Shown: piece by piece, positions 1-64,000 of the stretch
Numbering within the stretch: position 1 is the first letter of the stretch
Layout: each line of letters starts with the position of its first letter
Assembly: GCA_964507055.1 (NCBI GenBank)
Contig: CAZDOJ010000001.1
Coordinates: 273,313-337,312, forward strand
Length of the DNA stretch: 64,000 bases
Origin: an uncultured Gammaproteobacteria bacterium
Lineage (GTDB): Bacteria; Patescibacteriota; Microgenomatia; Levybacterales; UBA12049
Direction of reading: 5' to 3'
Translations under genes and position numbers: made by a program
Notes under the pieces: model-generated
What the model was told of the DNA's origin: nothing
Database searches by the model: none
What the model saw: the letters and a program-made list of their open reading frames with translations, nothing else

Positions 1-1863
1 GATAAACCACATGGAAAGTTCTTGTCTCTTTATATTTATCAAGCAGACTGACTTCAGTAATTAACGCACTTTGCTTTGCAATATGATCCATCATATCTCC
101 AGTCAAAACAGTGTCCGGTGCAATAATTGCGAGATCCTCAACAATTGGCGGGTACTTACTTGCAGGTTTATAGATACGCTTCTGCTTTACATTTTCCAAA
201 ATGATGTCCATATCAAGTTCAAAATCAATTGTCTTGTCATTAAGAATTTCTATGACGCCTGCATCTTTCTTATTGATAGATACAGAAGCTCCATATCGAT
301 CGTCGGACAAGTGTGTAAAGACAACATCAGTAATGCCAAGCTCATCAAAGAGTTGCTCCACTACCCCTTTGACTTCATAGAAAGAAACCTTTGGATGATG
401 GATGAGTCCAGCAAGTCTGAGCATTTGCTTTGGAAGGTCTTTAGAAGTTCGTTCGAAAACATTTGCGATCTCAAAGAGTTTAATATTTTCATGATCTTGA
501 TTATCTTTGACGACTTTCATGAGCCCTGGAATAATTGTTTTACGCATGTGGACGAATTCTTCAGTCAATGGATTATGGATAGTGACAGCATCATCTTCTG
601 ATCCTGTTAATAAATCTTTGGAAACCATTGGATATGTGTAGACTTCAGTGAATCCCCAATACTTGAGTGAATCCTTGATGTGATCTTCCCAATAAAACTG
701 GTTTTTGTCGACATGGACGTAGTCACTTTGGATTGCTGGTGGTAATTGTCCTGGGATGTTGTGATAGCCGTAGACGCGAGCGATTTCTTCAATAATGTCT
801 TCTTCTATTTGCATATCATCACCAGTCTTCTTGGGCGGTACAGTGACTTCTAGCATAGTGTCTTTTTGTTTTACCCCAAAGCCAAGTTTTGTAAGTATCT
901 CTATGGATTGCTTCAATGGAATTTGTACTCCAACGACCCGATTGATCTTTTCTTCACTAATTGTGATTTTCGTTTCTGTTGGTTTTTGGGGATAGATATC
1001 GATGATGTTTGAAACGATTTTCCCTCCAGCAAGTTTCTCAAAGAGTTTGATTCCTGCGGCAAATGCTTCGTCGATGTATTCTGGATTGATTCCTTTTTCG
1101 TTAAGAACTGCGGCTTCGGTGCGGATGCCGTATTCCATGGAAGCTTTGCGGATCGGAGTTGGTTCGACTGATTCAATGAAAAAAAGGATCCTTTTGGTAT
1201 CGCGGGTCACGACACTATTTGCGGTTCCCATGAGTCCGAGTAAATCGACGATTTCACCTTTGCCATTGTCAGCGACGAGATCTCCGCCTGAAAGAGTATA
1301 TACTTTATCGTCGAGAGTTTTTACTTTTTCACCTTTCTTGGATTCTCGGATGATGAGAGTGTGATTGGTTAGTCTATCGTAATCAAAGACATGTGTTGGA
1401 TGACCGGTTTCACGCATAACGTAATTGGTGATATCGATGACATTATTCAAACTTCGGATTCCTGATGCTTCCAAACGGTCCTTCACAATCTGTGGTGAAT
1501 CTTTGATGGTCACTTCCATGATAACTGCACAAATTCGGTGGACGAGTTTGGGGTCGTTTTTGATTGTCATCGGAAGGTCTTTTTTGATCTTTACCTTGGG
1601 AAGTTCGTATTTTGGTTCAACGAATGTTGCTTTGATGCCGTTTTGTGGCAAGACTGTTCCAGCCTCTCGTGCCAATCCAATGACAGACATGAGATCAGGA
1701 CGATTAGTTGTGACTTCGATATCATAGACGAAATCGTTTTTACCAAATTTTTCGATGTGTTCGACGCCAACACTTGTAAGAGAAAGAAGTTCTCCGATCT
1801 TTTGCGGTGTTGCTGATGTTTTTACATGTTCTCGTAACCACGAGTCTAAGATTTTTATGTTCA
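1..1863 (-). CDS. pheT: phenylalanine--tRNA ligase beta subunit; the N-terminal ~620 aa lie in the window and the C-terminus runs off the left edge
   Basis: Minus-strand ORF starting at the ATG at 1863 (MNIKILDSWLREHV...) with no stop before the window edge. It lies immediately downstream of pheS, with the B3/4 and tRNA-binding-like regions in typical order. Confidence 0.8.
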
Positions 1864-1865
1864 TA

Positions 1866-2915
1866 TTAAAACTGCTTTAAAAAGTCTAGATCGTTTGCGT
1901 ATAAGGTACGCAAATCATCAATCTGGATTCCTTCTTTCATCATGAGCACACGCTCTACTCCCCAACCTGATGCAAATCCTGTGTATTTCGCGGGATCAAT
2001 TCCGCCGGCTTTTAATACATTTGGATGGACCATACCTGCTCCGCCAAGTTCAAGCCAACCTTCTTTGCACAGTCTGCATTTTTCTCGGCCAACTTTGCCT
2101 GTACCACGGCAAACGCCACATGATACATCAGTTTCGAATGATGGTTCTGTAAATCGGAAATTGTATGGACGGATGCGGGATTTTCTATTCTCCCCGAAAT
2201 AGGATTTGACGAAGTAATCGAGTACACCTTTGAGGTGAGCGATCGAAATATTCTCGCCAACGACCAATGTCTCAAACTGATGGAATGCCGGTGTGTGACT
2301 GACATCAATCTGTCTTCGATAGACTTTAGCAATGTTAAGCATTTTGAATGGTGGCTTCACTTTTTCCATATGCTGGACTTGTCCTGTTGAAGTATGGACA
2401 TTGAGCATCATGCGACCTTTTTGGTGATGTGGTGGCTCGGCGATATAAAAAGTTTCGAGATCATCTCGTGCTGGATGATTTTGTGGGAAATTAAGTGCAG
2501 TGAAATTGTACCAATCCCAACTGATTTCAGGATATCGTTCGCGGGTAAATCCGATGCTTTCAAAAATTGTCGTAATCTCACGGATTGCTTGAGTAACCAA
2601 ATGAAGGTGTCCGAGTTCTGGCCGTTTGCCTGGTTCGGTGACATCGAGTTTGGGACGATTTGTGACTTTAATGTCTTTGAGCTCTTTTTGTTTGTTTTTA
2701 AGGGTATCTTCGATGATGGTTTTGACTTCATTGACGACTCTTCCTGCTTCCGGTTTGTCTGCGGCAGGGATTGTTTTCATTTCTTTCATCGCTTCGGTAA
2801 GAGTTCCATTACGACCAAGGAAATGAAGTCGGAGTTCTTCGAGTTCTGGGAGAGACTTTGCGTCAATGATGAGGGAAAGTGCGGTATTTTTGATTTGTAG
2901 TAATTTTTCTTTCAT
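1866..2915 (-). CDS. pheS: phenylalanine--tRNA ligase alpha subunit
   Basis: 349 aa. Class II aaRS motifs are present (FTEPSFETDV, Cys-rich CRLCKEGWLELGGAGMVHPNVL), and it sits directly upstream of pheT. Confidence 0.95.
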   Translation of the reverse strand: MKEKLLQIKNTALSLIIDAKSLPELEELRLHFLGRNGTLTEAMKEMKTIPAADKPEAGRVVNEVKTIIEDTLKNKQKELKDIKVTNRPKLDVTEPGKRPELGHLHLVTQAIREITTIFESIGFTRERYPEISWDWYNFTALNFPQNHPARDDLETFYIAEPPHHQKGRMMLNVHTSTGQVQHMEKVKPPFKMLNIAKVYRRQIDVSHTPAFHQFETLVVGENISIAHLKGVLDYFVKSYFGENRKSRIRPYNFRFTEPSFETDVSCGVCRGTGKVGREKCRLCKEGWLELGGAGMVHPNVLKAGGIDPAKYTGFASGWGVERVLMMKEGIQIDDLRTLYANDLDFLKQF

Positions 2916-2968
2916 GTTTTAACTTGTTTATTATAATACTTTTATCTGAGCTTGTCGAAGGTTCTTAT

Positions 2969-3550
2969 TTACTTCGTAACCAACAAAAAGGTTGTATAGA
3001 CGTCCTGTTTGTCTTGTAAACCTTTTTCGATAATCTTCAATCCATATATTTGTGCAAGTACTTGGCTTCCCATTACAGCAGTCGTCTTTGGGAGTTTTTC
3101 TTCAGAAAGATATTGTGCTACTTTTGCGTGATCGATCAGTTCTCCTTCTCCGACAGTTTGTTTCAACTGAGGATACTTACTTTCAAGATTATTTTTGCAC
3201 TGAGCAAAAACCTGGGGATGGGCCATTACTTTCTCAATCTCTGCAAAAGGAGTATCTTTTCGAGTCATCAATGCATGCTCAATCTTCAGTTTGTAGTCAC
3301 CACGTAATGTGAAATTGTATTTCCCCATGGCACGGATACTTTCATGGACGATCCCACCGATTGAGTTATGGACTGCGAATTGCCCAAATTCGATCTCCCC
3401 AGCCTGCAGTGCATGCAACACATTTTCTGTCGTATGTAGATGTTTGATGTGATAATTTTGCAACTTATTCACACGAATGTATGTTATCGCAGCTTCTTCA
3501 TTAAAACTCCCTCTGCCACCTTGAATGCCGATAATATGTTTGTTCATCAT
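2969..3550 (-). CDS. pheA: prephenate dehydratase (PDT domain only, no ACT domain)
   Basis: 193 aa with the PDT fold signature (IGIQGGRGSFNEEAA ... TRKDTPF ... AHPQVFAQC). Its start overlaps the stop of the upstream aminotransferase by 4 nt. Confidence 0.8.
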   Translation of the reverse strand: MMNKHIIGIQGGRGSFNEEAAITYIRVNKLQNYHIKHLHTTENVLHALQAGEIEFGQFAVHNSIGGIVHESIRAMGKYNFTLRGDYKLKIEHALMTRKDTPFAEIEKVMAHPQVFAQCKNNLESKYPQLKQTVGEGELIDHAKVAQYLSEEKLPKTTAVMGSQVLAQIYGLKIIEKGLQDKQDVYTTFLLVTK

Positions 3551-4695
3551 AGGTATTGATCAATTGCATCGATGTTGACGCAAATACTAATTCTCACAAA
3601 TCGCTTGCCATTTTCTCCAAATGCAGTTCCGGGTGTAACAAGAATTTGTTTTTCATTCAGGAGCTTCATTGTGTAGGTTTCAGCATCTTGCTCTTCATCT
3701 GGAATTTTTGCCCAGATATAGAGACTCGCTTTGGGTAAAGTGAATGTCAGTCCAAGTTTTTCCAAATAATTTGCGATGATATCACGACGTGCTTTATAAT
3801 TTTGGAGCATATCCTTTTGCCATGCTTCATCAGGGTTATTCAAAATATATGCACCCAATTGCTGCAATGGTCTGGCGATTCCTGAATCCATTTGTGACTT
3901 TATTTTGGCAAAGGTTGCGATGATATCTTTATTTCCCACGATCCACCCAAGTCTGTATCCAGCAAGTGAAAATGATTTAGAGAATGAATTAATTTCAACA
4001 GCTACATCTTTAGCACCTGGAACTTGCAAAATACTTGGTGCGATGTACCCATCAAACGTAATTTCAGAATAGGCATTATCGTACACGATGAAAATATTAT
4101 GTTCTTTTGCGAATGCTACAAGCTCTGTAAGTTCTTCAATTGAAATGATCTGCCCAAGTGGATTGGATGGGAAATTTACCCACATGAATTTCGTTTTATC
4201 CGTGACTTTGGATCGTAAATCTTCAAGATCTATTCTGTAATCTTTACTTTCATCAAGTGTATACATGACTGCTTTTGCTCCAATCATTAATGCAGGCCCT
4301 GCAAACCCTTGATATCCTGGGTCAGGGATTAAGACTTCATCACCTTCATTAAGAAATGCTAATGGTAAGAGTGCAATGACTTGTTTCTCTCCGACTGATG
4401 AATAAACTTCATCTTGTTCAAGATCAATAGCAAATCGCTTTTTATGCCAATCGATCAATGCGTCGCGAAATTCAGGAAGTGGTCCATAACCGGGATACAT
4501 ATGTGCTGCAGAGTCATTGATGAATTCACCAAGCTTTGCCACATATTTTGCACTTGGTGGAACATCCGGCGAACCAGCACCAAAGTTGAGGACTTTTCTT
4601 CCTGTTTCTTTTTCTACACGGGCAACCTCTTTGTTTAACCTTGAAAATATATATTCTGGGAAATTATTAATTCGTTGTGCTGGTGTTATCTTCAT
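3547..4695 (-). CDS. PLP-dependent aminotransferase class I/II (aromatic/aspartate or LL-DAP type)
   Basis: 382 aa carrying the PLP-lysine motif SFSKSFSLAGYRLGW and an NFPSNPLG-like box. It is translationally coupled on both sides (4-nt overlaps). Confidence 0.85.
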   Translation of the reverse strand: MKITPAQRINNFPEYIFSRLNKEVARVEKETGRKVLNFGAGSPDVPPSAKYVAKLGEFINDSAAHMYPGYGPLPEFRDALIDWHKKRFAIDLEQDEVYSSVGEKQVIALLPLAFLNEGDEVLIPDPGYQGFAGPALMIGAKAVMYTLDESKDYRIDLEDLRSKVTDKTKFMWVNFPSNPLGQIISIEELTELVAFAKEHNIFIVYDNAYSEITFDGYIAPSILQVPGAKDVAVEINSFSKSFSLAGYRLGWIVGNKDIIATFAKIKSQMDSGIARPLQQLGAYILNNPDEAWQKDMLQNYKARRDIIANYLEKLGLTFTLPKASLYIWAKIPDEEQDAETYTMKLLNEKQILVTPGTAFGENGKRFVRISICVNIDAIDQYL

Positions 4696-4967
4696 ACTTC
4701 TTTTTCTACGTTCAATGCTTCCTGATGGATCAGTTCATAGATATCTTTGACCAATTCCTGCGATAAGCCTTTCTCTTCTGCTTGGACAAGTTTTGATTGC
4801 AAAACCTGTTCCCACCGTTTTGGATCAAGCGGTGGAAGATTATTTTCCTTTTTGTACCTTCCCACACGCTTTACAACAGCCATTCGTTGGGCTAATGCGT
4901 CAAGCAAATGCTTATCAGCTGCATCAATTTCTTGTCGCATCTCTTCAAGTGAATCTGTTTTGGTCAT
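4692..4967 (-). CDS. chorismate mutase, AroQ class
   Basis: 91 aa all-helical protein (EEMRQEIDAADKHLLDALAQRMAVVKRVGRYK...) matching the AroQ CM fold. It is the first gene of an operon with the aminotransferase and PDT. Confidence 0.7.
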   Translation of the reverse strand: MTKTDSLEEMRQEIDAADKHLLDALAQRMAVVKRVGRYKKENNLPPLDPKRWEQVLQSKLVQAEEKGLSQELVKDIYELIHQEALNVEKEV

Positions 4968-5035
4968 AGTTATTTATACTAGCATGCTTAACCGATGTAA
5001 ATCAGCTAAATGTATATAGAGCTCATTGCAGAAGC

Positions 5036-5479
5036 TTACCAACCTCTTCTTCTTCCCATAGACGCACTTGCGGTGCTCTGCGACCCGTTTCGTATTTCAT
5101 TGCCTTCTGAGATGGTTGCTTGGCTTCTGAATTTCCTTGTAAGTGCTTGAGCATCAACAACTGCTTCAACTCCTGGAGTTAACTCACGTGCACCTCTACC
5201 ATGCTTATCTAGGGTAAATTTTAAGGTTTCGTCTCCCAATTGAGGAGCTCGAACTTCAATACGAGAGTTTTTATCTCCTGGAATAACATTTGTTGTATCT
5301 ACCATTACTTCTTGTGGGAGTAAAGGAGAGTTATCAAATCGTTTTCTCCATTGTGGGATATTAGCAATACGATCTTCCCAAACAACTTCTTGTCCGTCTC
5401 TGGATTTGTATTGTACTGTTATTCCATCGGGACTAAATTGTGCTACTGAATCTGATCTTCGTTCTGTCATATAAATCAC
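5036..5479 (-). CDS. hypothetical protein
   Basis: 147-aa ORF between the rplT terminator and the chorismate mutase gene, with no recognisable motif. Confidence 0.4.
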   Translation of the reverse strand: MIYMTERRSDSVAQFSPDGITVQYKSRDGQEVVWEDRIANIPQWRKRFDNSPLLPQEVMVDTTNVIPGDKNSRIEVRAPQLGDETLKFTLDKHGRGARELTPGVEAVVDAQALTRKFRSQATISEGNEIRNGSQSTASASMGRRRGW

Positions 5480-5489
5480 CCCCTTTAAC

Positions 5490-5518
5490 GCAAAAAAACC
5501 TCCCTTTTGGGGGAGGTT
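5490..5518 (-). terminator. rho-independent terminator of the thrS-infC-rpmI-rplT operon
   Basis: On the minus strand, an 8-bp GC-rich stem (AACCTCCC/GGGAGGTT) with a TTTTGG loop is followed by TTTTTTT, about 100 nt after the rplT stop. Confidence 0.75.
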
Positions 5519-5622
5519 CGGTAAATGTTTTACCTAGTGTTTGCTAATTCTAAGCAGCAAACACTCCTCCCTGAGGGGAAGTAAAGTAAAACCAAAAATA
5601 AGCTCGTGAATTGATTGTCATA

Positions 5623-5976
5623 TTATTTTGCAGCCTTTACTGCGTTAACAACATGTTTGAATGCTGCTGGATCTTCAACGATCAAATTACTCAAAGACTT
5701 TCGGTCAAGACCGATTTGTGCCTTTTGTAGTTTGTTGATGAATACACTGTATGAGATTCCTTCTTTTTTGACAGCTTCAGAAATACGTGTAATCCAAAGT
5801 GTTCGGAAGTCTTGCTTTCGGATCTTTCGACCATTGTATGCATATTGGCCTGCGTGGAGTGCTGCTTCTCGAGCAACTTTAACCAACTTACTTTTTGTTC
5901 CACGATATCCCTTTGTCAAAGACAAAAGTTTATTGTGTTTTCTTCGTGATACTAATCCTCTTTTAATTCTAGCCAT
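5623..5976 (-). CDS. rplT: 50S ribosomal protein L20
   Basis: 117 aa: MARIKRGLVSRRKHNKLLSLTKGYRG ... a canonical L20. Confidence 0.95.
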   Translation of the reverse strand: MARIKRGLVSRRKHNKLLSLTKGYRGTKSKLVKVAREAALHAGQYAYNGRKIRKQDFRTLWITRISEAVKKEGISYSVFINKLQKAQIGLDRKSLSNLIVEDPAAFKHVVNAVKAAK

Positions 5977-5986
5977 AATTTCCTTT

Positions 5987-6199
5987 CTATCCCAATGCCA
6001 TCATTTGCTTAATTTTCTTTGCAAATTTGCCTGTCAATTCTGCTGGTTCTTTCAATCTTCGGAGTCTTCTCTTGGATTTACCAATTTTCAAATGTCCACC
6101 AAATTGTTTACCATGCATGACTTTACCAGTTTTTGTAACTTTAAATCGCTTTGTTACAGCACTTTTTGTTTTTTTCTTTAATTTCATTGCTTTTTTCAT
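5987..6199 (-). CDS. rpmI: 50S ribosomal protein L35
   Basis: 70 aa basic protein (MKKAMKLKKKTKSAVTKRFKVTKTGKV) lying between infC and rplT. Confidence 0.9.
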   Translation of the reverse strand: MKKAMKLKKKTKSAVTKRFKVTKTGKVMHGKQFGGHLKIGKSKRRLRRLKEPAELTGKFAKKIKQMMALG

Positions 6200-6201
6200 A
6201 A

Positions 6202-6789
6202 TTATTCTTTTGATGGTTCAGTTTCTCCATCTGTTCCTTCTTTTACTTTTTTACCTTTTTCCGGTGACATCAGTGCTACCATCTGTCTTCCTTCAAACTT
6301 TGCTTCTCGGTCTACTTTGGAAATGTCACTTAAAGAGTCAACGACTTTTTGAATAACTTCCCGTCCAAATTCTGACCTTGTTATTTGTCTTCCTCTGAAC
6401 TTTACAACTAATCTAATCTTGTCCCCGTCTTCCAAGAATTCTCGTCCGCGTCTGATCATAACTTGTAGATCATTGTCAGACATAAAAGGACCAAGGCGAA
6501 TTTCCTTGGTTTCAGAAGTTTTGGCTTTCTTCTTCTCTTCCTGTTTCTTCTTCGAGAGTTGGTATAAGAACTTGTTGTAGTCGATTATCTTTGCAACCGG
6601 TGGCTTTGCCATTGGTGCAACTTCAACTAAATCAAGTCCTTGTTCTTCAGCAAGTCGTAAAGCTTCTTCCTTTGTTAAAACTCCAACCTGTTTACCTTCT
6701 ACATCCAGCACACGAAGCTGTGAGGCGAAGATCCGTCCGTTAATTCTGTATCGTTTCTCTTGCTGTTTAAATTTAGATCTTTTTTGCAA
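6202..6789 (-). CDS. infC: translation initiation factor IF-3 (start codon uncertain, probably non-ATG internal to this ORF)
   Basis: IF3 N-terminal and C-terminal domain motifs (RINGRIFASQLRVLDVEGKQVGVLTKEEALRLAEEQGLDLVEV ... LVVKFRGRQ). The ORF overlaps the 3' end of thrS. Confidence 0.9.
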   Translation of the reverse strand: MQKRSKFKQQEKRYRINGRIFASQLRVLDVEGKQVGVLTKEEALRLAEEQGLDLVEVAPMAKPPVAKIIDYNKFLYQLSKKKQEEKKKAKTSETKEIRLGPFMSDNDLQVMIRRGREFLEDGDKIRLVVKFRGRQITRSEFGREVIQKVVDSLSDISKVDREAKFEGRQMVALMSPEKGKKVKEGTDGETEPSKE

Positions 6790-8530
6790 TGTTTTTTAGT
6801 AATACCTCAAGAAATGCATCGGTCTTGATCGATCCAAGATCTTCTCCATTTCTCTTACGCACTGAAACTGCCGATTCGGCAATTTCTTTGTCCCCTATTA
6901 TACCCATAAATGGTACTTTTTGTAAAGTAGCGTCTCTGATCTTTGCTTGAAGTCGCTCCGAACGTGTGTCAAGCTCTGCTCTAATTCCAGCATTTTGAAG
7001 CTGTTCTATAACTTTTTGTCCAAATTCGATGTGACGATCAGCGATTGGTAAAAGTGTCACTTGGACCGGTGCAAGCCATAATGGGAACGCTCCAGCGAAG
7101 TGTTCGATCAAAAATGCCATTACCCTTTCGAGTGCTCCGATGGATGAACGATGGATAACAATTGGTTGTTGTTCTTCTCCTTGTTCATTAATATATTTCA
7201 AATCAAATCGCTTTGGCATGACGAAATCATATTGGACTGTAAATGCGGTATCTTCTTTGCCGTTTACATTTTTCATCTGGACGTCGATCTTTGGTCCATA
7301 AAATGCTGCTTCCGCTTCTGCTTCTACAAAATGTGCTTTTCTTTCCTTTAGTGCTTTACGCAATGTATCCTCAGCTTTATCCCATGCTGCATCATCTTTA
7401 AAGTATTTTTTCTCATCTGCTCTATCTCCAAGTGAAAGTCGATAATGATAATCTTTCCCAAATTCGAGGTGAAAACTACTCGCGATATATTCGATAAGAT
7501 CTAGTACTTTATGGATTTCTTCTTCTGCCTGATTGGCTCGAGCAATGATATGTGCGTCAGCAAGCGTGAATGAACGGACACGCTGCAAACCAGATAATTC
7601 GCCTGATTGTTCATAGCGATAGAGTTTTGCCAATTCTGCATATCGCATCGGAAGTTCGCGATAACTATGTGGCTTATCCAAATATAATTCAAAATGATGT
7701 GGACATGTCATCGGACGAAGCATGAATTGCTCATCATCAATTGTAATTGGTGCATACATCGAATCTTTGTAATACGGGTAGTGTCCAGACTTTTCGTAAA
7801 GTGCTATATTTGCGAGATCTGGTGTATAGACATGGAGATATCCACGCTTTAATTCTTCATCCACGATAAATCGTTCCAAAATACGTCGGACTGTCGATCC
7901 TTTCGGAGTCCAAAGAGGTAATCCTTTGCCGACTGTCTCTGAGAAAACGAATAAATCAAGTTCTTTCCCAAGCTTTTTGTGATCTCGTGCTTTTGCTTCT
8001 TCGAGCATTTGGAGATGGTCATCAAGTTCTTTTTGTGTTCGCCAAGCTGTCCCATACACACGGGTAAGCATCTTATTCTTCTCATCGCCTCTCCAATATG
8101 CTCCAGCGATCGAAAGCAATTTGAAAGCTCCAATATCTTTCCGAGGATCTTCGCTATGTCCACCTCGACAAAGATCTTCAAAATGTCCTGCTTTATAAAA
8201 TGTGAGTTTCTCACCACGTTCGGCAATCCCATCAATTAACTCGAGCTTATATGGATTATCCTTATAAAATTCCCGTGCTTCTTTCTCTGTAACTTCTCTG
8301 TGTGTGAACCCTTCCCAATCTTTCAAAGTATCTGCCATTTTCTTCTCAATCTTCGGAAGATCTGCATCTGTGATAGGTTTTACGAAGTCAAAGTCATAAT
8401 AAAATCCATTCTCGATTGCTGGACCGATGGTTAATTTGGTATCAGGATACATGCGAAGTACTGCCGCAGCCAAAAGATGTGCAGCCGAATGCCGAAGTTC
8501 TTCGAGGTGATTGGAATCAGAATGGCTCAT
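6773..8530 (-). CDS. thrS: threonine--tRNA ligase (short form lacking the N-terminal TGS domain)
   Basis: 585 aa carrying the editing-domain HxxxH motif (HSAAHLL), class II motifs and a C-terminal anticodon-binding domain. Confidence 0.95.
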   Translation of the reverse strand: MSHSDSNHLEELRHSAAHLLAAAVLRMYPDTKLTIGPAIENGFYYDFDFVKPITDADLPKIEKKMADTLKDWEGFTHREVTEKEAREFYKDNPYKLELIDGIAERGEKLTFYKAGHFEDLCRGGHSEDPRKDIGAFKLLSIAGAYWRGDEKNKMLTRVYGTAWRTQKELDDHLQMLEEAKARDHKKLGKELDLFVFSETVGKGLPLWTPKGSTVRRILERFIVDEELKRGYLHVYTPDLANIALYEKSGHYPYYKDSMYAPITIDDEQFMLRPMTCPHHFELYLDKPHSYRELPMRYAELAKLYRYEQSGELSGLQRVRSFTLADAHIIARANQAEEEIHKVLDLIEYIASSFHLEFGKDYHYRLSLGDRADEKKYFKDDAAWDKAEDTLRKALKERKAHFVEAEAEAAFYGPKIDVQMKNVNGKEDTAFTVQYDFVMPKRFDLKYINEQGEEQQPIVIHRSSIGALERVMAFLIEHFAGAFPLWLAPVQVTLLPIADRHIEFGQKVIEQLQNAGIRAELDTRSERLQAKIRDATLQKVPFMGIIGDKEIAESAVSVRKRNGEDLGSIKTDAFLEVLLKNIAKKI

Positions 8531-8597
8531 GTAGGCATTATAGTAAAAAAGTTGAGGTTTATAAAGGGATAATTATAAAAAATTGAATACACTAAAT

Positions 8598-9440
8598 TTA
8601 TTTTTCTGTAGAGGTTTTGTACACGGATATATAGTCTCCGATACTTATACCTAAATCTGTTAGTCCATGTCCAGGCCGAATTCTCTTTGGATTATCGTAT
8701 TGTGGCACAATACAAATGCCTAAGTTTTGAAGTTTTTCAACACTCTTTATCACTAGAAATGTTGGAGTTCCATTCGCGATTGATTGAGAAATGTCTAGAA
8801 TCCATTTGTTATATATTACGAAAGGGTTTAGTTCTGGATCAGTTGAAGTATGGCCAATTTGGTCCAATATAGGTTTCTCTTCATAGATTTGAAAACAAGC
8901 TTTTAATACGAGTAAATCCATAGAGCTAAGTTCCTTACATAATTTCATATATTGATATCCTAAAATTTCAGATTGTTCCCCAGAATCTTTGGAAATACTG
9001 TAAAAGAAAATAGATTTCATTGCTTGAAAAACAGTTTCATCAGGTGTCTCCGAGTTATCAATGTAATTCATAAGTTCAACAAATGATGCCTGATTTGTTG
9101 TAATGTCCCAATAATCATCTTTGGTTTTTCCTTTTGACTGATAGTTCTTAAGTTCTTTAAAAAATTGATCTAATAATCGGAGTTTGATCCCAGATTGTAC
9201 TAAATGTCCAAATGAGAGGACCAGATCTTTCTTATCTGACGCCAAAATTCCAGTAGCTATCTCTGTGATTACTGAAGCTGGTTTCTGAATATAGCGTTGC
9301 ACGGTGCTAAGATCTGTTTGTACACTAATACCCGAATCCTTAATTACAATACCAATTTTTGTTTTATCCTTGTCTTTCATGCTCACATTATACCATTCAT
9401 AAAAGTAATCATTGGTAATCTCGGTGTGGTTTGAGCACAT
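8598..9440 (-). CDS. hypothetical protein (about 280 aa; the longest ORF reaches 9530 but a start at the internal Met at 9440 avoids overlap with the upstream gene)
   Basis: Long ORF with no recognisable motif, translationally coupled to the JAB-domain gene upstream. Confidence 0.45.
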   Translation of the reverse strand: MCSNHTEITNDYFYEWYNVSMKDKDKTKIGIVIKDSGISVQTDLSTVQRYIQKPASVITEIATGILASDKKDLVLSFGHLVQSGIKLRLLDQFFKELKNYQSKGKTKDDYWDITTNQASFVELMNYIDNSETPDETVFQAMKSIFFYSISKDSGEQSEILGYQYMKLCKELSSMDLLVLKACFQIYEEKPILDQIGHTSTDPELNPFVIYNKWILDISQSIANGTPTFLVIKSVEKLQNLGICIVPQYDNPKRIRPGHGLTDLGISIGDYISVYKTSTEK

Positions 9441-9445
9441 TTTTG

Positions 9446-10090
9446 TTAGCTTGCTTGCAATAAAACTTGTTGGTCTGGTGGGGAGCTGTAGATTTTTAAG
9501 TGATATTTCTGAGCCATTCTTGTGAGCCAATGCATTCTATCTTGTACTTCGTTTGCATTAGGAAAGTTCGTAATATCTTCAGGCAAATGATGTGGTGTTT
9601 CATCTGTTCGAACGATAACCATATTGGCACTTGGAGTGATGACCACACTTGCTGCGAGAGGAATTGTCAACTTTTCACTTGAAAAAAGCATTTGTATGTC
9701 TGTAGGCGAGAACGAAATATCATGGGCTCCATGTGTGTGCATATCCGCAGCTAAATATTGATCTTGTGTAAGATCAATACTATGATGAACAGAATTCTCA
9801 TCTCCTCGTACATTGTCCGTGAATGAATATTTATTCTCTTCCCAATTCAATACCAAGGATGTAGCATATTCAGCTTGCGAAGGATCGTCCTCTGATAATT
9901 GTCTTATTTGATTGATTCTTTCTGCGTGTTCTCCCAGATCTATTTTCTGGGGTAACTCATCGTACCGGACAAAGCCAGGTTCTTTTAAAGAATGAGTGAG
10001 AAAATCCTCTAATGTTGCTGTCTCGCCAAGTTTTTCTCGAGAAGGAAGAATCGCTTTTGGTTCAAATCCTTCATTTCCAATTTCACTCAT
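9446..10090 (-). CDS. JAB/MPN(+)-domain metalloprotease-like protein (RadC/JAMM-like)
   Basis: 214 aa containing an exact JAMM motif H-x-H-x7-S-x2-D (HTHGAHDISFSPTD), with an upstream acidic residue. Confidence 0.55.
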   Translation of the reverse strand: MSEIGNEGFEPKAILPSREKLGETATLEDFLTHSLKEPGFVRYDELPQKIDLGEHAERINQIRQLSEDDPSQAEYATSLVLNWEENKYSFTDNVRGDENSVHHSIDLTQDQYLAADMHTHGAHDISFSPTDIQMLFSSEKLTIPLAASVVITPSANMVIVRTDETPHHLPEDITNFPNANEVQDRMHWLTRMAQKYHLKIYSSPPDQQVLLQAS

Positions 10091-10131
10091 ATTACTTCTA
10101 GTGTAGCAAATGTCGAGTAAAAGAATCTTTA

Positions 10132-10395
10132 CTATTCTTTAAGCAATTTTTCCAACATAGAAGTGAATATTTGAATTGTTTCCTCTCTCGAAAACTTTTT
10201 CCCCTTGATTGATGTATTGGCCATTGAACTGAGTTGAGAGATAACTTCAGCGAGATGTTTGTTTTTCAATACTCTATTCCTCGACTGCTCAGTTATTCCA
10301 ATCATAGTAACAGAGCTAAAGGTTTTTTTACCTTCAATATATTCAAGCATCGCTTCCATAAGTTCTAATTTTAATTGGTTTTCTCGATCATTCAT
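10132..10395 (-). CDS. hypothetical small protein (87 aa)
   Basis: ORF overlapping the XRE regulator gene by 4 nt (ATGA); no motif recognised. Confidence 0.45.
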   Translation of the reverse strand: MNDRENQLKLELMEAMLEYIEGKKTFSSVTMIGITEQSRNRVLKNKHLAEVISQLSSMANTSIKGKKFSREETIQIFTSMLEKLLKE

Positions 10396-10598
10396 ATGAG
10401 TTCATTGGCTTTCACTTTTAATTGTCTTGCAATCTTTTGGAGAAGTTCAAGTGAGGGTTGTTTTCTGCCTTGCTCTATATGCCCCATATGTGTTCTGCTT
10501 ATATTTAAATATTCAGCAAACTTCTCTTGGGTCAAACCAGAGAATTTCCTCAGCCTTTGAATGTTTCTCCCCAATTGCTTGTGTGATTCTTTACTCAT
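10392..10598 (-). CDS. XRE-family helix-turn-helix transcriptional regulator
   Basis: 68 aa: LGRNIQRLRKFSGLTQEKFAEYLNISRTHMGHIEQGRKQPSLELLQKIA is a canonical HTH_3 motif. Confidence 0.8.
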   Translation of the reverse strand: MSKESHKQLGRNIQRLRKFSGLTQEKFAEYLNISRTHMGHIEQGRKQPSLELLQKIARQLKVKANELI

Positions 10599-10820
10599 AC
10601 TATAATTATCAATAGCGACCCACTCTCAATCTACAAGCTGTAAGCTAGCATTTAGCCTCAATCCACTCTTGCTTTAATATCTAAGTAAATTATAGACCTT
10701 TAACTCTATTTTAAATAGAGTTAATGTTATCTTCTTTAGCAAAAGACTTGGATAATGGTGATTAAGAAGATTAAATAAATAAGTTTGACAACACAATCTG
10801 ATCCGTGATTTACTGGATGT

Positions 10821-12089
10821 ATGTTCCAATTTCTTCAGCAACTGTTCAATGCCTATCTCACCTTTGCACTCAGTTTTATCCCATTTGGACAGCACCATAA
10901 TCCCACTCCCACACCTACCCCAACTCCTATCATCACTTCTGCTCCGACTTTGACAGTGGCTCCGACGCTTACTTTGGTCCCAACTGCCAGTGCTACTCCA
11001 ACAATAACTCCTACTGTTACACCAATAAAGACACCTATACCGACTCCAACCATGAGACCAAGTGCAACTCCTACAGCAACACCGACGGCGACTTTAACTC
11101 CTATTCCAAGCCCAACAGTCACTCCATCTCCAACAATGACAGTCTCACCAACTGCTTCTCCATCTTTAAGTTTGACATTGACACCAGCACCCTCAGCTTC
11201 TCCAAGCCCAACCGCTGGAATGACGCCTACACCAAGTGCAAGTCCTACGCCAACATTGACTCCGACTCCTACGGCATCAGCAACACCGACGCCGTCTCCA
11301 ACAGTGACACCAACTCCGACACAAATTCCTACACCTACACCAACACTCACTCGAGTTGGAATTGATGTGTCGTATCCGCAATGTGGCCAGACGCTTCCAA
11401 CAGATCATGGATTTGGAATTGTTGGAGTAAATGGTGGGATCGCGACGACTACCAATCCATGTATGAGTACCCAGTTGCTTTGGGCGAAGACTTCTCTTGG
11501 GACACCAAATCAATCTCCAATCCAACTCTATGTAAATACAGGGAATCCTGGTGGTTTAAATACTCCATCTTGGCCTCGCAATAATGTAGATTTGATAGGC
11601 AATGTTACAGCCAATCCATATGGTGTTTGTGATGGATCGGATTCTCTTTCCTGTGCGTGGCAATATGGCTGGAATAGAGCAATGGATGATGTACTCTTTA
11701 AATTCGCCCCAGCTGCACAGGCTGTAAATATTTCTCCTGAACCCTCACTCTATCCTTGGTGGCTTGATGTTGAGACGACGAATTCTTGGAAGTATGGTTC
11801 AGACTTCGCTTTCCAAAGTAATCGAGCAACGCTTGAGGGTATGGTGACGTATTTTAAATTTCGTCAAGTCAATATCGGTGTCTATTCGACGAATTATCAA
11901 TGGACGTTGATTATGGGAACAGTTCCATCCAATAGTAATCTTGTAGGTCTTCGTAACTGGAGAGCTGGTGCTGTAGATCTGGCACAAGCACAATCCTATT
12001 GTGGACTTACTCCACTGACATCTGGTTCAAGTGTCATCATGACGCAATTTGTCTTGGATAACTTCGACCACAATTATTCTTGCATTTAA
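10821..12089 (+). CDS. secreted glycoside-hydrolase-like protein (GH25/Rv2525c-like domain) with a long Thr/Pro-rich linker
   Basis: Hydrophobic N-terminus, then about 160 aa of T/P/S/A repeats. The C-terminal domain begins GIDVSYPQCG, resembling the GH25 muramidase GIDVSxxQG start. The start codon is uncertain. Confidence 0.5.
   Translation: MFQFLQQLFNAYLTFALSFIPFGQHHNPTPTPTPTPIITSAPTLTVAPTLTLVPTASATPTITPTVTPIKTPIPTPTMRPSATPTATPTATLTPIPSPTVTPSPTMTVSPTASPSLSLTLTPAPSASPSPTAGMTPTPSASPTPTLTPTPTASATPTPSPTVTPTPTQIPTPTPTLTRVGIDVSYPQCGQTLPTDHGFGIVGVNGGIATTTNPCMSTQLLWAKTSLGTPNQSPIQLYVNTGNPGGLNTPSWPRNNVDLIGNVTANPYGVCDGSDSLSCAWQYGWNRAMDDVLFKFAPAAQAVNISPEPSLYPWWLDVETTNSWKYGSDFAFQSNRATLEGMVTYFKFRQVNIGVYSTNYQWTLIMGTVPSNSNLVGLRNWRAGAVDLAQAQSYCGLTPLTSGSSVIMTQFVLDNFDHNYSCI
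10900..11340 (+). repeat. low-complexity ACNCCN-type nucleotide repeat encoding the Thr/Pro linker
   Basis: About 440 nt of degenerate hexanucleotide periodicity; the antisense strand gives a spurious GV-rich ORF. Confidence 0.8.
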
Positions 12090-12096
12090 GAAAAAA

Positions 12097-12123
12097 GCCC
12101 ACCGGTTGGTGAGCTTTTTGTTT
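12097..12123. terminator. bidirectional rho-independent terminator between convergent genes
   Basis: A stem GCCCACC/GGTGAGC with a GGTT loop, preceded by AAAAAA and followed by TTTTTGTTTG. Confidence 0.7.
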
Positions 12124-12142
12124 GCATTTTTGTGAATAAAGC

Positions 12143-12550
12143 TTATGCAGCTTTCTTTCCTGCGATGTTTACCATCCATTCGACCCCGAATTTATCTGTT
12201 AACATACCGAAAGAATCTCCCCAGGGTGCTTGTTGAAGCGGCTGGGCGATGTTTGCTCCTTCTGAGAGTTTGTCCCAGTATCCTTTCAATTCAGTTTCAT
12301 CTTCTCCGCTGAGTGAGATAGTTGCAATCTTTCCTGGTGTGGCTTCCATGTGACTTGGCTTATCAGATGCCATAAGTGTAAAACCTTTTTCAGTATCAAG
12401 CTGTGAATGCATGATTCCGTCGCCTTCGTCTGGCATTCCTGAATCTTTAAAAGTATTAAAGACTAGATTTCCGCCGAAAACTGTTTTGTAAAATTCCATT
12501 GCATCTCGAGCATTGTCTATGAAGTTAAGATATGGATTTAATTTTGTCAT
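12143..12550 (-). CDS. VOC/glyoxalase-fold protein, PhnB-like
   Basis: 135 aa. MTKLNPYLNF ... AMEFYKTVFGG ... and the C-terminal GDSFGMLTDKFGVEWMVN are typical of the PhnB/3-demethylubiquinone-MTase-like VOC family. Confidence 0.6.
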   Translation of the reverse strand: MTKLNPYLNFIDNARDAMEFYKTVFGGNLVFNTFKDSGMPDEGDGIMHSQLDTEKGFTLMASDKPSHMEATPGKIATISLSGEDETELKGYWDKLSEGANIAQPLQQAPWGDSFGMLTDKFGVEWMVNIAGKKAA

Positions 12551-12613
12551 GTGTAATCACCTCCTTTCTTTTTCTGCAAAAAGTATAGCAAATCAATTAA
12601 ATAAAGTGTAGAT

Positions 12614-12874
12614 TTACTGGCCGACTCTTGGGTTGGTGGCGAGGATGAAGTCTATGACTTCTGAGGCAAAGGTTCCGACGATTGGGACGAGATTCACGTT
12701 TTTTGCGATGAGGCCGAGGAGATAAAAGAAGATGGCCAAACCAACTGTTGCACCGACGGCCCATGCAACGCCGCCGATAAAGTTATTCATGATGATCTCA
12801 TACCAATGAAGGCGAGTTGAAGATCGTTCATACGGTTGCATTGGTTTGGGTTTTGCCATGTATTTAGTATGCAA
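12614..12874 (-). CDS. small membrane protein, hypothetical
   Basis: 86 aa with a hydrophobic core (FIGGVAWAVGATVGLAIFFYLLGLIA). Confidence 0.4.
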   Translation of the reverse strand: MHTKYMAKPKPMQPYERSSTRLHWYEIIMNNFIGGVAWAVGATVGLAIFFYLLGLIAKNVNLVPIVGTFASEVIDFILATNPRVGQ

Positions 12875-12894
12875 ATATTTAGTTGAACTGTCAA

Positions 12895-13479
12895 CTAAAG
12901 TCCGAGGTCTTTATGAATTCCCTGCATTGCTTTGAGTGCTATTGTGATAAATTCATCCAATGGGATATCGAGCTTTTCTTCACAAAGCTTAATAACTTCA
13001 CGATCTGCTCCTGCAGCAAATGCTTTCTGTCCAAATTTCTTCATGACTGCTTCCTCTGTGACCGAAGCGAGCTTTTTGTCGGGACGTACTAATGCACAAG
13101 CGGTAATGAGTCCGGTCAATTGATCACATGTGGTTATCGCCCAATCCATAGGCTTATGTGGGAGTACTTTCGTTGCTTGATAATTGTGTGCCATGATCGC
13201 GTAAGCGATCTCATCAGGAAGTTCAACTTCATTATTCGCGAATAATAAAATGCCATGCTTGTCGAGCTGATTGGTTGCTTGTGCACGTTCGTAATCGATA
13301 TCGTGGAGAAGCCCTGTAATACCCCATTTTTCTTCTGTCTCTGGGTTTTGCATCTCTTCGATCGTAAGATGCCTGTACAAGGCTCTCATGGTCACCTCGG
13401 CGGCAAGAGAATGCTTGATTAAGTTCTTATTTTTCATGTACTGCATAAGCAGCTCATATGCATCGTCTCTATTCATCAT
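12895..13479 (-). CDS. HD-domain phosphohydrolase
   Basis: 194 aa with an H ... HD ... D metal-binding pattern (ITGLLHDIDY). Confidence 0.7.
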   Translation of the reverse strand: MMNRDDAYELLMQYMKNKNLIKHSLAAEVTMRALYRHLTIEEMQNPETEEKWGITGLLHDIDYERAQATNQLDKHGILLFANNEVELPDEIAYAIMAHNYQATKVLPHKPMDWAITTCDQLTGLITACALVRPDKKLASVTEEAVMKKFGQKAFAAGADREVIKLCEEKLDIPLDEFITIALKAMQGIHKDLGL

Positions 13480-13483
13480 TTAA

Positions 13484-14320
13484 TTATACGCCATTTGTCT
13501 TCTTTCTTTCAAAAATAACTTGTGCCAAAGCATCTGCTCCAGCTTGTGGTTCCATTCGCATTTGTGTAAATGCAATCGCTTCACGAAGCCTCTGTTGAGC
13601 ATATGCTTCATTCGGTGCTTTTTCTGTAAGAATTTCAAGAAATAATCGCATTTCATCAAGTTTTCCTTCACTTAATCTTGTCCAACGGTTTTCAAATCTT
13701 TTATTGGCTAATTCTATGCTACGTAATGGACTATTTGCAACGGCGATCTGATCCATAACTTTAATTGTCGGGACTTCAAGGTTTGGATCATCCATATGTG
13801 CATCAATGATTGTTTCAAAATATGGACGTTTATCATCTGCTTCCGGGTAAAGGTCCTTTCCGTTATCTTTATGACTGAGAGCGACTATTCCTCTTGATAC
13901 ATCAGGTTGAGTTTTTCTTGCGATATCTTCAGGTGTATCAGGAGTATTCTCGTATAAATCATGACCCAATGCAGCTCCAAATGTTGGCAGAGAAAGTTTT
14001 CTCCAGCCAATTGCATGTGCCATAAGTATCCCCACCTGAAATGCATGATTTATCTCATCTTCATCCGTAAATTTTCGTTTGCCTTCATATTGTTCTTCAA
14101 GACTCCCTACAAATGTCCGTATTTTCTCTGCTGGAATATTTGGAGCTGCATCTGCAATGCTAAAGACTCGTTCTTTGAGGACATTTGTATTTCTTGTTTG
14201 TAATGTATCTATTACTGATGGCCAAAAGGGTACATCAAGTCTTTGTCGTTCTAGTTTTCTTTTTTGCGTTACACTTACTTCTGTGGAAATTGGTGACCTG
14301 CTTTCTGGAGATTTCAACAT
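13484..14320 (-). CDS. HD-domain phosphohydrolase (second, tandem copy; start trimmed so as not to overlap tRNA-Val)
   Basis: The HD motif AALGHDLYE is present. The longest ORF (to 14368) overlaps the tRNA at 14325-14400, so the true start must be internal. Confidence 0.6.
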   Translation of the reverse strand: MLKSPESRSPISTEVSVTQKRKLERQRLDVPFWPSVIDTLQTRNTNVLKERVFSIADAAPNIPAEKIRTFVGSLEEQYEGKRKFTDEDEINHAFQVGILMAHAIGWRKLSLPTFGAALGHDLYENTPDTPEDIARKTQPDVSRGIVALSHKDNGKDLYPEADDKRPYFETIIDAHMDDPNLEVPTIKVMDQIAVANSPLRSIELANKRFENRWTRLSEGKLDEMRLFLEILTEKAPNEAYAQQRLREAIAFTQMRMEPQAGADALAQVIFERKKTNGV

Positions 14321-14324
14321 AAAG

Positions 14325-14400
14325 GGTGGGCCCAAGAGAAGTCGAATCTCTGACCTTTGCAATGTCAATGCAACGCTCTAACCAACTGAGCTATGAGCCC
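14325..14400 (-). tRNA. tRNA-Val (anticodon GAC)
   Basis: Cloverleaf GGGCTCATAGCTCAGTTGGTTAGAGCGTTGCATTGACATTGCAAAGGTCAGAGATTCGACTTCTCTTGGGCCCACC, with anticodon loop TTGACAT. Confidence 0.9.
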
Positions 14401-14478
14401 TTGTAAACACTCGTTTAATGTAGAAATTATAACATACAATTTAGCCTAATTGAATTTTTCTCGTACTTTGTCTTTACA

Positions 14479-15663
14479 CTATTTAATGGAAAGAAGGAAT
14501 TTTTTGAGGATTTGGTAATAATCACTTAATCCTTGTATCTCAACGTATTCACCGTCGTTATGTTGTCCATATCCTGTAGGACCGAATTCTACCGCGTCAC
14601 ATCCAACATTTGAGAAGAATGTTGTATCAGATCCTCCGTGTGTTTTCTCAATTGCTAATTCCTTGCCCAAAACATCTGATCCAACCTTTTTTAAAGTTTG
14701 CATATATTCACTTTTTGGATCAGAGAAATGTGCATTACGCATCTGACTTACTTCAAAATCCACACCTTCAGGCAATAGGGACTTTACATCTTTTAGGATG
14801 GTGTCACGGTCATCTTTACTGAATCTAATATCAAATGTCGCTGAACAATGATCAGGTACGCGATTCCATGTAGGATTGGTCGTATGTATTTTGGAAACTG
14901 TAACTGTTGTGCCATCTGTTTCATCTGTTGGATGTGGGAAGTGCTCTTGAATTTTAGCTAAGACTTCATACATCTTCAGGATTGCATTTTGGCCTTTCCA
15001 AGGATACGCACCGTGGGCGGCTGTCCCGCCTACTGTAATTTGTGCTGTGATGATGCCTTTGGTTTCATGGATGATTCTAAAGTTACTTCCGCATTCGCCC
15101 ATGATCGCAAATTCCGTTCGAACGCCATTTTGTAATTGATAATCTGTCCCATCTCCTCCAGCGATTTCTTCCTCCGTAACTAGTTGTAATCCCAATGGAT
15201 AATCAACTTTATCTGCAAGTTCATTAAAAAGTAAGATCATTACTGCTGCTGCCCCTTTCATGTCGTATGCTCCTCGGCCGAAGAGTTTTCCATCTTTGAC
15301 CTCAGGAATAAATTGTTCGGATGATCCTGCAACGACATCCAAATGTGCATTCAAAATAATTTTGAAGTTATTCGTATTCTGGTTGCGATATAACAGACTT
15401 GGATATGAATTTGAAACGTATGGTGTGAATTCATGATCGGTGAGTTGCTGCTTGGCTAATTCCAGTATTTCTACTGCATTTTCAATGTCACCTGTGATCG
15501 ATGGGATAACAACAAGCTGTTTGGCGAATGAAACAATATCTTCAATAGGAGTTTCTTTTGCAACAAGCGTACCATTGGTCGCCGTTTCTGCCACTGGAGT
15601 ATAATCCTCGTCATCAAAAGAAGAAGTTGTATCAAGAGTTTGATTATCAGTTACTTTTTTCAT
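14479..15663 (-). CDS. M20-family metallopeptidase (ArgE/DapE-like deacylase)
   Basis: 394 aa with the NAHLDVV and GRGAYDMKG motifs of the M20 family. Confidence 0.8.
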   Translation of the reverse strand: MKKVTDNQTLDTTSSFDDEDYTPVAETATNGTLVAKETPIEDIVSFAKQLVVIPSITGDIENAVEILELAKQQLTDHEFTPYVSNSYPSLLYRNQNTNNFKIILNAHLDVVAGSSEQFIPEVKDGKLFGRGAYDMKGAAAVMILLFNELADKVDYPLGLQLVTEEEIAGGDGTDYQLQNGVRTEFAIMGECGSNFRIIHETKGIITAQITVGGTAAHGAYPWKGQNAILKMYEVLAKIQEHFPHPTDETDGTTVTVSKIHTTNPTWNRVPDHCSATFDIRFSKDDRDTILKDVKSLLPEGVDFEVSQMRNAHFSDPKSEYMQTLKKVGSDVLGKELAIEKTHGGSDTTFFSNVGCDAVEFGPTGYGQHNDGEYVEIQGLSDYYQILKKFLLSIK

Positions 15664-15674
15664 AGTTTAAAAAT

Positions 15675-15697
15675 AAAAAACCCGCTCTTGAAGCGGG
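15675..15697 (-). terminator. rho-independent terminator
   Basis: Hairpin CCCGC-TCTTGAA-GCGGG followed, on the minus strand, by TTTTTT; it lies downstream of gene 15811-17418. Confidence 0.65.
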
Positions 15698-15810
15698 TGC
15701 AATGTATCATATATGCTACCCACCACGTCAGACGCGGTTGATAAGGACAAACATGATTTGGCATTTCTTTACCATGAAATCATTATACTCCCCTCATCAA
15801 ACGTGTCAAG

Positions 15811-17418
15811 TTACGCTGCTTTTTTTATATCTTCAAAAATTGCATGTAATTCGCCTTTTCTATGTGCTGCCTCTCCAGTCATAATAATACCTATTTTTGC
15901 AAGTTCACCTTTTTTTGGTGCTTCTAAAGGTCTAGTTCGTAAAATTACCAAACCATTTTCTCTATCATCAGCTGAATATGTTTCAAGTAGTTCTGCTGTG
16001 AGTTCATCTACATTAATTCCCATTGGAAGTGAGAATGCATCTTCTGTGCGTAAACCTTTAGTAAGGACAGCACGCATATTTGCAACATGTTGATCCATTC
16101 TTTCGACCAATAGTACTTCGTCAATTGCTTCAATTAAATTTGTTCTGCGTGGGTTACTCTCAGCAAGAAAATAATCCGCTGCTTGATCTAGTTGTCCATA
16201 TCTACGAAGCTTGGCACGAAGACTTGAGTCGATTGAGCCATTTCTTAGTCCATCTATAATTCTTCTTTGTGCTTCTTGCTCTTGTTGTCCAAGAATCATT
16301 ACATCCACATTCATAGGTCCACGTAATTCTTGTGCATCTATGCCTTTTTCTTTTGCCAGATTATGTACAAATCCTTTACTTGCCTCAGATACTCGGTCTT
16401 CAAATTCTGTTTGACGATTCTGAATATATGGATCTGTAGGTTCATAGCTAGTAGTTCCTACACATGCCTTTGTCTGTTCATCAAGGATTTGTCCATTAAA
16501 CCCAAGAGGAAGTACTTCTCCATCCATAAAAAACATTGAAAGCCCTGGAACATCACGTAAATCCAATGATCGTGATAGAACAACATCAGCATTTGTATCT
16601 CCACCTGTACTTGCTTCCATAAATGTTTGAGCGTCGGTTAAAGCATCTTTCCAATTATCATATGGTTGATGCTCTTTTTTATCATCAGTTTCAAGAATGA
16701 TCTTACTGTCCTTTTCGTGAATATTGAAACTGCCATACCCACCATCTGAGAAGCTTAATCTTCCAAAGATACCTTTTTTGTAATTAGGCATAGCAATTGC
16801 CGCATATAATTCGTCTTCAAATGCTATTAATTCTTCAGCTTTCTCCATGACATCTCCAACTTTCACCACTTCATGGTGCGGAACCGCAAAATCAGGGTCA
16901 TTGGCTTCACGAACTAAATCATGGAATTTACCTTTATCTTTTAAGTCATGAACAACTTCAGAATGCAAACCGCTCACTTCGATATCATCTCTCTGCAACC
17001 CTTCTGTGCCCATAAAAGCATTAAATTTACCATTATTAAGATAAGGAGCTATAAGCGCTTTTCCTCCTGTTTGGTCAAGGTGTCTCTTTAATGTGTTCGG
17101 GGTAAAGATTGTAAATCTATCACTTTCGCCTGAGAGCTCTCCTAGATATGCGATTTGCTTTTCTGTATTTTCACGACCTCTTGCTAAAAGTCTGCTGACC
17201 ACCGGATCACTTACTCCTGAACTATCTCTCAATAAAACCCCCTCGACACCTCCTACTTGTGGTATGTGTCCTGGACGCTGACTATATTTTGCTTCTATTG
17301 CTGCTGCTTTTCGTGGATCAAGCTCTAGTAAATCCTCGACATTATGACGAGCAACTCCAACAGTAAAGTGCTTGTTTGGTCTTGCATATGTAAATTGTGT
17401 TTCTAAATTTCTTGGCAT
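15811..17418 (-). CDS. hypothetical 535-aa protein (possibly a carboxylate-amine ligase / ATP-grasp-like fold; not firmly recognised)
   Basis: Long, well-formed ORF flanked by two near-identical terminator hairpins; no secure motif. Confidence 0.4.
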   Translation of the reverse strand: MPRNLETQFTYARPNKHFTVGVARHNVEDLLELDPRKAAAIEAKYSQRPGHIPQVGGVEGVLLRDSSGVSDPVVSRLLARGRENTEKQIAYLGELSGESDRFTIFTPNTLKRHLDQTGGKALIAPYLNNGKFNAFMGTEGLQRDDIEVSGLHSEVVHDLKDKGKFHDLVREANDPDFAVPHHEVVKVGDVMEKAEELIAFEDELYAAIAMPNYKKGIFGRLSFSDGGYGSFNIHEKDSKIILETDDKKEHQPYDNWKDALTDAQTFMEASTGGDTNADVVLSRSLDLRDVPGLSMFFMDGEVLPLGFNGQILDEQTKACVGTTSYEPTDPYIQNRQTEFEDRVSEASKGFVHNLAKEKGIDAQELRGPMNVDVMILGQQEQEAQRRIIDGLRNGSIDSSLRAKLRRYGQLDQAADYFLAESNPRRTNLIEAIDEVLLVERMDQHVANMRAVLTKGLRTEDAFSLPMGINVDELTAELLETYSADDRENGLVILRTRPLEAPKKGELAKIGIIMTGEAAHRKGELHAIFEDIKKAA

Positions 17419-17424
17419 AAGAAC

Positions 17425-17449
17425 GAAAAAACCCGCTTCTTGAGCGGGT
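17425..17449 (-). terminator. rho-independent terminator
   Basis: Hairpin ACCCGCT-TCTTG-AGCGGGT followed, on the minus strand, by TTTTTT; it lies downstream of gene 17593-18282. Confidence 0.65.
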
Positions 17450-17592
17450 ATTAGTTAAAAAAACTACGTTAGCTCCCGCCCCTAAGGGGTAATAATGAGA
17501 GCAACAATAATAAGTTCCATATGTTTAACCATAAATTTATTCTAAAGAAATGTCAGGGAAATGTCAAACTTATGCGAGCAATTCTATGAAGC

Positions 17593-18282
17593 TTAACCCG
17601 CAGCGTTCTGAATAGTAGTTCTTTCTCCAGATTGATGCATTTTTCCGTTTGCAATACTAAAGTCTGTACTTGCTTTACCTGAGCGTTTCCCTTTTACAGC
17701 GTTCAACCATGCTCCACTGTCTTCAACTTTCTGTCGAGCTTGTCTGATAACAATTAACATCCAGTCAAAGAAGGTTTTATGGTACTCACCTGCGTCTACT
17801 GGTGCTTGTTCCATTGCTACTTCTGCGAATTCCATTTGAAGCACTTTTGAAGATGCGAGCAAATTTTGCAATTCTGCTTTAATTTCTTCAACTTCATTTC
17901 GGAATGTATGTTTTTCAGACTTCACTGCACGTTCACTACTCTGAGCAATTTCGCGACTGTAATTCATTGCGGCTTCAATGTGAGGAGTTTTTTCACCAGA
18001 TGATTTCTTCTCAGTGTTTTGTTTATGTGTTAATGCATTAAAGAGTTCAACTACTCCACCTGTATCTGGTTTTTCGTCTTCTTTCTTTGGTGCATGTTTT
18101 TCAGTTTTTTGGGATGCTCCGCCTAATTCAAGACCAAGAAGTTGTTTGAGGAATGTTTTTCCAGATTCGCCTGCTTCACTAACTGCTGCTTTTCTTGCTT
18201 CCTTCGCAAGCTTCGCGCCCTGCTCTCCAATACGTTCATGAGCGGCTGCTACACTATGTGTTTTTTGCTTTGCGCCTGCCAT
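17593..18282 (-). CDS. hypothetical protein (229 aa, Lys/Glu-rich, helical)
   Basis: ORF only. Confidence 0.4.
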   Translation of the reverse strand: MAGAKQKTHSVAAAHERIGEQGAKLAKEARKAAVSEAGESGKTFLKQLLGLELGGASQKTEKHAPKKEDEKPDTGGVVELFNALTHKQNTEKKSSGEKTPHIEAAMNYSREIAQSSERAVKSEKHTFRNEVEEIKAELQNLLASSKVLQMEFAEVAMEQAPVDAGEYHKTFFDWMLIVIRQARQKVEDSGAWLNAVKGKRSGKASTDFSIANGKMHQSGERTTIQNAAG

Positions 18283-18297
18283 ACTTATAGGACTTTA

Positions 18298-19203
18298 TCA
18301 CAGATTCATTAATAAATCAAGCGTCTTCTGCTGTCTGAGGATTCCAGCGAGGAGATAACGATTTTGTTCCATGCTCTGTTTTTCTTGAGGACTTTTTGCT
18401 TTTGCTATTGCCTCATCAATTTCCTGTTCTTCAATTGATACTTTTTCGAGTTCTGCAATCTTTTGGAGAACAAATTCAAGCTTGATATCTTCCTCAGCAC
18501 GTTTTGCATATTCTTCTCGAAGATCTTCAGGTTTTCGATTGGTTGTCCCAAGATATTGATCCAAACTTAAACCAAGTCTCTTAATGTCATTCAATAGTTG
18601 TGAAAGTAATCTATCTGCTTCCTGATCAATCAGAACCTGTGGCACACGTACTTTTGCATCAGCTAAGATTACTTTCATAAAATCTTCCAATGCAGGCTTC
18701 TTATTTTCATTTTCTTTTCCTGGAATAACAATCTTGCTCTTTGCAGTTACTGCCTGTACATTCTTTTTGTAGTCACCTGGATCTACTTCAGGCATTTCAC
18801 AGGTGAGAGCATTAAATATCCAATCCTGACCTTCTTCAATTTTTTCAACATGCATTTTCGGATTCATGATTGGTTTGAGTTTGTGTTCTTCAACAGCTTT
18901 CATGTATGCTTCTGGAAGTAATCTTTTCAAAATTTCTTCTTGGACTGCTTCTGGATTTAAGTGACTTGCTGCTAGATTTGCAGGAGCTTTTCCTTTTCTA
19001 AATCCTGCGACATTTGTTTGTTTCGCTAAGTCATCAATAACGACTGTTCCTGTTTTTGCGATATCTGTTTGTGGAAGTACGAGAGTTACTTTAATTGTTC
19101 CATCTTCGAGTCTCTCGACGCCTGGTTTTAAAGTTTTTTCTTCTGTCTTTGGTGCTGCTTTTGCCATAGTTAATCGAAAAATGAGCTCTTCGCTCACTTT
19201 CAT
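18298..19203 (-). CDS. tig: trigger factor, minimal form without a PPIase domain
   Basis: Ribosome-binding signature GFRKGKAP near the N-terminus, with a helical C-terminal arm domain. At about 290 aa it is short for a trigger factor. Confidence 0.75.
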   Translation of the reverse strand: MKVSEELIFRLTMAKAAPKTEEKTLKPGVERLEDGTIKVTLVLPQTDIAKTGTVVIDDLAKQTNVAGFRKGKAPANLAASHLNPEAVQEEILKRLLPEAYMKAVEEHKLKPIMNPKMHVEKIEEGQDWIFNALTCEMPEVDPGDYKKNVQAVTAKSKIVIPGKENENKKPALEDFMKVILADAKVRVPQVLIDQEADRLLSQLLNDIKRLGLSLDQYLGTTNRKPEDLREEYAKRAEEDIKLEFVLQKIAELEKVSIEEQEIDEAIAKAKSPQEKQSMEQNRYLLAGILRQQKTLDLLMNL

Positions 19204-19244
19204 TACCCCGATTATAATCTATTTTGTCTTGAGGATCAAGTTGA

Positions 19245-19751
19245 TTAATGTGAATCTGTATTCGGTTTAGAATGTAGTCCAGCTAAATAATCTCTTGATG
19301 CTTGAATCGCTTGCCTAAATTCAGGAGTTACTGCTTCTTGTTGTTCAGGTTGGCCATAAAGACTGACTAATGCATTAAAGAAATCTCTTCTATCAGTAAC
19401 ATATTGGCTAAACCCATCTCCTAATACGTTTTTTGCGTCTTCTAATTCATTTTTTAATGAAGCTTTGCATCTCTCCTCTTCTGGTAAATCTGCAAATTTG
19501 GTTTTCTCGCGTATTTCATGGGCCATAATTAAAGGTCTTCTTTCTTCCGGAACGTCAACAGATATAAAAAGTGCTGATACATCTGGAAATCCTACGGTAT
19601 ATGGAAGTGGAGCAAGTCCTGGACGGACAAGAGTAAAAGTGTAAGGCTTGCCATCAACTACAAATCCGCCAGGTTTGGTGCCTTCTGCTTGTACATTCCT
19701 GAGCCATTGAGGCCTTGCGTCAATTGATGGTCTTTCAGCTGGTTTTGGCAT
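19245..19751 (-). CDS. hypothetical protein (168 aa)
   Basis: ORF only. Confidence 0.4.
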   Translation of the reverse strand: MPKPAERPSIDARPQWLRNVQAEGTKPGGFVVDGKPYTFTLVRPGLAPLPYTVGFPDVSALFISVDVPEERRPLIMAHEIREKTKFADLPEEERCKASLKNELEDAKNVLGDGFSQYVTDRRDFFNALVSLYGQPEQQEAVTPEFRQAIQASRDYLAGLHSKPNTDSH

Positions 19752-29833: not shown

Positions 29834-30565
29834 ATGATAGAAACAATTTTTACAACAATTGCTGGAGCAACATTATTTATTACATCTGCTGCATTTATGC
29901 CGCAGACGACAACTGATGTTGCTTTGACGCATACACTTCCACATCAAAGTTATGTTTCATATGCTGTTGAATCAGATCAATCTCTTGCAGCTATTTCTCA
30001 GAAGTATTATGGTTCTGAAGATTATTGGACTAACATCTGGAATGACAATAATTGGATTACTGATCCAGAAAGTGTTGAGAAGGGTCATTTGGTCAAAATT
30101 AATCCTACTAAACCTGAAGTCGCAGCGACTTTAGATAGTGTCCTTGCAGATCGTGCTGCAGCGGTTACAGAGCAAAAAAATCAAGAATACTTAAAGAGTA
30201 TTGGTTATTTGCAAGGAACATCAGCTGTTGTGGCTACAGTTCCAACTGTAACACCTATCATTACTCAAGCTCCAGTAAATGTTGCTGTAGCAGCCAATGC
30301 ATCGGGGATTTCTGAAGAAGCTATTACAGCTTTGGGAGCATGTGAAGCTGGAAACGATCCTGCAAAAAATACTGGTAACGGATACTATGGTGCCTTTCAA
30401 TTCTCAGCAGGTACTTGGAACAGTATGAATACAGGGTATGAACGTGCTGACCTTGCTCCAATAGAAGTACAACGTGCTGCTGTAAAGCAACTTTTGCAAC
30501 GATCAAGTATTCATAACCAATTTCCTGGATGTGCTAATAAGATGCGTAATGCTGGATTAATCTAA
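29834..30565 (+). CDS. membrane-anchored Rpf-like transglycosylase-domain protein
   Basis: N-terminal TM helix. The C-terminal GNGYYGAFQFSAGTW matches the transglycosylase-like (Rpf) domain. The ORF track begins at a TTG at 29798; the ATG at 29834 is the more likely start. Confidence 0.6.
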   Translation: MIETIFTTIAGATLFITSAAFMPQTTTDVALTHTLPHQSYVSYAVESDQSLAAISQKYYGSEDYWTNIWNDNNWITDPESVEKGHLVKINPTKPEVAATLDSVLADRAAAVTEQKNQEYLKSIGYLQGTSAVVATVPTVTPIITQAPVNVAVAANASGISEEAITALGACEAGNDPAKNTGNGYYGAFQFSAGTWNSMNTGYERADLAPIEVQRAAVKQLLQRSSIHNQFPGCANKMRNAGLI

Positions 30566-30568
30566 TAC

Positions 30569-31270
30569 CTAAACAGCCTTTGGAGTAGTCCCGTAGATAA
30601 CTAATGGGATTGAAGCATCTTTAAATGTCCACTCGTATATCTTTGCAACATCTGCTTCTTTCATATTCACACATCCATGACTCATCGGCTGGCCAAAATT
30701 ATTATGCCAGTAAGCTCCATGGATTCCATAGCCTCTCCATTTTGGCACTGCTGAATTTGCGAAGTACATTGTATATGGCACATTTGGTAGATTATAGTAT
30801 GTTCCATTAGCCTTGCTTCCTCCAGACATTCTTGTATATCGTAGCCATGTCCAAATTCTAAATTCACCCGTTGGTGTTTCATACCATTTACCCGTTGATA
30901 CTGGGAATTCATATACTAATCGATCACCTTCAAATGCTAAGAGTTTTTGCTGAGAAAGATCTACATATAAACGCTTATTCGTAGCTGTCGCATCTCCAAG
31001 TACATTCTGAGTTTCTTCCAAAGCGTATTGAGTCTTTTGTTGGGTTGGAGCATAGACAATCTTGCCATCAAATTCTCCTTTATTTTCGGTTTGCATTTCC
31101 CCCGTAAGATCTTCAATACAAGTAATTGAATTTGCACAGAAATCTTGGTTTTTAAGATTGAGGAAGATTGTGAGGCCAAGAGCAACAACAAATACTCCAA
31201 ATATAAGCATTGTTACTTTTAGTGCGTAGTGTTTACCTCTTTTTACTGGTTTAACAGATTTTTTAGGCAT
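30569..31270 (-). CDS. L,D-transpeptidase (YkuD domain)
   Basis: N-terminal TM anchor, with a catalytic HG ... SHGCVNM motif. Confidence 0.8.
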   Translation of the reverse strand: MPKKSVKPVKRGKHYALKVTMLIFGVFVVALGLTIFLNLKNQDFCANSITCIEDLTGEMQTENKGEFDGKIVYAPTQQKTQYALEETQNVLGDATATNKRLYVDLSQQKLLAFEGDRLVYEFPVSTGKWYETPTGEFRIWTWLRYTRMSGGSKANGTYYNLPNVPYTMYFANSAVPKWRGYGIHGAYWHNNFGQPMSHGCVNMKEADVAKIYEWTFKDASIPLVIYGTTPKAV

Positions 31271-31364
31271 TTATTAATTATTAGATAATCTCAGCTGCGT
31301 TGTAAAGAGGGATTTTTCTTATGGTACTTATATATAAATCAGACACACTCGAGGCTAATCAAAC

Positions 31365-31393
31365 TTGACAAAAAGACTTATAGTATGTATAAT
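31365..31393 (+). promoter_or_regulatory. sigma70-type promoter with perfect consensus
   Basis: TTGACA, a 17-nt spacer, then TATAAT, immediately upstream of the VanW-like gene. Confidence 0.7.
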
Positions 31394-31428
31394 AAAACAC
31401 TATGGGATATAAAAATCTCATAGATACT

Positions 31429-32109
31429 ATGTTTAAAAAATTACTTTTAATTATACCTATTGCGATCTTTCTCGGAGCTGTCCAAGTACAGGCTTTTTCT
31501 AATTCTGTTTCTGGAGTTGAAGCTGCAAAAGAAACATCTGTTAAAAAAGAATTGCTCAGTGAAGATGCAATGTCACTACAAAACAGATATTCCAATGCAT
31601 ATATTAACGATGTCTTCAAAGATAATATCCTTTTGAATCTTGCCTACTTATCTGGCAAAGTTCATGACGTATCAGAAGTTAATTGGGATGAAGTCCGCAA
31701 ACCTTCAACCTATGAATTTACTTTGCAGCCTGGACAAGTCTTTGCCTATCACGATGACATATTGCCTGAGTTTGAAGGCCGTGTTGCTAAAATTGGTGGA
31801 TCTCATTTTGGTGCTGCAGATGGCTACCGCTCGAGTGGTTTGCTTTACGGTGACGGGGTATGTCACTTCGCAACGCTTATTAACTGGGCTGCACAAGATG
31901 CTGGCTTGAAAGTTGTTGCTCCAACAAATCATAACTTTGCAGTTGTTCCTGGAATTGATCCGAAATATGGTACATCCATTTATTACGCACCTGAATCTCC
32001 ATCAGTGAGCCAGATGCAGAATCTCTATGTCGAAAATACATTGGAAGTCCCTGTAACTTTCGTTTTTGAAAATAAAGGTGATTCGTTAGAGGTAAGTATT
32101 TATAAATAA
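31429..32109 (+). CDS. secreted VanW-domain protein
   Basis: Signal peptide MFKKLLLIIPIAIFLGAVQVQA, with the VanW-like core GDGVCHFATLINWA. The ATG at 31402 lies only 8 nt after the -10 box, so the start at 31429 is preferred. Confidence 0.55.
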   Translation: MFKKLLLIIPIAIFLGAVQVQAFSNSVSGVEAAKETSVKKELLSEDAMSLQNRYSNAYINDVFKDNILLNLAYLSGKVHDVSEVNWDEVRKPSTYEFTLQPGQVFAYHDDILPEFEGRVAKIGGSHFGAADGYRSSGLLYGDGVCHFATLINWAAQDAGLKVVAPTNHNFAVVPGIDPKYGTSIYYAPESPSVSQMQNLYVENTLEVPVTFVFENKGDSLEVSIYK

Positions 32110-33285
32110 TTAAATCGTAAATCCTAATACCTTTAGCATGCTCTTCAATGCTTTTTGATTTTCCAAAGTTGGTCGCTCTTCTTGTTCCTCTGCAAGTTTA
32201 AAAACTGTTTCAACTGCTTTCGGAGTATCAAGATCATTTTCAAGAGCATTGGTAAATTGTTCTATCACTGTTTTTGGCTCGGTTCCTCGATCAATTGGTG
32301 ACTCTTGAAGAACTTCTTCGAGTTGTTCAATTTCTCTTTGTGCACTATTAAGTTCTTTTTGTCGGTATTCCCATGGAGTTCGATAGTGATGTCTGAGTAG
32401 CATGAGTCGTATTGCATCTGCTGAATATGTTTCCAACAATTTAGAAACCATGACCAGATTGCCCAATGATTTAGACATCTTTTCTCCTTCATACATTACA
32501 GCTCCCGTATGCATCCAAAATTGGGCGAATGGTTTTTCGCCAGTAAATTGTTCTGATTGTGCTATCTCACTTTCATGATGAGGATAAATTAAATCACTTC
32601 CGCCACCATGAATGTCAATCTTTTTGTCAAGATATTTGTAAGCCATTGCAGAGCATTCGATATGCCATCCTGGTCTTCCCTTGCCAAATGGTGCATCCCA
32701 AGATGGTTCCTCTTTGAGAGATTTTTGCCAAAGGATAAAGTCTAAAGGATTTTCTTTATTCGGATCATCAGGATCTGCTCCACGTTCTTTTGAAAGCTTT
32801 ATCATCTCCTTTTTTGAATATTTTGATAACTTTCCATACTCAGGATCTTTTTGTGTACGGAAATACACATTGTCGTTTTTTTCATAGGCGAATTCTTCGT
32901 CGAGGAGTTTTTGAATGAATTTGATAATCGTGTCCATTGTTTCAGTAGCTTTAACGTAGTGCGTTGGAGGGACGTTATTTAATGTCTTCATATCATTGAC
33001 ATACTTATCTGTCCAGAATTTTCCAAGACTCTTCCAATCTTCACCAATTTGTTTGGCCTTTTTCAAAATGTCATCGTCAACATCTGTCACATTTTGTGTG
33101 TAATTGATCGCATATCCTCGGTTTTCAAGCGTTCTATAAAGGACATCAAAGACAGTATACGTAAAAGCATGTCCTAAATGTGTCGTGTCATATGGCGTAA
33201 TTCCGCAGACATACATGAGTACTTCCCTCTTATTGATTGGGAGAAATGTTTCTGTTGATTTGGTAAGTGTATTATACAATTTCAT
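32110..33285 (-). CDS. CysRS-family class I enzyme, short form (391 aa): cysteinyl-tRNA synthetase or MshC-like cysteine ligase
   Basis: HIGH region CGITPYDTTHLGHA, KMSKS, GRPGWHIECSAM, GNLVMVSKL and NDLDTPKA. The roughly 70-aa C-terminal extension of canonical CysRS is absent. Confidence 0.85.
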   Translation of the reverse strand: MKLYNTLTKSTETFLPINKREVLMYVCGITPYDTTHLGHAFTYTVFDVLYRTLENRGYAINYTQNVTDVDDDILKKAKQIGEDWKSLGKFWTDKYVNDMKTLNNVPPTHYVKATETMDTIIKFIQKLLDEEFAYEKNDNVYFRTQKDPEYGKLSKYSKKEMIKLSKERGADPDDPNKENPLDFILWQKSLKEEPSWDAPFGKGRPGWHIECSAMAYKYLDKKIDIHGGGSDLIYPHHESEIAQSEQFTGEKPFAQFWMHTGAVMYEGEKMSKSLGNLVMVSKLLETYSADAIRLMLLRHHYRTPWEYRQKELNSAQREIEQLEEVLQESPIDRGTEPKTVIEQFTNALENDLDTPKAVETVFKLAEEQEERPTLENQKALKSMLKVLGFTI

Positions 33286-33329
33286 AAATGTAATAATAGA
33301 GTTTCTTCACGAATAATTCAATGAACGAA

Positions 33330-33812
33330 TTACCTTATTTTAGGGTCAAGTCTTGCAGCAAGGTCGCGATAGTTTTGAAATGCATTTGAGGAAGCATCTC
33401 GAATCCCTGCAATCTCCAAGACATTTGGTACTGTTATTCTTCTTAATTCACTTTGAGGATGCTCGACAAGTTGTTGCAATCGATCAACAACTAACGGAAC
33501 CCAACGCAAGCCTGTATTTACTCGATAACCTTTTCCTGAAACACCTTGTAACTGTAAAACATTGATCTCATCCTTGGCAATTTCAAAGCTGGCAATTGCT
33601 CCTGGGCTCTTTCTGCCTTTCGATTCATACACCACTACAAGTGATGCATCTCCTGTAAACGGAACTCCCATGTCTGCCCTCTCATGCCCTACCAATAAAG
33701 GAACGGTAAGTCTATTTGCATCAAGGCTTGGATTAATTGGACGAAGATATGGTGCAAAATCTTTCGCCGAAGGTGCTTGATATAACTCTTTTAGGTTTGG
33801 CATAGTACTCAA
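33330..33812 (-). CDS. hypothetical protein (160 aa)
   Basis: ORF between the CysRS-like gene and the phosphatase gene. Confidence 0.4.
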   Translation of the reverse strand: MSTMPNLKELYQAPSAKDFAPYLRPINPSLDANRLTVPLLVGHERADMGVPFTGDASLVVVYESKGRKSPGAIASFEIAKDEINVLQLQGVSGKGYRVNTGLRWVPLVVDRLQQLVEHPQSELRRITVPNVLEIAGIRDASSNAFQNYRDLAARLDPKIR

Positions 33813-33840
33813 TTATACTATATACAAGTAAAAGTATGAA

Positions 33841-34455
33841 TTAATAGGTTATTGAATCAGGAATAAAGATACTTTCAATCGTTTTCTTACCATCCTCGTC
33901 AGCCGTAATTTGTAAGACTTCTCCATGACGGACATATCGAAAACCTTTACCTGTGCGAATTGAATCAATTTCCAAAGGCATACCTCTGAGTACTGCTTTT
34001 ACTGTCATAAGGATATCACCGTGACTTACAGCGACAACATGTTTGCCAGAATGTTTTGTTACCACATGGTCAAGAAACTCAGTTGATCTTAAAGCCAGGT
34101 CTTCAAGTGTTTCGTCATCTTTTGCCCGTTCTGGACCGCTAAAAATATCAAATTTAATTTCCTGAAGCTTTTCTATTGGTTGTCCCATGTATGAACTTTT
34201 AACTTCTAATAAGTGATCAGAAAAGGTAATTTTAGGAAAATTCAATTCTTTTTGAATAATCTCAGCGGTTTTCTTTGCTCGAAGCAGTGGGCTTGCATAG
34301 AGTTCACTAACAGGTTTATTTTTAAGAAACTTTGCGGTCTGTGCTATCTCTTCTTCTCCTTGTTTGGTTAAACCAAATCGTGGGAGTCTACCATACCAAA
34401 CTTTATTAGGGTTTTCTACTTCGCCATGGCGAACTAAATAAATGTAGGTATTCAT
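33841..34455 (-). CDS. histidine phosphatase family protein (phosphoglycerate-mutase-like)
   Basis: Catalytic LVRHGE at the N-terminus and the SHGD motif. Confidence 0.8.
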   Translation of the reverse strand: MNTYIYLVRHGEVENPNKVWYGRLPRFGLTKQGEEEIAQTAKFLKNKPVSELYASPLLRAKKTAEIIQKELNFPKITFSDHLLEVKSSYMGQPIEKLQEIKFDIFSGPERAKDDETLEDLALRSTEFLDHVVTKHSGKHVVAVSHGDILMTVKAVLRGMPLEIDSIRTGKGFRYVRHGEVLQITADEDGKKTIESIFIPDSITY

Positions 34456-34479
34456 AAAAGAGTATTATATAATATCCAA

Positions 34480-35718
34480 ATGCAAAAGAAACGTCTAGCA
34501 GTAATTCTTTATCATACATGTCCTCTCTCGGATGAGATTGATGCCGAAATTGGTGGAGCAAATACCTATGTTCTGGAACTTTCAAAGTCTTTAGCAAAAA
34601 AGGGAAAAGTTCTTGATGTTTATACTCGGCTTCAGGATCCGAAAAGTGAAAGGATCGTACACGTCAGTCCAAATCTTCGAGTTATTCATTTACCTGCTGG
34701 TCCGTTGAAGAAAATTGATAAAAAAGAACAGGAGCAACATATTCCCGATTTTTTGAACAACTTTTATGCATTTGTTGAAAAAGAAGAACTTTCTTATTCG
34801 ATAGTGAGCTGTCATTATTATTTATCAGGAATAATTGGATTGGATATTAAAAAGAAGTTTGGTATTCCCTTGGTAATGACATTTCATACACTTGGACTTA
34901 TGAAGAATCTCGTTGCCCGTAGTGATGAAGAACGTGAAAGTGTTGAACGTATCAAAACAGAAATTAAACTGGTCAAAGAATCAGATCAGATTATCGCCAC
35001 AAGTGAAAATGATGCTCAGTATATTGAATCCTTATACTCGGGTGATCGAAATAAAATCGCAATTCTTATCCCTGGAGTGAACTTATCGTTATTTAAACCA
35101 TCAGACAAAATTGTTGCAAAGAAAGCTATTGGAGCTGATCCGGATCATAAGGTTATACTTTTTGTTGGAAGGATAGAACCTTTAAAAGGAATTGATGTTT
35201 TATTGTATGCGTTGAAAATCATTCTTAATGAGTATCCAAATTTCCGTTTGTGTGTTTGGATTGTTGGCGGAGATGTCTCCAAACCATCGGACCATTGGCC
35301 CAAAGAGTTAAAAAAGCTTAATGAAATTAGAAAAGTATTACAGATAGATACTGCAGTAAAGTTTGTAGGAAGAAAAGAACCTGTGGAATTGCCTAATTAT
35401 TATAATGCGTCTGAAATGCTGGTCTTACCTTCACACTACGAATCATTTGGTATAACTGCTGTTGAAGCGATGGCTTGTGGTATTCCTGTTATTACAACTG
35501 ATGTTACTGGAGTCTCCGATATTCTTGATCAAGATCATGATTTTCTAATCACCTCAGCCAATAATCCCATTATGCTTGCAGATAAAATAAAATCACTCCT
35601 TTGTGATAAAAAAGAGTACACAAAATTGAGCAGTAGATTACCTCAGAAGGTAAAAGATTTAAGTTGGGACGATGCGGCAGATCATTTTATGAAGCTTTGT
35701 ATTGCCTGTGTAAAATAA
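34480..35718 (+). CDS. GT4 glycosyltransferase, MshA-like subfamily
   Basis: N-terminal AVILYHTCPL ... GGANTYVLEL ... DVYTR; the SHYYLSG, PLVMTFHTL, FVGRIEPLKGIDVL and SHYESFGITAVEAMACGIPVI motifs follow. Confidence 0.8.
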   Translation: MQKKRLAVILYHTCPLSDEIDAEIGGANTYVLELSKSLAKKGKVLDVYTRLQDPKSERIVHVSPNLRVIHLPAGPLKKIDKKEQEQHIPDFLNNFYAFVEKEELSYSIVSCHYYLSGIIGLDIKKKFGIPLVMTFHTLGLMKNLVARSDEERESVERIKTEIKLVKESDQIIATSENDAQYIESLYSGDRNKIAILIPGVNLSLFKPSDKIVAKKAIGADPDHKVILFVGRIEPLKGIDVLLYALKIILNEYPNFRLCVWIVGGDVSKPSDHWPKELKKLNEIRKVLQIDTAVKFVGRKEPVELPNYYNASEMLVLPSHYESFGITAVEAMACGIPVITTDVTGVSDILDQDHDFLITSANNPIMLADKIKSLLCDKKEYTKLSSRLPQKVKDLSWDDAADHFMKLCIACVK

Positions 35719-35720
35719 CC

Positions 35721-35954
35721 TTAAGAGTGTGCTGTACAAGCCTTGAACTTGTGATAGGCTGATTGATTATTCTCTGCGAAACAACTTGTCACTTTCTCCA
35801 AACCGTTTTCATTTAAAGCAAGGCTTAGTGATTGCAATCCAAATAATACAAAAGTAACCATAACAATAATCAGAATACTATTCCAATAAGGCTCAAATGA
35901 TTCAACTTTGGCAGGAGCAGGATCTGGAAAGATCTGCTTTGAACTGTTGGGCAT
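35721..35954 (-). CDS. small membrane protein with a paired-cysteine C-terminal tail
   Basis: 77 aa: one TM helix, then C-x14-AC. Confidence 0.4.
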   Translation of the reverse strand: MPNSSKQIFPDPAPAKVESFEPYWNSILIIVMVTFVLFGLQSLSLALNENGLEKVTSCFAENNQSAYHKFKACTAHS

Positions 35955-36003
35955 TATATATAGTATTGAGTATTACTATAATAATTGTCAAATACTAAGG
36001 AGC

Positions 36004-36327
36004 TTAGTTGAGGATATTTTGCATAGCGTGAGCTTCAGGGACGAGATTATCAATAAAACTTACGGCTTTTGTTCTCGTCTTTAACTCTGAACAAGCAGTG
36101 AGGCTCATACTTGTCGTTTCATTGTTAAGGTTATTGCAGTTTGTAAATGTTGGAGCGTTTGCAGCAGATGCGTTTCGTACAAAACTTTGTGTCCCATATC
36201 CGAGGAAAGTTAAGACCACAATGCCAATCATTGCTGAGACATAGGGGGTAAATGAATCAGTTGCACGGTAATTTTTGTAATCCGTGTATCTTTTTATTCC
36301 TGCCATAGAATTGTGTTCATTATGCAA
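36004..36327 (-). CDS. small membrane protein with a paired-cysteine C-terminal tail (paralogue-like)
   Basis: 107 aa: one TM helix, then C ... ACS. Confidence 0.4.
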   Translation of the reverse strand: MHNEHNSMAGIKRYTDYKNYRATDSFTPYVSAMIGIVVLTFLGYGTQSFVRNASAANAPTFTNCNNLNNETTSMSLTACSELKTRTKAVSFIDNLVPEAHAMQNILN

Positions 36328-36409
36328 TGCAAAGAAGGCAATGTCAACATATTATAGTAAGTTATTACAATAGTATTGAGAGTAGGTAATTCTCTCTTGT
36401 ATAAGTAGA

Positions 36410-36841
36410 TTATTCGTCTTCGAGGTCAAAAAGTTTCAAACCAATCTCTTCATTCATTGATTTTGTAAATACTGTAGGAAGTACTTTAAGCATAACTTCC
36501 ATAGTTGCGGAAACTGTCCCGTGGACCAGATGTCCAGAATATGCATTCATATTTTCATCACCTAGGGTAATATGTGGATGCAGTAATGGCTTATTTTCAA
36601 AGAGTGCAATGTTGCCTGTAAAATTAGTAACTTCAAAGATACCATCGATTTTTTTCTCACTATATTTCTTATTATCAACTTTATAATGTGCAAGTGTAGG
36701 ATTATCTATCGAACCAAGACCAGTGAGCCAAGCGTTTTTGATCACGTGTTTCTCACAGAATGCTGTCAAAGTTGCAACAACTTCTTCTCCCCGCTCAAGC
36801 CGTAGTAAATATTTTGTCTCTGAAATCTTCCCAACTTTCAT
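36410..36841 (-). CDS. PPC/DUF296-domain protein
   Basis: 143 aa with EVTNFTGNIALFENKPLLHPHITLGDENMNAYSGHLVHGTVSATMEV, typical of the PPC domain. Confidence 0.55.
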   Translation of the reverse strand: MKVGKISETKYLLRLERGEEVVATLTAFCEKHVIKNAWLTGLGSIDNPTLAHYKVDNKKYSEKKIDGIFEVTNFTGNIALFENKPLLHPHITLGDENMNAYSGHLVHGTVSATMEVMLKVLPTVFTKSMNEEIGLKLFDLEDE

Positions 36842-37269
36842 AAATCTATTTGTATCACATTCCGATCCACAAAAAAAGCCTAAAAGATTTGTCAGGTTTC
36901 ATACAAGGATATTTAATTTCTGCATAATAATAATAATTAACTTTGCTGATAAATAATAAAAAGATGGGTCTCAAGCAAATTGTTAAATTGTATTTACTGA
37001 TGTTTACATTAGATAGTGTAAACATACGATTCATAAAAGCATTAATTCATAAAAGATCAATGTCGTGAGGTAAATTTCTCTGCTTTATATATAGCTCATA
37101 AAAAGCATGCCCTTAAAGTACTTTCATTATTTCCATAGTTATTTCTGTAGGGGTTAGCTTACTTGTATTAAAAGCGATTTGGTCTCTAAAATCAGTCTAA
37201 TGTCTATTCTCTATCTTTGGTAGAGATAAAATGTCAAATTTAAATATACATAAGTATTATATTAATATA

Positions 37270-37692
37270 CTACATTTCTTTAAATCCATACTTCCCTTTC
37301 TCTCTATACATTTCTAATGCAGCTGCATGACCCTGTAAAATATTTTTTGGAACGTCGCTTAAAGAAAACCATTCCCAACCCCTACATTTATCAGGCTCCA
37401 CAACTTTGGGAGTTCCTTTATAATTATTACTAACAAAAACGAAATGATAGTAATCATCTCTAGATTGGGTTTCGCGTATTACTCCAATATATATGAGAGA
37501 AGTTATTCTGAGACTTGTCTCTTCCAAAACTTCTCTCTTTGCACAGTCTATAATTTTTTCATCGAGTTCAAGTCCTCCGCCTGGTAATCCGTAGGAACCT
37601 TCACCATAGCTATTAATTCTTTTCCCAAGCAAAAGTCTTTTGCTACTTTTATCAATAATTATTGTACATACTCCTATCTTGCTTCTTTTCAT
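37270..37692 (-). CDS. NUDIX hydrolase
   Basis: Nudix box GGGLELDEKIIDCAKREVLEETSL. Confidence 0.85.
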   Translation of the reverse strand: MKRSKIGVCTIIIDKSSKRLLLGKRINSYGEGSYGLPGGGLELDEKIIDCAKREVLEETSLRITSLIYIGVIRETQSRDDYYHFVFVSNNYKGTPKVVEPDKCRGWEWFSLSDVPKNILQGHAAALEMYREKGKYGFKEM

Positions 37693-37755
37693 TTTTGTAC
37701 ATTATTATAATAGCATCTTATTATACTATTTACATGTACAGTATAATAAGACCTT

Positions 37756-38361
37756 ATGAAGAGCACTGTTGTTGTTGTCTGTCCTATTGCGAGTGGTAAA
37801 GGGGCAATTTCTGAACTTCTTGTTTCAAAGGGGTATACGCATTTTACCTTTAGAGATGATATCCATGCAGAACTTTTCCGTAAAGGTTTACCTGTGGATC
37901 TGGAGCACTTCTAATTAACAGCACGGTCCTTGCGAAGAGAATTCGGTCATGATATGCAAGCGAGATCTATTGCAGAAAGAATTGAACAAAAGCGGCAATT
38001 GGGAGAGTCTGAAAAAGCAGTTGTCGATGGCTTACGTCATCCCGAAGACATTTTATGGCTTAAAAAAAATCTTCGTGCAAAAATTATTGGTGTGACAGCC
38101 TCTTCTGATATACGATTCCAGAGGCTAATTACAAGAGCGAGATTCTCTGATCCTACAGCAAAGGTTTTATTTGATAATGCAGACGCTATTGATATGGGTG
38201 TAGGACAACCTCCTGAGGGTGATAATATTACTCAGTGTTTGGAACTTGCCGATACTGTCATAGAAAATGTTGGAAGTAAAGAAAGTTTACATCGAAAGGT
38301 AGAAGAATTACTTATTTCATTTGGAATTGAGGGAAATCCTCGGTATCATGAGAGATGTTAA
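37756..38361 (+). pseudogene. P-loop nucleotide-kinase-like gene (dephospho-CoA kinase/AAA_17-like) interrupted by an in-frame TAA at 37912-37914
   Basis: MKSTVVVVCPIASGKGAIS ... DLEHF, then TAA, then an in-frame continuation for 149 more codons to the stop at 38361. The ORF track's 37930 TTG start is in the same frame. Confidence 0.6.
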
Positions 38362-38427
38362 AAGTGGCTATAACTAGTAATCTATAATAATTCTTAAGCT
38401 ATCGTATCTGTTCTTTGAAATACAATA

Positions 38428-38769
38428 TTACTTTCTTCTGTTTTTGTATCTCTTTTCCAGATCATCAAACGGTTTCAAATAGAATTTCTGTACACTATAG
38501 TAAAGTAAATATCCAAATACCGCTACCATTGAGAAAACGATGACTAAGTATAATGCATAAATATTAGCATCTTTAAAGTTCTTAACCCAATCGTGAATGA
38601 TATTAGCAGTTAAGCTTAAGTAGAGTCCTAAAAATACCACAGTTATTCCAATGAGCTGAGGTAACATCTCGTATTGTCGCTTATGCAACTCCTTCTTAGT
38701 TATTTTCTGTTTTGCCATTGATGTATATCTTAGTAATAGCGTAGCACTTTTAGATAAAAAAAGCTCCAC
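38428..38769 (-). CDS. small 2-TM membrane protein, hypothetical
   Basis: 113 aa with two hydrophobic helices. Confidence 0.4.
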   Translation of the reverse strand: MELFLSKSATLLLRYTSMAKQKITKKELHKRQYEMLPQLIGITVVFLGLYLSLTANIIHDWVKNFKDANIYALYLVIVFSMVAVFGYLLYYSVQKFYLKPFDDLEKRYKNRRK

Positions 38770-38777
38770 GCAGGAGC
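38756..38777 (-). terminator. rho-independent terminator, probably the native terminator of the ancestral tRNA-Gly copy
   Basis: Hairpin GCTCC-ACGCA-GGAGC followed, on the minus strand, by TTTTTTT; it lies about 25 nt beyond the displaced tRNA-Gly 3' end at 38801. Confidence 0.55.
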
Positions 38778-38800
38778 CTTAGTTCGAATTAATTGCGGAT

Positions 38801-38839
38801 GAGTGGGCGATGGGAATCGAACCCACTACCTTCTCCTTG
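38801..38839 (-). repeat. displaced 3' half of tRNA-Gly(GCC) (attL-like core), 38/39 identical to 45447-45485
   Basis: GAGTGGGCGATGGGAATCGAACCCACTACCTTCTCCTTG matches the tRNA-Gly T-arm, acceptor 3' strand and anticodon-stem 3' strand. No D-arm or 5' half follows. Confidence 0.75.
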
Positions 38840-38873
38840 TAGGAAGGATGTTCCGCACAAGAACAATCAAAAG
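38822..38873 (+). repeat. direct repeat DR-A (52 nt), about 90% identical to 44876-44927
   Basis: CCTTCTCCTTGTAGGAAGGATGTTCCGCACAAGAACAATCAAAAGT versus CCGTCTCCTTGTATGAAGGATGTTCCGCACAGAAACTATCAAAAGT. Confidence 0.75.
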
Positions 38874-38931
38874 TCTGTAGAAAATAATAGCAAACCGTTG
38901 AAGAATTAGCAATTATTAAAGTGGTGCGAAA

Positions 38932-39456
38932 TTAGCTAATAATGGGTATTATCTTTCTCGAGATTTCTATGGGTGACAATGTACTCGTATCTAATGAGAT
39001 CTGCTCGCTAAAATCAATTCTCTCATAAGATTCAGGATATTTTTCTGTCCATTGTTGCAAACGTTCGGTTGAGCTAATTTTATTCATAGTTTTACGCGAT
39101 TCATTATTAATTCTGCTCTTTAATTCTTCCACAGAAGCAGTGAGTTGGATTAGAATACACTTTCCTTTACCCGATTCAACAACTTGTAACATTTGTCTGT
39201 AAAACGCTTCATTGTCTCTCATAATGACACCTGTAGCAATAAGATCTACATTTGCTTTTACAGCTTCTTCTACTATTCTCAAGCGAAATTCTTTTTCTAG
39301 TTTTTTTCTTGCAGGATGATCAAATCCAAATATGCCGCTTAGTGCATTCAGTATAATATGGTTGTGGAAGAGTGTAATGCCAGTAGTCTTTGCAAGTTCA
39401 TTTGAAACAGTATACTTACCCGTAGCAGGTGCACCGTAAATGAGGATAAACTTCAT
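38932..39456 (-). CDS. P-loop ATPase / nucleotide-kinase-like protein (AAA_33-like)
   Basis: Walker A motif GAPATGKYT at residues 8-16; 174 aa. Confidence 0.6.
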   Translation of the reverse strand: MKFILIYGAPATGKYTVSNELAKTTGITLFHNHIILNALSGIFGFDHPARKKLEKEFRLRIVEEAVKANVDLIATGVIMRDNEAFYRQMLQVVESGKGKCILIQLTASVEELKSRINNESRKTMNKISSTERLQQWTEKYPESYERIDFSEQISLDTSTLSPIEISRKIIPIIS

Positions 39457-39470
39457 GTATTCTGATTATA

Positions 39471-40763
39471 TCAGACTCCTTTCTGTTTGTTTTTGAATTG
39501 AAACTCAAATTCTCTATCAGGTCTTACAAGTGTAAATCTTAATTTCGGTATTGGATCGTTCAGACATGAAATATCATCTGTACTTTCAAGTAGCGCTGGC
39601 ACATATTCTTTATGTATAGCTTGAGTTAAATGCTTGCCAAAGCATCTTCTTAGTCCAGGACTAAATTGAAGGTCATAATTACTTCGCTGGCTTGAGGTAG
39701 GATCGTCTTGGTCAGGAAATGTAAATAATGGAACTGCTAAGAGAGAATCAACGGGCATTACACCTGTAGAAATTTCCCAGGGCTGAGTGGTTCTACGCAA
39801 AATAAAAGTTGATGTTGGATTTTTAGCTGCTGATCTTTCTAGAAACTGTCTGCATAAAGCTGGAAAATCTTCAGTTCCTAATGCACTTCGTAGTTGCTCC
39901 TGACTTGTTTTATCTTTGGCCAAATTGTATGTAATCCATTCCAATGATGTTGCAAGTTCACCTTGTCCTGTAATTGTTCCTCTAAAAGTTTCCATAACTT
40001 GATCCTCTGCTTGTGTATCCAGTACCTGTGTAAGCACCCCTTCTGTTCCCTGATCGACTGCTCTTGTGACTACTTGATCTAATACATCTGTGTATGGTTC
40101 TATTCTTTTCTCTGCAAAGCGTCTTATTGAACCAATATTGCCCGTTTTAAAAACAAGTAATGGACTAGTTATATAGTAACTGTTAAAGCTATCAATAATT
40201 TTGTCAGCCTCCTCAACAGGTAAGTGCTGTCCAAGGTATGTACCGAGAATTGCTCGTGCTGCAAATCTTCTAAATAGCCGAGAAGAGGGGACATCGCCAT
40301 GTGCTAATTCTTCTGTTAATCTTTCTGTTGCAGTTCCTACAGCATCTTCTACAATAGCTTCATGTATCTTTAGATTTCTAGGTGAAACTGAGGGTGAAAG
40401 TTCAGCACGTGCATCCCTCCATTCCTCAAGTGTTGAGTTATCTTGTATAACTCCGCCTTGAGTAGCAATCATAAATCTTTTTTCTCCTGCAGGCATGACC
40501 ACTCCTTCAAAATCCGTCATGAGTACTTTTTTCGCGAGGGTTCTTGAAGTTACAAGGTATGATTGCCGAAAACCTGGAACGGAGATAGGAAGTCTCATTA
40601 AATCTGCTTGTTCTCCTACTTCTTCAACCAGTTGCTTCCATGGTTCAAGTTTCAGTGTCCTTGGAAATTGAGGATTTGATTGACCAAGATGTAGTATGCT
40701 TTTCGTTATTTCGTAAGTACTGGGCGTATAAACTTCTGGTGCATTTTGTCTTTCTGTAGCCAT
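39471..40763 (-). CDS. cytochrome P450
   Basis: Heme-binding loop FSPGLRRCFGKHL (FxxGxRxCxG) and the ETFRG (ExxR) motif. The ORF extends to 40838, but the MATERQ start at 40763 avoids overlap with the divergent PLD gene. Confidence 0.8.
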   Translation of the reverse strand: MATERQNAPEVYTPSTYEITKSILHLGQSNPQFPRTLKLEPWKQLVEEVGEQADLMRLPISVPGFRQSYLVTSRTLAKKVLMTDFEGVVMPAGEKRFMIATQGGVIQDNSTLEEWRDARAELSPSVSPRNLKIHEAIVEDAVGTATERLTEELAHGDVPSSRLFRRFAARAILGTYLGQHLPVEEADKIIDSFNSYYITSPLLVFKTGNIGSIRRFAEKRIEPYTDVLDQVVTRAVDQGTEGVLTQVLDTQAEDQVMETFRGTITGQGELATSLEWITYNLAKDKTSQEQLRSALGTEDFPALCRQFLERSAAKNPTSTFILRRTTQPWEISTGVMPVDSLLAVPLFTFPDQDDPTSSQRSNYDLQFSPGLRRCFGKHLTQAIHKEYVPALLESTDDISCLNDPIPKLRFTLVRPDREFEFQFKNKQKGV

Positions 40764-40839
40764 AACTGGAACAGAATTATACCATAGGATATAGCAAGTG
40801 TTGCTATATCCTACAGAATTTTTTATAATCCCTTTCATG

Positions 40840-41994
40840 GAAAGGCCTCAATTAAGAAAAGATATTCCTCTATCGGAGAGAGGTGTTACACAAGGATCTG
40901 AAGTTACTCTCTTAAATGATGTGCAGTATAAAGATCAACTCAGACTTCTTATCCCTCAAGCAAAAAAAAGAGTTTGGATACAAACAATGACTTTTGATGG
41001 GAATGGCAACTTTCCTGAGTTTCAAGCTTTGTTTGGAGAAACGGCAGAAAGAGGTATTGATACACGATTTACGGTAGACGCTTTCTACAGAATGCATTTA
41101 GCCGATTCTCTTTATTACCAACCTCATTTATCAAGACGCAGGCGAGAAGAAGTACGTGATTCAAAAAAAGGCAAAGAAAATGCATTAGCTGAACTTGAAG
41201 AACGTGGTGTGCAAGTTATTGAAACAAATCCTCCAAGAGGTGTCTTAGAAAAACTTAACCCTGCACGAGGAAGAAACCATAGAAAAATGGCGGTTATCGA
41301 TGATGTTGTATTTGTTGGAGATCAACATCATTTCGTAGAACATAGCCAACCTGGAACGATGACACGTGTAACTGATCCCTTACTTGTCGATGGGCTTGCA
41401 GATATTTATGAATCAGCTAGTAAAGGGCCTGGTGGTGAGGATTACGAATTAGCTGGTTCTGGTTATACTGCTCTTCTTGTAGATGCAGGTGTTCCTGGAA
41501 GGTCACTTATTATGAAACGTGCCAAAGCTGCGATAGAAGGTGCACAACGAAGTGTGGTTATGACAAACCAACATACTTCTGATGGTGAATTAGTAATGGC
41601 AATGCAGGCAGTGCAAGATAGCGGAGCTTCTGGAAAGATGATTGTTGGTGATCCAAATTTATTAGATTTTCCTTTATCTTGGATGTTTGATACGAAGAGT
41701 CAGTTGCAGTCAAGAAGAGATGGCATAACTATCCCCACATACGAAAATCCTGTATGGATACACTCTAATTTACTTTTAGTAGATGAAGGTCTTCCTTCCG
41801 CGCAAGTCTTTATGGGTACACGATGTTATTCAGATATGATTACGAATTGGGGGTCTCAAGAGGTTGCCTTACAATCCACAAACACTGAATTCGTGGGTCA
41901 GGTGGGAGCTCAATTGCGTAGATTAGAAGATGAGTCAAGATTGCGAAAACCAGACAGAACAGTACGAGAAATTGTATTTAGCAGAGGTGCCTAA
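40840..41994 (+). CDS. phospholipase-D-superfamily protein (one canonical and one degenerate HKD motif)
   Basis: NHRKMAVIDD matches HxKx4D. The second copy, WIHSNLLLVDE, has N in place of K. The start is taken at MERPQLRK. Confidence 0.7.
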   Translation, partial: ERPQLRKDIPLSERGVTQGSEVTLLNDVQYKDQLRLLIPQAKKRVWIQTMTFDGNGNFPEFQALFGETAERGIDTRFTVDAFYRMHLADSLYYQPHLSRRRREEVRDSKKGKENALAELEERGVQVIETNPPRGVLEKLNPARGRNHRKMAVIDDVVFVGDQHHFVEHSQPGTMTRVTDPLLVDGLADIYESASKGPGGEDYELAGSGYTALLVDAGVPGRSLIMKRAKAAIEGAQRSVVMTNQHTSDGELVMAMQAVQDSGASGKMIVGDPNLLDFPLSWMFDTKSQLQSRRDGITIPTYENPVWIHSNLLLVDEGLPSAQVFMGTRCYSDMITNWGSQEVALQSTNTEFVGQVGAQLRRLEDESRLRKPDRTVREIVFSRGA

Positions 41995-42018
41995 TCAAAT
42001 TTTTGCTATAATTGTAGG

Positions 42019-42813
42019 ATGAGTAAGACAAAACAACTAAAAATAAGTTCCTCAATTACTGATTTTGCGCCATTATTTCTCGATTTGGAATACATGTTTA
42101 AAGGCCTCAAGAATGCAGGTGTTGATGGTGTAGAACTTGTGGTTGGTTTAAAATCACGTTGGTCAGTTGATAGAATAAAACATCTTTCAAAGAAATATAA
42201 GCTACCAGTTACGAGTATTCATCAGCCTGTATGGGGTGGATTGGGATTATCTTTTGATGAAGGGTTTTTCGATATAGCAAAACAGCTCGCTGTTAAGAAA
42301 GTGGTTTGTCATCCAATTCCAAGGTACTCACTCAAAGAAAAACCAATGCAGGATTATCTCAAAAGACTTTCTCGTATAAAAAAGAACACTGGAATCGACA
42401 TTCTCTTGGAAAATCTTTCTCCAAATTATGATAATAAGCTTGTGGATCCTTTTTTCCCGCTGGGTAAGGATACTGGAAATATGCAAGAAATATACTCCGC
42501 AGCTAGAGAACATAATCTTAATGTAACCTTAGATATTGATCATCTTTCAAAAGAAAAGCCGCATAAAGAAAAATGGATGAAGGAAATAGTACCTTATATT
42601 GGCAATGTACATTTAAGTAGCTTTACATCAACTGAGCATCATATGCCTTTATACATGGGAAACTTTAAAGCGAAAGAGTTTATTCAGTACCTAGAGAAAC
42701 AGAATTATAAAGGATTACTAACATTTGAGATTTACTATCCTAGCTTTCTCAAGCCCTTTGGATATGATTTTGATGCAATAAGAAAATCAGTCCAACTTCT
42801 TAAGCAAAACTAG
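42019..42813 (+). CDS. xylose-isomerase-like TIM-barrel protein (paralogue of 27145-27930)
   Basis: Motifs shared with the paralogue: DFAPLF, KSRWS, HQPVW, DEGFF, VVCHP, LENL, TLDIDHL, HKEKW, IGNxHLSSF and YKGLLTFEI. Confidence 0.6.
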   Translation: MSKTKQLKISSSITDFAPLFLDLEYMFKGLKNAGVDGVELVVGLKSRWSVDRIKHLSKKYKLPVTSIHQPVWGGLGLSFDEGFFDIAKQLAVKKVVCHPIPRYSLKEKPMQDYLKRLSRIKKNTGIDILLENLSPNYDNKLVDPFFPLGKDTGNMQEIYSAAREHNLNVTLDIDHLSKEKPHKEKWMKEIVPYIGNVHLSSFTSTEHHMPLYMGNFKAKEFIQYLEKQNYKGLLTFEIYYPSFLKPFGYDFDAIRKSVQLLKQN

Positions 42814-42878
42814 CTGTCAATTTAATTGACATTACCCTCATTGCAATCTCAACACTTTTTTTTTAAAATGACCCCACT

Positions 42879-44141
42879 ATGTTTGACGTTGCTAAATTCC
42901 GACAACTGTTCCCAGCATTAAAAGAAAATGAAAGTAAGAAACCTCCCATCTTTCTTGATGCAGTAGGAGGCACCCAAGTGCCACAGACCGTTATTGACGC
43001 TGTTACAGATCACTTAATTACCAAAAATGGTAATAAAGGTGGAGTATTTCCTACAAGCGTAAAAACAGATGAAATGATGGAGGAGACTCGGAAAATTGTA
43101 GCAGAATTTATTAACGCTCCAGATTCGAATGAAATCATATTTGGCCCAAACTTTACTACTTTAACATTCAGTATTAGTCGTTCATTGGCAAAAACATGGG
43201 AAAAGGGTGATGAAATTATCCTTAGCCGACTTGATCATGATGCAAATGTTTCCCCATGGGTACTTGCCGCTGAAGATACAGGTGTAGTTGTCCGATACAT
43301 GGATATTGACGATAATACATGCCAAATAAATTTAGACAGCTACAAAAACGTGCTTTCAGAAAAGACAAAACTCGTTGCCTTCTGTGCGGCATCAAGTTCT
43401 GTTGGTACTAGAACTGATGTAAAAACAATAGCAAGAATGGCACATGAAGTAGGTGCTTTGGTTTATGTCGATGCAGTTGCATATGCACCTCACGATTCGA
43501 TAGATGTACAAGAATGGGAAGCTGACTTTGTTGGTTGCTCTAGTTATAAATTCTTTGGTCCTCACGTTGGACTATTGTGGGGGAAAAGGCAGTATCTTGA
43601 AGCGCTCCCTGCTTATAAAATACGGCCTGCACCTAATGAAATTCCTGTAAAATGGATGAACGGTGCGCAATCATTTGAAATTGTTACTGGAGCAAAAGCG
43701 GCAATTGAATATCTTGCTTATGTAGGTAAAGAAAATCCATCTTTTAGAGATTACTATCCTCAGTTTACAGGGAGACAACTAGACATTCATGCTGGTATGT
43801 CCGCAATAGCAGAATATGAGTCTTCACTAACATGGAGGTTTATTAAGGAAATTAAAAAGCGTCCACGGTATACACTGTGGGGAGTAAGTGAAGAAAAGGA
43901 CAAAATGTGGAGAGTACCAACGATTGCAATCTCATTGGGAAATGAACAGTCAGATAAGATTGCTAAATATCTCGCAGAAAATAATATATACATTTGGAGT
44001 AGAAGTGTTTACTCTATCTCATTATCTGAACGATTAGGGCTTGAGAAGACAGGTGGATTTATACGTGTAGGATTTGCCCATTACAATACAAATGAAGAAG
44101 TAGATACTTTGCTTGAAAAACTAGACCAGTATCAGGTTTAA
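42879..44141 (+). CDS. class-V aminotransferase / cysteine-desulfurase-like PLP enzyme
   Basis: PLP-lysine motif GCSSYKFFGPHVG in a typical fold-type I layout; 420 aa. Confidence 0.75.
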   Translation: MFDVAKFRQLFPALKENESKKPPIFLDAVGGTQVPQTVIDAVTDHLITKNGNKGGVFPTSVKTDEMMEETRKIVAEFINAPDSNEIIFGPNFTTLTFSISRSLAKTWEKGDEIILSRLDHDANVSPWVLAAEDTGVVVRYMDIDDNTCQINLDSYKNVLSEKTKLVAFCAASSSVGTRTDVKTIARMAHEVGALVYVDAVAYAPHDSIDVQEWEADFVGCSSYKFFGPHVGLLWGKRQYLEALPAYKIRPAPNEIPVKWMNGAQSFEIVTGAKAAIEYLAYVGKENPSFRDYYPQFTGRQLDIHAGMSAIAEYESSLTWRFIKEIKKRPRYTLWGVSEEKDKMWRVPTIAISLGNEQSDKIAKYLAENNIYIWSRSVYSISLSERLGLEKTGGFIRVGFAHYNTNEEVDTLLEKLDQYQV

Positions 44142-44174
44142 ACTTTCTCAACTTCTTATTGGCATCTCCCCCAG

Positions 44175-44819
44175 CTATAATTTCTGAATCATCGCTATAC
44201 TTACATGTTTCAATGAGGAAACAATTTTAGTAGCTGGATAGTCGCCCTTGATGTCTGCTACAAGGCCAATAGACTTCATATTAGCTGCGGTAGCTCCAAT
44301 CATGCCACTTCGGCCGTCTTCAATAACAATAGCCTCTTCAGGTCGAACTCCAAGCCGTTTTGCTGCAAGAAGAAATATATCAGGCGCAGGTTTACCATGT
44401 GTTACTTCATATGATGATACAAGGGTATCAAAATACTTTCTGATATTGAGTGCATCCATAACTTCATCTATAAAGTCTTTGGTTGATGCTGATGCTATTG
44501 CAAGTTTGAACCTGTTATTCTTGAGTTCTTTTATCAAAGCTATTGCATAAGGGATCGCAGTAAGCCTTCCTTTTGTAACTTTTTCCATGAGCTCCCATTT
44601 CTTATACAGAATATCAGGGGTCGAATACTCAGTCACTCCATGCTTCTCAAAAATCTCTGCAAACATCTTTTCATCAGGAACGCCAGCATATACGGCAGAA
44701 ATTTCTTCAGGTTTCATGGCAATCCCATATTCCTTTAAGAGCATGCTTTCAATCTCCCCATGAAAACTTTGAGTATCAGATACGACACCGTCCATATCAA
44801 AGATCACAGCTTTTATCAT
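44175..44819 (-). CDS. HAD-family hydrolase (beta-phosphoglucomutase-like subfamily)
   Basis: Motif I VIFDMDGVV, with motif III/IV K ... EDGRSG. Confidence 0.8.
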   Translation of the reverse strand: MIKAVIFDMDGVVSDTQSFHGEIESMLLKEYGIAMKPEEISAVYAGVPDEKMFAEIFEKHGVTEYSTPDILYKKWELMEKVTKGRLTAIPYAIALIKELKNNRFKLAIASASTKDFIDEVMDALNIRKYFDTLVSSYEVTHGKPAPDIFLLAAKRLGVRPEEAIVIEDGRSGMIGATAANMKSIGLVADIKGDYPATKIVSSLKHVSIAMIQKL

Positions 44820-44875
44820 TAACAGATTATAACAAAGTTATGGTGTATTTTAATGGAGTTGGAAGAAGAATGGTG

Positions 44876-44927
44876 ATAAAATCCGTCTCCTTGTATGAAG
44901 GATGTTCCGCACAGAAACTATCAAAAG
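44876..44927 (+). repeat. direct repeat DR-B (52 nt), copy of 38822-38873
   Basis: See DR-A. It is located 49 nt downstream of the truncated integrase ORF. Confidence 0.75.
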
Positions 44928-44975
44928 TTAGTGTAATGCTAGCAATAAATCCGTAGAAATCCTGTGGACAATAGC

Positions 44976-45302
44976 TTATACCCAATGTGATCTATCATAA
45001 AAATGTTCTTTTATGTGCATACGTAACGACTCTATATCACGATCATAAAGAAAAGCTATAAATGCTCGTAGGTTTTTAATAATGTTTACTTTGCTGTGGG
45101 GTTTAGTCCAACCATTGGCATACATATGCAACGCATATTGCCTACAACTATCAAGTGTAAATGGCTTACCATTTAGGAATGGCAATAACTTATCAAGAAT
45201 ATCTTTCTTGTTACGAACAGTTTTGGGGCTAAGACCCTTTTCTGCAGAATAATTGATTATAAAATCGTCGTAAGCGTGCTGAAGTGATTTTCCCTGCAAC
45301 AT
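44976..45302 (-). pseudogene. tyrosine-recombinase (phage integrase) N-terminal SAM-like/core-binding domain only; the catalytic domain is missing
   Basis: 108 aa: LSPKTVRNKKDILDKLLPFL ... FTLDSCRQYALHMYANGWTKPHSKVNIIKNLRAFIAFLYDRDI is a typical XerC/D-type N-domain. No RHRY catalytic domain follows, and the tRNA-Gly gene lies 146 nt upstream. Confidence 0.55.
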
Positions 45303-45448
45303 AAGAACTCCTTTTGAGTTCTCGCACGTAGGGTTTCCCTATCTTTATTATCTTTCCTGTTTTAGGATACGCAAGCGGGGTAACTATTTTGTTACACTCG
45401 GGGCAGAAAATGTGTTCAACTAATTACCCGATTAGAGTATCTTAGTAT

Positions 45449-45520
45449 GAGCGGGCGATGGGAATCGAACCCACTACCTTCTCCTTGGCAAGGAGACGTT
45501 CTACCGATGAACTACGCCCG
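45449..45520 (-). tRNA. tRNA-Gly (anticodon GCC)
   Basis: GCGGGCGTAGTTCATCGGTAGAACGTCTCCTTGCCAAGGAGAAGGTAGTGGGTTCGATTCCCATCGCCCGCT, with a U discriminator base. Confidence 0.9.
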
Positions 45521-45574
45521 CAATATAGTGAATTATACCAAAATCCCCTTTTTTCCTCAACTCATCATAAAATA

Positions 45575-46996
45575 TCAGACTTTATCAAAAGATTTAAGGT
45601 CTCCCCATTCCTTCCCTACTTTCACATCAACTGTCGTTGGGACGGAGAGTGGATAGACAGATGTCATCACATTTTGGATTTCTTTGATGATGTCGGATTC
45701 AAGTTTCTCATCTGGTATTTCAAAAACTAAATCGTCGTGAATCGTCAAGAGTAATGCGACTTCAGGATGTTTGGTAAGGATTTCATTATGCACATCCACC
45801 ATAACCTTCTTCATAAAGTCCGCTGCTGTTCCTTGGATTGGATAGTTCATCAGAACTCTTCGCATACTATTATCGATGAACTTTCTTTTGGGATCTTCAA
45901 AGACATATCTTCTTCGTCCGAGGATTGTTTCGACAGTCCCGTGAATCTTGGCATGTTTTAAATACATATCATAGAAATTTCGGATATTTGGATAAGATGC
46001 ATAAAATTGTTTGATGAATTGATCTGCTGCTTCTTGTGGGATATTGAGTCCGGCACTCATGCCGTAACTACTCATACCATAGATGATACCGAAGTTAATC
46101 GTCTTTCCAATATGTCTTTGTTCTTTGGTTACTTCGTCATAATCCGTCGTAAACAATTTGCTCGCAGTCAGTGTGTGCACATCTTGCCCATCTGCAAAGG
46201 CTTTAATGAGTGCTTTTTCATCAGACAAATGAGCAAGGATTCTCAATTCCTGTTGAGAATAATCAAATGACACAAATGTATGATCAGGTTTTGCAATAAA
46301 ACATGATTTAATAGCTTGTCCCATTTCTGATGTCACCGGGATGTTCTGGAGATTTGGATTTAATGACGCAAGTCGACCAGTATTGACCATGACTTGATTG
46401 TAGGTCGTGTGTATCAATCCGTCTTCGCTGACTTTTTGGATCAGGCTTTCGACGTACGTCGAGCGGAGTTTACTCAATTCCCGATGTTTCAATAAATTAT
46501 GAATGATATCAAATTGGTCTGCAAATTTTGAAAGCTCTGCTTCATTGGTTGCGTACTTTCCTGTTTTGGTCAAACTCAATGGAACTCCCATTTTCTCAGC
46601 AAGAAATGTCCCTAGTTGTAGCGGCGATTTGAGATTGATTCCTCCACCTGTTTCCTTGGCAATATCTTCTTCAAGTTCGACTAATAAACTATCAATTTTT
46701 TCTCCAACCGATTGTAGTTTCTTCACATCCAAAATGATTCCATGCTTTTCCATCCCACGGAGTACTTTTGCCAGTGGCAACTCGATTTCAAAATAAAGCT
46801 TTTCAAGTTTGGGGAGTTCTTTTAATGCGACTTGTTGTTTCTTTGCGAGTTCATCAAGGGTTTTGGCATCGTATTTTTTTAGGGTCTCTTCTTTACTTTT
46901 TAATCCATAACCTTCAAGTAAAAGTGCTTCAGCGATGTAGCAATCAAAGACATCATCAAATTCTTCTGCGGATTTACAATCCCATATTGCTTTCAT
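45575..46996 (-). CDS. polA: DNA polymerase I, polymerase (family A) domain only (473 aa)
   Basis: Motif A DYSQQELR, motif B RHIGKTINFGIIYG and motif C TIHDDLVFE. No 5'-3' exonuclease domain is encoded upstream. Confidence 0.9.
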   Translation of the reverse strand: MKAIWDCKSAEEFDDVFDCYIAEALLLEGYGLKSKEETLKKYDAKTLDELAKKQQVALKELPKLEKLYFEIELPLAKVLRGMEKHGIILDVKKLQSVGEKIDSLLVELEEDIAKETGGGINLKSPLQLGTFLAEKMGVPLSLTKTGKYATNEAELSKFADQFDIIHNLLKHRELSKLRSTYVESLIQKVSEDGLIHTTYNQVMVNTGRLASLNPNLQNIPVTSEMGQAIKSCFIAKPDHTFVSFDYSQQELRILAHLSDEKALIKAFADGQDVHTLTASKLFTTDYDEVTKEQRHIGKTINFGIIYGMSSYGMSAGLNIPQEAADQFIKQFYASYPNIRNFYDMYLKHAKIHGTVETILGRRRYVFEDPKRKFIDNSMRRVLMNYPIQGTAADFMKKVMVDVHNEILTKHPEVALLLTIHDDLVFEIPDEKLESDIIKEIQNVMTSVYPLSVPTTVDVKVGKEWGDLKSFDKV

Positions 46997-47117
46997 TGGG
47001 ATTATTATACTCTTTTATAGTGAGATTGCTACATCACTTCGTTCTTCGTAAAGACAAGGAATTTTCTTACCAAACTCTGCATTGAATTGCTTCGTAAGAA
47101 TTGGTATTGTTTAACTA

Positions 47118-47534
47118 GTGAATTTTCTATTTTATCTCAAACTTTTTGTTGCTTCACTTATCGTTTTCCTCGGTGTAGATTTTGTTTGGCTAAGCTTTGT
47201 TGCTACGACCTTTTATAAAGAGCAAATTGGCTTCCTTCTTTCGACCCAACCAAATGTTGCAGCAGCTGGTGTTTTCTATGCGATTTATGTCGCAGGACTG
47301 CTTTACTTTGTTGTGCTTCCTGCACTTAAAGTGAAGAACAGTCATGCAGGAATTGTAGGATTTGCGGGAGCGTTCTTTGGATTTGTTGCATATGCAACCT
47401 ATGAACTTACTAATTTTGCTACAGTAGCGAATTGGCCTTTCCAACTTGTGATCGTTGATCTGATCTGGGGTACTGTCCTTTCAGCAGTAACTGCTTGGGC
47501 TGCATTTATGATCGGGAGAAAATTACTCTCATGA
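47118..47534 (+). CDS. polytopic membrane protein (DUF2177-like)
   Basis: 138 aa with four hydrophobic segments. Confidence 0.45.
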   Translation: MNFLFYLKLFVASLIVFLGVDFVWLSFVATTFYKEQIGFLLSTQPNVAAAGVFYAIYVAGLLYFVVLPALKVKNSHAGIVGFAGAFFGFVAYATYELTNFATVANWPFQLVIVDLIWGTVLSAVTAWAAFMIGRKLLS

Positions 47535-48307
47535 CATTCTTCACAATATTTGGTTTCACTACTCTTATTGTCTTAGTCTTTATGACTTTGGCTTTTGGTA
47601 TTTCCATACTTCGTAAAAGAAATGACTTTGCAGACATTGCTTGGGGGTTAGGTTTTATTGTCGTCGCTGTATCGACATTATTTTTGAGCGGAACATATTA
47701 TGAGAAACAATTACTTGTAACTGCTTTGGTTGCATTGTGGGGTTTGCGATTATCCGGGCATATTTATCTTCGTAATCGTGGCCGTAAGGAAGATCATCGA
47801 TATGAAGATATGAAAAAGAAATGGAAAGGTAATTTCTACGTCCAATCCTATCTCAATGTTTTCTTGACACAGGGTTTACTCATGTTATTAATTAGTATTC
47901 CTGTGATTTTTATCAACTCCAGCTCCGACGCTGGTTTTCAGTTATTGGATGGCTTGGCTGTGATTATCTGGTTCATCGGATTCTACTTTGAAGCAAATGG
48001 TGATTATGAACTTTCAGAATTTGTCAAAAATCCTGATAATAAAGGTCATGTGATGCAAGATGGGTTATGGAAATATACCCGTCATCCAAATTATTTTGGA
48101 GAAGTGACACAGTGGTGGGGAATTTTTCTGATTGCTGTGAGTTTGCCAAACGGTGTATTTACAATTATTGGACCGTTGGTTATTACTATTTTGATAACAA
48201 AAGTTTCAGGTATTCCTCTTCTTGAGAAGAAATATGCAGGACGTCCTGAGTGGGAAGATTATAAAAGAAGAACAAGTATATTTTTCCCAATGCCTCCAAA
48301 GAAATAA
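47495..48307 (+). CDS. DUF1295 / steroid-5-alpha-reductase-like membrane protein
   Basis: C-terminal YTRHPNYFGE ... WWG signature. Confidence 0.6.
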   Translation: MGCIYDREKITLMTFFTIFGFTTLIVLVFMTLAFGISILRKRNDFADIAWGLGFIVVAVSTLFLSGTYYEKQLLVTALVALWGLRLSGHIYLRNRGRKEDHRYEDMKKKWKGNFYVQSYLNVFLTQGLLMLLISIPVIFINSSSDAGFQLLDGLAVIIWFIGFYFEANGDYELSEFVKNPDNKGHVMQDGLWKYTRHPNYFGEVTQWWGIFLIAVSLPNGVFTIIGPLVITILITKVSGIPLLEKKYAGRPEWEDYKRRTSIFFPMPPKK

Positions 48308-48359
48308 ATATTCTATTCTTACATAATCCTTAATTATTGCCGAGTATAGTTTAATATGT

Positions 48360-48830
48360 ATGAAGATTAGTAGCTCTACATTTGAAAATAATCAATTAAT
48401 GCCAAGTACCTATACGTGTGACGGAGATAATGTAAATCCTCCTCTCACCTTTAGCGATATTCCAAAAGATGCACAGAGTCTTGTGTTGCTTATGGATGAT
48501 CCTGATGTTCCAAAGAATCTAAAACCAGATGGTGTTTTTGATCATTGGATTATTTATAATATCGATCCAAGTGTTACCAATATTGACGAGAATGTTAATG
48601 CTGTACCTGGTACAGTGGGATTAAATTCAGCAAATAAACATGCATATGCTGGGGCTTGTCCGCCAGATCGTCAGCATAGATATTTTTTCAAGTTATTTGC
48701 GTTAGATACAATGATGGAATTCCCCGATGCAAAAACTGTTACCAAACAAATGGTCATTGATGCGATGCAGGATCACATTGTGGATCAGGCGGAATTGATA
48801 GGTTTGTACGAGCGAAAACCTGCGGCTTAA
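48360..48830 (+). CDS. YbhB/YbcL-family PEBP-like protein
   Basis: DDPD ... DHW ... HRYFFKLFALD. Confidence 0.75.
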   Translation: MKISSSTFENNQLMPSTYTCDGDNVNPPLTFSDIPKDAQSLVLLMDDPDVPKNLKPDGVFDHWIIYNIDPSVTNIDENVNAVPGTVGLNSANKHAYAGACPPDRQHRYFFKLFALDTMMEFPDAKTVTKQMVIDAMQDHIVDQAELIGLYERKPAA

Positions 48831-48831
48831 T

Positions 48832-49164
48832 TTATTCTAAATTTTCTCCTTTAAAGTGTTTCTCCAAACCGATTTTGTCATCATCTGCTTTTGGCATTGC
48901 TCGGATAATTTCATCAAGTTTTTCTTGCATGGCTTTGTTATCTGCATGTGTCGAATTCTCAATCAAAAATACCATTACCAGCGTTATAACCATTTCATAA
49001 ACATGGAACCATTTATACCAAGTTTCCTCAAAATGTGTTAGATATCCAAATCCAAACCATCCGACTATAGAAGCCAGAATAAAAAGAAAGCTATAAGGAT
49101 GACTTACAACTTTATATAAATTGTTTAATTGTCGCAAAAGTGGACGGGGTCTATGAGAACTCAT
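48832..49164 (-). CDS. small membrane protein, low-affinity-iron-permease-like
   Basis: Two TM segments, then VFLIENSTHADNKAMQEKLDEIIRA. Confidence 0.4.
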   Translation of the reverse strand: MSSHRPRPLLRQLNNLYKVVSHPYSFLFILASIVGWFGFGYLTHFEETWYKWFHVYEMVITLVMVFLIENSTHADNKAMQEKLDEIIRAMPKADDDKIGLEKHFKGENLE

Positions 49165-49228
49165 AAATATATAGTAACAGTTGAGCTTAAGAGGTATGTA
49201 AGAATGCTTTTTTAACGCTGTTCTTAAA

Positions 49229-49480
49229 TTATTTAAAAGATTGAATTAGTATTTCTTTTTTGACTCGGGTTAGTTGTTTGATTTGGTTTTCTCGAGTAAG
49301 TGCTTCGCTTTTGGTTTCGTGTACTTCTTGGTAAACGAGTACTACCGGTCTTCGGGATTTAGTGTATTTGGCACCGGTTTTATGTGTATTATGGGTGATA
49401 ACCCGTTTCTCAACATCATTGGTACTGCCTGTGTAATACGTACCATCTGCACATTTGAGTATATAGACAAAATAACTCAT
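49229..49480 (-). CDS. GIY-YIG nuclease-domain protein
   Basis: FVYILKCADGTYYTGSTNDVEKRVITHN (GIY ... YIG). Confidence 0.75.
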   Translation of the reverse strand: MSYFVYILKCADGTYYTGSTNDVEKRVITHNTHKTGAKYTKSRRPVVLVYQEVHETKSEALTRENQIKQLTRVKKEILIQSFK

Positions 49481-49485
49481 CTAAC

Positions 49486-50637
49486 TTATTCTGCTGTTTG
49501 CTCAGATTCTTGAGAAGACTTTCTTTCAACAACCTCAGCAATTCCTTGAAATACTGCTTCTGTTCCTTTTTGTTCTTTCACCGAAATAAAGATTGGTGAA
49601 AACTCTTTGTATTTTTCCTTTAGAGCTTCTTGATCCAATCCTTTGGCTTTATCTACTTTATTGAAGACGTACACCATATGCTGATCGAGATGAATACCGA
49701 TTTCGTGAAGGATATTATTAACCACATGAATCTTTTCTTCATATTCATGATCAGAAGCATCGATGACATGCAAAAGTACATCTGCATGAATCGATTCCAT
49801 AAGTGTTGACTTGAAGGCTTGAATAAGCCGTGGTGGTAAGTTACGGATAAATCCAATGGTGTCGGTCAAGAGCACTTCTTTCTCAAGCTGTGGGACGTAG
49901 ACATTGCTTACACTGCTATCAAGCGTCGCAAACAATGCGTTCTTTTCAAGAACACCTTTATGTGAAAGTAAATTAAATAGTGAACTCTTTCCTGCATTGG
50001 TATATCCGACAATTGAAACTGTTTGGAATCCTGCTCTTTTTCGTTGTTCAATTTGTGCAGTTCGGGCCTCACTTATTTTATCGAGTTTATCATTGATCTC
50101 TTTGATCCCTTCACGCCAGTGACGCTTCATAAGTTCTGTATTGGTTTCGCCCGCACCAAGTGCACCGATACCTCCACCTTGTCGTGAAAGAATTGCACCC
50201 ATTCCATAAATTCTTGGTCCCATGTAACGCATGCGTGCAAGTTCGATTTGAAGTTTGGCTTCGGTTGTTGTAGCATGCTTATCAAATATCTGTAGAATCA
50301 GATCCATCCTATCCCAAACTTCAATTTGCGGATTTACTTCCTGAAAACGAGTTTTTAAAGTATGGACCTGTCGTGGTTTTGCCATAGTGTTTAAGACGAC
50401 GACATCGATATCAAATTCTTTAATCTTCTCAATAACTTCTAATACTTTTCCACGGCCTACAAAAGTTCCCTGATCGGGGTGATTTAGTCTCTGTATAATT
50501 CTGTCTGGTACTTCTCCTCCCAATGTTTTAATTAAAGATTCAAGTTCTTCGGCTGTACTGAGTGCTCTGTCTTGATTTGCTTGGGGGTTGATGACATGGA
50601 CCGGGAGAATGCGTAGTGTTTTTTCAAGTTCAATCAT
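49486..50637 (-). CDS. hflX: GTPase HflX
   Basis: G1 motif GYTNAGKSSLFN, with the HflX N-terminal domain. Confidence 0.9.
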   Translation of the reverse strand: MIELEKTLRILPVHVINPQANQDRALSTAEELESLIKTLGGEVPDRIIQRLNHPDQGTFVGRGKVLEVIEKIKEFDIDVVVLNTMAKPRQVHTLKTRFQEVNPQIEVWDRMDLILQIFDKHATTTEAKLQIELARMRYMGPRIYGMGAILSRQGGGIGALGAGETNTELMKRHWREGIKEINDKLDKISEARTAQIEQRKRAGFQTVSIVGYTNAGKSSLFNLLSHKGVLEKNALFATLDSSVSNVYVPQLEKEVLLTDTIGFIRNLPPRLIQAFKSTLMESIHADVLLHVIDASDHEYEEKIHVVNNILHEIGIHLDQHMVYVFNKVDKAKGLDQEALKEKYKEFSPIFISVKEQKGTEAVFQGIAEVVERKSSQESEQTAE

Positions 50638-50734
50638 CTGTCATCATTATAACTGAATTGTTTTAAGAAGGGAAATTGAGCACACTTTCACTTCGCTCAG
50701 ACAAAAAATTTTCCAATACACTATAATACACAAG

Positions 50735-51187
50735 ATGGACAAGATACGATTCACTCAACAGGGCTACGATGATCTCAAAAAAGAACTTGAGGAGCTCCTT
50801 GCATCACGTCCTGCAGTTATTGAGGATGTCCAAAAAGCTCGTGAGTTAGGTGATTTAAAAGAAAATGGGTATTACCAGGCCTCCAAACAAAAACTTCGCT
50901 CAATTGATTCTCGCGTTACTCGAATTAAATATTACATGAAAGTTGGAGAAATCGTCTCTGAGAAACAATCTTCAGGAATCGGTATCGGCACGACTGTTAC
51001 ATTAAAAAATGACACTCGCGAGATGACCTATGCAATTGTTGGAGATCTTGAAGCAAATCCAAGTGAAGGTAAATTGTCTCTCCGTTCCCCTATCGGAAAA
51101 GCTGTTGAAGGAAAAAAACAAGGTGATAAAGTCGAAATTACAATTCCTTCAGGAACTGTTACCTACATTATTACCAAAGTTGTCTAA
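50735..51187 (+). CDS. greA: transcription elongation factor GreA
   Basis: An N-terminal coiled coil bearing the acidic tip (ELGDLKENGYY) and a C-terminal FKBP-like domain. Confidence 0.9.
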   Translation: MDKIRFTQQGYDDLKKELEELLASRPAVIEDVQKARELGDLKENGYYQASKQKLRSIDSRVTRIKYYMKVGEIVSEKQSSGIGIGTTVTLKNDTREMTYAIVGDLEANPSEGKLSLRSPIGKAVEGKKQGDKVEITIPSGTVTYIITKVV

Positions 51188-51253
51188 TTATACGATTAAG
51201 ACTCTTATTCCTCAGGCGTTGAAAATAATCCTATAAGAATGATATAATGCCTC

Positions 51254-52048
51254 ATGACAAAAGAATTAAGAGGTATATCCCCTGAGATATTAGACAAATC
51301 GGCAAGTGTTTCAGCCTTTCTTACAGATCTAACCCCCACAGGACTTGTTTTGCAGGGAGGTCTTAATATTAATAGACAATATGTTGATGCTGAGGGACGC
51401 TCATATCTTCATAGAGCACCGAAAGAGCGGGGTGTAGTGGTAGATAGTATGTTACTTTCCTACCATAAAATAGGTTTTACTGCGTATGGTGGTGCTTTTC
51501 GCTATCTTGATACCACCGAACAAGTAGATAAAATGAATCACATGCATAATTTAGGACTTAAGACAATTGTCCCAATTGTTTCTGAGGGCGATGAGATGGT
51601 AGTTCCCTTTTTAGAGGGAAAAATGCTTCAAAAGTATCTCCAAGAAGGAAAAACAAAAGTTTTGCCCGATGTCCTCGATCATATGGTCGCGGCACATGAT
51701 AAAGGAGTAATTCTTGGTGACCGTTGGACATCAAATACAATAGTTTCACCTGAAGAAGATTTTACCGAAATAGATTTTGACGTGGAATTGACTGGTAAAA
51801 GTGCAAAAGAATTTGAATTATCACAATTTCTTTATCATGCATTACTCTTTGCTGCTTCTCGAACTCAGATGATTGGTTTACTTGATGATTATTTCTCACA
51901 ACGTCATGATGAAACAAAATCCTATGACAAAACTACAATGGCTGCATTTCTGAAAGGACACCTCGATGTTTATGATGGTCAGGTATATGACGGAAGTGTT
52001 AACAATATTCGTGAAGAAGTGGCCCAGATTTCAGGTATACTTACATAA
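51254..52048 (+). CDS. hypothetical protein (264 aa), possibly with a kinase-like fold
   Basis: ILGDRWTSN resembles a kinase catalytic loop; this is weak. Confidence 0.35.
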   Translation: MTKELRGISPEILDKSASVSAFLTDLTPTGLVLQGGLNINRQYVDAEGRSYLHRAPKERGVVVDSMLLSYHKIGFTAYGGAFRYLDTTEQVDKMNHMHNLGLKTIVPIVSEGDEMVVPFLEGKMLQKYLQEGKTKVLPDVLDHMVAAHDKGVILGDRWTSNTIVSPEEDFTEIDFDVELTGKSAKEFELSQFLYHALLFAASRTQMIGLLDDYFSQRHDETKSYDKTTMAAFLKGHLDVYDGQVYDGSVNNIREEVAQISGILT

Positions 52049-52635
52049 TGGATATTTCCTCATATATTCAGAAATATAATAAAACCCATATAATTTTTGA
52101 CTTTGATGAAACACTTGTGCAACTGATTCTTCCATGGGATGACTGCCTCAACGATATTAAAAAAGAACTTATCGACACAGATGAAGAAATATATAATGAA
52201 TGGGTAAAAGGAAAGATTGTCCCAAGTTATCTTCAAAATCTCTATGTTGAAAAATATGGTGAATCGTTACGAAGATTGCTTAATGAAAATACCGTACAGT
52301 TTGAATCAACTCAACTGCACGACGTTCTTTATAATAATCAGTTACTCGATCTTATTCGCAACAGGATAGACTTACATTTTTATCTGTGGTCTTCCAACGC
52401 AAAATCAACTGTAGAAAAAGTACTAAAAGAGCAGGAGATTCTTGAAAAATTTGAAAAAGTAATTACTCGAGAAGATGTTTTTCTCCTAAAACCTCATATT
52501 GATGGCTTTTCGTTAATTACTGAACATACGATAGAGAAAGAAAGATTTTTATTTGTTGGAGATAGTAGTGCTGATCAAAATGCAGCAAAACAATTAGGAA
52601 TCTATTTTTATAAAATTGATTACTTCGCTCAATAG
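52048..52635 (+). CDS. HAD-family hydrolase
   Basis: Motif I IIFDFDETLV, with the C-terminal VGDSSADQNAAKQLG. Confidence 0.7.
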   Translation: MDISSYIQKYNKTHIIFDFDETLVQLILPWDDCLNDIKKELIDTDEEIYNEWVKGKIVPSYLQNLYVEKYGESLRRLLNENTVQFESTQLHDVLYNNQLLDLIRNRIDLHFYLWSSNAKSTVEKVLKEQEILEKFEKVITREDVFLLKPHIDGFSLITEHTIEKERFLFVGDSSADQNAAKQLGIYFYKIDYFAQ

Positions 52636-52661
52636 TATGTCCAATTTGGTATAATCACTTC

Positions 52662-53531
52662 ATGGTTATTTTATCTACATCCGGTTGGGAAGAATATCAG
52701 CTTTTAGATACGGGTGAAGGAATGCGATTAGAACAGTTTGGGAAATATCGAATTGTTCGCCCTGATCCACAAGTCATCTGGAAACCTCATTTGCCACAAA
52801 GTGAATGGATGAGTGCTGATGCCGTGTTTAACACAAATACCAAAAGTTGGGATAACAAAACAAATGTTCCAAAGCGTTGGCTCATGCAATATAACGATTT
52901 GGCTTTCTGGGCAGAATTGACTCCTTTCAAGCATACCGGCGTTTTTCCAGAACAATTGTTGCAATGGCAATGGATTAGTGAACAAATCCATGCAAAAAAC
53001 AAAGAACAAAAAACAGTAAAAGTGCTTAATCTTTTTGGTTATACTGGACTCGCAAGCTTAGTTGCTGCAAAAGCGGGAGCTGCTGTCACACATGTCGATG
53101 CTTCCAAGCCCACAATCGCTTGGGCTCGGGAAAATCAAACCGCATCGAAGTTAGATAATAAGCCAATTCGTTGGATTCTTGATGATGCTTACAAATTCGT
53201 TCAACGGGAAGTAAAACGCGGTAATAAGTATGATGCGATTATCATGGATCCACCTGTCTATGGTCATGGACCAAATGGTGAGAAGTGGGAATTTACCCAA
53301 TCATTTCCGCAACTTTTATCTGAATGTAGACAGCTTCTTTCCGATAAACCGCTTTTTGTTCTAGTCAACGCTTATGCTATTTCAGCATCTTCGCTTATGT
53401 TGGAGAATACTTTGAAAGATTTTGTTCCAACAAAAAAAGATCATATAGAAGTTGGCGAATTAGCTTTAGAAGAAAAAGGTTCAGGGCGATTACTTTCTAC
53501 AGGAATTTTTGGACGTTGGAGTTCAATTTAA
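52662..53531 (+). CDS. class I SAM-dependent RNA methyltransferase (RlmI/RlmK-like)
   Basis: VLNLFGYTGLASLVAAKAGA (motif I) and IIMDPPVYGHG (motif IV). Confidence 0.7.
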   Translation: MVILSTSGWEEYQLLDTGEGMRLEQFGKYRIVRPDPQVIWKPHLPQSEWMSADAVFNTNTKSWDNKTNVPKRWLMQYNDLAFWAELTPFKHTGVFPEQLLQWQWISEQIHAKNKEQKTVKVLNLFGYTGLASLVAAKAGAAVTHVDASKPTIAWARENQTASKLDNKPIRWILDDAYKFVQREVKRGNKYDAIIMDPPVYGHGPNGEKWEFTQSFPQLLSECRQLLSDKPLFVLVNAYAISASSLMLENTLKDFVPTKKDHIEVGELALEEKGSGRLLSTGIFGRWSSI

Positions 53532-54589
53532 TATTTTTTTGATTTTTTCGGTAGAGGTGGGGTTTTGTAGAGATTATCCATTGGGAACTTTATATACTTT
53601 TCTTTTTTCTCAAATGTAGTTTCTTTAAATTCAGGCAATGCATGTACACGCTCTCGTAAGGTATCCAAACTTGCTTCATCATAAATAGAGCATGTAATTA
53701 CTTCCAATCCTTTCTTAAGAAAAAGCTTTTCTGATTTTTCAACTTGCCCAACTGACGCTAGATCTGTTTTGGTAAGTAAAATAACTTCCTGTTTCTCTAA
53801 AAGTTTTGCACTATGTTGTGCGAATTCTTTTCGTACAATCGTATATGTTTTTATTGGGTCAGGGTCAGTTGAGTCTATACAATGAAGGAGAATTTTTGTC
53901 TTCTCGATGTGTTTTAAGAAAGCGATTCCGAGTCCTTTTCCTTGAGATGCTCCTTCGATAAGTCCTGGAATATCTGCAATTGTATACTCGTCGAGCATAC
54001 CAATATTTGGTTCAAGCGTTGTGAATGGATAGTTAGCAATTTTTGGGTTTGCATGTGTTAATGTCGCAAGCAAACTACTTTTTCCTGCGTTTGGCAATCC
54101 GATCAGGCCAATATCCGCAATCATTTTTAGTTCCAAATGTAGTGTCTTTTGTTCTCCAGGGGTTCCATTTTCTGCATAGTTAGGCGCTTGATTTGTTGCT
54201 GTTTTAAACTCAATATTTCCGCGACCTCCTTTGCCTCCCTTGGCAAAGAGTACAGGTTTGTTATCGTTTCTTATTTCATAGATTCTCCCTGTGTCTGTAT
54301 CAGTGATATGTGTACCGAGAGGAACAACTATTGTGAGATCATCAGCGTTCTTGCCGTAAAGTCCCATATTTTTACCAGATGTACCATTTTCTGCTTCGAC
54401 CTTTTTCTTAAATCGGAATTGTTTGAGGTCATTTATATTTCGTGATCCTTGAAAATATATATCTCCACCATTGCCGCCGTTCCCGCCATTTGGCCCTCCA
54501 CGAGCTGTTAAACCATTGCGTAAAAATGTTGCAGCACCATTGCCGCCATCCCCTGCTTTGACTATGAGTGTGACATTATCGACTAACAT
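53528..54589 (-). CDS. obg: GTPase Obg
   Basis: Gly-rich Obg fold at the N-terminus (GGNGGNGG) and G1 motif GLPNAGKSSLL. Confidence 0.95.
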   Translation of the reverse strand: MLVDNVTLIVKAGDGGNGAATFLRNGLTARGGPNGGNGGNGGDIYFQGSRNINDLKQFRFKKKVEAENGTSGKNMGLYGKNADDLTIVVPLGTHITDTDTGRIYEIRNDNKPVLFAKGGKGGRGNIEFKTATNQAPNYAENGTPGEQKTLHLELKMIADIGLIGLPNAGKSSLLATLTHANPKIANYPFTTLEPNIGMLDEYTIADIPGLIEGASQGKGLGIAFLKHIEKTKILLHCIDSTDPDPIKTYTIVRKEFAQHSAKLLEKQEVILLTKTDLASVGQVEKSEKLFLKKGLEVITCSIYDEASLDTLRERVHALPEFKETTFEKKEKYIKFPMDNLYKTPPLPKKSKKY

Positions 54590-54688
54590 ATGTGTGTATT
54601 ATACCTTACTTGAGGCAAAGAAGCGAAAAAGAAGGAAATAACCTCTACCTGTTTGAAAGTATTCAAAGTAGATAGAGGTTATTATGTA

Positions 54689-55141
54689 CTATTTATAGTG
54701 AGATTTAATCTCGAATAATAAATATACTCCGATAAGTGCTCCAATAAGTCCTGAAACAAAAGAAAGAGCTACAATTGATCCGAGAAGACTAGCGATCTCA
54801 CTCCAGAAAAGTAAATCCCATCCCTTATGTTTCCGTGTATTTAATCCAGGATATGCTGCAAGCATAAGACCCGCAGATATCAACCATATTAATGATGCTA
54901 CAAATCCTCCTCCATATGCTGACACTCCTTCTGCTCCACCCATAATAGCAAGTGGTGAAGTCGCAGTAAGTATCCCGAGTCCACTAATTGCTCCAAAAAC
55001 TCCGAGAAGACCAAAAAGTAATGCAATGTACGGCATAACTTTTACTAATACATCTTGGGCGTTTTTCGGCAAATGTGGAAGCTTCGCAAAATGCGGTTCA
55101 AGAATTCCTACTAAATCGTTTGATTTGTGTTGATGACTCAT
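54689..55141 (-). CDS. membrane protein, hypothetical
   Basis: 150 aa, 3-4 TM segments. Confidence 0.45.
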   Translation of the reverse strand: MSHQHKSNDLVGILEPHFAKLPHLPKNAQDVLVKVMPYIALLFGLLGVFGAISGLGILTATSPLAIMGGAEGVSAYGGGFVASLIWLISAGLMLAAYPGLNTRKHKGWDLLFWSEIASLLGSIVALSFVSGLIGALIGVYLLFEIKSHYK

Positions 55142-55245
55142 GTGCTCACCTCCTTTCGAACAGAGATGCTGTATGCTTCTATTATCGCTAATCTCAGCTA
55201 TTTAATGCAATATATGAATTAAGAAAATATGCTATATTTATTTGC

Positions 55246-55836
55246 ATGACTGAGAATGATACAAAGAATGCTTTCTACTTCATCTCCATTCTTCTTGCAC
55301 TGCTGCAATATTTTGCTCCATCTTTCGTTCCAAATAATTTACCCAAGGTTGATGATCTGCAAGGTACTCCTGCTCCTACTGCTGTCCTTGGTGAGAAGAC
55401 CGTAATTGCAAGTGTCTCAGCAACAGTTGTTCGAGTTGTTGATGGGGATACTGTCCGAGTCTCAATCAATAATGAGGAAAAGACAATTCGTTTGATTGGC
55501 ATCAATACTCCTGAAACCGTTGATCCACGGCGTGAGGTTGAATGTTTTGGCAAAGAAGCTTCGAATAAAGCAAAAGAGTTATTGAATGGACAGACAGTTT
55601 ATTTGGAAGGTGATAATTCCCAAGACAATGTCGACAAATATAACCGCTTACTACGATATATATGGCTGAGAAGTGGCGTTAATTTTAATCGCCTGATGAT
55701 TCGGGAAGGGTACGCCTACGAATACACCTATGATTTACCCTATAAATATCAAAGCGAATTCCAACATGCTCAATTAGATGCACAAAACGAGAAAAAAGGT
55801 TTATGGGCTGCTGCTACATGTGCTGGGGTGAAATGA
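55246..55836 (+). CDS. secreted thermonuclease (SNase-like)
   Basis: Signal/TM segment, then VVDGDTVRV ... IRLIGINTPE ... YNRLLRYIWL ... REGYA. Confidence 0.8.
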   Translation: MTENDTKNAFYFISILLALLQYFAPSFVPNNLPKVDDLQGTPAPTAVLGEKTVIASVSATVVRVVDGDTVRVSINNEEKTIRLIGINTPETVDPRREVECFGKEASNKAKELLNGQTVYLEGDNSQDNVDKYNRLLRYIWLRSGVNFNRLMIREGYAYEYTYDLPYKYQSEFQHAQLDAQNEKKGLWAAATCAGVK

Positions 55837-56529
55837 TTAATTAAGTTTTTCTTTTTTGAAGGTATCTTTAATTTCACTAAGGTTTGTAGTCGCTTTTTCA
55901 GTCTTTAATTCTTTCTTTGCTCTGACATACTCAATGATTGGTGGGATCAACGATAAGAAAATGATGCCAAAGATTGCTTTTTCGAAGTTCTCTTTGATAA
56001 TTGGTAGCGATCCGAGGAAATATCCTGCAACAGTTAATGATGTGACCCAGATGAATCCACCGACGACATTATAAAGGAAAAATGTTTTATATTCCATGCT
56101 ACCCATACCTGCAACAAATGGTGCAAAACTTCGCACGATTGGCAAAAATCGAGCGAGGATAATTGTCTTTCCACCATGCTTTTCGAAAAATTCGCGAGTT
56201 GTTTCAAGGTGCTGTTTATTAAACAGTCTGGAATTTTCTTTATTAAAGACTTTGTGTCCTGTTTTGTGACCAATCCAATAATTTACGGAGTCTCCGAGGA
56301 TTGCCGCAACAAGTAATGAGAAGTATACGATCCAGAAATTAAGATATCCACTTCCAGCTAAGCTTCCAACTACAAAAAGTAATGAGTCTCCTGGAAGGAA
56401 TGGTGTCACGACGAAACCTGTTTCAGCAAAAATGATACCAAAAAGTAGCACATACACCCATGGTCCAAAAAGGTTTATGAAGTTCGCCAGATGTTCATCA
56501 AAGTGTAATAGTAAATCAATCAATTCCAT
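55837..56529 (-). CDS. DedA-family membrane protein
   Basis: FGPWVYVLLFGIIFAETGFVVTPFLPGDSLLFVVGSLAG. Confidence 0.85.
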   Translation of the reverse strand: MELIDLLLHFDEHLANFINLFGPWVYVLLFGIIFAETGFVVTPFLPGDSLLFVVGSLAGSGYLNFWIVYFSLLVAAILGDSVNYWIGHKTGHKVFNKENSRLFNKQHLETTREFFEKHGGKTIILARFLPIVRSFAPFVAGMGSMEYKTFFLYNVVGGFIWVTSLTVAGYFLGSLPIIKENFEKAIFGIIFLSLIPPIIEYVRAKKELKTEKATTNLSEIKDTFKKEKLN

Positions 56530-56552
56530 AGCTCTAGTATATCAGAAAAGAC

Positions 56553-57386
56553 TTATATCTTCTGCAATCGTTTAACCCTTTCTTCGACAGGAGGATGGGT
56601 AGAGAGAAGTTTCATCATTTGTCCGCCCAAACCACCAGCAGGATTCTCAATGTAAAGAGATGACATTGCAGGATTTACTTGTGATGGAGCTCTTCGTGTT
56701 GAATCAGATATCGCAAGAAGAGCATTCGCAAGAGCTTTGCCACTTCCAATTGTCTTTGCGCCAGTGTGATCTGCACCGAATTCTCGTTGTCTGGAAATTG
56801 CCATTTGGATAAGCGATGCCGCTATCGGTACAAGAAGTGCCGCCGCAATCATGATGATTGGATTTGGTGCATCTTCTTCATTGCTATGTCCCCCACTGAA
56901 CAAGCTCATATTTGCTAAAAAAGAAATGACACTTGCGAGCACTGCCGCAACTGTTGCGACGAGTACATCACGATTTTTAACATGAGCAAGTTCGTGTGCC
57001 AAAACTCCCCGCAGTTCATCTTTGGAGAGGATTTCTAAGATTCCTTGTGTTACAGCTACTGAGGCATGTCCTGGTCCGCGACCTGTTGCAAAAGCATTTG
57101 CTTGACGGTCTGGTGTGATGTACAACTTTGGCATGGGAATATCGATTCTTCTTGAAAGATCTTCGATCATTGAATATATTTCAGGATATTTCTTTTGATC
57201 AAGCGGCTGTGCTCCACTCATTTTGAGTGCGAGTTTGTCTGAGAAGAAATACATGCCGCCATTCATTAATAATGCGAATCCAAAAGCCATATACATCCCT
57301 TGTTCGCCGCCAAAGAGACGTCCCATGGTGATAACGATGACACTGAGGATTCCGAGGAGAAAGATAGTTTTGAAGAGATTACCCAT
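56553..57386 (-). CDS. htpX: M48 zinc metalloprotease HtpX
   Basis: HELAHVKNRD (HExxH), with four TM segments. Confidence 0.9.
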   Translation of the reverse strand: MGNLFKTIFLLGILSVIVITMGRLFGGEQGMYMAFGFALLMNGGMYFFSDKLALKMSGAQPLDQKKYPEIYSMIEDLSRRIDIPMPKLYITPDRQANAFATGRGPGHASVAVTQGILEILSKDELRGVLAHELAHVKNRDVLVATVAAVLASVISFLANMSLFSGGHSNEEDAPNPIIMIAAALLVPIAASLIQMAISRQREFGADHTGAKTIGSGKALANALLAISDSTRRAPSQVNPAMSSLYIENPAGGLGGQMMKLLSTHPPVEERVKRLQKI

Positions 57387-57474
57387 AAGTGTAGTATAGC
57401 AATTTCGATTGTTTGTTTCAAATTGCCCATATTACATCCTGACATTCTTAAGCTGATCTAGTATAATACATTAT

Positions 57475-58461
57475 ATGGATTTCTTTTCCGCTATATTAAT
57501 TGTCGTTGGATTGGTACTTTTCGAGACAGTCAGTTCCATTGATAATGCTGTTATTAATGCTCAGGTTCTTGCAACCATGAGTGACAAAGCAAAGAAATGG
57601 TTCCTCACATGGGGTCTACTTGTTGCTGTATTTTTGATGCGTGGATTACTTCCGTTTGCAATTATTTGGGCAGTCAATCCTGGACTAGGACCTTGGGGAG
57701 CAGTTACAGCAGCGTTTAGTGCAGATCCTGCGGTGAAAGAGTCTGTTGAACAATCAGCCCCTGTTTTATTAGCCGGTGGTGGTACATTCCTTTTGTTCCT
57801 TTTCTTCCACTGGTTATTTATGGAACCAAAGCATTATGGTATCCGTGGAGAAAGAACATTTGAAAAACTTGGTGTTTGGTTCTATGCAGTCGTCTCAATC
57901 CTTTTGGCTGCAATTGTATGGTATTCACTTCAGATTGATCCGATGATGGCCTTTGGTGCAGTTGTTGGTTCAACAGCATTCTTTATTACACACGGATTTA
58001 AGGAAAATGCGGAAAAAGCCGAAAGTGATTTGCTTAATGACACTGGCAAATCAGACTTAAGTAAGATTTTTTATCTTGAAGCAATTGATGCGACGTTCTC
58101 AATTGATGGTGTCCTCGGAGCTTTTGCTTTTACTCTTTCTGTTCCATTAATTTTGATTGGAAATGGTATTGGAGCGTTTGTTGTTCGAGAAGCTACTATT
58201 AAAGGTATTAATACAATTAAGAAATATATTTATCTCAAAAATGGTGCGATGTATTCAGTATTCTTCCTTGGTTGTGTCATGCTTTATGATAGTTTTGGTC
58301 ACCACTTGCCTGAATGGTTAACACCGCTTGCAACTATTATTATCATCAGTTACTTCTTCTTAAAGTCACGTAATGAGTGGAAGAAAGATCCAGCGAAAGT
58401 TGCTGCATTAACTGGAGCAAAATTAGATTCTCCTAAGAAAACTAAGAGTAAGAAGAAATAA
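57475..58461 (+). CDS. TerC/DUF475-family integral membrane protein
   Basis: ETVSSIDNAVINAQVL motif. Confidence 0.6.
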   Translation: MDFFSAILIVVGLVLFETVSSIDNAVINAQVLATMSDKAKKWFLTWGLLVAVFLMRGLLPFAIIWAVNPGLGPWGAVTAAFSADPAVKESVEQSAPVLLAGGGTFLLFLFFHWLFMEPKHYGIRGERTFEKLGVWFYAVVSILLAAIVWYSLQIDPMMAFGAVVGSTAFFITHGFKENAEKAESDLLNDTGKSDLSKIFYLEAIDATFSIDGVLGAFAFTLSVPLILIGNGIGAFVVREATIKGINTIKKYIYLKNGAMYSVFFLGCVMLYDSFGHHLPEWLTPLATIIIISYFFLKSRNEWKKDPAKVAALTGAKLDSPKKTKSKKK

Positions 58462-58634
58462 TTATTCCGTACTTTGTGCCGACAAAGTACCAAAGCTCTT
58501 CGGCTCATCAGTACTCGTTAAAAATTATTTCCACTCTCGCTAAAGGACACGCTTCGCTTGCCGTCCTTCTTAACGCTTTTTTCCAATGATTTTTTTAACA
58601 CTCCGTTCTGAACGCCGAAATAATTTGAAAGTCA

Positions 58635-59156
58635 TTAACCGTATTGTTCTTGGTGTTTCTTTTTTAGGTCTTTATATTCCTTATCTTCTCTAGCAAGTAA
58701 ATATTTTTCGTAGAAGATTCTTGCGGATTGGGCTTTTTCGTTATTTTCCCAGTCTGATTCTTGTGGGCGAACTTTGGTTCTGGCTATTTTTTCTTTCTCA
58801 ATAGTCTTTTCTAATTGAGGATTCTTCTCATATTTTCTACCCGTTGCATGATTCGCATATCTTCTTGAACGAGTGTAACCCATCTGCAGAAATTTTCTCG
58901 ACATATCCATCCCGACAAAATCGTTTTGTTTTTTATATTCAAGAAACATTTTATAAATTTTTTCTGAAGAGATTTTTGCAATTGCTGGTGTCCTGAATCT
59001 CCAATGCTGCACTATTTCTGATTTGTATGGCTCAACGAGGAGTACACCTTGTTCACCTATTCCAACTTGGTATAAATCTGGGTTTTCTCTGAAGTTAATA
59101 TGTTTGAAGTCTTTGGAATAATCAAATTTGAGCTTTCGCATCGAGATTCTTTTCAC
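58635..59156 (-). CDS. hypothetical protein (173 aa)
   Basis: ORF overlapping the upstream TopIB gene by 35 nt. Confidence 0.4.
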   Translation of the reverse strand: MKRISMRKLKFDYSKDFKHINFRENPDLYQVGIGEQGVLLVEPYKSEIVQHWRFRTPAIAKISSEKIYKMFLEYKKQNDFVGMDMSRKFLQMGYTRSRRYANHATGRKYEKNPQLEKTIEKEKIARTKVRPQESDWENNEKAQSARIFYEKYLLAREDKEYKDLKKKHQEQYG

Positions 59157-60198
59157 CTTCTTTCATCATGACTTTAAGTAAGCACACAACTTCGTTTTCT
59201 TTGGTATTAAGTCCATGAATTCTTCTAAAATTATCCTCTTCCAATTTATCCTTAATATTAGAAATGACATATCCATTAGTGTATGCTTCAAAGATTGTGG
59301 GATGGATGTAATACTTCTTGCATGTCGCGGGCTTATTTCTTAAATGTTCTGCAACACGTTTTACTGTTGCAACAATGGTTTTTTGCGAATCTTTTTCTTC
59401 TGCTGCAATTCCTGCTTCATCAAGCATACTTGCGGCAGCCACTGTTCCACCCCATGTTCTGAAATCTTTTGCAGTGATATCTTTCCCGGTTATCTTTTTG
59501 AGATGTTCATTAATGTCGTGTGAAGTTACTTCATTTGGTTTACCGTCTTCGTCTTGATACTCAAAAAGATCTTGTCCTGGGAGTTCCTGACAGCGACGGA
59601 CAATGCCTGCAATTTTTTTATCTGAGACATGGACTTTATGCTTTACGCCACTTTTACCAATAAATGAGAATTCTATATCACTGCTTTTAATATGAGCATG
59701 ATGATTTGTCAGTGTAGTGAGTCCATACGAATTATTCTCTTCTTTATACTCTATGTTACCAACTCTGATTAATGTATGCTCCAAAAGCCATACAACGGTT
59801 GCTATGACCTTTTCTTTGGGCAATCCTTTCATCTGTAACCCTTTATCTATATCGGCACGAATCTTTGGCAATGCCGTTGCAAAATCAAGAACGTGACTAA
59901 ATTTCTGTTGTTGTTTTAACTCATTCCAAAACTGATGATAGCGATACTGTTTACGACCACGTGCATCAATACCTGTAGCTTGCATATGTCCATTTTTGTA
60001 TGGAGAAATCCAAACTCTTTTCCATGCTGGAGGAATGACAAGTTTGTTTATACGATCAACGATATTTTGATCTGTGATTCGTTCGCCTTTTTTATCAAAG
60101 TAAGCAAAATGTTTCCCTTGGAGTTTTCTTGTGAAGCCTGGTTTGTTATCAGTAACGTATCGGAGTTTTACTCCGTCTAATATGTCTTTATCGTCCAT
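59122..60198 (-). CDS. DNA topoisomerase IB (poxvirus-type, bacterial TopIB)
   Basis: RVGNIEYKEENNSYGLTTL, DFRTWGGT and a catalytic-tyrosine region KKYYIHP. Confidence 0.85.
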   Translation of the reverse strand: MDDKDILDGVKLRYVTDNKPGFTRKLQGKHFAYFDKKGERITDQNIVDRINKLVIPPAWKRVWISPYKNGHMQATGIDARGRKQYRYHQFWNELKQQQKFSHVLDFATALPKIRADIDKGLQMKGLPKEKVIATVVWLLEHTLIRVGNIEYKEENNSYGLTTLTNHHAHIKSSDIEFSFIGKSGVKHKVHVSDKKIAGIVRRCQELPGQDLFEYQDEDGKPNEVTSHDINEHLKKITGKDITAKDFRTWGGTVAAASMLDEAGIAAEEKDSQKTIVATVKRVAEHLRNKPATCKKYYIHPTIFEAYTNGYVISNIKDKLEEDNFRRIHGLNTKENEVVCLLKVMMKEGEKNLDAKAQI

Positions 60199-60299
60199 TG
60201 GTAGTAGTATATCATGATCTAGATTTTTTTAAATAATTCTTACTCACATTTACATAATTCTCATAATCAGACGCTAAACTAAATAATTGTTGTTACTTC

Positions 60300-60695
60300 A
60301 TGAATACCTATACAAAAAATGGTTACAATACTTCCGTCCGTAGAAAAATACTTGTAGCAGATGACGATCCAGCAATACTTGATGCTGTAAAGATGATGTT
60401 AGAATTCTGTGATTATGAAGTTTATACTTCTCCGGATGGAATGTTTGTACCAAAATTAAAAGATCAAAGACCGCAATTACTTTTGTTGGATATTTGGATG
60501 TCCGGAACTGATGGTCGAGAAGTATGTAAAAAACTGAAATCTCGCAAAGAAACAAAAGACATTCCGATCATCCTTATCTCTGCAAGTAGTGACGCCGAGA
60601 AAAGCTCAAAAGAAGCTGGTGCAAATGACTTCTTAGCAAAGCCTTTTGAAATGAATGATTTACTGCAGAAGATTGAAAAGTATATTTCTAACTAA
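60300..60695 (+). CDS. stand-alone response-regulator receiver (REC) domain protein
   Basis: KILVADDDPAIL ... LLLLDIWMSGTDG ... IPIILISA. Confidence 0.8.
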   Translation: MNTYTKNGYNTSVRRKILVADDDPAILDAVKMMLEFCDYEVYTSPDGMFVPKLKDQRPQLLLLDIWMSGTDGREVCKKLKSRKETKDIPIILISASSDAEKSSKEAGANDFLAKPFEMNDLLQKIEKYISN

Positions 60696-63600
60696 TTAGT
60701 ATTCTTTGGTTTTCGTCCCCTTTTTTCTTCAGGTATCTTCCCTTCACTCTTATTAAAGAATGCATAATACACAACAGGAATAAAGAATAGCATTGTTGTT
60801 CCTGAGAAGAATAGTCCAGACATGATGGCTCCTCCCAAGCCTCTCCACAATGGATCTGAAAGGGTAATTGGTATCAATCCAACAATTGTCGCAAATGATG
60901 TTAAGGTAATTGGTTCCAATCGACTTTCCGCTGCATCAACAATTGCTTCTTTGAATTCCATTTGTTCTTTAAGGTTCTGATTAATTTTATCAACAATAAG
61001 AATAGAATTCTTCACAACGATTCCAAAGAGTGCAAGTACTCCAATAAGTGCTGGGAATGAAAGCGGTGTATTGGTTATTGAGAAGATAATAAATACACCT
61101 GAGATTGATAATGGGATAACAAGCATTACGATAAATGCTTTTCTAAATGATGAAAATTGCAAAACCATAGTAAGGATAATTAATAGGAATGAAAGGATCA
61201 TGGCCATAAGGATTGCCTGAACCGATTGATCATTTTCTTCATTAACTCCACCGGTTGCCCATGAATATCCATCAGGTAAATTAAGTGAATTTGCGTATTC
61301 TTCAAGTTTTGTATTTACTTCTGTTGAAGATGTTCCTTGCGTTACTCCTGCAGAAACTGACATTGTTCGTTTTCCATCCTCACGAGTAATTAATGTCGGG
61401 TTTGGACGTAATTCAAATCTGCCCAATGAAATCAATGGAATTTGTCCTGTTGGTGTCGGAATAGTTATTGTTGAAACATCTTGTGCAGTTTGCGGTGTAA
61501 TAGCTGTTCTCAGGACAATATCTTGTGACTCATCAGATTCTTTTTGTAATTTAGCATCCTTTTGTAATGTAAATCCACTTGCATAGGTACGCATTGCAGA
61601 ACCGAGTTGATCTTGTGTTATGCCAGCTGCAGCAAGTTTCTGTGCATCAGGGATAAATACAATTTTACTTGTTCCAGATTTAATTGATTTCGAAATATTT
61701 GTAACGCCTTGTTGTTTTTCCAAGAAGGTTTGAACTTGTGTTGCATACTTATCAATCTCTGCTAAATCCTCTCCAGAAATTTTAATTTGCAAATCACTCC
61801 CTGCAGGAGGTCCATCAGAAACCTCTACTACTGAAATAGTTCCTTTTTGATATGTACTGTATTTCTCTCGCAACTTTTCTGACAAATCAATTGAAGATAC
61901 TCCCCCTTTATGTGGAAGTAAAATTGTAATTAACGCGGTATTATCATTTGAACCTCCAAAACCACGACCTGGATCAATACTTAATTTAGGAGTTGCTGTA
62001 ACGAATGAAACATTTTCAATTTTTCTTGTATCCTCTAGGATCGCCAGCATTTCTTTCCGTGTCGTTTGAATATTGGTTCCTGCTGGTAATTCAAGAGAAA
62101 GATATACATATTCCTGATCACTCTTTGGGAAGAATTCGTTCTTCACATATCCAAGAGGAACAAGTACATATGAGAATAATGAGAATGCTACAACAATAAT
62201 AACTGTCGTTTTTCGGAGCGATCCTCGTGAAAGAATTTTATTAATAATACTTCGATACTTCTTTTCAACGATTTCAAAATTAATAACACCATTATTTAAG
62301 TAATATGAAATACTTTTTCTTTCCTTTGTTTGTGTTTGTAACGGTTGCTTATGAAGTTTCTCTTGCATTCGCTTGTACAATTGATATCGTACTTGGAAAT
62401 AGATAAAGATATTAATTACGAAAAGGATAAATGCAGGAATGAATAATGGACCTTGTGGCATGATTGTGATAAATAACGCCAATACTAAAAGTATTCCAAT
62501 AATTCTAAAAAGAATAACAATACGGTTTGGCAATTTGCCGTTCAACAAAATAATGAAGAATGGCAAAGTAACAAATAACGCTACTCCAAGTGATGCGAGA
62601 AGAATTGTCGATACAACGATTGGGATTGGTCGTATAAATTCTCCAATGATTCCTGTTGAAAGAAGTAGTGGAACAAAAGCCCATACTGTCGTTAACGTCG
62701 TAGTGAGAATAGCGGTTTTAAAATCACGCCAAACGAGAAGACCTGCTTCAAGGGGTGTAAATTTGTTTGTTCGATAATATGCTGTTAATGCCGAAACAAC
62801 AACAATCGTATCATCTACTAAAAGTCCAAGTGATAAAAGTAATGAGAAGAATGCGATGAAACTCAAAGAAATATTTGTCATGTTCATAACAATAAATGTT
62901 ATGAGAAATGTGAGAGGAATGGCGAGTGATGCAATGATTGCTTGGCGTAAACCAAGGAATAAAAAGAGTGTCAAAAATACCAGCGAAATAGTGATAAGTA
63001 AGTCACGAACTAAATCATAGTATTGTTCGTCTATTTGTTGCCCTGCATCAATAACGGATGAAATTATAAACTTATTGCCATATTCTTTTGTAGATTCATC
63101 TGTTGTTTTTCTAGCATCTTCAACTGCATCAGTAATATTTGCTGTACCGGTTTTGTAAATATCAAATCTAATTGTTTGTACTGGTGCTTGATCTTTGGAT
63201 GCTATGTATGACGCTGTAGCATCAGGTTTTATTCGTTGCTGAACAGTTGCAACGTCAGACAATAAAATTGAAGAAGTACCATTTGCAATTTGTAAATTAC
63301 GCAGTTGTTCGACATTGGTTACAGTTGGGTCGATACTTAAGATAAAGGAAGATGCACTTGTCGTAATTGTTCCTGCAGGTGCAGATCCAATATTTGATTT
63401 GATTGTCTCAGAAATAGCGGACGGACTCAGACCATATACCGCAAGTTTTTGTGGATTTACAAGAACTTGAATTTCTTCATCATCAAGTCCAGTTGTTTCA
63501 ACCCTATCAATTGATGGAAGATCTTCAAGTTTGTCACGTAATGCTTTTCCAAATCGAACTAGACTAACAGTATCAGTTTTGCTACTCAATGAAAATGTCC

Positions 63601-63991
63601 AAACAGGTTCATTCTCAAAATCCAATTTCTGGACATTTGGTGACTCAGCACTATCCGGTAAATCTGTAATACTATCAACTGCAGATTGCACATCGGCTTT
63701 TGCTTTATCAGGATTGACACCAGATTCAAATTCAAGAGTTACGACAGAAACAGAATCCTGTGATGTTGAAGACATTGTTTTAACGTCATCTATACTATTT
63801 AAACTATTTTCAACAGGAACAGTTACAAGTGACTCAATATCATCTGGTGATGCACCTGGTAATGTGGTCGAGACAATAACAATGGGAATATTGATTTGGG
63901 GATTTAGTACACGTGGAATACTCATGTAACTCGCTACACCTACGATTACCATAAGTAAAACAGTCAAAATTACCAAACGAGTATTTTGCAA
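60692..63991 (-). CDS. RND-superfamily efflux transporter permease (AcrB/MMPL-like)
   Basis: 1099 aa with a 12-TM, two-large-periplasmic-loop architecture. The N-terminus MQNTRLVILTVLLMVIVGVASYMSIPRVLNPQINIPIVIVSTTLPGASPDDIE matches RND. Confidence 0.85.
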   Translation of the reverse strand: MQNTRLVILTVLLMVIVGVASYMSIPRVLNPQINIPIVIVSTTLPGASPDDIESLVTVPVENSLNSIDDVKTMSSTSQDSVSVVTLEFESGVNPDKAKADVQSAVDSITDLPDSAESPNVQKLDFENEPVWTFSLSSKTDTVSLVRFGKALRDKLEDLPSIDRVETTGLDDEEIQVLVNPQKLAVYGLSPSAISETIKSNIGSAPAGTITTSASSFILSIDPTVTNVEQLRNLQIANGTSSILLSDVATVQQRIKPDATASYIASKDQAPVQTIRFDIYKTGTANITDAVEDARKTTDESTKEYGNKFIISSVIDAGQQIDEQYYDLVRDLLITISLVFLTLFLFLGLRQAIIASLAIPLTFLITFIVMNMTNISLSFIAFFSLLLSLGLLVDDTIVVVSALTAYYRTNKFTPLEAGLLVWRDFKTAILTTTLTTVWAFVPLLLSTGIIGEFIRPIPIVVSTILLASLGVALFVTLPFFIILLNGKLPNRIVILFRIIGILLVLALFITIMPQGPLFIPAFILFVINIFIYFQVRYQLYKRMQEKLHKQPLQTQTKERKSISYYLNNGVINFEIVEKKYRSIINKILSRGSLRKTTVIIVVAFSLFSYVLVPLGYVKNEFFPKSDQEYVYLSLELPAGTNIQTTRKEMLAILEDTRKIENVSFVTATPKLSIDPGRGFGGSNDNTALITILLPHKGGVSSIDLSEKLREKYSTYQKGTISVVEVSDGPPAGSDLQIKISGEDLAEIDKYATQVQTFLEKQQGVTNISKSIKSGTSKIVFIPDAQKLAAAGITQDQLGSAMRTYASGFTLQKDAKLQKESDESQDIVLRTAITPQTAQDVSTITIPTPTGQIPLISLGRFELRPNPTLITREDGKRTMSVSAGVTQGTSSTEVNTKLEEYANSLNLPDGYSWATGGVNEENDQSVQAILMAMILSFLLIILTMVLQFSSFRKAFIVMLVIPLSISGVFIIFSITNTPLSFPALIGVLALFGIVVKNSILIVDKINQNLKEQMEFKEAIVDAAESRLEPITLTSFATIVGLIPITLSDPLWRGLGGAIMSGLFFSGTTMLFFIPVVYYAFFNKSEGKIPEEKRGRKPKNTN

Positions 63992-64000
63992 ATATCTTCC

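Follow-up and report, generated by a model that had tools for sequence, protein, structure and literature searches.

A patchwork of accessory genes upstream of thrS, including a putative JAMM/MPN+ hydrolase gene, in a Patescibacteria bacterium

Four minus-strand genes adjacent to thrS encode an XRE-family HTH protein, an orphan 87-aa protein (p87), a 214-aa putative metal hydrolase with a JAMM/MPN+ signature (JAB214), and a 260-aa protein predicted to be all-alpha (p260). These genes are accessory, have separate distributions, and form a patchwork rather than a recognizable defense system such as CBASS. The explanation that we favor, with about even confidence, is a mosaic of accessory genes, made up of three independently distributed units, in an ~4-kb lineage-specific insertion upstream of thrS. 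The evidence comes from the distribution and the neighbors of the JAB214 and p260 families, from comparison of thrS loci, and from the match of each protein to described families.

Results

Organization of the locus

The window, by which we mean the whole 64-kb stretch of DNA analyzed, comes from a Patescibacteria (CPR) bacterium; CPR bacteria are largely uncultured. The four ORFs lie on the minus strand between thrS (6773..8530) and a divergent gene encoding a 422-aa protein (10821..12089), as a preliminary description of this DNA had stated. In order of transcription, they are the XRE gene (10392..10598; 68 aa), p87 (10132..10395), the JAB214 gene (9446..10090), and the p260 gene (8598..9380). 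The same four genes, in identical arrangement, were predicted by an independent gene caller on 10 contigs from this organism. The start codon of p87 overlaps the XRE stop codon as ATGA (10392-10395), so these two genes are probably translationally coupled. This is the sole overlap among the four genes, since gaps of 41 nt and 65 nt separate p87 from JAB214 and JAB214 from p260, respectively; the translational coupling that had been proposed for all four genes thus holds for the first pair and not for the others. No terminator was found among the four genes, and an Rfam scan of positions 8000-13000 gave far sub-threshold matches only.

The 67-nt gap next to thrS contains a promoter-like site on the minus strand (TTTATA-17-TATAAT, 8537..8565; 10 of 12 matches in a consensus scan). 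This site, a pattern match of a kind not enriched over shuffles, suggests that thrS may keep a promoter of its own. The 422-aa neighbor had been described as lysin-like, a label that we do not retain: the protein is PT-rich, had no match in Pfam, and matched in the PDB solely circumsporozoite protein, within its PT-rich residues 54-164.

Extra DNA upstream of thrS

We compared the window with thrS loci from other species. In the closest usable relative (L008; thrS 72% identical), a homolog of the DUF5665 membrane-protein gene (12614..12874 in the window) ends 39 nt before thrS. In the window, ~4.1 kb without counterpart in L008 (8531..12613) lie between these two genes and hold six genes, namely, the four genes studied here, the gene for the PT-rich 422-aa protein, and one for a glyoxalase-fold protein. 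Because the DUF5665 gene directly adjoins thrS in L008, the genome studied here carries ~4 kb of extra DNA at this position, a comparison that involves L008 as the one informative relative, the other 79 thrS loci being too divergent upstream. None of the four genes is present in the 80 thrS loci. The stretch therefore looks accessory rather than core, in agreement with the earlier suggestion. As for hallmarks of mobility, the borders of the ~4.1-kb segment show no flanking direct repeats, no tRNA, and no integrase. The GC content of the four genes is mildly low (35.6%, at the 10th percentile; the window averages 38.2%).

The XRE protein, p87, and a candidate operator

The assignment of the first gene as an XRE HTH gene was confirmed by a match of its product to Pfam HTH_3 at 49.9 bits (cut-off, 23 bits; E, 3.3e-13), and the protein consists of the DNA-binding domain only. 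It also matched the PADLOC models HTH_VI, C-protein, and capH (capH, 7.7e-12) as well as PHROG repressors, all of which are generic matches for XRE proteins. The XRE protein is probably a repressor or an autoregulator. In p87, as noted previously, no domain is recognizable: the protein had no match in Pfam or PADLOC, no sequence match in the PDB, no phage match, and no counterpart in any fetched locus. Its one match in PHROG was to a family of unknown function (E, 0.017).

A perfect 12+12-bp palindrome (TTAACTCTATTT-T-AAATAGAGTTAA, 10700..10724) occupies the region 102-126 nt ahead of the XRE start, next to a TATAAT-like box. In the 64 kb, perfect palindromes reaching 12 bp or more occur just twice, this one included, and none was obtained in 20 shuffles. 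The palindrome is a candidate XRE operator and would probably act as such.

JAB214 and its relatives

The motif HTHGAHDISFSPTD of JAB214 reads H118-x-H120-x7-S128-x2-D131 and is accompanied by an upstream glutamate, E74. In an alignment of 35 family members (21-36% identity), E74, H118, H120, S128, and D131 are invariant or nearly so, and since all five residues are kept across the alignment, the motif is no coincidental match. On this active-site signature and the family alignment, JAB214 is assigned as a JAMM/MPN+ protein, which bears out the original assignment and leads us to infer hydrolase activity. The family is rare, with 37 relatives (clusters) among 1.84 billion representatives. Its members are stand-alone proteins of 200-290 aa with N-terminal (LP..IDLG) and C-terminal (RM..LTR.A..Y.LK.YSCP) regions that are conserved and particular to the family.

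Among Pfam families, DUF4329 (PF14220) came out on top, matching 13 of the 35 family members at E values of <0.1 (best, 2.3e-7). The family consensus exceeded the DUF4329 cut-off (31.5 versus 28.6 bits), whereas JAB214 itself remained below it (20.3 bits; E, 5.5e-4) and was also below the Prok-JAB cut-off (19.1 versus 25 bits). A search of the PDB with the family profile gave as best match an archaeal Rpn11-like JAMM protein, weakly (E, 0.2) and with the motif in register. The alignment of the profile to a RadC by hhalign was likewise weak (P, 0.002), with E, HxH, and S..D in register. The single-sequence AF2 model of JAB214 (pLDDT, 35.5) is unusable as a structure; in this low-confidence model, HxH follows a strand and S..D sits at the start of a helix, an order compatible with the MPN (deaminase-like alpha+beta) fold. 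Pfam detected no RadC, no UPF0758_N/HhH N-terminal domain, and no Peptidase_M78 in JAB214, and no PADLOC model matched the protein. Across the 35 family members, PADLOC gave four weak single-member matches (best E, 0.0024), and no model recurred.

DUF4329 corresponds to Tox-JAB-2, a toxin-type JAB domain of polymorphic toxins; Zhang et al. (2012, PMC3482391) give its motif as E, H[ST]H, S, D. Tox-JAB-2 is the C-terminal toxin module of secreted polymorphic toxins that carry RHS, PAAR, or T6SS-T7SS parts at the N terminus, its known immunity protein has an NTF2 fold (Imm-NTF2-2), and the toxin-type JAB clade is without the features of UBL-tail peptidases (PMC3482391). JAB214 shares the metal-site signature of Tox-JAB-2, and its family is also divergent from UBL-processing JAB proteins. 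In contrast to Tox-JAB-2 proteins, JAB214 is a stand-alone cytoplasmic protein: its N terminus is hydrophilic, it has no signal peptide, no repeats, and no RHS, PAAR, or secretion module, and it is not accompanied by an NTF2 immunity gene, the gene downstream encoding the predicted all-alpha p260. Judged by these sequence comparisons, JAB214 represents a clade related to Tox-JAB-2/DUF4329 and is not itself a member by the curated threshold.

The preliminary description had likened the stretch to CBASS-type Cap3 and to CapH/CapP modules. JAB214 has the JAMM motif E…HxHx7Sx2D in common with Cap3 and with Rpn11/AMSH. However, a Pfam search of all called genes found no CD-NTase, Cap2 (E1/E2), or ubiquitin-like gene within 10 kb on either side, and PADLOC gave no informative match, so the Cap3 reading was rejected. 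A small XRE HTH gene upstream of a metal hydrolase gene, with an operator-like palindrome, is reminiscent of CapH/CapP and of ImmR/ImmA. CapP and ImmA are M78 (HEXXH) peptidases, not JAB proteins. JAB214, in contrast, is a JAMM protein, no M78 peptidase was found by Pfam within 10 kb, and neither CBASS nor integrase genes adjoin the stretch; the CapH/CapP reading, which mixes protease classes, was discarded. RadC, which is associated with competence and DNA repair, resembles JAB214 as a stand-alone bacterial JAB protein but differs by its Pfam RadC and UPF0758_N/HhH domains, and the JAB214 family is far rarer.

The gene for the closest JAB214 homolog lies directly downstream of a gene for an OLD-family AAA ATPase/TOPRIM protein. 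In four of the five other loci, the family member is a single gene amid housekeeping genes, for example, in L177, with dprA-topA on one side and a polysaccharide deacetylase gene on the other, and in L179, with recO and a gene for an aminoacyl-tRNA synthetase as its neighbors. Searches of phage, plasmid, and IMG/VR collections with JAB214 were empty or at chance level.

p260 and its relatives

The fourth protein had been given as 280 aa and is in fact 260 aa long. Its start was fixed by a 73%-identical homolog (P0003) and by the gene caller, and it is supported by nucleotide homology to the locus of the 73%-identical copy (L007), which begins at window position 9364 and is limited to the p260 ORF. 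This protein, too, had been reported to lack a recognizable domain; it is unannotated but belongs to a widespread family of at least 278 clusters. Family members measure 245-270 aa and have in common an "ETPDEE" motif and an E/G/D/F/W set of invariant residues. The AF2 model of p260, built from a 119-sequence alignment, is confident and has ten helices (pLDDT, 79.5; pTM, 0.75). An E1/E2, ubiquitin-like, or toxin fold had been raised for this protein, and the model gave no fold match in the PDB or BFVD; the p260 profile had no match among PDB sequences either.

The nearest described family is Abi_alpha (PF14337, formerly DUF4393), which includes Abi-alpha (EF2833), a 272-aa single-gene Abi protein from an E. 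faecalis prophage (PMC6356687). Abi_alpha matched 8 of the 119 p260-family members at E values of ≤0.1, all below the cut-off of 29 bits. The two closest full-length p260 relatives are among them (P0076, 23 bits and E of 9.1e-5; P0032, E of 0.03), with the match spanning positions 73-194 of the 196 in the profile, whereas p260 of the window had no match to Abi_alpha. Both families comprise single-gene proteins of similar size without a known domain, and the p260 family is scattered, including in mobile elements and defense islands. In contrast to prophage-borne Abi-alpha, the p260 family was not found in the phage and plasmid collections, searches of which, and of IMG/VR, with p260 and its consensus were empty or at chance level. 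At the sequence level, p260 thus appears distantly Abi_alpha-like, the similarity being weak and sub-threshold.

The genomic contexts of p260 relatives are varied. One homolog (L088) belongs to a type I R-M operon that also contains NYN and Trypsin_2 genes, with the Trypsin_2 gene starting 18 nt after the homolog. Another (L006) is overlapped by a DUF4145 gene amid integrases and an IS1595 element, and a further one shares a block with genes for Fic, HTH_17, and phage RepO. The closest homolog (73%) adjoins an integrase gene and a divergent XRE gene whose product is 37% identical to the XRE protein of the window. Among the 332 neighbor proteins encoded within three genes of 90 p260-family members, tyrosine-recombinase clusters account for 11 and the largest cluster, of integrases, for 8; the neighbors are otherwise highly diverse. 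Many p260 relatives are single genes amid housekeeping genes, and the housekeeping neighbors of p260 or JAB214 relatives include gatB, pdxS/T, gyrA, topA/dprA, and recO. Since many p260 relatives and four of the five other JAB214 relatives sit amid housekeeping genes, a defense context is the minority.

Co-occurrence of the four genes

The four genes had been presented as a single module. The JAB214 and p260 families occurred together in none of the ~87 other p260 loci and in none of the five other JAB loci. The XRE and p87 partners accompanied neither family elsewhere in the loci examined, and an XRE gene was never beside a JAB214-family gene in the five other JAB loci. On the basis of the loci compared, a conserved four-gene module was rejected.

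Discussion

In the mosaic that we favor, the first unit would consist of the XRE repressor gene and the overlapping orphan p87 gene, with the preceding palindrome as an operator over their promoter, through which the XRE protein would repress. A switch of this kind over the accessory islet is probable. The second unit would be a solitary JAMM/MPN+ hydrolase with intact catalytic residues; its nearest described relatives, the Tox-JAB-2/DUF4329 domains, are proposed effectors that cut nucleic acid or protein, and JAB214 would be unlike ubiquitin-like-tail peptidases such as Cap3 or Rpn11. The third would be p260, a member of a horizontally scattered singleton family that may act alone as a conflict protein of the abortive-infection type. 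Any defense or toxin role is one that we infer.

Other explanations have to be weighed against this mosaic. The same strand, the short gaps, the missing terminator, the candidate palindromic operator upstream, and the identical arrangement on all 10 contigs of the organism would fit an operon encoding one lineage-specific system, in which the XRE protein represses and a triggered JAMM protein processes p260 or p87 to turn on an Abi-like effector. The Trypsin_2 protease gene that follows another p260 homolog in the type I R-M operon points the same way. Such a system is nevertheless unlikely, given that the two families co-occur in 0 of ~87 p260 loci and 0 of 5 JAB loci, that the neighbors of p260 are so diverse (largest cluster, the 8 integrases), and that UBL-tail peptidase features are missing from the toxin-type JAB clade (PMC3482391). 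JAB214 might instead be a Tox-JAB-2-like toxin neutralized by p87, encoded upstream, or by p260, encoded downstream, as a toxin-immunity or toxin-antitoxin pair under XRE control. The immunity gene of a polymorphic toxin system usually comes after the toxin gene, and p260 follows JAB214 as an immunity gene would. Two other p260 homologs also come after a gene predicted to be of nuclease type (L088, NYN; L006, DUF4145), and the best Pfam relative of JAB214 is a polymorphic-toxin domain. We find this pairing quite unlikely: JAB214 is without RHS, PAAR, secretion module, or signal peptide, the immunity protein of Tox-JAB-2 has an NTF2 fold (PMC3482391) and p260 is all-alpha in the model, other JAB-family members have no conserved small neighbor, and most p260 genes have no toxin-like partner.

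Two more explanations concern the origin of the stretch. It could be the remnant regulatory end of an ImmR/ImmA-like integrative element, in which the JAB protein replaces the M78 anti-repressor and cleaves the XRE protein, p260 being cargo. The XRE and metal hydrolase genes on one strand with an operator-like palindrome agree with this idea, as do the integrase and divergent XRE genes beside the closest p260 homolog; yet the borders show no integrase, att repeats, or tRNA, the JAB family was never beside an XRE gene in the other loci examined, and the 68-aa XRE protein would lack a C-terminal domain of the kind cleaved by ImmA, which makes a remnant very unlikely. There is an equally slim chance that JAB214 serves small-genome bacteria as a chromosomal factor of the housekeeping type, such as a DNA-processing protein resembling RadC, and sits beside an inserted p260 gene by coincidence. 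The GC content of JAB214 (39.2%) matches the genome and that of p260 is low (33.5%), the family profile and RadC can be aligned with the motif in register, and the relatives in L177 and L179 lie beside dprA-topA and recO. Against this stand the great rarity of the family (the 37 clusters), its absence from all 80 thrS loci, including that of the closest relative, and neighbors that are not conserved.

A more ambitious extension can be formulated, to which we assign a low probability. In this extension, p260 would represent a widespread, undescribed stand-alone conflict/Abi family with a fold lacking a solved counterpart, recurrently captured beside varied hydrolase genes (JAMM; Trypsin_2, NYN; DUF4145) and joined here with a new JAMM clade of the toxin type under the XRE/palindrome switch to make a new protease-gated defense operon.

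The locus also carries a caution, as a perfect catalytic motif beside an HTH gene does not amount to a defense "system," and the co-occurrence test was negative here. If the mosaic reading holds, the known repertoire of bacterial conflict genes would grow by two protein families, namely, a stand-alone branch of toxin-type JAB hydrolases that is rare and a widespread all-alpha singleton family without a structural relative. Very small CPR genomes, too, would then gather such genes, right beside essential translation genes.

Results

The closest thrS matches among 185,579 species genomes came mostly from CPR MAGs, the best of them at 72% identity, and the genome of the window is of Patescibacteria (CPR) type. 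Four minus-strand ORFs separate thrS (6773..8530) from a divergent gene (10821..12089) for a PT-rich protein of 422 aa: XRE (10392..10598, 68 aa), p87 (10132..10395, 87 aa), JAB214 (9446..10090, 214 aa), and p260 (8598..9380, 260 aa). An independent gene caller returned the same four ORFs on 10 contigs from this organism. The preliminary description gave the fourth gene as 280 aa, but a start at 260 aa is set by the relative P0003 (73% identical), by the gene caller, and by nucleotide homology with L007, a locus of another genome, which is restricted to window positions 8727-9364. The four genes had also been described as translationally coupled, which holds for XRE and p87, overlapping at ATGA, but not for the remaining gaps of 41 nt and 65 nt. 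We found no terminator-like sites between the four genes. Relatives of p87 were absent everywhere searched (fetched loci, phage, PDB).

Upstream of the XRE gene, a perfect 12+12-bp palindrome (TTAACTCTATTT-T-AAATAGAGTTAA, 10700-10724) lies within the 222-nt divergent intergenic region, beside a TATAAT-like box. Only two perfect palindromes of at least 12 bp occur in the 64 kb, and none appeared in 20 shuffles. The palindrome is likely the XRE operator. The other one, ATAGGATATAGCAA-gtg-TTGCTATATCCTA (40786-40812), lies where divergent ORFs 39471..40838 (minus strand) and 40798..41994 (plus strand) meet and may be another operator.

The island test was anchored on the gene for a small DUF5665 membrane protein. 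In the comparison with relatives proposed in the preliminary description, none of the four genes was present at 80 thrS loci of other species. The nearest relatives keep the larger synteny tig-DUF5660 … thrS-infC-rpmI-rplT … pheST, and the stretch before thrS varies. In L008, the closest usable relative, 39 nt lie between the end of the DUF5665 homologue (9722-9958) and thrS; in the window, the DUF5665 gene (12614..12874, minus strand) is separated from thrS by 4.1 kb and six genes. Therefore, the stretch is accessory at this phylogenetic depth, though not demonstrably a mobile element. Its borders carry no border repeats, tRNA, or integrase, and the GC content of the four genes is mildly low (35.6% versus 38.2% overall; p260, 33.5%; JAB214, 39.2%).

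The 422-aa protein (10821-12089, plus strand) starts with a hydrophobic segment, followed by a long Pro/Thr-rich linker with tandem-like repeats (10979-11351) and by a domain of ∼240 aa at the C terminus. It had no Pfam match, and in the PDB it matched nothing but circumsporozoite protein, within the PT-rich part; these searches did not confirm the label 'lysin-like' of the preliminary description. At 12002-12180, where a short gap separates its gene from a convergent glyoxalase-fold gene, Rfam gave weak matches far below threshold (Phe/Trp leader, ncr952) in the gap and on either side of it, probably reflecting a shared terminator structure. In its longest form, a 294-aa ORF (13484-14368; weak HD_4 match) would begin inside a tRNA-Val (GAC) gene (14325-14400), so the true start of this ORF must be further downstream (278 aa by the gene caller).

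A word-indexed search with JAB214 against 5.8 billion proteins returned only itself, and scanning 1.84 billion representatives in full with HMMER yielded 37 relatives of 170-310 aa. The JAMM motif noted earlier in the 214-aa protein (HTHGAHDISFSPTD; H118-x-H120-x7-S128-x2-D131, with E74 upstream) was borne out: across a 35-sequence alignment (21-36% identity), H118, H120, S128, and D131 never vary, and E74 almost never does. The same alignment conserves an N-terminal 'LP..IDLG' and a C-terminal 'RM..LTR.A..Y.LK.YSCP'. JAB214 itself stays below the Pfam threshold (DUF4329, 5.5e-4; Prok-JAB, 1.2e-3). Of the 35 family members, 13 match DUF4329 (best, 2.3e-7), and the score of the family consensus against it, 31.5 bits, exceeds the 28.6-bit cutoff. 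DUF4329 corresponds to the Tox-JAB-2 clade in Zhang et al. 2012 (motif E, H[ST]H, S, D), which is divergent from UBL-processing JABs and for which a toxin role, possibly as a nuclease, was proposed (PMC3482391). Against the PDB, the top match of the family profile was an Rpn11-like JAMM protein (E, 0.2), aligned over E, HxH, and SxxD. The single-sequence AF2 model of JAB214 had a pLDDT of 35.5, so its JAB fold is inferred. PADLOC defense models did not match JAB214, and none recurs across the 35-member family.

The closest JAB214 homologue, P0122 (E, 7e-18), is encoded 108 nt downstream of a 543-aa ATPase gene (L094, 43-2393); the ATPase (AAA_15/AAA_21) has a weak OLD-like TOPRIM match, and the two genes may form a defense pair. 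In L177, the relative is flanked by dprA-topA on one side and a polysaccharide deacetylase gene on the other, and in L179 by recO and the gene for an aminoacyl-tRNA synthetase; in L095 and L096, the surrounding genes are unrelated.

A profile search put the p260 family at 278 clusters or more (235-270 aa), all of them 'hypothetical' and without a Pfam domain, from Acidobacteriota, Omnitrophota, CPR, and soil/peat metagenomes. An AF2 model of p260 from 119 sequences is confident and shows ten helices (pLDDT, 79.5; pTM, 0.75). Foldseek found no match to it in PDB (best E, 0.8) or BFVD (best E, 0.56), with TM <0.3, nor did the p260 profile match PDB sequences. Abi_alpha (PF14337) matches 8 of the 119 members below threshold. 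Among them are P0076 (9.1e-5, over profile positions 73-194 of 196) and P0032 (0.03), the two full-length relatives closest to p260. Abi-alpha, encoded by an Enterococcus prophage, is 272 aa long and mediates abortive infection as a single gene (PMC6356687); the likeness is a lead, not membership.

In L088 (609-10491), a type I R-M operon (hsdM, hsdS, hsdR) comes after RadC and has four extra genes inside: a p260-family gene flanked by NYN and Trypsin_2, and a gene for an unknown protein of 235 aa. In L006, a DUF4145 gene overlaps the p260-family gene, with integrases and an IS1595 element around them; in L005, the family member shares its block with Fic, HTH_17, and phage RepO genes; and in L090, a phage capsid gene is nearby. 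The 73%-identical copy in L007 (3403-5665), split by a frameshift, adjoins a tyrosine recombinase and a divergent XRE gene, with an Eco57I-like gene near; homology to the window is limited to the ORF itself. Within three genes of 90 family members, no neighbor cluster dominates: tyrosine recombinases make up the largest, of 8 proteins, and a second one of 3, and further clusters are housekeeping flanks such as gyrA, pdxS/T, gatB, and acs.

Discussion

HMM searches of all fetched loci found the JAB and p260 families adjacent only in this organism, and neither was found in the INPHARED, PLSDB, or IMG/VR collections. Hence the cassette does not stand as the single module first described: the four-gene 'module' is not a conserved entity. 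We give about an even chance to the stretch upstream of thrS being a mosaic accessory islet of three parts. These would be an XRE repressor with an orphan partner and a palindromic operator; a toxin-type JAMM hydrolase, catalytically intact as judged by its motif, from a rare stand-alone clade; and an independently mobile, Abi_alpha-like singleton.

The preliminary description had suggested CBASS Cap3 or CapH/CapP-like logic. We rejected both readings because no CD-NTase, Cap2, or M78 peptidase lies within 10 kb and there was no meaningful PADLOC match. Four other explanations are each improbable, to a similar degree. The genes could form a true protease-gated system of four, a reading to be set against the separate occurrence of the JAB and p260 families elsewhere. 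They could hold a toxin-immunity pair; the DUF4329 likeness speaks for this, and the lack of a conserved small neighbor beside other JAB relatives speaks against it. They could also be a remnant of an ImmR/ImmA-like system, of which the XRE gene is in place. Finally, JAB214 could have a housekeeping, RadC-like role: hhalign placed E, HxH, and SxxD of its family in register with a RadC (P, 0.002). Against this role, the gene is absent from the closest usable relative and from the 80 thrS loci.

It is unlikely that p260 represents a widespread new defense family with a new fold, wired in this organism into a protease-gated operon. The JAB and p260 families are undescribed as such; each belongs to a known kind or comes close to one, namely the JAB superfamily and the Abi-type singletons.

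What the first reader, a model, noticed from the sequence alone, without database searches (positions are those of the whole stretch)
32110..35718. A mycothiol-like thiol-biosynthesis cluster: MshC-like cysteine ligase, histidine phosphatase and MshA-like GT4 glycosyltransferase
The GT4 enzyme (34480-35718) has N-terminal motifs (ILYHTCPL ... GGANTYVLEL ... DVYTR, then NLRVIHLPAGP, SHYYLSG, PLVMTFHTL). These characterise the MshA / sugar-phosphate-acceptor subfamily of retaining GT4 enzymes; MshA makes GlcNAc-inositol-phosphate. Directly adjacent is a histidine-phosphatase-family enzyme. It has the chemistry expected for the still-unidentified MshA2 phosphatase step. The third gene is a 391-aa CysRS paralogue with the HIGH region CGITPYDTTHLGHA and the GNLVMVSKL and NDLDTPKA motifs. 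It lacks the C-terminal ~70 aa of true CysRS. From memory, these features match the mycothiol cysteine ligase MshC better than E. coli-type CysRS (CGPTVYD, GNFFTV, DDFNTP). Mycothiol is considered restricted to Actinobacteria. In this low-GC, non-actinobacterial-looking genome, an MshA-phosphatase-MshC-like trio would point to a mycothiol-like cysteinyl-aminosugar thiol or a related Cys-glycoconjugate. Alternatively the 391-aa gene is simply this organism's compact CysRS.
Basis: partly seen in the sequence, partly recalled or inferred. Interest (0 to 1): 0.75.

Follow-up and report, generated by a model that had tools for sequence, protein, structure and literature searches.

The report
Compact CysRS beside sugar-phosphate glycosyltransferase pair
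A small candidate-phyla bacterium carries a shortened cysteine-tRNA-ligase-type enzyme, built like the mycothiol enzyme MshC but keeping a normal CysRS active site, next to a conserved glycosyltransferase-plus-phosphatase pair; it is most likely the cell's ordinary CysRS, but gene-neighbourhood evidence leaves a real chance that these bacteria make a mycothiol-like thiol.

Summary
The genes are real and the quoted motifs are present. There is also an unmentioned 160-aa ORF between the ligase and the phosphatase, and the GT4 is transcribed divergently.

The 391-aa protein belongs to a very large clade of compact CysRS-like proteins without an anticodon-binding domain (CPR, Chloroflexota, Dormibacteria, deep Actinomycetota). 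The clade shares a 4-residue CP-domain insertion with MshC, and the predicted fold is closest to MshC (RMSD 1.8 Å). However, it passes the cysS model (422.9 bits, cutoff 340) and fails the MshC model (415.5 bits, cutoff 485.1). It keeps the CysRS residues that MshC has lost, including the Glu zinc ligand. Elsewhere its relatives sit mostly among housekeeping genes (tatD, thrS, dnaE, secF, argS).

GT4 plus phosphatase is a genuine conserved module. All phosphate-clamp residues are invariant, and it also occurs without the ligase.

One result resists a purely "ordinary" verdict. In 9 of 9 sister CPR loci the compact ligase is paired with an LmbE/MshB-type deacetylase.

Best reading (about 0.5): a housekeeping compact CysRS beside a two-step glycoside-phosphate synthase/phosphatase module. 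A Cys-aminoglycoside (mycothiol-like) role, alone or in a bifunctional enzyme, keeps about 0.35. The decisive test, counting CysRS genes in the closed genome, could not be run.

The parts
32110..33285 (-). Compact (391 aa) CysRS-family cysteine ligase without the C-terminal anticodon-binding alpha/beta domain. HIGH region at residues 36-39, 4-residue CP-domain insertion with ERGADPDDP at 167-175, WHIECS at 207, DIHGGG at 224, PHHESEIAQSE at 235, KMSKS at 269.
   Evidence: (TIGR00435 422.9 bits, cutoff 340; TIGR03447 415.5 bits, cutoff 485.1).
33330..33812 (-). 160-aa ORF of unknown function between the phosphatase and the ligase. This is a variable slot: the ORF is present in the 83%-identical relative L003, absent in L004, L012 and L020, and replaced by a TPR protein in L026 and a DUF4342 protein in L021.
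   Evidence: (no Pfam or NCBIfam hit).
33841..34455 (-). Histidine-phosphatase superfamily (branch 1) enzyme, 204 aa, with catalytic RHG at residues 9-11 and a second His at 145. Conserved partner of the GT4.
   Evidence: PF00300, 99.2 bits; no equivalog reached; best PDB match is PhoE-type phosphatase, 40 bits; pairing with the GT4.
34456..34479 (.). 24-bp AT-rich spacer (AAAAGAGTATTATATAATATCCAA) between the divergent start codons of the phosphatase and the GT4.
   Evidence: Promoter-like hits in the region are no more frequent than in shuffled sequence.
34480..35718 (+). Retaining GT4 glycosyltransferase of the MshA / sucrose-phosphate-synthase branch, 412 aa. Acceptor-phosphate clamp K81/Y113/T137/R157, catalytic H136 and E321, UDP-binding R231/K236/E329.
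   Evidence: TIGR03449 306.9 bits, cutoff 462.5; CgMshA 208.8 bits, TeSPS 176.8 bits; roles of the TeSPS residues; residues kept in 110-120 of 120 homologues.
28464..32109 (.). Syntenic downstream block that travels with the ligase in subclade A: VanW-like (31402-32109, +), YkuD L,D-transpeptidase (30569-31270, -), transglycosylase (29798-30565, +) and a PfkB-family kinase (28464-29564, -).

Best explanation
Two things lie side by side. (1) A conserved two-gene module. The GT4 transfers a sugar from a UDP-sugar onto a phosphorylated acceptor (a sugar-phosphate or inositol-phosphate type molecule), as MshA and sucrose-phosphate synthase do. The neighbouring histidine phosphatase then removes the phosphate and releases a free glycoside. 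The product is unknown. (2) The organism's cysteinyl-tRNA synthetase in the compact form typical of this lineage, lacking the anticodon-binding domain. It activates cysteine with ATP on a zinc site identical to that of canonical CysRS and most likely transfers it to tRNA-Cys, relying on acceptor-end recognition. This compact clade is the stock from which actinobacterial MshC evolved, which explains why it looks like MshC. The adjacency of (1) and (2) is inherited synteny in one CPR lineage, at a tRNA-Gly integration hotspot, and is not a dedicated thiol operon. Shown: family assignments, conserved residues, GT4-phosphatase co-conservation, shared insertion with MshC, housekeeping contexts. Inferred: tRNA charging, the two-step chemistry, and the incidental nature of the adjacency.
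For: The ligase passes the curated cysS cutoff and fails the MshC cutoff; close relatives behave the same way. It keeps 62 of 68 positions that are at least 90% conserved in 118 canonical CysRSs (91%, against 79% for MshC). At the 11 positions where MshC departs from CysRS it has the CysRS residue at 7 (including zinc ligand E238, H224, Q241), a conservative change at 1, and the MshC state at none. MshC hallmarks DxQGGG and PHHE[YFM][SG]AA are absent. GT4-linked subclade A and unlinked subclade B are indistinguishable in these measures and show no long branch, unlike MshC. An enzyme without this domain can still charge tRNA-Cys (PMC5389517). In a wider sample of 80 metagenome loci, 76 encode compact proteins. 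Their recurrent neighbours are tatD (11 loci, 4-bp overlap), dnaE (6) and thrS (5), or secF, dprA and uppP in low-GC loci; only one locus has a PIG-L neighbour and none has the GT4. GT4 plus phosphatase stay adjacent without the ligase (L023, L024), and the phosphatase is replaced by a HAD/S6PP-type phosphatase in L021. tRNA-Gly(GCC) and integrases flank the module, and in L025 the tRNA abuts the ligase directly with the module absent. No LmbE, GNAT or Ino1 in the window. All acceptor-phosphate and catalytic residues of the GT4 are conserved.
Against: I could not show that this is the only CysRS in the genome. The ligase shares with MshC, and with no canonical CysRS, a 4-residue insertion carrying the ERGxDPxxP motif; by my reading of the alignment it lies in the CP1 stretch that reads the first tRNA base pair. 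The predicted fold is closer to MshC. The ligase shares a contig with the GT4 in at least 29 of 49 representatives on contigs of 10 kb or more, down to about 58% identity, and also in the more divergent L022. In 9 of 9 non-A CPR loci of the sister subclades the ligase is paired, mostly divergently, with a PIG-L/LmbE (MshB/BshB family) deacetylase, even where the deacetylases are only 32% identical; a PIG-L gene also lies nearby in Dormibacteria (L016) and in L063. Two different mycothiol-pathway-type neighbours for the same ligase are hard to attribute to chance.
Confidence: 0.5

Rival explanations
1. Bifunctional ligase. The compact enzyme is the cell's only CysRS and also transfers activated cysteine to the amino group of a glucosaminyl glycoside made by GT4, then phosphatase, then an LmbE-type deacetylase encoded elsewhere. 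This would give a mycothiol/bacillithiol-like thiol. It would be the ancestral state from which Actinobacteria derived a dedicated MshC by duplication.
For: It reconciles both sets of data: CysRS-type active site, cysS model pass and housekeeping contexts, together with linkage to the MshA-like GT4 plus phosphatase in subclade A and to PIG-L deacetylases in subclades B and C. The derived CP insertion and domain loss are shared with MshC, and the fold is closest to MshC.
Against: No precedent for a CysRS with both activities. No locus combines GT4, phosphatase, PIG-L and ligase among about 40 loci with useful flanks. No PIG-L was found in the window or on long subclade-A contigs by contig-length joining, although that test is insensitive. 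Most compact-ligase loci have neither partner.
Confidence: 0.2
2. Dedicated MshC-like ligase. The 391-aa protein does not charge tRNA. It ligates cysteine to an aminoglycoside, and a separate full-length CysRS is encoded elsewhere in the genome.
For: MshC-like architecture, shared insertion and fold. JGI/KEGG-type annotation already calls these proteins MshC. Conserved neighbours of MshA, phosphatase and MshB type. Compact forms also occur in 4.5-Mb genomes, and Chloroflexota have both compact and full-length forms in the databases.
Against: Fails the MshC equivalog cutoff. Has none of the MshC-specific substitutions and no accelerated evolution. None of the 5 named full-length representatives (of 10 looked up) was from CPR. 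No second CysRS in 0.51 Mb of related DNA held, which is weak evidence. Translational coupling to tatD and the dnaE-compact-thrS blocks in relatives look like a translation gene. A 1.3-Mb reduced genome is less likely to keep two CysRS-type genes.
Confidence: 0.18
3. The GT4-phosphatase module (with LmbE deacetylases in related genomes) serves cell-envelope glycoconjugate synthesis, for example a GlcN-inositol-phospholipid of the PIG-A/PIG-L type or another GlcNAc-bearing polymer. The ligase is merely embedded in a cell-wall gene neighbourhood.
For: The module sits beside VanW, YkuD L,D-transpeptidase and transglycosylase genes in all subclade-A loci. From established knowledge, PIG-A is a GT4 enzyme and PIG-L is the founding LmbE-family member acting on GlcNAc-phosphatidylinositol.
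Against: The acceptor clamp matches soluble sugar-phosphate or inositol-phosphate enzymes (MshA, SPS). No membrane segments or lipid-synthesis genes were noted next to the GT4. GT4 and PIG-L genes were never seen together.
Confidence: 0.08

Closest known systems
[quoted passage not shown]
   Same: Same overall architecture: catalytic Rossmann domain, CP domain and helical domain, with no C-terminal anticodon-binding alpha/beta domain. Same 4-residue CP insertion with the ERGxDPxxP motif (34-residue segment in 25/25 CPR compact proteins and 4/4 MshCs, against 30 residues in 90/118 CysRSs). Closest predicted fold (RMSD 1.8 Å, TM 0.91/0.89). Ungapped alignment through the CP region.
   Different: 415.5 bits, below the 485.1 cutoff. 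Keeps DIHGGG and PHHESEIAQSE, including the Glu zinc ligand, where MshC has DxQGGG and PHHE[YF]SAAH. At 11 positions diagnostic for MshC versus CysRS it never has the MshC state. Not on the long MshC branch. Not from Actinobacteria.
Canonical bacterial CysRS (TIGR00435; E. coli 1LI5/1U0B)
   Same: Passes the equivalog cutoff (422.9 bits, cutoff 340). Has HIGH, KMSKS, all four zinc ligands and W205-type residues. 91% of canonical-invariant positions are retained. Best PDB sequence hit is a CysRS (8QHP, 346.7 bits).
   Different: Lacks about 70-110 C-terminal residues (median tail after the DDxxTP motif is 31 against 114 residues). Has the CP insertion. Lacks K73 of the KIIK motif, K185 and N237.
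CysRS* of Desulfobacterales (Mukai et al., PMC5389517)
   Same: A natural CysRS-family enzyme without the anticodon-binding domain and with an altered CP1 motif; an engineered mimic of it charged a tRNA-Cys species.
   Different: CysRS* is a second copy dedicated to a selC-like tRNA-Cys(UCA) and encoded next to selB*. The protein here is in a different clade, has no such neighbours, and may be the sole copy.
MshA (TIGR03449; C. glutamicum 3C48/3C4Q/3C4V) and cyanobacterial sucrose-phosphate synthase (TeSPS 6KIH)
   Same: Best family and best solved relative (306.9 bits; 208.8 and 176.8 bits). The residues aligned with CgMshA N25, K78, Y110, H133, T134, R154, R231, K236, E316 and E324 are all identical. 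They correspond to TeSPS R105, H158, R178, R249, E331 and E339, whose roles are described in PMC7264703.
   Different: Below the MshA cutoff (462.5) and far below the SPS cutoff (109.7 against 576). Donor sugar and acceptor are unknown. No inositol-phosphate synthase was seen in the window.
Two-step glycoside-phosphate synthase/phosphatase pathways (SPS/SPP, MshA/MshA2, and, from memory, GpgS/GpgP)
   Same: A glycosyltransferase acting on a phosphorylated acceptor is encoded next to a phosphatase. The pairing survives changes of gene orientation and replacement by a non-homologous phosphatase (His_Phos to HAD/S6PP).
   Different: No known pathway uses this particular GT4 subfamily with a branch-1 histidine phosphatase. 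MshA2 itself is still unidentified, so identity with it cannot be tested.

Membership tests
MshC (TIGR03447) | Scores at or above the curated equivalog cutoff (485.1 bits) | tested here: not met
   415.5 bits. Seven other compact relatives, from CPR, an Actinomycetota MAG and a Dormibacteria MAG, scored 368-424 bits; E. coli CysS scored 321.
MshC (TIGR03447) | [quoted passage not shown] | tested here: met
   391 aa; matches cysS profile positions 1-392 of 466. AF2 model (pLDDT 90.5) superposes on 3C8Z at RMSD 1.8 Å.
MshC (TIGR03447) | CP-domain insertion with the ERGGDPD-type motif | tested here: met
   ERGADPDDP at residues 167-175. The motif is in 0/118 canonical CysRSs, 21/25 CPR compact proteins and 3/4 MshCs.
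MshC (TIGR03447) | MshC-specific active-site substitutions (DxQGGG; PHHE[YFM][SG]AA[HE]; three-ligand zinc site without the Glu) | tested here: not met
   The window protein has DIHGGG and PHHESEIAQSE, with a Glu at the position of E. coli E238. MshC zinc ligands as given in PMC9736012.
MshC (TIGR03447) | Genome also encodes MshA, MshB (LmbE family), MshD (GNAT) and a source of inositol phosphate | tested here: inconclusive
   An MshA-like GT4 is adjacent. No LmbE, GNAT or Ino1 in the 64-kb window.
MshC (TIGR03447) | [quoted passage not shown] | not testable with these tools
   Needs an enzyme assay.
CysRS (TIGR00435) | Scores at or above the curated equivalog cutoff (340 bits) | tested here: met
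   422.9 bits.
CysRS (TIGR00435) | HIGH and KMSKS motifs and the four zinc ligands (E. coli C28, C209, H234, E238) | tested here: met
   HLGH at 36-39, KMSKS at 269, and C27, C211, H236, E240. The ligand list for E. coli is from my own knowledge of Newberry et al. 2002, which is cited.
CysRS (TIGR00435) | C-terminal anticodon-binding alpha/beta domain | tested here: not met
   Absent in this protein and in every family member examined; the apparent long forms are N-terminal over-calls.
CysRS (TIGR00435) | Only CysRS-family gene of the genome / charges tRNA-Cys | not testable with these tools
   Only 64 kb of the genome is held. No second copy in the window or in 0.51 Mb of related loci.
MshA (TIGR03449) | Scores at or above the curated equivalog cutoff (462.5 bits) | tested here: not met
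   306.9 bits. It is the best family by about 200 bits but is below the cutoff.
MshA (TIGR03449) | Residues contacting the acceptor phosphate and inositol, and UDP (CgMshA N25, K78, Y110, H133, T134, R154, R231, K236, E316, E324) | tested here: met
   All identical in the window protein and in 110-120 of 120 homologues. The CgMshA residue list is partly from memory. R231 and E324 are confirmed in PMC2628429, and the equivalent TeSPS residues in PMC7264703.
MshA (TIGR03449) | Uses UDP-GlcNAc and 1L-myo-inositol-1-phosphate | not testable with these tools
   Neither donor nor acceptor can be read from the sequence here.
Sucrose-phosphate synthase (TIGR02472) | Scores at or above the curated cutoff (576 bits) | tested here: not met
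   109.7 bits.
Histidine phosphatase superfamily, branch 1 (PF00300) | Pfam gathering score, plus the catalytic RHG motif and a second catalytic His | tested here: met
   99.2 bits against a cutoff of 21.7. RHG at 9-11 and SHG at 144-146. No equivalog-level assignment; best is cobC at 76 bits against a cutoff of 163.

The most novel reading that the evidence does not exclude
Levybacteria-type CPR bacteria make a mycothiol/bacillithiol-like cysteinyl-aminoglycoside thiol. The MshA-like GT4 and its phosphatase build a GlcNAc-glycoside, an LmbE-type deacetylase (adjacent to the ligase in sister lineages) frees the amine, and the compact CysRS-family enzyme adds cysteine, possibly while also serving as the cell's only CysRS. 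That would be the ancestral bifunctional state from which actinobacterial MshC arose. The conserved histidine phosphatase would then also point to the kind of enzyme that performs the still-unidentified MshA2 step.
Probability: 0.35. Interest if true: 0.9.

Novelty: new variant of a known kind. Interest (0 to 1): 0.6.

Why it matters
1. Thousands of these compact proteins are annotated in contradictory ways: NCBI calls them "cysteine--tRNA ligase" and JGI/KEGG-style pipelines call them "MshC". At least one study simply zeroes "mycothiol genes" outside Actinomycetota. Showing that they form a distinct clade, with MshC architecture and a CysRS active site, explains the conflict.

2. The shared insertion and domain loss indicate that MshC descends from this compact lineage, which is a concrete hypothesis for the origin of mycothiol biosynthesis.

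3. If the ligase is the only CysRS, CPR and several other phyla decode cysteine without anticodon-domain recognition. That matters for tRNA identity rules.

4. The tightly conserved GT4 plus phosphatase pair is a new two-step glycoside pathway in CPR. It also offers a testable lead (a histidine-phosphatase-type enzyme) for the unidentified MshA2 step.

5. If the thiol reading is right, a major uncultured radiation would have an unrecognised redox buffer.

Tried and rejected
- **Second CysS in the same genome.** The single genome-collection scan returned only 17 loci, because its patterns were query-specific. Contig-length joining found no second copy but is insensitive. Tblastn of all held DNA (0.51 Mb) found none, which is weak evidence.
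- **Literature.** Nine full-text searches; those on MshC or mycothiol genes in CPR and on compact CysRS found nothing that addresses them. The MshC structure paper PMC2628295 was not held.
- **My first conclusion, that the trio is only local synteny of close relatives.** Revised after the contig-length coincidences and direct context look-ups.
- **My second swing, toward an MshC-like role after finding the PIG-L linkage.** Tempered by the 80-locus metagenome sample, which showed housekeeping contexts.
- **CGITPY as an MshC marker.** Rejected, because it occurs in full-length CysRSs.
- **NJ phylogeny.** Deep nodes are poorly supported (24% for the compact + MshC clade), so I rely on rare shared characters instead. 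The first bootstrap attempt timed out.
- **PfkB kinase as a substitute for Ino1.** No specific family assignment.
- **Regulatory RNAs and tRNA-Cys near the gene.** None found; only tRNA-Gly, Val, Phe, Asp and a LOOT RNA.
- **Promoter and terminator scan.** Not above the shuffle expectation.
- **PIG-L orthologue on subclade-A contigs.** Not seen among the top 120 hits, which is uninformative given 32% identity between subclades.

Full report
**1. What is in the sequence**

The window is low-GC (about 0.34-0.41). It carries ordinary core genes (pheS, thrS, infC, trigger factor, obg, hflX, greA, polA and seven tRNAs). Identical or near-identical copies occur in public assemblies, one of them a 1,318,932-bp contig. 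The closest relatives are labelled Levybacteria/Microgenomates, that is, candidate phyla radiation (CPR).

At the reported coordinates there are four ORFs, not three:
- a 391-aa CysRS-like ligase (32110-33285, minus strand);
- a 160-aa ORF with no family hit (33330-33812, minus strand);
- a 204-aa histidine phosphatase (33841-34455, minus strand);
- a 412-aa GT4 glycosyltransferase (34480-35718, plus strand), divergently transcribed 24 bp from the phosphatase start.

**2. The ligase: curated models**

It scores 422.9 bits on cysS (TIGR00435, cutoff 340) and 415.5 bits on MshC (TIGR03447, cutoff 485.1). For calibration, E. coli CysS scores 668 and 321 on the two models. Other CPR relatives score about 425-440 on cysS and 373-414 on MshC. 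An Actinomycetota-MAG relative scores 362 and 424. So the protein lies between the two families. It passes as CysRS and fails as MshC.

Its homologues form a very large family of 380-400-aa proteins. NCBI names them cysteine--tRNA ligase and JGI names them MshC. The apparently longer members are N-terminal over-calls, and none has the anticodon-binding domain.

**3. The ligase: shared derived characters with MshC**

In an alignment of 176 sequences I compared the CP-domain segment corresponding to E. coli Y152-F181:

| Group | Segment length | `R[GA]x[DN]Px[DN]P` motif |
|---|---|---|
| CPR compact proteins | 34 residues in 25/25 | 21/25 |
| Other compact proteins | 34 residues in 20/29 | 8/29 |
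| MshC | 34 residues in 4/4 | 3/4 |
| Canonical CysRS | 30 residues in 90/118 | 0/118 |

The tail after the DDxxTP motif has a median of 31 residues, against 114 in canonical CysRS. [quoted passage not shown]

An AlphaFold model (pLDDT 90.5) superposes best on MshC (3C8Z: RMSD 1.8 Å, TM 0.91/0.89). The fit to tRNA-bound E. coli CysRS (1U0B) is RMSD 2.8 Å, TM 0.91/0.78.

In neighbour-joining trees every compact protein and MshC fall in one group that contains no full-length CysRS. True MshC sits on a long branch among non-CPR compact proteins. Bootstrap support for that group is only 24%, against 100% for MshC itself. I therefore rest the common-ancestry claim on the insertion and the domain loss, not on the tree.

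**4. The ligase: active site is CysRS-like**

Bona fide MshC sequences have DxQGGG and PHHE[YFM][SG]AA[HE], and they lack the Glu zinc ligand. The window protein, like all compact proteins and all canonical CysRSs, has DIHGGG and PHHESEIAQSE.

Of 68 positions that are at least 90% conserved in 118 canonical CysRSs, the window protein keeps 62 (91%). Subclade A keeps 91%, subclade B 93% and MshC 79%. At the 11 positions where MshC departs from that consensus:
- the window protein has the CysRS residue at seven (Y152, L155, F181, H224, E238, Q241, W254);
- it has a conservative change at one (R168K);
- it never has the MshC state.

An enzyme without the anticodon-binding domain can still cysteinylate tRNA (PMC5389517).

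**5. GT4 and phosphatase**

The GT4's best family is MshA (306.9 bits, cutoff 462.5). The next family, SPS, reaches only 109.7 bits. Its best solved relatives are C. glutamicum MshA (208.8 bits) and the cyanobacterial sucrose-phosphate synthase TeSPS (176.8 bits).

The residues that clamp the acceptor phosphate and catalyse transfer in TeSPS (R105, R178, H158, E331, R249, E339; PMC7264703) and their CgMshA equivalents align with K81, R157, H136, E321, R231 and E329. Together with N28, Y113, T137 and K236 these are kept in 110-120 of 120 homologues. A phosphorylated acceptor is therefore well supported. The donor and acceptor identities are not.

The phosphatase has the RHG and second-His catalytic residues but no equivalog-level assignment.

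The two genes are a real module:
- They are adjacent in every subclade-A locus with the ligase (L001, L003, L004, L012, L020, L022, L026).
- They are adjacent in convergent orientation without any ligase within 10 kb (L023, L024).
- In L021 the histidine phosphatase is replaced by a HAD/S6PP-type sugar phosphatase on the other side of the ligase.

Non-orthologous replacement at the same locus is strong evidence for a synthase/phosphatase pair.

**6. Is the ligase part of that module?**

For:
- At least 29 of 49 ligase representatives on contigs of 10 kb or more share the contig with a GT4 homologue.
- Direct look-ups show the trio down to 58% ligase identity, and in the more divergent L022 with a 4-bp phosphatase/ligase overlap.

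Against:
- The same loci also conserve VanW, YkuD and transglycosylase, so this is general synteny.
- The slot between phosphatase and ligase accepts unrelated insertions (the 160-aa ORF, a TPR protein, DUF4342).
- tRNA-Gly(GCC) and integrases flank the module. In L025 the tRNA abuts the ligase directly and the module is absent.
- The GT4-phosphatase pair exists without the ligase.

**7. The unexpected deacetylase link**

In sister subclades a PIG-L/LmbE-family deacetylase (the MshB/BshB/Mca family) sits next to the ligase, mostly divergently and 0-55 bp away. Its best models are BshB2 at 118 bits and MshB at 93 bits, both below cutoff.

This holds in 9 of 9 loci: L005-L008, L027, L011, L013, L029 (Daviesbacteria), and L030, where an MFS transporter lies in between. 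The deacetylases of subclades B and C are only 32% identical to each other. A PIG-L gene also lies 1.5 kb from the ligase in a Dormibacteria MAG (L016) and 29 bp downstream of it in L063.

No PIG-L gene is present in the window or within 10 kb in any subclade-A locus. No locus combines GT4, phosphatase, PIG-L and ligase.

**8. The wider picture**

A metagenome scan with the family alignment returned 80 loci at 43-55% identity. Of these, 76 encode compact proteins with CysRS-type motifs, and most are high-GC (0.5-0.74).

Their recurrent neighbours are:
- tatD, overlapping the ligase start by 4 bp in 11 loci (Pfam 259 bits);
- dnaE in 6 loci;
- thrS in 5 loci.

A 4.59-Mb actinobacterial genome has the same dnaE - compact - thrS block beside the PI/PIM operon. 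Low-GC, CPR-like loci nearest to subclades B and C have secF, dprA/mreCD, uppP or typA as neighbours, with no PIG-L or GT4. In subclade C the PIG-L and ligase pair itself lies next to argS and radA. These are the contexts of a translation gene.

**9. Synthesis**

The most economical reading is that the 391-aa protein is the lineage's CysRS in a compact form without the anticodon-binding domain. That form is widespread in CPR, Chloroflexota, Dormibacteria and deep Actinomycetota, and it is the stock from which MshC evolved. This explains why it looks like MshC while failing the MshC tests. The GT4 and phosphatase form an independent two-step pathway that makes an unknown glycoside. I give this reading 0.5.

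I do not go higher for two reasons:
- I could not count the CysRS genes in the complete genome.
- The same ligase is linked to an MshA-like GT4 plus phosphatase in one CPR lineage and to an MshB-like deacetylase in its sisters. That pattern is hard to ascribe to chance and is what a terminal Cys-aminoglycoside ligase would show.

Two rivals therefore keep substantial weight:
- a bifunctional CysRS/ligase (0.2), which fits all the data but has no precedent;
- a dedicated MshC-like ligase with a separate CysRS elsewhere (0.18).

**10. Novelty**

I found no paper that describes compact CysRS in CPR or addresses the MshC-like annotations. One preprint discards such annotations as artefacts.

The parts belong to known kinds: the CysRS/MshC family, MshA/SPS-type GT4 enzymes and histidine phosphatases. 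The variants are new:
- an MshC-architecture enzyme with a CysRS active site;
- a GT4 paired with a branch-1 histidine phosphatase.

**11. Basis of claims that rest on my own knowledge, not on a tool**

- The E. coli zinc-ligand numbering.
- Most of the CgMshA inositol-phosphate contact list.
- GpgP belonging to the histidine phosphatase superfamily.
- PIG-A being a GT4 enzyme.
- K73 lying in the KIIK motif implicated in CysRS persulfide synthase activity.

These are leads, not tests.

Noticed in passing
L005-L008, L011, L013, L027, L029, L030 (next to the CysRS-like gene); L016:7772-8533; L063, 29 bp downstream of the ligase: A PIG-L/LmbE (MshB/BshB family) deacetylase is paired, mostly divergently, with the compact CysRS-like gene in 9 of 9 sister CPR loci. 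It is also nearby in a Dormibacteria MAG and in one unassigned high-GC contig. An MFS transporter accompanies the pair in L007 and L030.
   Followed up: yes
window 45449-45521; L003:5518-5590; L004:6223-6295; L020:7616-7688; L022:11277-11350; L025:9942-10015; L026:1789-1863: tRNA-Gly(GCC) flanks the GT4-phosphatase module in most subclade-A loci. In L025 it abuts the ligase directly, with a phage-type integrase and an island of unannotated genes on the other side. L022 also has an integrase next to it. This looks like an integration hotspot.
   Followed up: partly
window 21509-27136 (-): A giant 1875-aa ORF. Its only Pfam hits are a GHKL/HSP90-like ATPase domain (HATPase_c_3, 53.9 bits; residues 154-254). 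The rest of the protein is unannotated.
   Followed up: no
window 39471-40838 (-): A 455-aa ORF with a weak cytochrome P450 hit (23.5 bits, just above the gathering score) and, by eye, a Cys-ligand-like FSPGLRRCFG motif. This is unusual for a CPR genome.
   Followed up: no
window 59122-60198 (-): A eukaryotic-type (type IB) DNA topoisomerase with the bacterial Top1B N-terminal domain (135 and 85 bits).
   Followed up: no
window 27145-27930 (-) and 42019-42813 (+): Two paralogous xylose-isomerase-like TIM-barrel proteins. Their best NCBIfam hit is the cobamide-remodelling phosphodiesterase CbiR (46-48 bits, below cutoff). One of them lies immediately downstream of the giant ORF.
   Followed up: no
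window 42879-44141 (+) and 44175-44819 (-): A class-V aminotransferase (IscS/NifS-like cysteine desulfurase type, 219 bits) and a HAD phosphatase, about 7-9 kb from the ligase. This is another cysteine-consuming enzyme in the neighbourhood.
   Followed up: no
window 28464-29564 (-); L006, L007, L008, L027 (1-6 kb from the ligase): A PfkB-family sugar kinase recurs a few kb from the compact ligase in both subclade-A and subclade-B loci. The two sets are only 23-27% identical to each other, and no substrate could be assigned.
   Followed up: partly
L027:7890-8372 and 8411-8662; L007:12727-13272: Oxidative-stress genes lie close to the PIG-L and ligase pair in subclade-B CPR loci: a nickel superoxide dismutase with its putative maturation peptidase in L027, and what looks by eye like a methionine sulfoxide reductase A in L007.
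   Followed up: no
L022:17133-17251 (-): A LOOT RNA (RF03000, 83 bits) in a CPR-like contig that its source labels Limnocylindrales. Several source labels on these MAGs ('uncultured Gammaproteobacteria', 'Sulfotelmatobacter', 'Acidiferrales') look inconsistent with their Levybacteria-like gene content.
   Followed up: no
window 45575-46996 (-): A 473-aa family-A DNA polymerase that consists essentially of the polymerase domain only (DNA_pol_A, residues 92-466). No 5'-3' exonuclease domain was detected.
   Followed up: no
ligase residue 72 (window protein) and the aligned column in all compact proteins and MshC: All compact proteins and MshC lack the Lys equivalent to E. coli K73 (0% retention, against at least 90% in canonical CysRS). 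From memory, this Lys belongs to the KIIK motif implicated in the cysteine persulfide synthase activity of CysRS, so the compact clade may lack that moonlighting activity.
   Followed up: no

What the first reader, a model, noticed from the sequence alone, without database searches (positions are those of the whole stretch)
38756..45520. A degenerate integrative island at tRNA-Gly with the displaced tRNA 3' half, 52-nt direct repeats and an integrase stump
The intact tRNA-Gly(GCC) gene is at 45449-45520 on the minus strand. Its 3' 39 nt recur at 38801-38839 (38 of 39 identical), 6.6 kb away. There they are followed by a hairpin terminator at 38756-38777, as expected for the original chromosomal tRNA 3' end pushed aside by integration into the tRNA gene. 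Inside the element, 146 nt from the intact tRNA, is a 108-aa ORF. It is the N-terminal SAM-like/core-binding domain of a tyrosine recombinase with no catalytic domain, that is, an integrase remnant. A second 52-nt repeat (44876-44927) matches the sequence at the left junction (38822-38873) at about 90% identity, suggesting either tandem serial integrations or arm-type site duplication. The cargo is metabolic rather than phage-like: a cytochrome P450, a PLD-family HKD protein, a TIM-barrel protein, a class-V aminotransferase/desulfurase, a HAD phosphatase and a P-loop ATPase.
Basis: partly seen in the sequence, partly recalled or inferred. Interest (0 to 1): 0.7.

Follow-up and report, generated by a model that had tools for sequence, protein, structure and literature searches.

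The report
Decayed gene island in tRNA-Gly
A 6.6-kb block of six metabolic genes was inserted into a glycine tRNA gene of a small-genome, probably Candidate Phyla Radiation (CPR) bacterium by a site-specific integrase that has since been destroyed by a deletion; this is an ordinary kind of mobile island, clearly documented here.

Summary

- **Boundaries.** tRNA-Gly(GCC) lies at 45449-45521 (-). Its last 39 nt plus 2 nt recur at 38799-38839 (40/41 identical), followed by a terminator.
- **Insertion.** A related genome (core DNA about 77% identical) has the same PolA-tRNA-Gly(GCC) site with syntenic flanks, a terminator, and none of the island genes.
- **Intact counterpart.** That relative carries the same six-gene module (77% nt identity), but behind tRNA-Gly(CCC). 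There it belongs to an 18.5-kb element with an intact 335-aa tyrosine integrase, 74% identical to the window's stump. It ends in the same arm plus a displaced tRNA 3' half.
- **The stump.** The 108-aa ORF is a fusion. Integrase codons 1-90 are joined at 45033, by a clean deletion of about 10.4 kb, to the last 18 codons of an AlbA_2-like gene.
- **The integrase family.** In metagenomes, intact members sit directly downstream of tRNA-Gly(GCC) in six of ten loci.
- **The second repeat.** It is 46 nt at 89%, not 52 nt. It is a second copy of a conserved element-end arm, which favours tandem accretion.
- **Weaker points.** Base composition shows no foreign signal. One public contig shows an empty site, but it may be an assembly artefact.

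Verdict: a new member of a known kind, of modest interest.

The parts
45449..45521 (-). Intact tRNA-Gly(GCC). Its 5' part (nt 1-34) is chromosomal. Its 3' part (nt 35-73) is supplied by the island, forming attL.
   Evidence: ARAGORN; Rfam RF00005, 69.1 bits; identical to the tRNA-Gly next to an intact integrase in L035.
45447..45487 (-). attL copy of the 41-nt direct repeat (tRNA nt 35-73 plus 2 nt). Its inner edge lies inside the anticodon.
   Evidence: D3.
45303..45446 (-). Integrase-proximal arm of the element, 144 nt, between the tRNA and the integrase start codon.
   Evidence: Aligns, with gaps, to the corresponding arm of the relative's element (L044 3869-3975).
45033..45302 (-). Remnant of the tyrosine integrase: codons 1-90, the N-terminal SAM-like/core-binding domain only. 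No catalytic domain is present.
   Evidence: HMMER against 1.8 billion proteins gave 44 hits, full-length ones about 335-340 aa. Those carry PF00589. The stump is 74% identical to the relative's 335-aa integrase. tblastn finds no catalytic remnant anywhere in the 64-kb window.
44948..45033 (-). Tail of an AlbA_2/SLFN-like gene fused in frame to integrase codon 90. It supplies ORF residues 91-108 and the stop at 44976. The deletion junction is at 45033.
   Evidence: blastn: window 45523->45033 = L044 3794-4246 and window 45033->44948 = L044 14673-14760. So about 10.4 kb of the relative's element is missing. tblastn of residues 91-108 is 83% identical to the end of the AlbA_2 gene.
44883..44928 (-). 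R2': an internal second copy of the element-end arm plus 11 nt of the tRNA core (CAAGGAGACGG). It lies in a 110-nt segment (44838-44947) that has no counterpart in the relative.
   Evidence: D2. The arm motif ACTTTTGA-N9/10-GTGCGGAACAT recurs in L029 and L042. The relative has 774 nt (a 42-aa ORF plus DUF2726) at this position.
44826..44853 (-). Promoter-like site (TTAAAA-16-TGnTATAAT) in front of the HAD gene, at the left edge of the conserved module.
   Evidence: Homology with the relative resumes at 44837. This is a consensus match only.
44175..44819 (-). Cargo gene 1: HAD-family phosphatase, beta-phosphoglucomutase-like.
   Evidence: Pfam HAD_2 E 1.5e-33; TIGR02009 144 bits; 76% aa identity to the relative.
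42879..44141 (+). Cargo gene 2: class-V PLP enzyme, cysteine desulfurase-like (TIGR01976 family).
   Evidence: Pfam Aminotran_5 E 1e-64; TIGR01976 433 bits against a cut-off of 352; best PDB match is the aminotransferase-like protein FGM3; 86% aa identity to the relative.
42019..42813 (+). Cargo gene 3: xylose-isomerase-like TIM-barrel protein.
   Evidence: Pfam AP_endonuc_2 E 6e-17; weak partial CbiR similarity; 88% aa identity to the relative.
40837..41994 (+). Cargo gene 4: PLD-like protein with one HxKxxxxD motif.
   Evidence: Pfam PLDc_2 E 3e-9; 90% aa identity to the relative.
39471..40763 (-). Cargo gene 5: divergent P450-like protein.
   Evidence: Pfam p450 23.5 bits, cut-off 22.8; invariant FSPGLRRCxG motif; no PDB sequence match; 79% aa identity to the relative.
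38932..39456 (-). Cargo gene 6: small P-loop kinase-like protein.
   Evidence: Weak AAA_18/KTI12/SKI hits; 66% aa identity to the relative.
38840..38912 (-). R2: the distal arm of the element (the attP-derived half of attR). It looks like a diverged tRNA-Gly 5' half.
   Evidence: 85% identical over 113 nt (including the tRNA fragment) to the end of the relative's element (L029 12706-12818). The motif is shared with R2' and L042.
38799..38839 (-). Displaced original 3' half of tRNA-Gly(GCC), forming attR. It has one change, G to A, at the base that pairs with C2.
   Evidence: D3. It is GCC-type, not CCC-type.
38753..38780 (-). Intrinsic-terminator-like hairpin plus T-run: the original tRNA terminator, now behind the displaced fragment.
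   Evidence: An analogous hairpin (gctcc...ggagcttttttt) follows tRNA-Gly(GCC) in the relative.
38428..38718 (-). First chromosomal gene beyond the island: a 96-aa membrane protein. It is context, not part of the island.
   Evidence: Contig L024 joins it directly to an uninterrupted tRNA-Gly and PolA.

Best explanation
The interval 38799-45487 is a decayed, composite integrative island. It sits in the 3' half of the tRNA-Gly(GCC) gene of a small-genome (about 1.3 Mb) bacterium, probably of the Levybacteria/CPR group.

Mechanism (inferred from the anatomy). A circular element carried a tyrosine integrase and an attP site. The attP held a copy of tRNA-Gly nucleotides 35-73. The element recombined with the chromosomal tRNA gene in the anticodon loop. 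Its own copy rebuilt the tRNA (attL). The original 3' half, with its terminator, was pushed 6.6 kb away (attR).

Later events (shown by comparison with an intact relative). A clean deletion of about 10.4 kb fused integrase codon 90 to the last 18 codons of an AlbA_2-like gene. It removed the catalytic domain and all accessory genes. What remains is a conserved six-gene module: HAD phosphatase, cysteine-desulfurase-like PLP enzyme, TIM-barrel protein, PLD-like protein, P450-like protein and a small kinase.

The internal 46-nt repeat (R2'). It is a second copy of the conserved element-end arm with only 11 nt of the tRNA core. The most likely reading is that the island is two accreted units: a remnant unit at 44883-45446 and the module unit at 38840-44882. 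The junction between them has been eroded.

Current state. The island keeps both att sites but has no recombinase. On its own it is immobile, like a cis-mobilizable element (CIME). It could move only with an integrase supplied in trans. The biochemical role of the module is unknown. The enzyme set suggests modification of a phosphorylated or amino-acid-derived small molecule.
For: Shown:
- 41-nt co-oriented repeat, 40/41 identical, bounded inside the anticodon, with 0 expected by chance.
- Terminator behind the displaced half, matching the terminator behind the uninterrupted tRNA in the relative.
- The relative's PolA-tRNA-Gly(GCC) locus is collinear on both sides and lacks all island genes.
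- The same six genes, in the same order, at 77% nt identity over 5851 nt, lie at another locus of that relative. There they end in a homologous arm plus a tRNA-Gly 3' half.
- That array begins with tRNA-Gly(CCC) and an intact 335-aa PF00589 integrase, 74% identical to the stump.
- The deletion junction maps to a single base position, 45033.
- No catalytic-domain remnant exists in the window.
- Full-length family members have the R..K..HxxR..H..Y residues.
- Intact 333-344-aa members lie 42-121 nt downstream of, and co-oriented with, tRNA-Gly(GCC) in L035, L036, L038, L039, L040. The cut-off ORF in L041 (203 aa readable) sits the same way.
- The arm motif is conserved in four copies across three sources: the window, L029 and L042.
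- In the relative, the middle att site is followed by a second, decayed integrase, so tandem arrays do form in this element family.

Established knowledge: the tRNA-plus-displaced-fragment principle, anticodon-centred attP sites and tandem arrays (Islander, PMC4383910); CIMEs and accretion (PMC5704250).
Against: - There is no compositional signal. The module is no more diverged between the two genomes than core genes are. Acquisition is therefore ancient or from within the lineage, and its direction cannot be told.
- The internal R2' site has only 11 nt of the tRNA core and no integrase follows it. The two-unit reading therefore needs at least one further deletion.
- The relative has different sequence (a 42-aa ORF plus DUF2726) at that position, so the ancestral state there is not resolved.
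- No circular form or attP junction was seen.
- The only 'empty-site' contig (L024) comes from a k=31 graph assembly across a 35-nt exact repeat. It may be chimeric.
- Recombination in the anticodon loop is inferred from the repeat boundary. It was not demonstrated.
Confidence: 0.85

Rival explanations
1. A single element rather than two accreted ones. R2' would be an internal duplicate of the attP arm, for example an extra integrase- or accessory-protein-binding site, or the product of a local duplication. The whole 6.6 kb would descend from one integration event.
For: - The relative's 18.5-kb element carries integrase, accessory genes and the module as one unit between one tRNA and one arm plus 3' half, with no R2'-like site between AlbA_2 and HAD.
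- No integrase remnant follows R2' in the window.
Against: - R2' includes 11 nt of the tRNA core in register with the arm, exactly as at a true attR.
- Arm-type sites of tyrosine integrases are usually about 10-nt motifs, not a 46-nt copy of the core-adjacent arm (general knowledge).
- Tandem arrays with a decayed integrase after the middle att site do occur in this family.
Confidence: 0.2
2. The island is still mobile. It would be excised precisely from some cells, either by a related integrase encoded elsewhere in the genome (trans-mobilization of a CIME-like island) or by homologous recombination between the 41-nt repeats.
For: - Contig L024 (Logan, SRR14271354, 942 nt) reads PolA, then an uninterrupted tRNA-Gly carrying the attR-type A variant, then the flank and the 96-aa gene. 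It is 100% identical to the window on both sides.
- The island end is present on another contig in the same sample (L006).
Against: - The exact shared stretch (35 nt) is longer than the assembler's k (31), so no k-mer spans the join.
- Contigs in that sample are short, indicating low coverage.
- L006 stops 8 nt short of the repeat, so junction k-mers were missing and a chimeric path is possible.
- In the other runs examined, the contigs break exactly at the repeat.
- No attP junction contig was found.
- No second integrase lies in the 64-kb window.
Confidence: 0.25
3. The 38799-38874 segment is an independent tRNA-Gly pseudogene or a local duplication, and the six genes are native chromosomal genes. 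No integration took place.
For: - The R2 arm resembles a diverged tRNA-Gly 5' half, so arm plus fragment looks like a full-length pseudo-tRNA (sequence inspection).
- There is no compositional anomaly.
Against: - Identity drops sharply from 40/41 to about 60% at the anticodon.
- The relative's identical locus lacks all six genes.
- The relative carries the six genes behind a different tRNA-Gly, with an intact integrase and the same arm plus fragment.
- An integrase remnant sits where expected.
Confidence: 0.03
4. The array reached its present site by homologous recombination between the two tRNA-Gly paralogues (GCC and CCC), that is, by a chromosomal rearrangement rather than integrase-mediated insertion.
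For: - The same element lineage sits at tRNA-Gly(GCC) in the window and at tRNA-Gly(CCC) in the relative.
- The two 3' halves are about 90% identical.
Against: - Both flanks of the window island are collinear with the relative's tRNA-Gly(GCC) locus, so this is a simple insertion, not a flank swap.
- Both tRNA 3' halves in the window are GCC-type, and all three in the relative's array are CCC-type.
Confidence: 0.05

Closest known systems
tRNA-gene-integrated genomic islands as defined by Islander (Hudson, Lau & Williams, PMC4383910; Williams 2002, cited therein), anticodon-centred attP class
   Same: - A regenerated tRNA gene plus a co-oriented displaced 3' fragment mark the two ends.
- The integrase gene lies next to the tRNA.
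- The identity block starts in the anticodon loop and runs past the 3' end.
- Tandem arrays form at the same tRNA.
   Different: - The integrase is reduced to 90 codons, so Islander's integrase filter would reject the island.
- The host is an uncultured small-genome (CPR-like) bacterium.
- The integrase N-terminal domain is below Pfam thresholds.
- Related elements of one lineage use two different tRNA-Gly isoacceptor genes.
CIMEs (cis-mobilizable elements) and tandem accretion of ICEs/IMEs in Streptococcus (Pavlovic 2004 and Bellanger 2011, as reviewed in PMC5704250)
   Same: - The element has lost its recombination genes but keeps attL and attR.
[quoted passage not shown]
   Different: - No conjugation or mobilization genes are present.
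- The internal site is eroded to arm plus 11 nt.
- Cis- or trans-mobilization has not been shown.
Tandem genomic islands at the tmRNA gene ssrA of Dehalococcoides (PMC3146451)
   Same: Metabolic cargo is carried by integrase-associated islands that stack at one small-RNA gene in a small-genome, uncultured-type bacterium. Direct repeats of the gene's 3' end separate the units.
   Different: - The target is tRNA-Gly, not ssrA.
- The cargo is unrelated.
- The integrase here is destroyed.

Membership tests
tRNA-integrated genomic island (Islander criteria) | Intact tRNA gene plus a fragment of the same tRNA in the same orientation in the same replicon | tested here: met
   41-nt repeat, 40/41 identical, both copies on the minus strand, 6648 nt apart.
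tRNA-integrated genomic island (Islander criteria) | An integrase gene inside the interval, next to the tRNA | tested here: not met
   Only codons 1-90 remain and there is no catalytic domain. The remnant is in the canonical position, 146 nt from the tRNA and co-oriented with it.
tRNA-integrated genomic island (Islander criteria) | The interval is absent from the same site in a related genome | tested here: met
   L007 and L008: tRNA-Gly(GCC) is followed by a terminator and none of the island genes; the flanks are collinear.
tRNA-integrated genomic island (Islander criteria) | Foreign base composition (supportive, not required) | tested here: not met
   GC 0.378 vs 0.382; tetranucleotide z = 0.09.
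Tyrosine recombinase / phage integrase (PF00589) | Catalytic domain with the R-K-H-R-H-Y residues | tested here: not met
   Absent from the window ORF and from all six reading frames of the window. Present in full-length homologues.
Tyrosine recombinase / phage integrase (PF00589) | N-terminal SAM-like/core-binding domain homologous to that of bona fide integrases | tested here: met
   E 1e-29 to a 338-aa PF00589 protein; 74% identity over 89 aa to the relative's 335-aa integrase. The Pfam SAM_1 hit alone is sub-threshold.
CIME / accreted composite island | attL and attR retained, recombination module lost | tested here: met
CIME / accreted composite island | An internal hybrid att site separating two units | tested here: inconclusive
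   R2' is the arm plus only 11 nt of the core; no full 3' half and no second integrase remnant is present. A clear example exists in the relative.
CIME / accreted composite island | Excision or mobilization when a cognate integrase is supplied | not testable with these tools
   The only evidence is the ambiguous contig L024.
Prophage | Phage structural, replication or lysis genes | tested here: not met
   No PHROGs structural hits for any island protein. The relative's longer element has only a 145-aa capsid-domain fragment.
Anti-phage defence island | Proteins of a known defence system | tested here: not met
   PADLOC gives only generic cysteine-desulfurase similarity to DndA/SspA, without their partner proteins. 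The relative's element does carry PycTM/cyclase and Mrr genes, but these lie in the stretch deleted from the window.

The most novel reading that the evidence does not exclude
The arm-plus-core sites (R2-type) may be working recombination sites of a family of tRNA-Gly-anchored elements in these small-genome (CPR-like) bacteria. Integrase-less gene modules would then be captured, stacked and released in trans, in a CIME-like or integron-like way. On this reading the window's six-gene module is still exchanged or excised in the natural population (contig L024), moving a rare P450-containing metabolic module between tRNA-Gly(GCC) and tRNA-Gly(CCC) sites.
Probability: 0.15. Interest if true: 0.55.

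Novelty: new member of a known kind. Interest (0 to 1): 0.32.

Why it matters
Integrative islands at tRNA genes are textbook biology, so the main value here is descriptive.

- **A well-resolved example in an uncultured lineage.** The case combines an empty site, an intact counterpart and a decayed copy, in a lineage where mobile elements are poorly catalogued.
- **A newly delimited integrase family.** Members are about 335 aa and associate with tRNA-Gly. Their N-terminal domain falls below Pfam thresholds. Their attP arm motif is conserved and can be used to find more such islands.
- **A portable gene module.** Six genes, including a divergent P450-like protein, travel together in these reduced genomes. 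This is a lead for accessory metabolism in organisms thought to have very little.
- **An annotation lesson.** The 108-aa 'integrase' ORF is a chimera created by a deletion.

Tried and rejected
- **Word-indexed protein search with the stump.** It found only the stump itself. The exhaustive HMMER search was needed.
- **Viral contig scans.** A 17-mer from R2 gave 2 chance hits in high-GC contigs. A degenerate R2 pattern gave 0 hits. The integrase alignment gave no relatives. There is thus no sign that the element is a known virus.
- **Wide integrase alignment (A1).** It was too diverse for locus finding. The narrower A2 worked.
- **Closest full-length integrase by the global search (P0002, L026).** It has no tRNA nearby, so it was not informative about the target.
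- **Composition analysis.** No signal.
- **Structure prediction of the P450-like protein.** With only 7 sequences it failed (pLDDT 39.5), so no fold search was run.
- **PDB sequence searches.** Nothing for the P450-like, PLD-like and TIM-barrel proteins.
- **Circular (attP) junction.** Contigs carrying the kinase gene were checked. All break at the repeat, as a k=31 graph must.
- **Contig L001.** Its length of 6673 nt first looked like a possible circle. It is exactly the unitig expected between the repeat copies (38810-45482).
- **Further tRNA-Gly fragments.** None in the variable stretch 36852-38798.
- **Look-up of a protein from locus L029.** This was circumvented with the last homologue search.

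Full report
**1. The observation**

ARAGORN finds one tRNA-Gly(GCC) at 45449-45521 on the minus strand. Rfam confirms it at 69.1 bits.

The repeat finder reports a 41-nt direct repeat, 38799-38839 vs 45447-45487, 40/41 identical (D3). It covers tRNA nucleotides 35-73 plus two bases beyond the gene. Its inner edge falls between the second and third anticodon bases. A 22-nt core of the repeat occurs exactly twice in the window, against 0 in 100 shuffles.

The single difference (45452 C vs 38804 T on the + strand) is at the base that pairs with C2 of the acceptor stem. The intact gene has the Watson-Crick G. The displaced copy has A.

A terminator-like hairpin with a T-run follows the displaced copy on the minus strand (38780-38760).

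The second repeat exists but is 46 nt, not 52: 38829-38874 vs 44883-44928, 89% identical (D2). It too is unique to these two places.

The exception is the 'P450', which is marginal at 23.5 bits against a cut-off of 22.8.

**2. It is an insertion**

A scan of species-representative genomes with the adjacent PolA found two informative relatives:
- OZ246394.1, a 1.61-Mb complete assembly with PolA 89% identical (locus L007);
- a Candidatus Levyibacteriota assembly at 79% (L008).

In both, PolA is followed by tRNA-Gly(GCC) and then immediately by a terminator hairpin. In L007 the hairpin reads gctccgagaggagcttttttt. In the window the hairpin behind the displaced half reads gctcctgcgtggagcttttttt.

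None of the six cargo genes is present in those loci. At the DNA level the window is collinear with L007 on both sides: 29601-36851 and 45448-48302. Only 36852-45447 differs, 8.6 kb against 0.86 kb in L007. The 6.6-kb island lies within that stretch.

So the island is a simple insertion into a conserved locus. The 1.9 kb between the displaced half and the next shared gene is also variable among relatives.

**3. The integrase remnant**

The word-indexed search found nothing but the ORF itself. An exhaustive HMMER search of 1.8 billion representatives gave 44 hits. Residues 1-90 align to the N-termini of proteins of about 335-340 aa. These carry PF00589 and the usual catalytic R, K, HxxR, H and Y residues. 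tblastn with six of them finds only residues 1-95 in the window and no catalytic remnant anywhere in the 64 kb.

In a metagenome scan, intact ORFs of 333-344 aa lie 42-121 nt downstream of, and co-oriented with, tRNA-Gly(GCC) in L035, L036, L038, L039 and L040. L041 has the same arrangement, but its ORF is cut off by the contig end after 203 aa. One locus (L034) uses tRNA-Glu. The tRNA in L035 is identical to the window's. This is a tRNA-Gly-associated integrase family. It was not found in the viral collection.

**4. The intact counterpart**

The closest homologue of the P450-like protein (79%) is encoded in the same relative genome, OZ246394.1, about 350 kb from its empty tRNA-Gly(GCC) site. 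All six cargo genes are there in the same order and orientation, 77.0% identical over 5851 nt (window 44837-39011 = L029 5967-11740).

After one extra gene (an alpha/beta hydrolase) comes a segment 85% identical to window 38912-38800. That segment is the R2 arm plus a tRNA-Gly 3' half.

The array begins upstream with tRNA-Gly(CCC), followed 107 nt later by an intact 335-aa integrase. That integrase is 74% identical to the window stump over residues 1-89. After the integrase come these genes:
- PycTM and cyclase-like genes;
- a LexA-like gene;
- Mrr;
- a capsid-domain fragment;
- a resolvase;
- an AlbA_2/SLFN-like gene;
- a 42-aa ORF;
- DUF2726;
- then the six-gene module.

This element is about 18.5 kb.

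blastn maps the relationship exactly. Window 45523-45033 corresponds to L044 3794-4246. Window 45033-44948 corresponds to L044 14673-14760. The window therefore has a clean deletion of about 10.4 kb with its junction at 45033. The last 18 residues of the '108-aa integrase' are the C-terminal tail of the AlbA_2-like protein (83% identical). The stump ORF is a deletion chimera.

**5. The second repeat**

Read on the minus strand, both copies share ACTTTTGA-N9/10-GTGCGGAACATCCTTC-N-TA-CAAGGAGA. The same arm motif precedes the displaced 3' halves in L029 and in metagenome locus L042. It is thus a conserved part of the element's attP, next to the crossover region. It also resembles a diverged D-arm and anticodon stem of tRNA-Gly.

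At 44883-44928 the arm is followed by only 11 nt of the tRNA core (CAAGGAGACGG), then by unrelated sequence and the HAD promoter-like site. The relative has 774 nt (the 42-aa ORF plus DUF2726) in place of the window's 110-nt segment 44838-44947.

In the relative, the middle att site is followed by a second integrase gene reduced to its first 10 codons plus a C-terminal fragment. Then come three genes and a third arm plus 3' half. Tandem arrays with decaying integrases are therefore a feature of this element family.

The most economical reading is that the window island is likewise two accreted units whose junction has been eroded. A single-unit origin with an internal arm duplicate is not excluded.

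**6. Age and direction**

The island shows no compositional deviation: GC 0.378 vs 0.382, tetranucleotide z = 0.09. The module differs from the relative's copy (77.0%) exactly as much as core genes differ (76.8-78.0%). So the element lineage has been in these bacteria about as long as the two species have been separate, or it moves only among close kin.

Both 3' halves in the window are GCC-type. All three in the relative's array are CCC-type. Each element therefore carries an attP matched to its own target. Together with the collinear flanks, this argues against a rearrangement between tRNA paralogues.

**7. Is it still mobile?**

All public short-read contigs of this strain are 100% identical to the window. 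Apart from those of run SRR14271354 (L006 and L024, discussed next), they break exactly at the repeat, as a k=31 graph must. The 6673-nt contig L001 is precisely the unitig between the repeat copies, not a circle.

One 942-nt contig (L024, SRR14271354) reads straight from PolA through an uninterrupted tRNA-Gly, carrying the attR-type A variant, into the terminator and the 96-aa gene. This is what precise excision would produce. However, the exact shared stretch (35 nt) exceeds k. The sample's contigs are short, and the island contig from the same run stops 8 nt short of the repeat. A chimeric path cannot be excluded. I treat this as a lead (probability about 0.25), not a result.

**8. Cargo**

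- The PLP enzyme is a confident member of TIGR01976, 'cysteine desulfurase-like' (433 bits).
- The HAD protein is beta-phosphoglucomutase-like.
- The TIM barrel has weak similarity to the phosphodiesterase CbiR.
- The PLD-like protein has one HxKxxxxD motif.
- The P450-like protein has an invariant FSPGLRRCxG, a candidate haem-thiolate loop. It has no solved relative by sequence.
- A 59%-identical homologue of the P450-like protein lies in a different cluster, with PEP mutase, Ldh_2, a TIM barrel and a methyltransferase (L033). This hints at phosphonate-type chemistry but was not pursued.
- No phage structural or defence-system signatures were found.

The function remains unknown. I suggest modification of a phosphorylated or amino-acid-derived small molecule, with low confidence.

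**9. Comparison with what is known, and verdict**

The anatomy matches the Islander definition of tRNA-integrated islands with anticodon-centred attP, including tandem arrays (PMC4383910). Its present integrase-less state with both att sites matches CIMEs and the accretion-and-decay model (PMC5704250). Stacked metabolic islands at ssrA in Dehalococcoides are a close analogue in another small-genome lineage (PMC3146451).

This is a new member of a known kind. Interest is modest (0.32). It rests mainly on the host lineage, the newly delimited integrase family and attP arm, and the portable P450-containing module.

Noticed in passing
window 37756-38361 (+): Two adjacent ORFs (52 aa and 143 aa) together resemble the N-terminal kinase-like part of anti-phage dCTP deaminase / PRK08356 (NCBIfam E 1e-9; PADLOC dCTPase E 2e-10). 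This looks like a gene split by a stop or frameshift. It lies in the variable 1.9 kb just outside the island.
   Followed up: partly
window 36852-38798 vs L007 12227-13090 and L008 9169-10092: The stretch between the tRNA-Gly terminator and the conserved PCC-domain gene holds different genes in each of three related genomes: a 96-aa membrane protein, the split kinase-like gene and a Nudix gene here; 180-aa and 90-aa proteins in L007; a 230-aa protein in L008. It is a variable hot spot, with no further tRNA fragments detected.
   Followed up: partly
L044 5123-8667 (relative genome OZ246394.1): The intact counterpart element carries PycTM plus two guanylate-cyclase-like genes (Pycsar-like), a LexA-like repressor and an Mrr-type nuclease. 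These defence-type genes lie exactly in the stretch deleted from the window's island.
   Followed up: no
L029 12929-13200; protein P0005: Integrases of this family are repeatedly found with large internal deletions that keep the first codons and the C-terminal tail: the L029 remnant, and the 134-aa P0005, which is an in-frame N-terminus plus C-terminus. Many HMMER hits are 76-221 aa. Some of these may simply be contig-edge fragments.
   Followed up: no
L039 100-123 and 693-716: In a metagenome contig with a 43%-identical intact integrase, two R2-type arm plus partial-core copies flank a single small gene. They sit upstream of the tRNA-Gly and in the opposite orientation to it. This cassette-like arrangement is unexplained.
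   Followed up: partly
L033 2014-7646: A 59%-identical homologue of the P450-like protein sits in a cluster with PEP mutase, Ldh_2, an AP_endonuc_2 TIM barrel and a methyltransferase. This is a possible phosphonate pathway and a lead for the function of the P450-like/TIM-barrel pair.
   Followed up: no
L007 / L029 / L044 record title (OZ246394.1): The record is titled 'uncultured Gammaproteobacteria bacterium'. Yet its PolA is 89% identical to the window's, and the window's PolA is also 79% identical to that of a Candidatus Levyibacteriota assembly. The genome is 1.6 Mb with about 38% GC. The label looks wrong.
   Followed up: no
L035 1368-1453: The element with an intact integrase next to tRNA-Gly(GCC) in this soil metagenome contig carries its own 86-nt tRNA-Arg(TCT)-like gene about 200 nt after the integrase.
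   Followed up: no
Logan runs SRR14271353-SRR14271372 (L003, L021, L025 vs L032): The window's strain and the relative species (OZ246394.1) occur in the same sequencing-run series. They co-occur in at least one run (SRR14271359), so the decayed and intact versions of the element coexist in one community.
   Followed up: no
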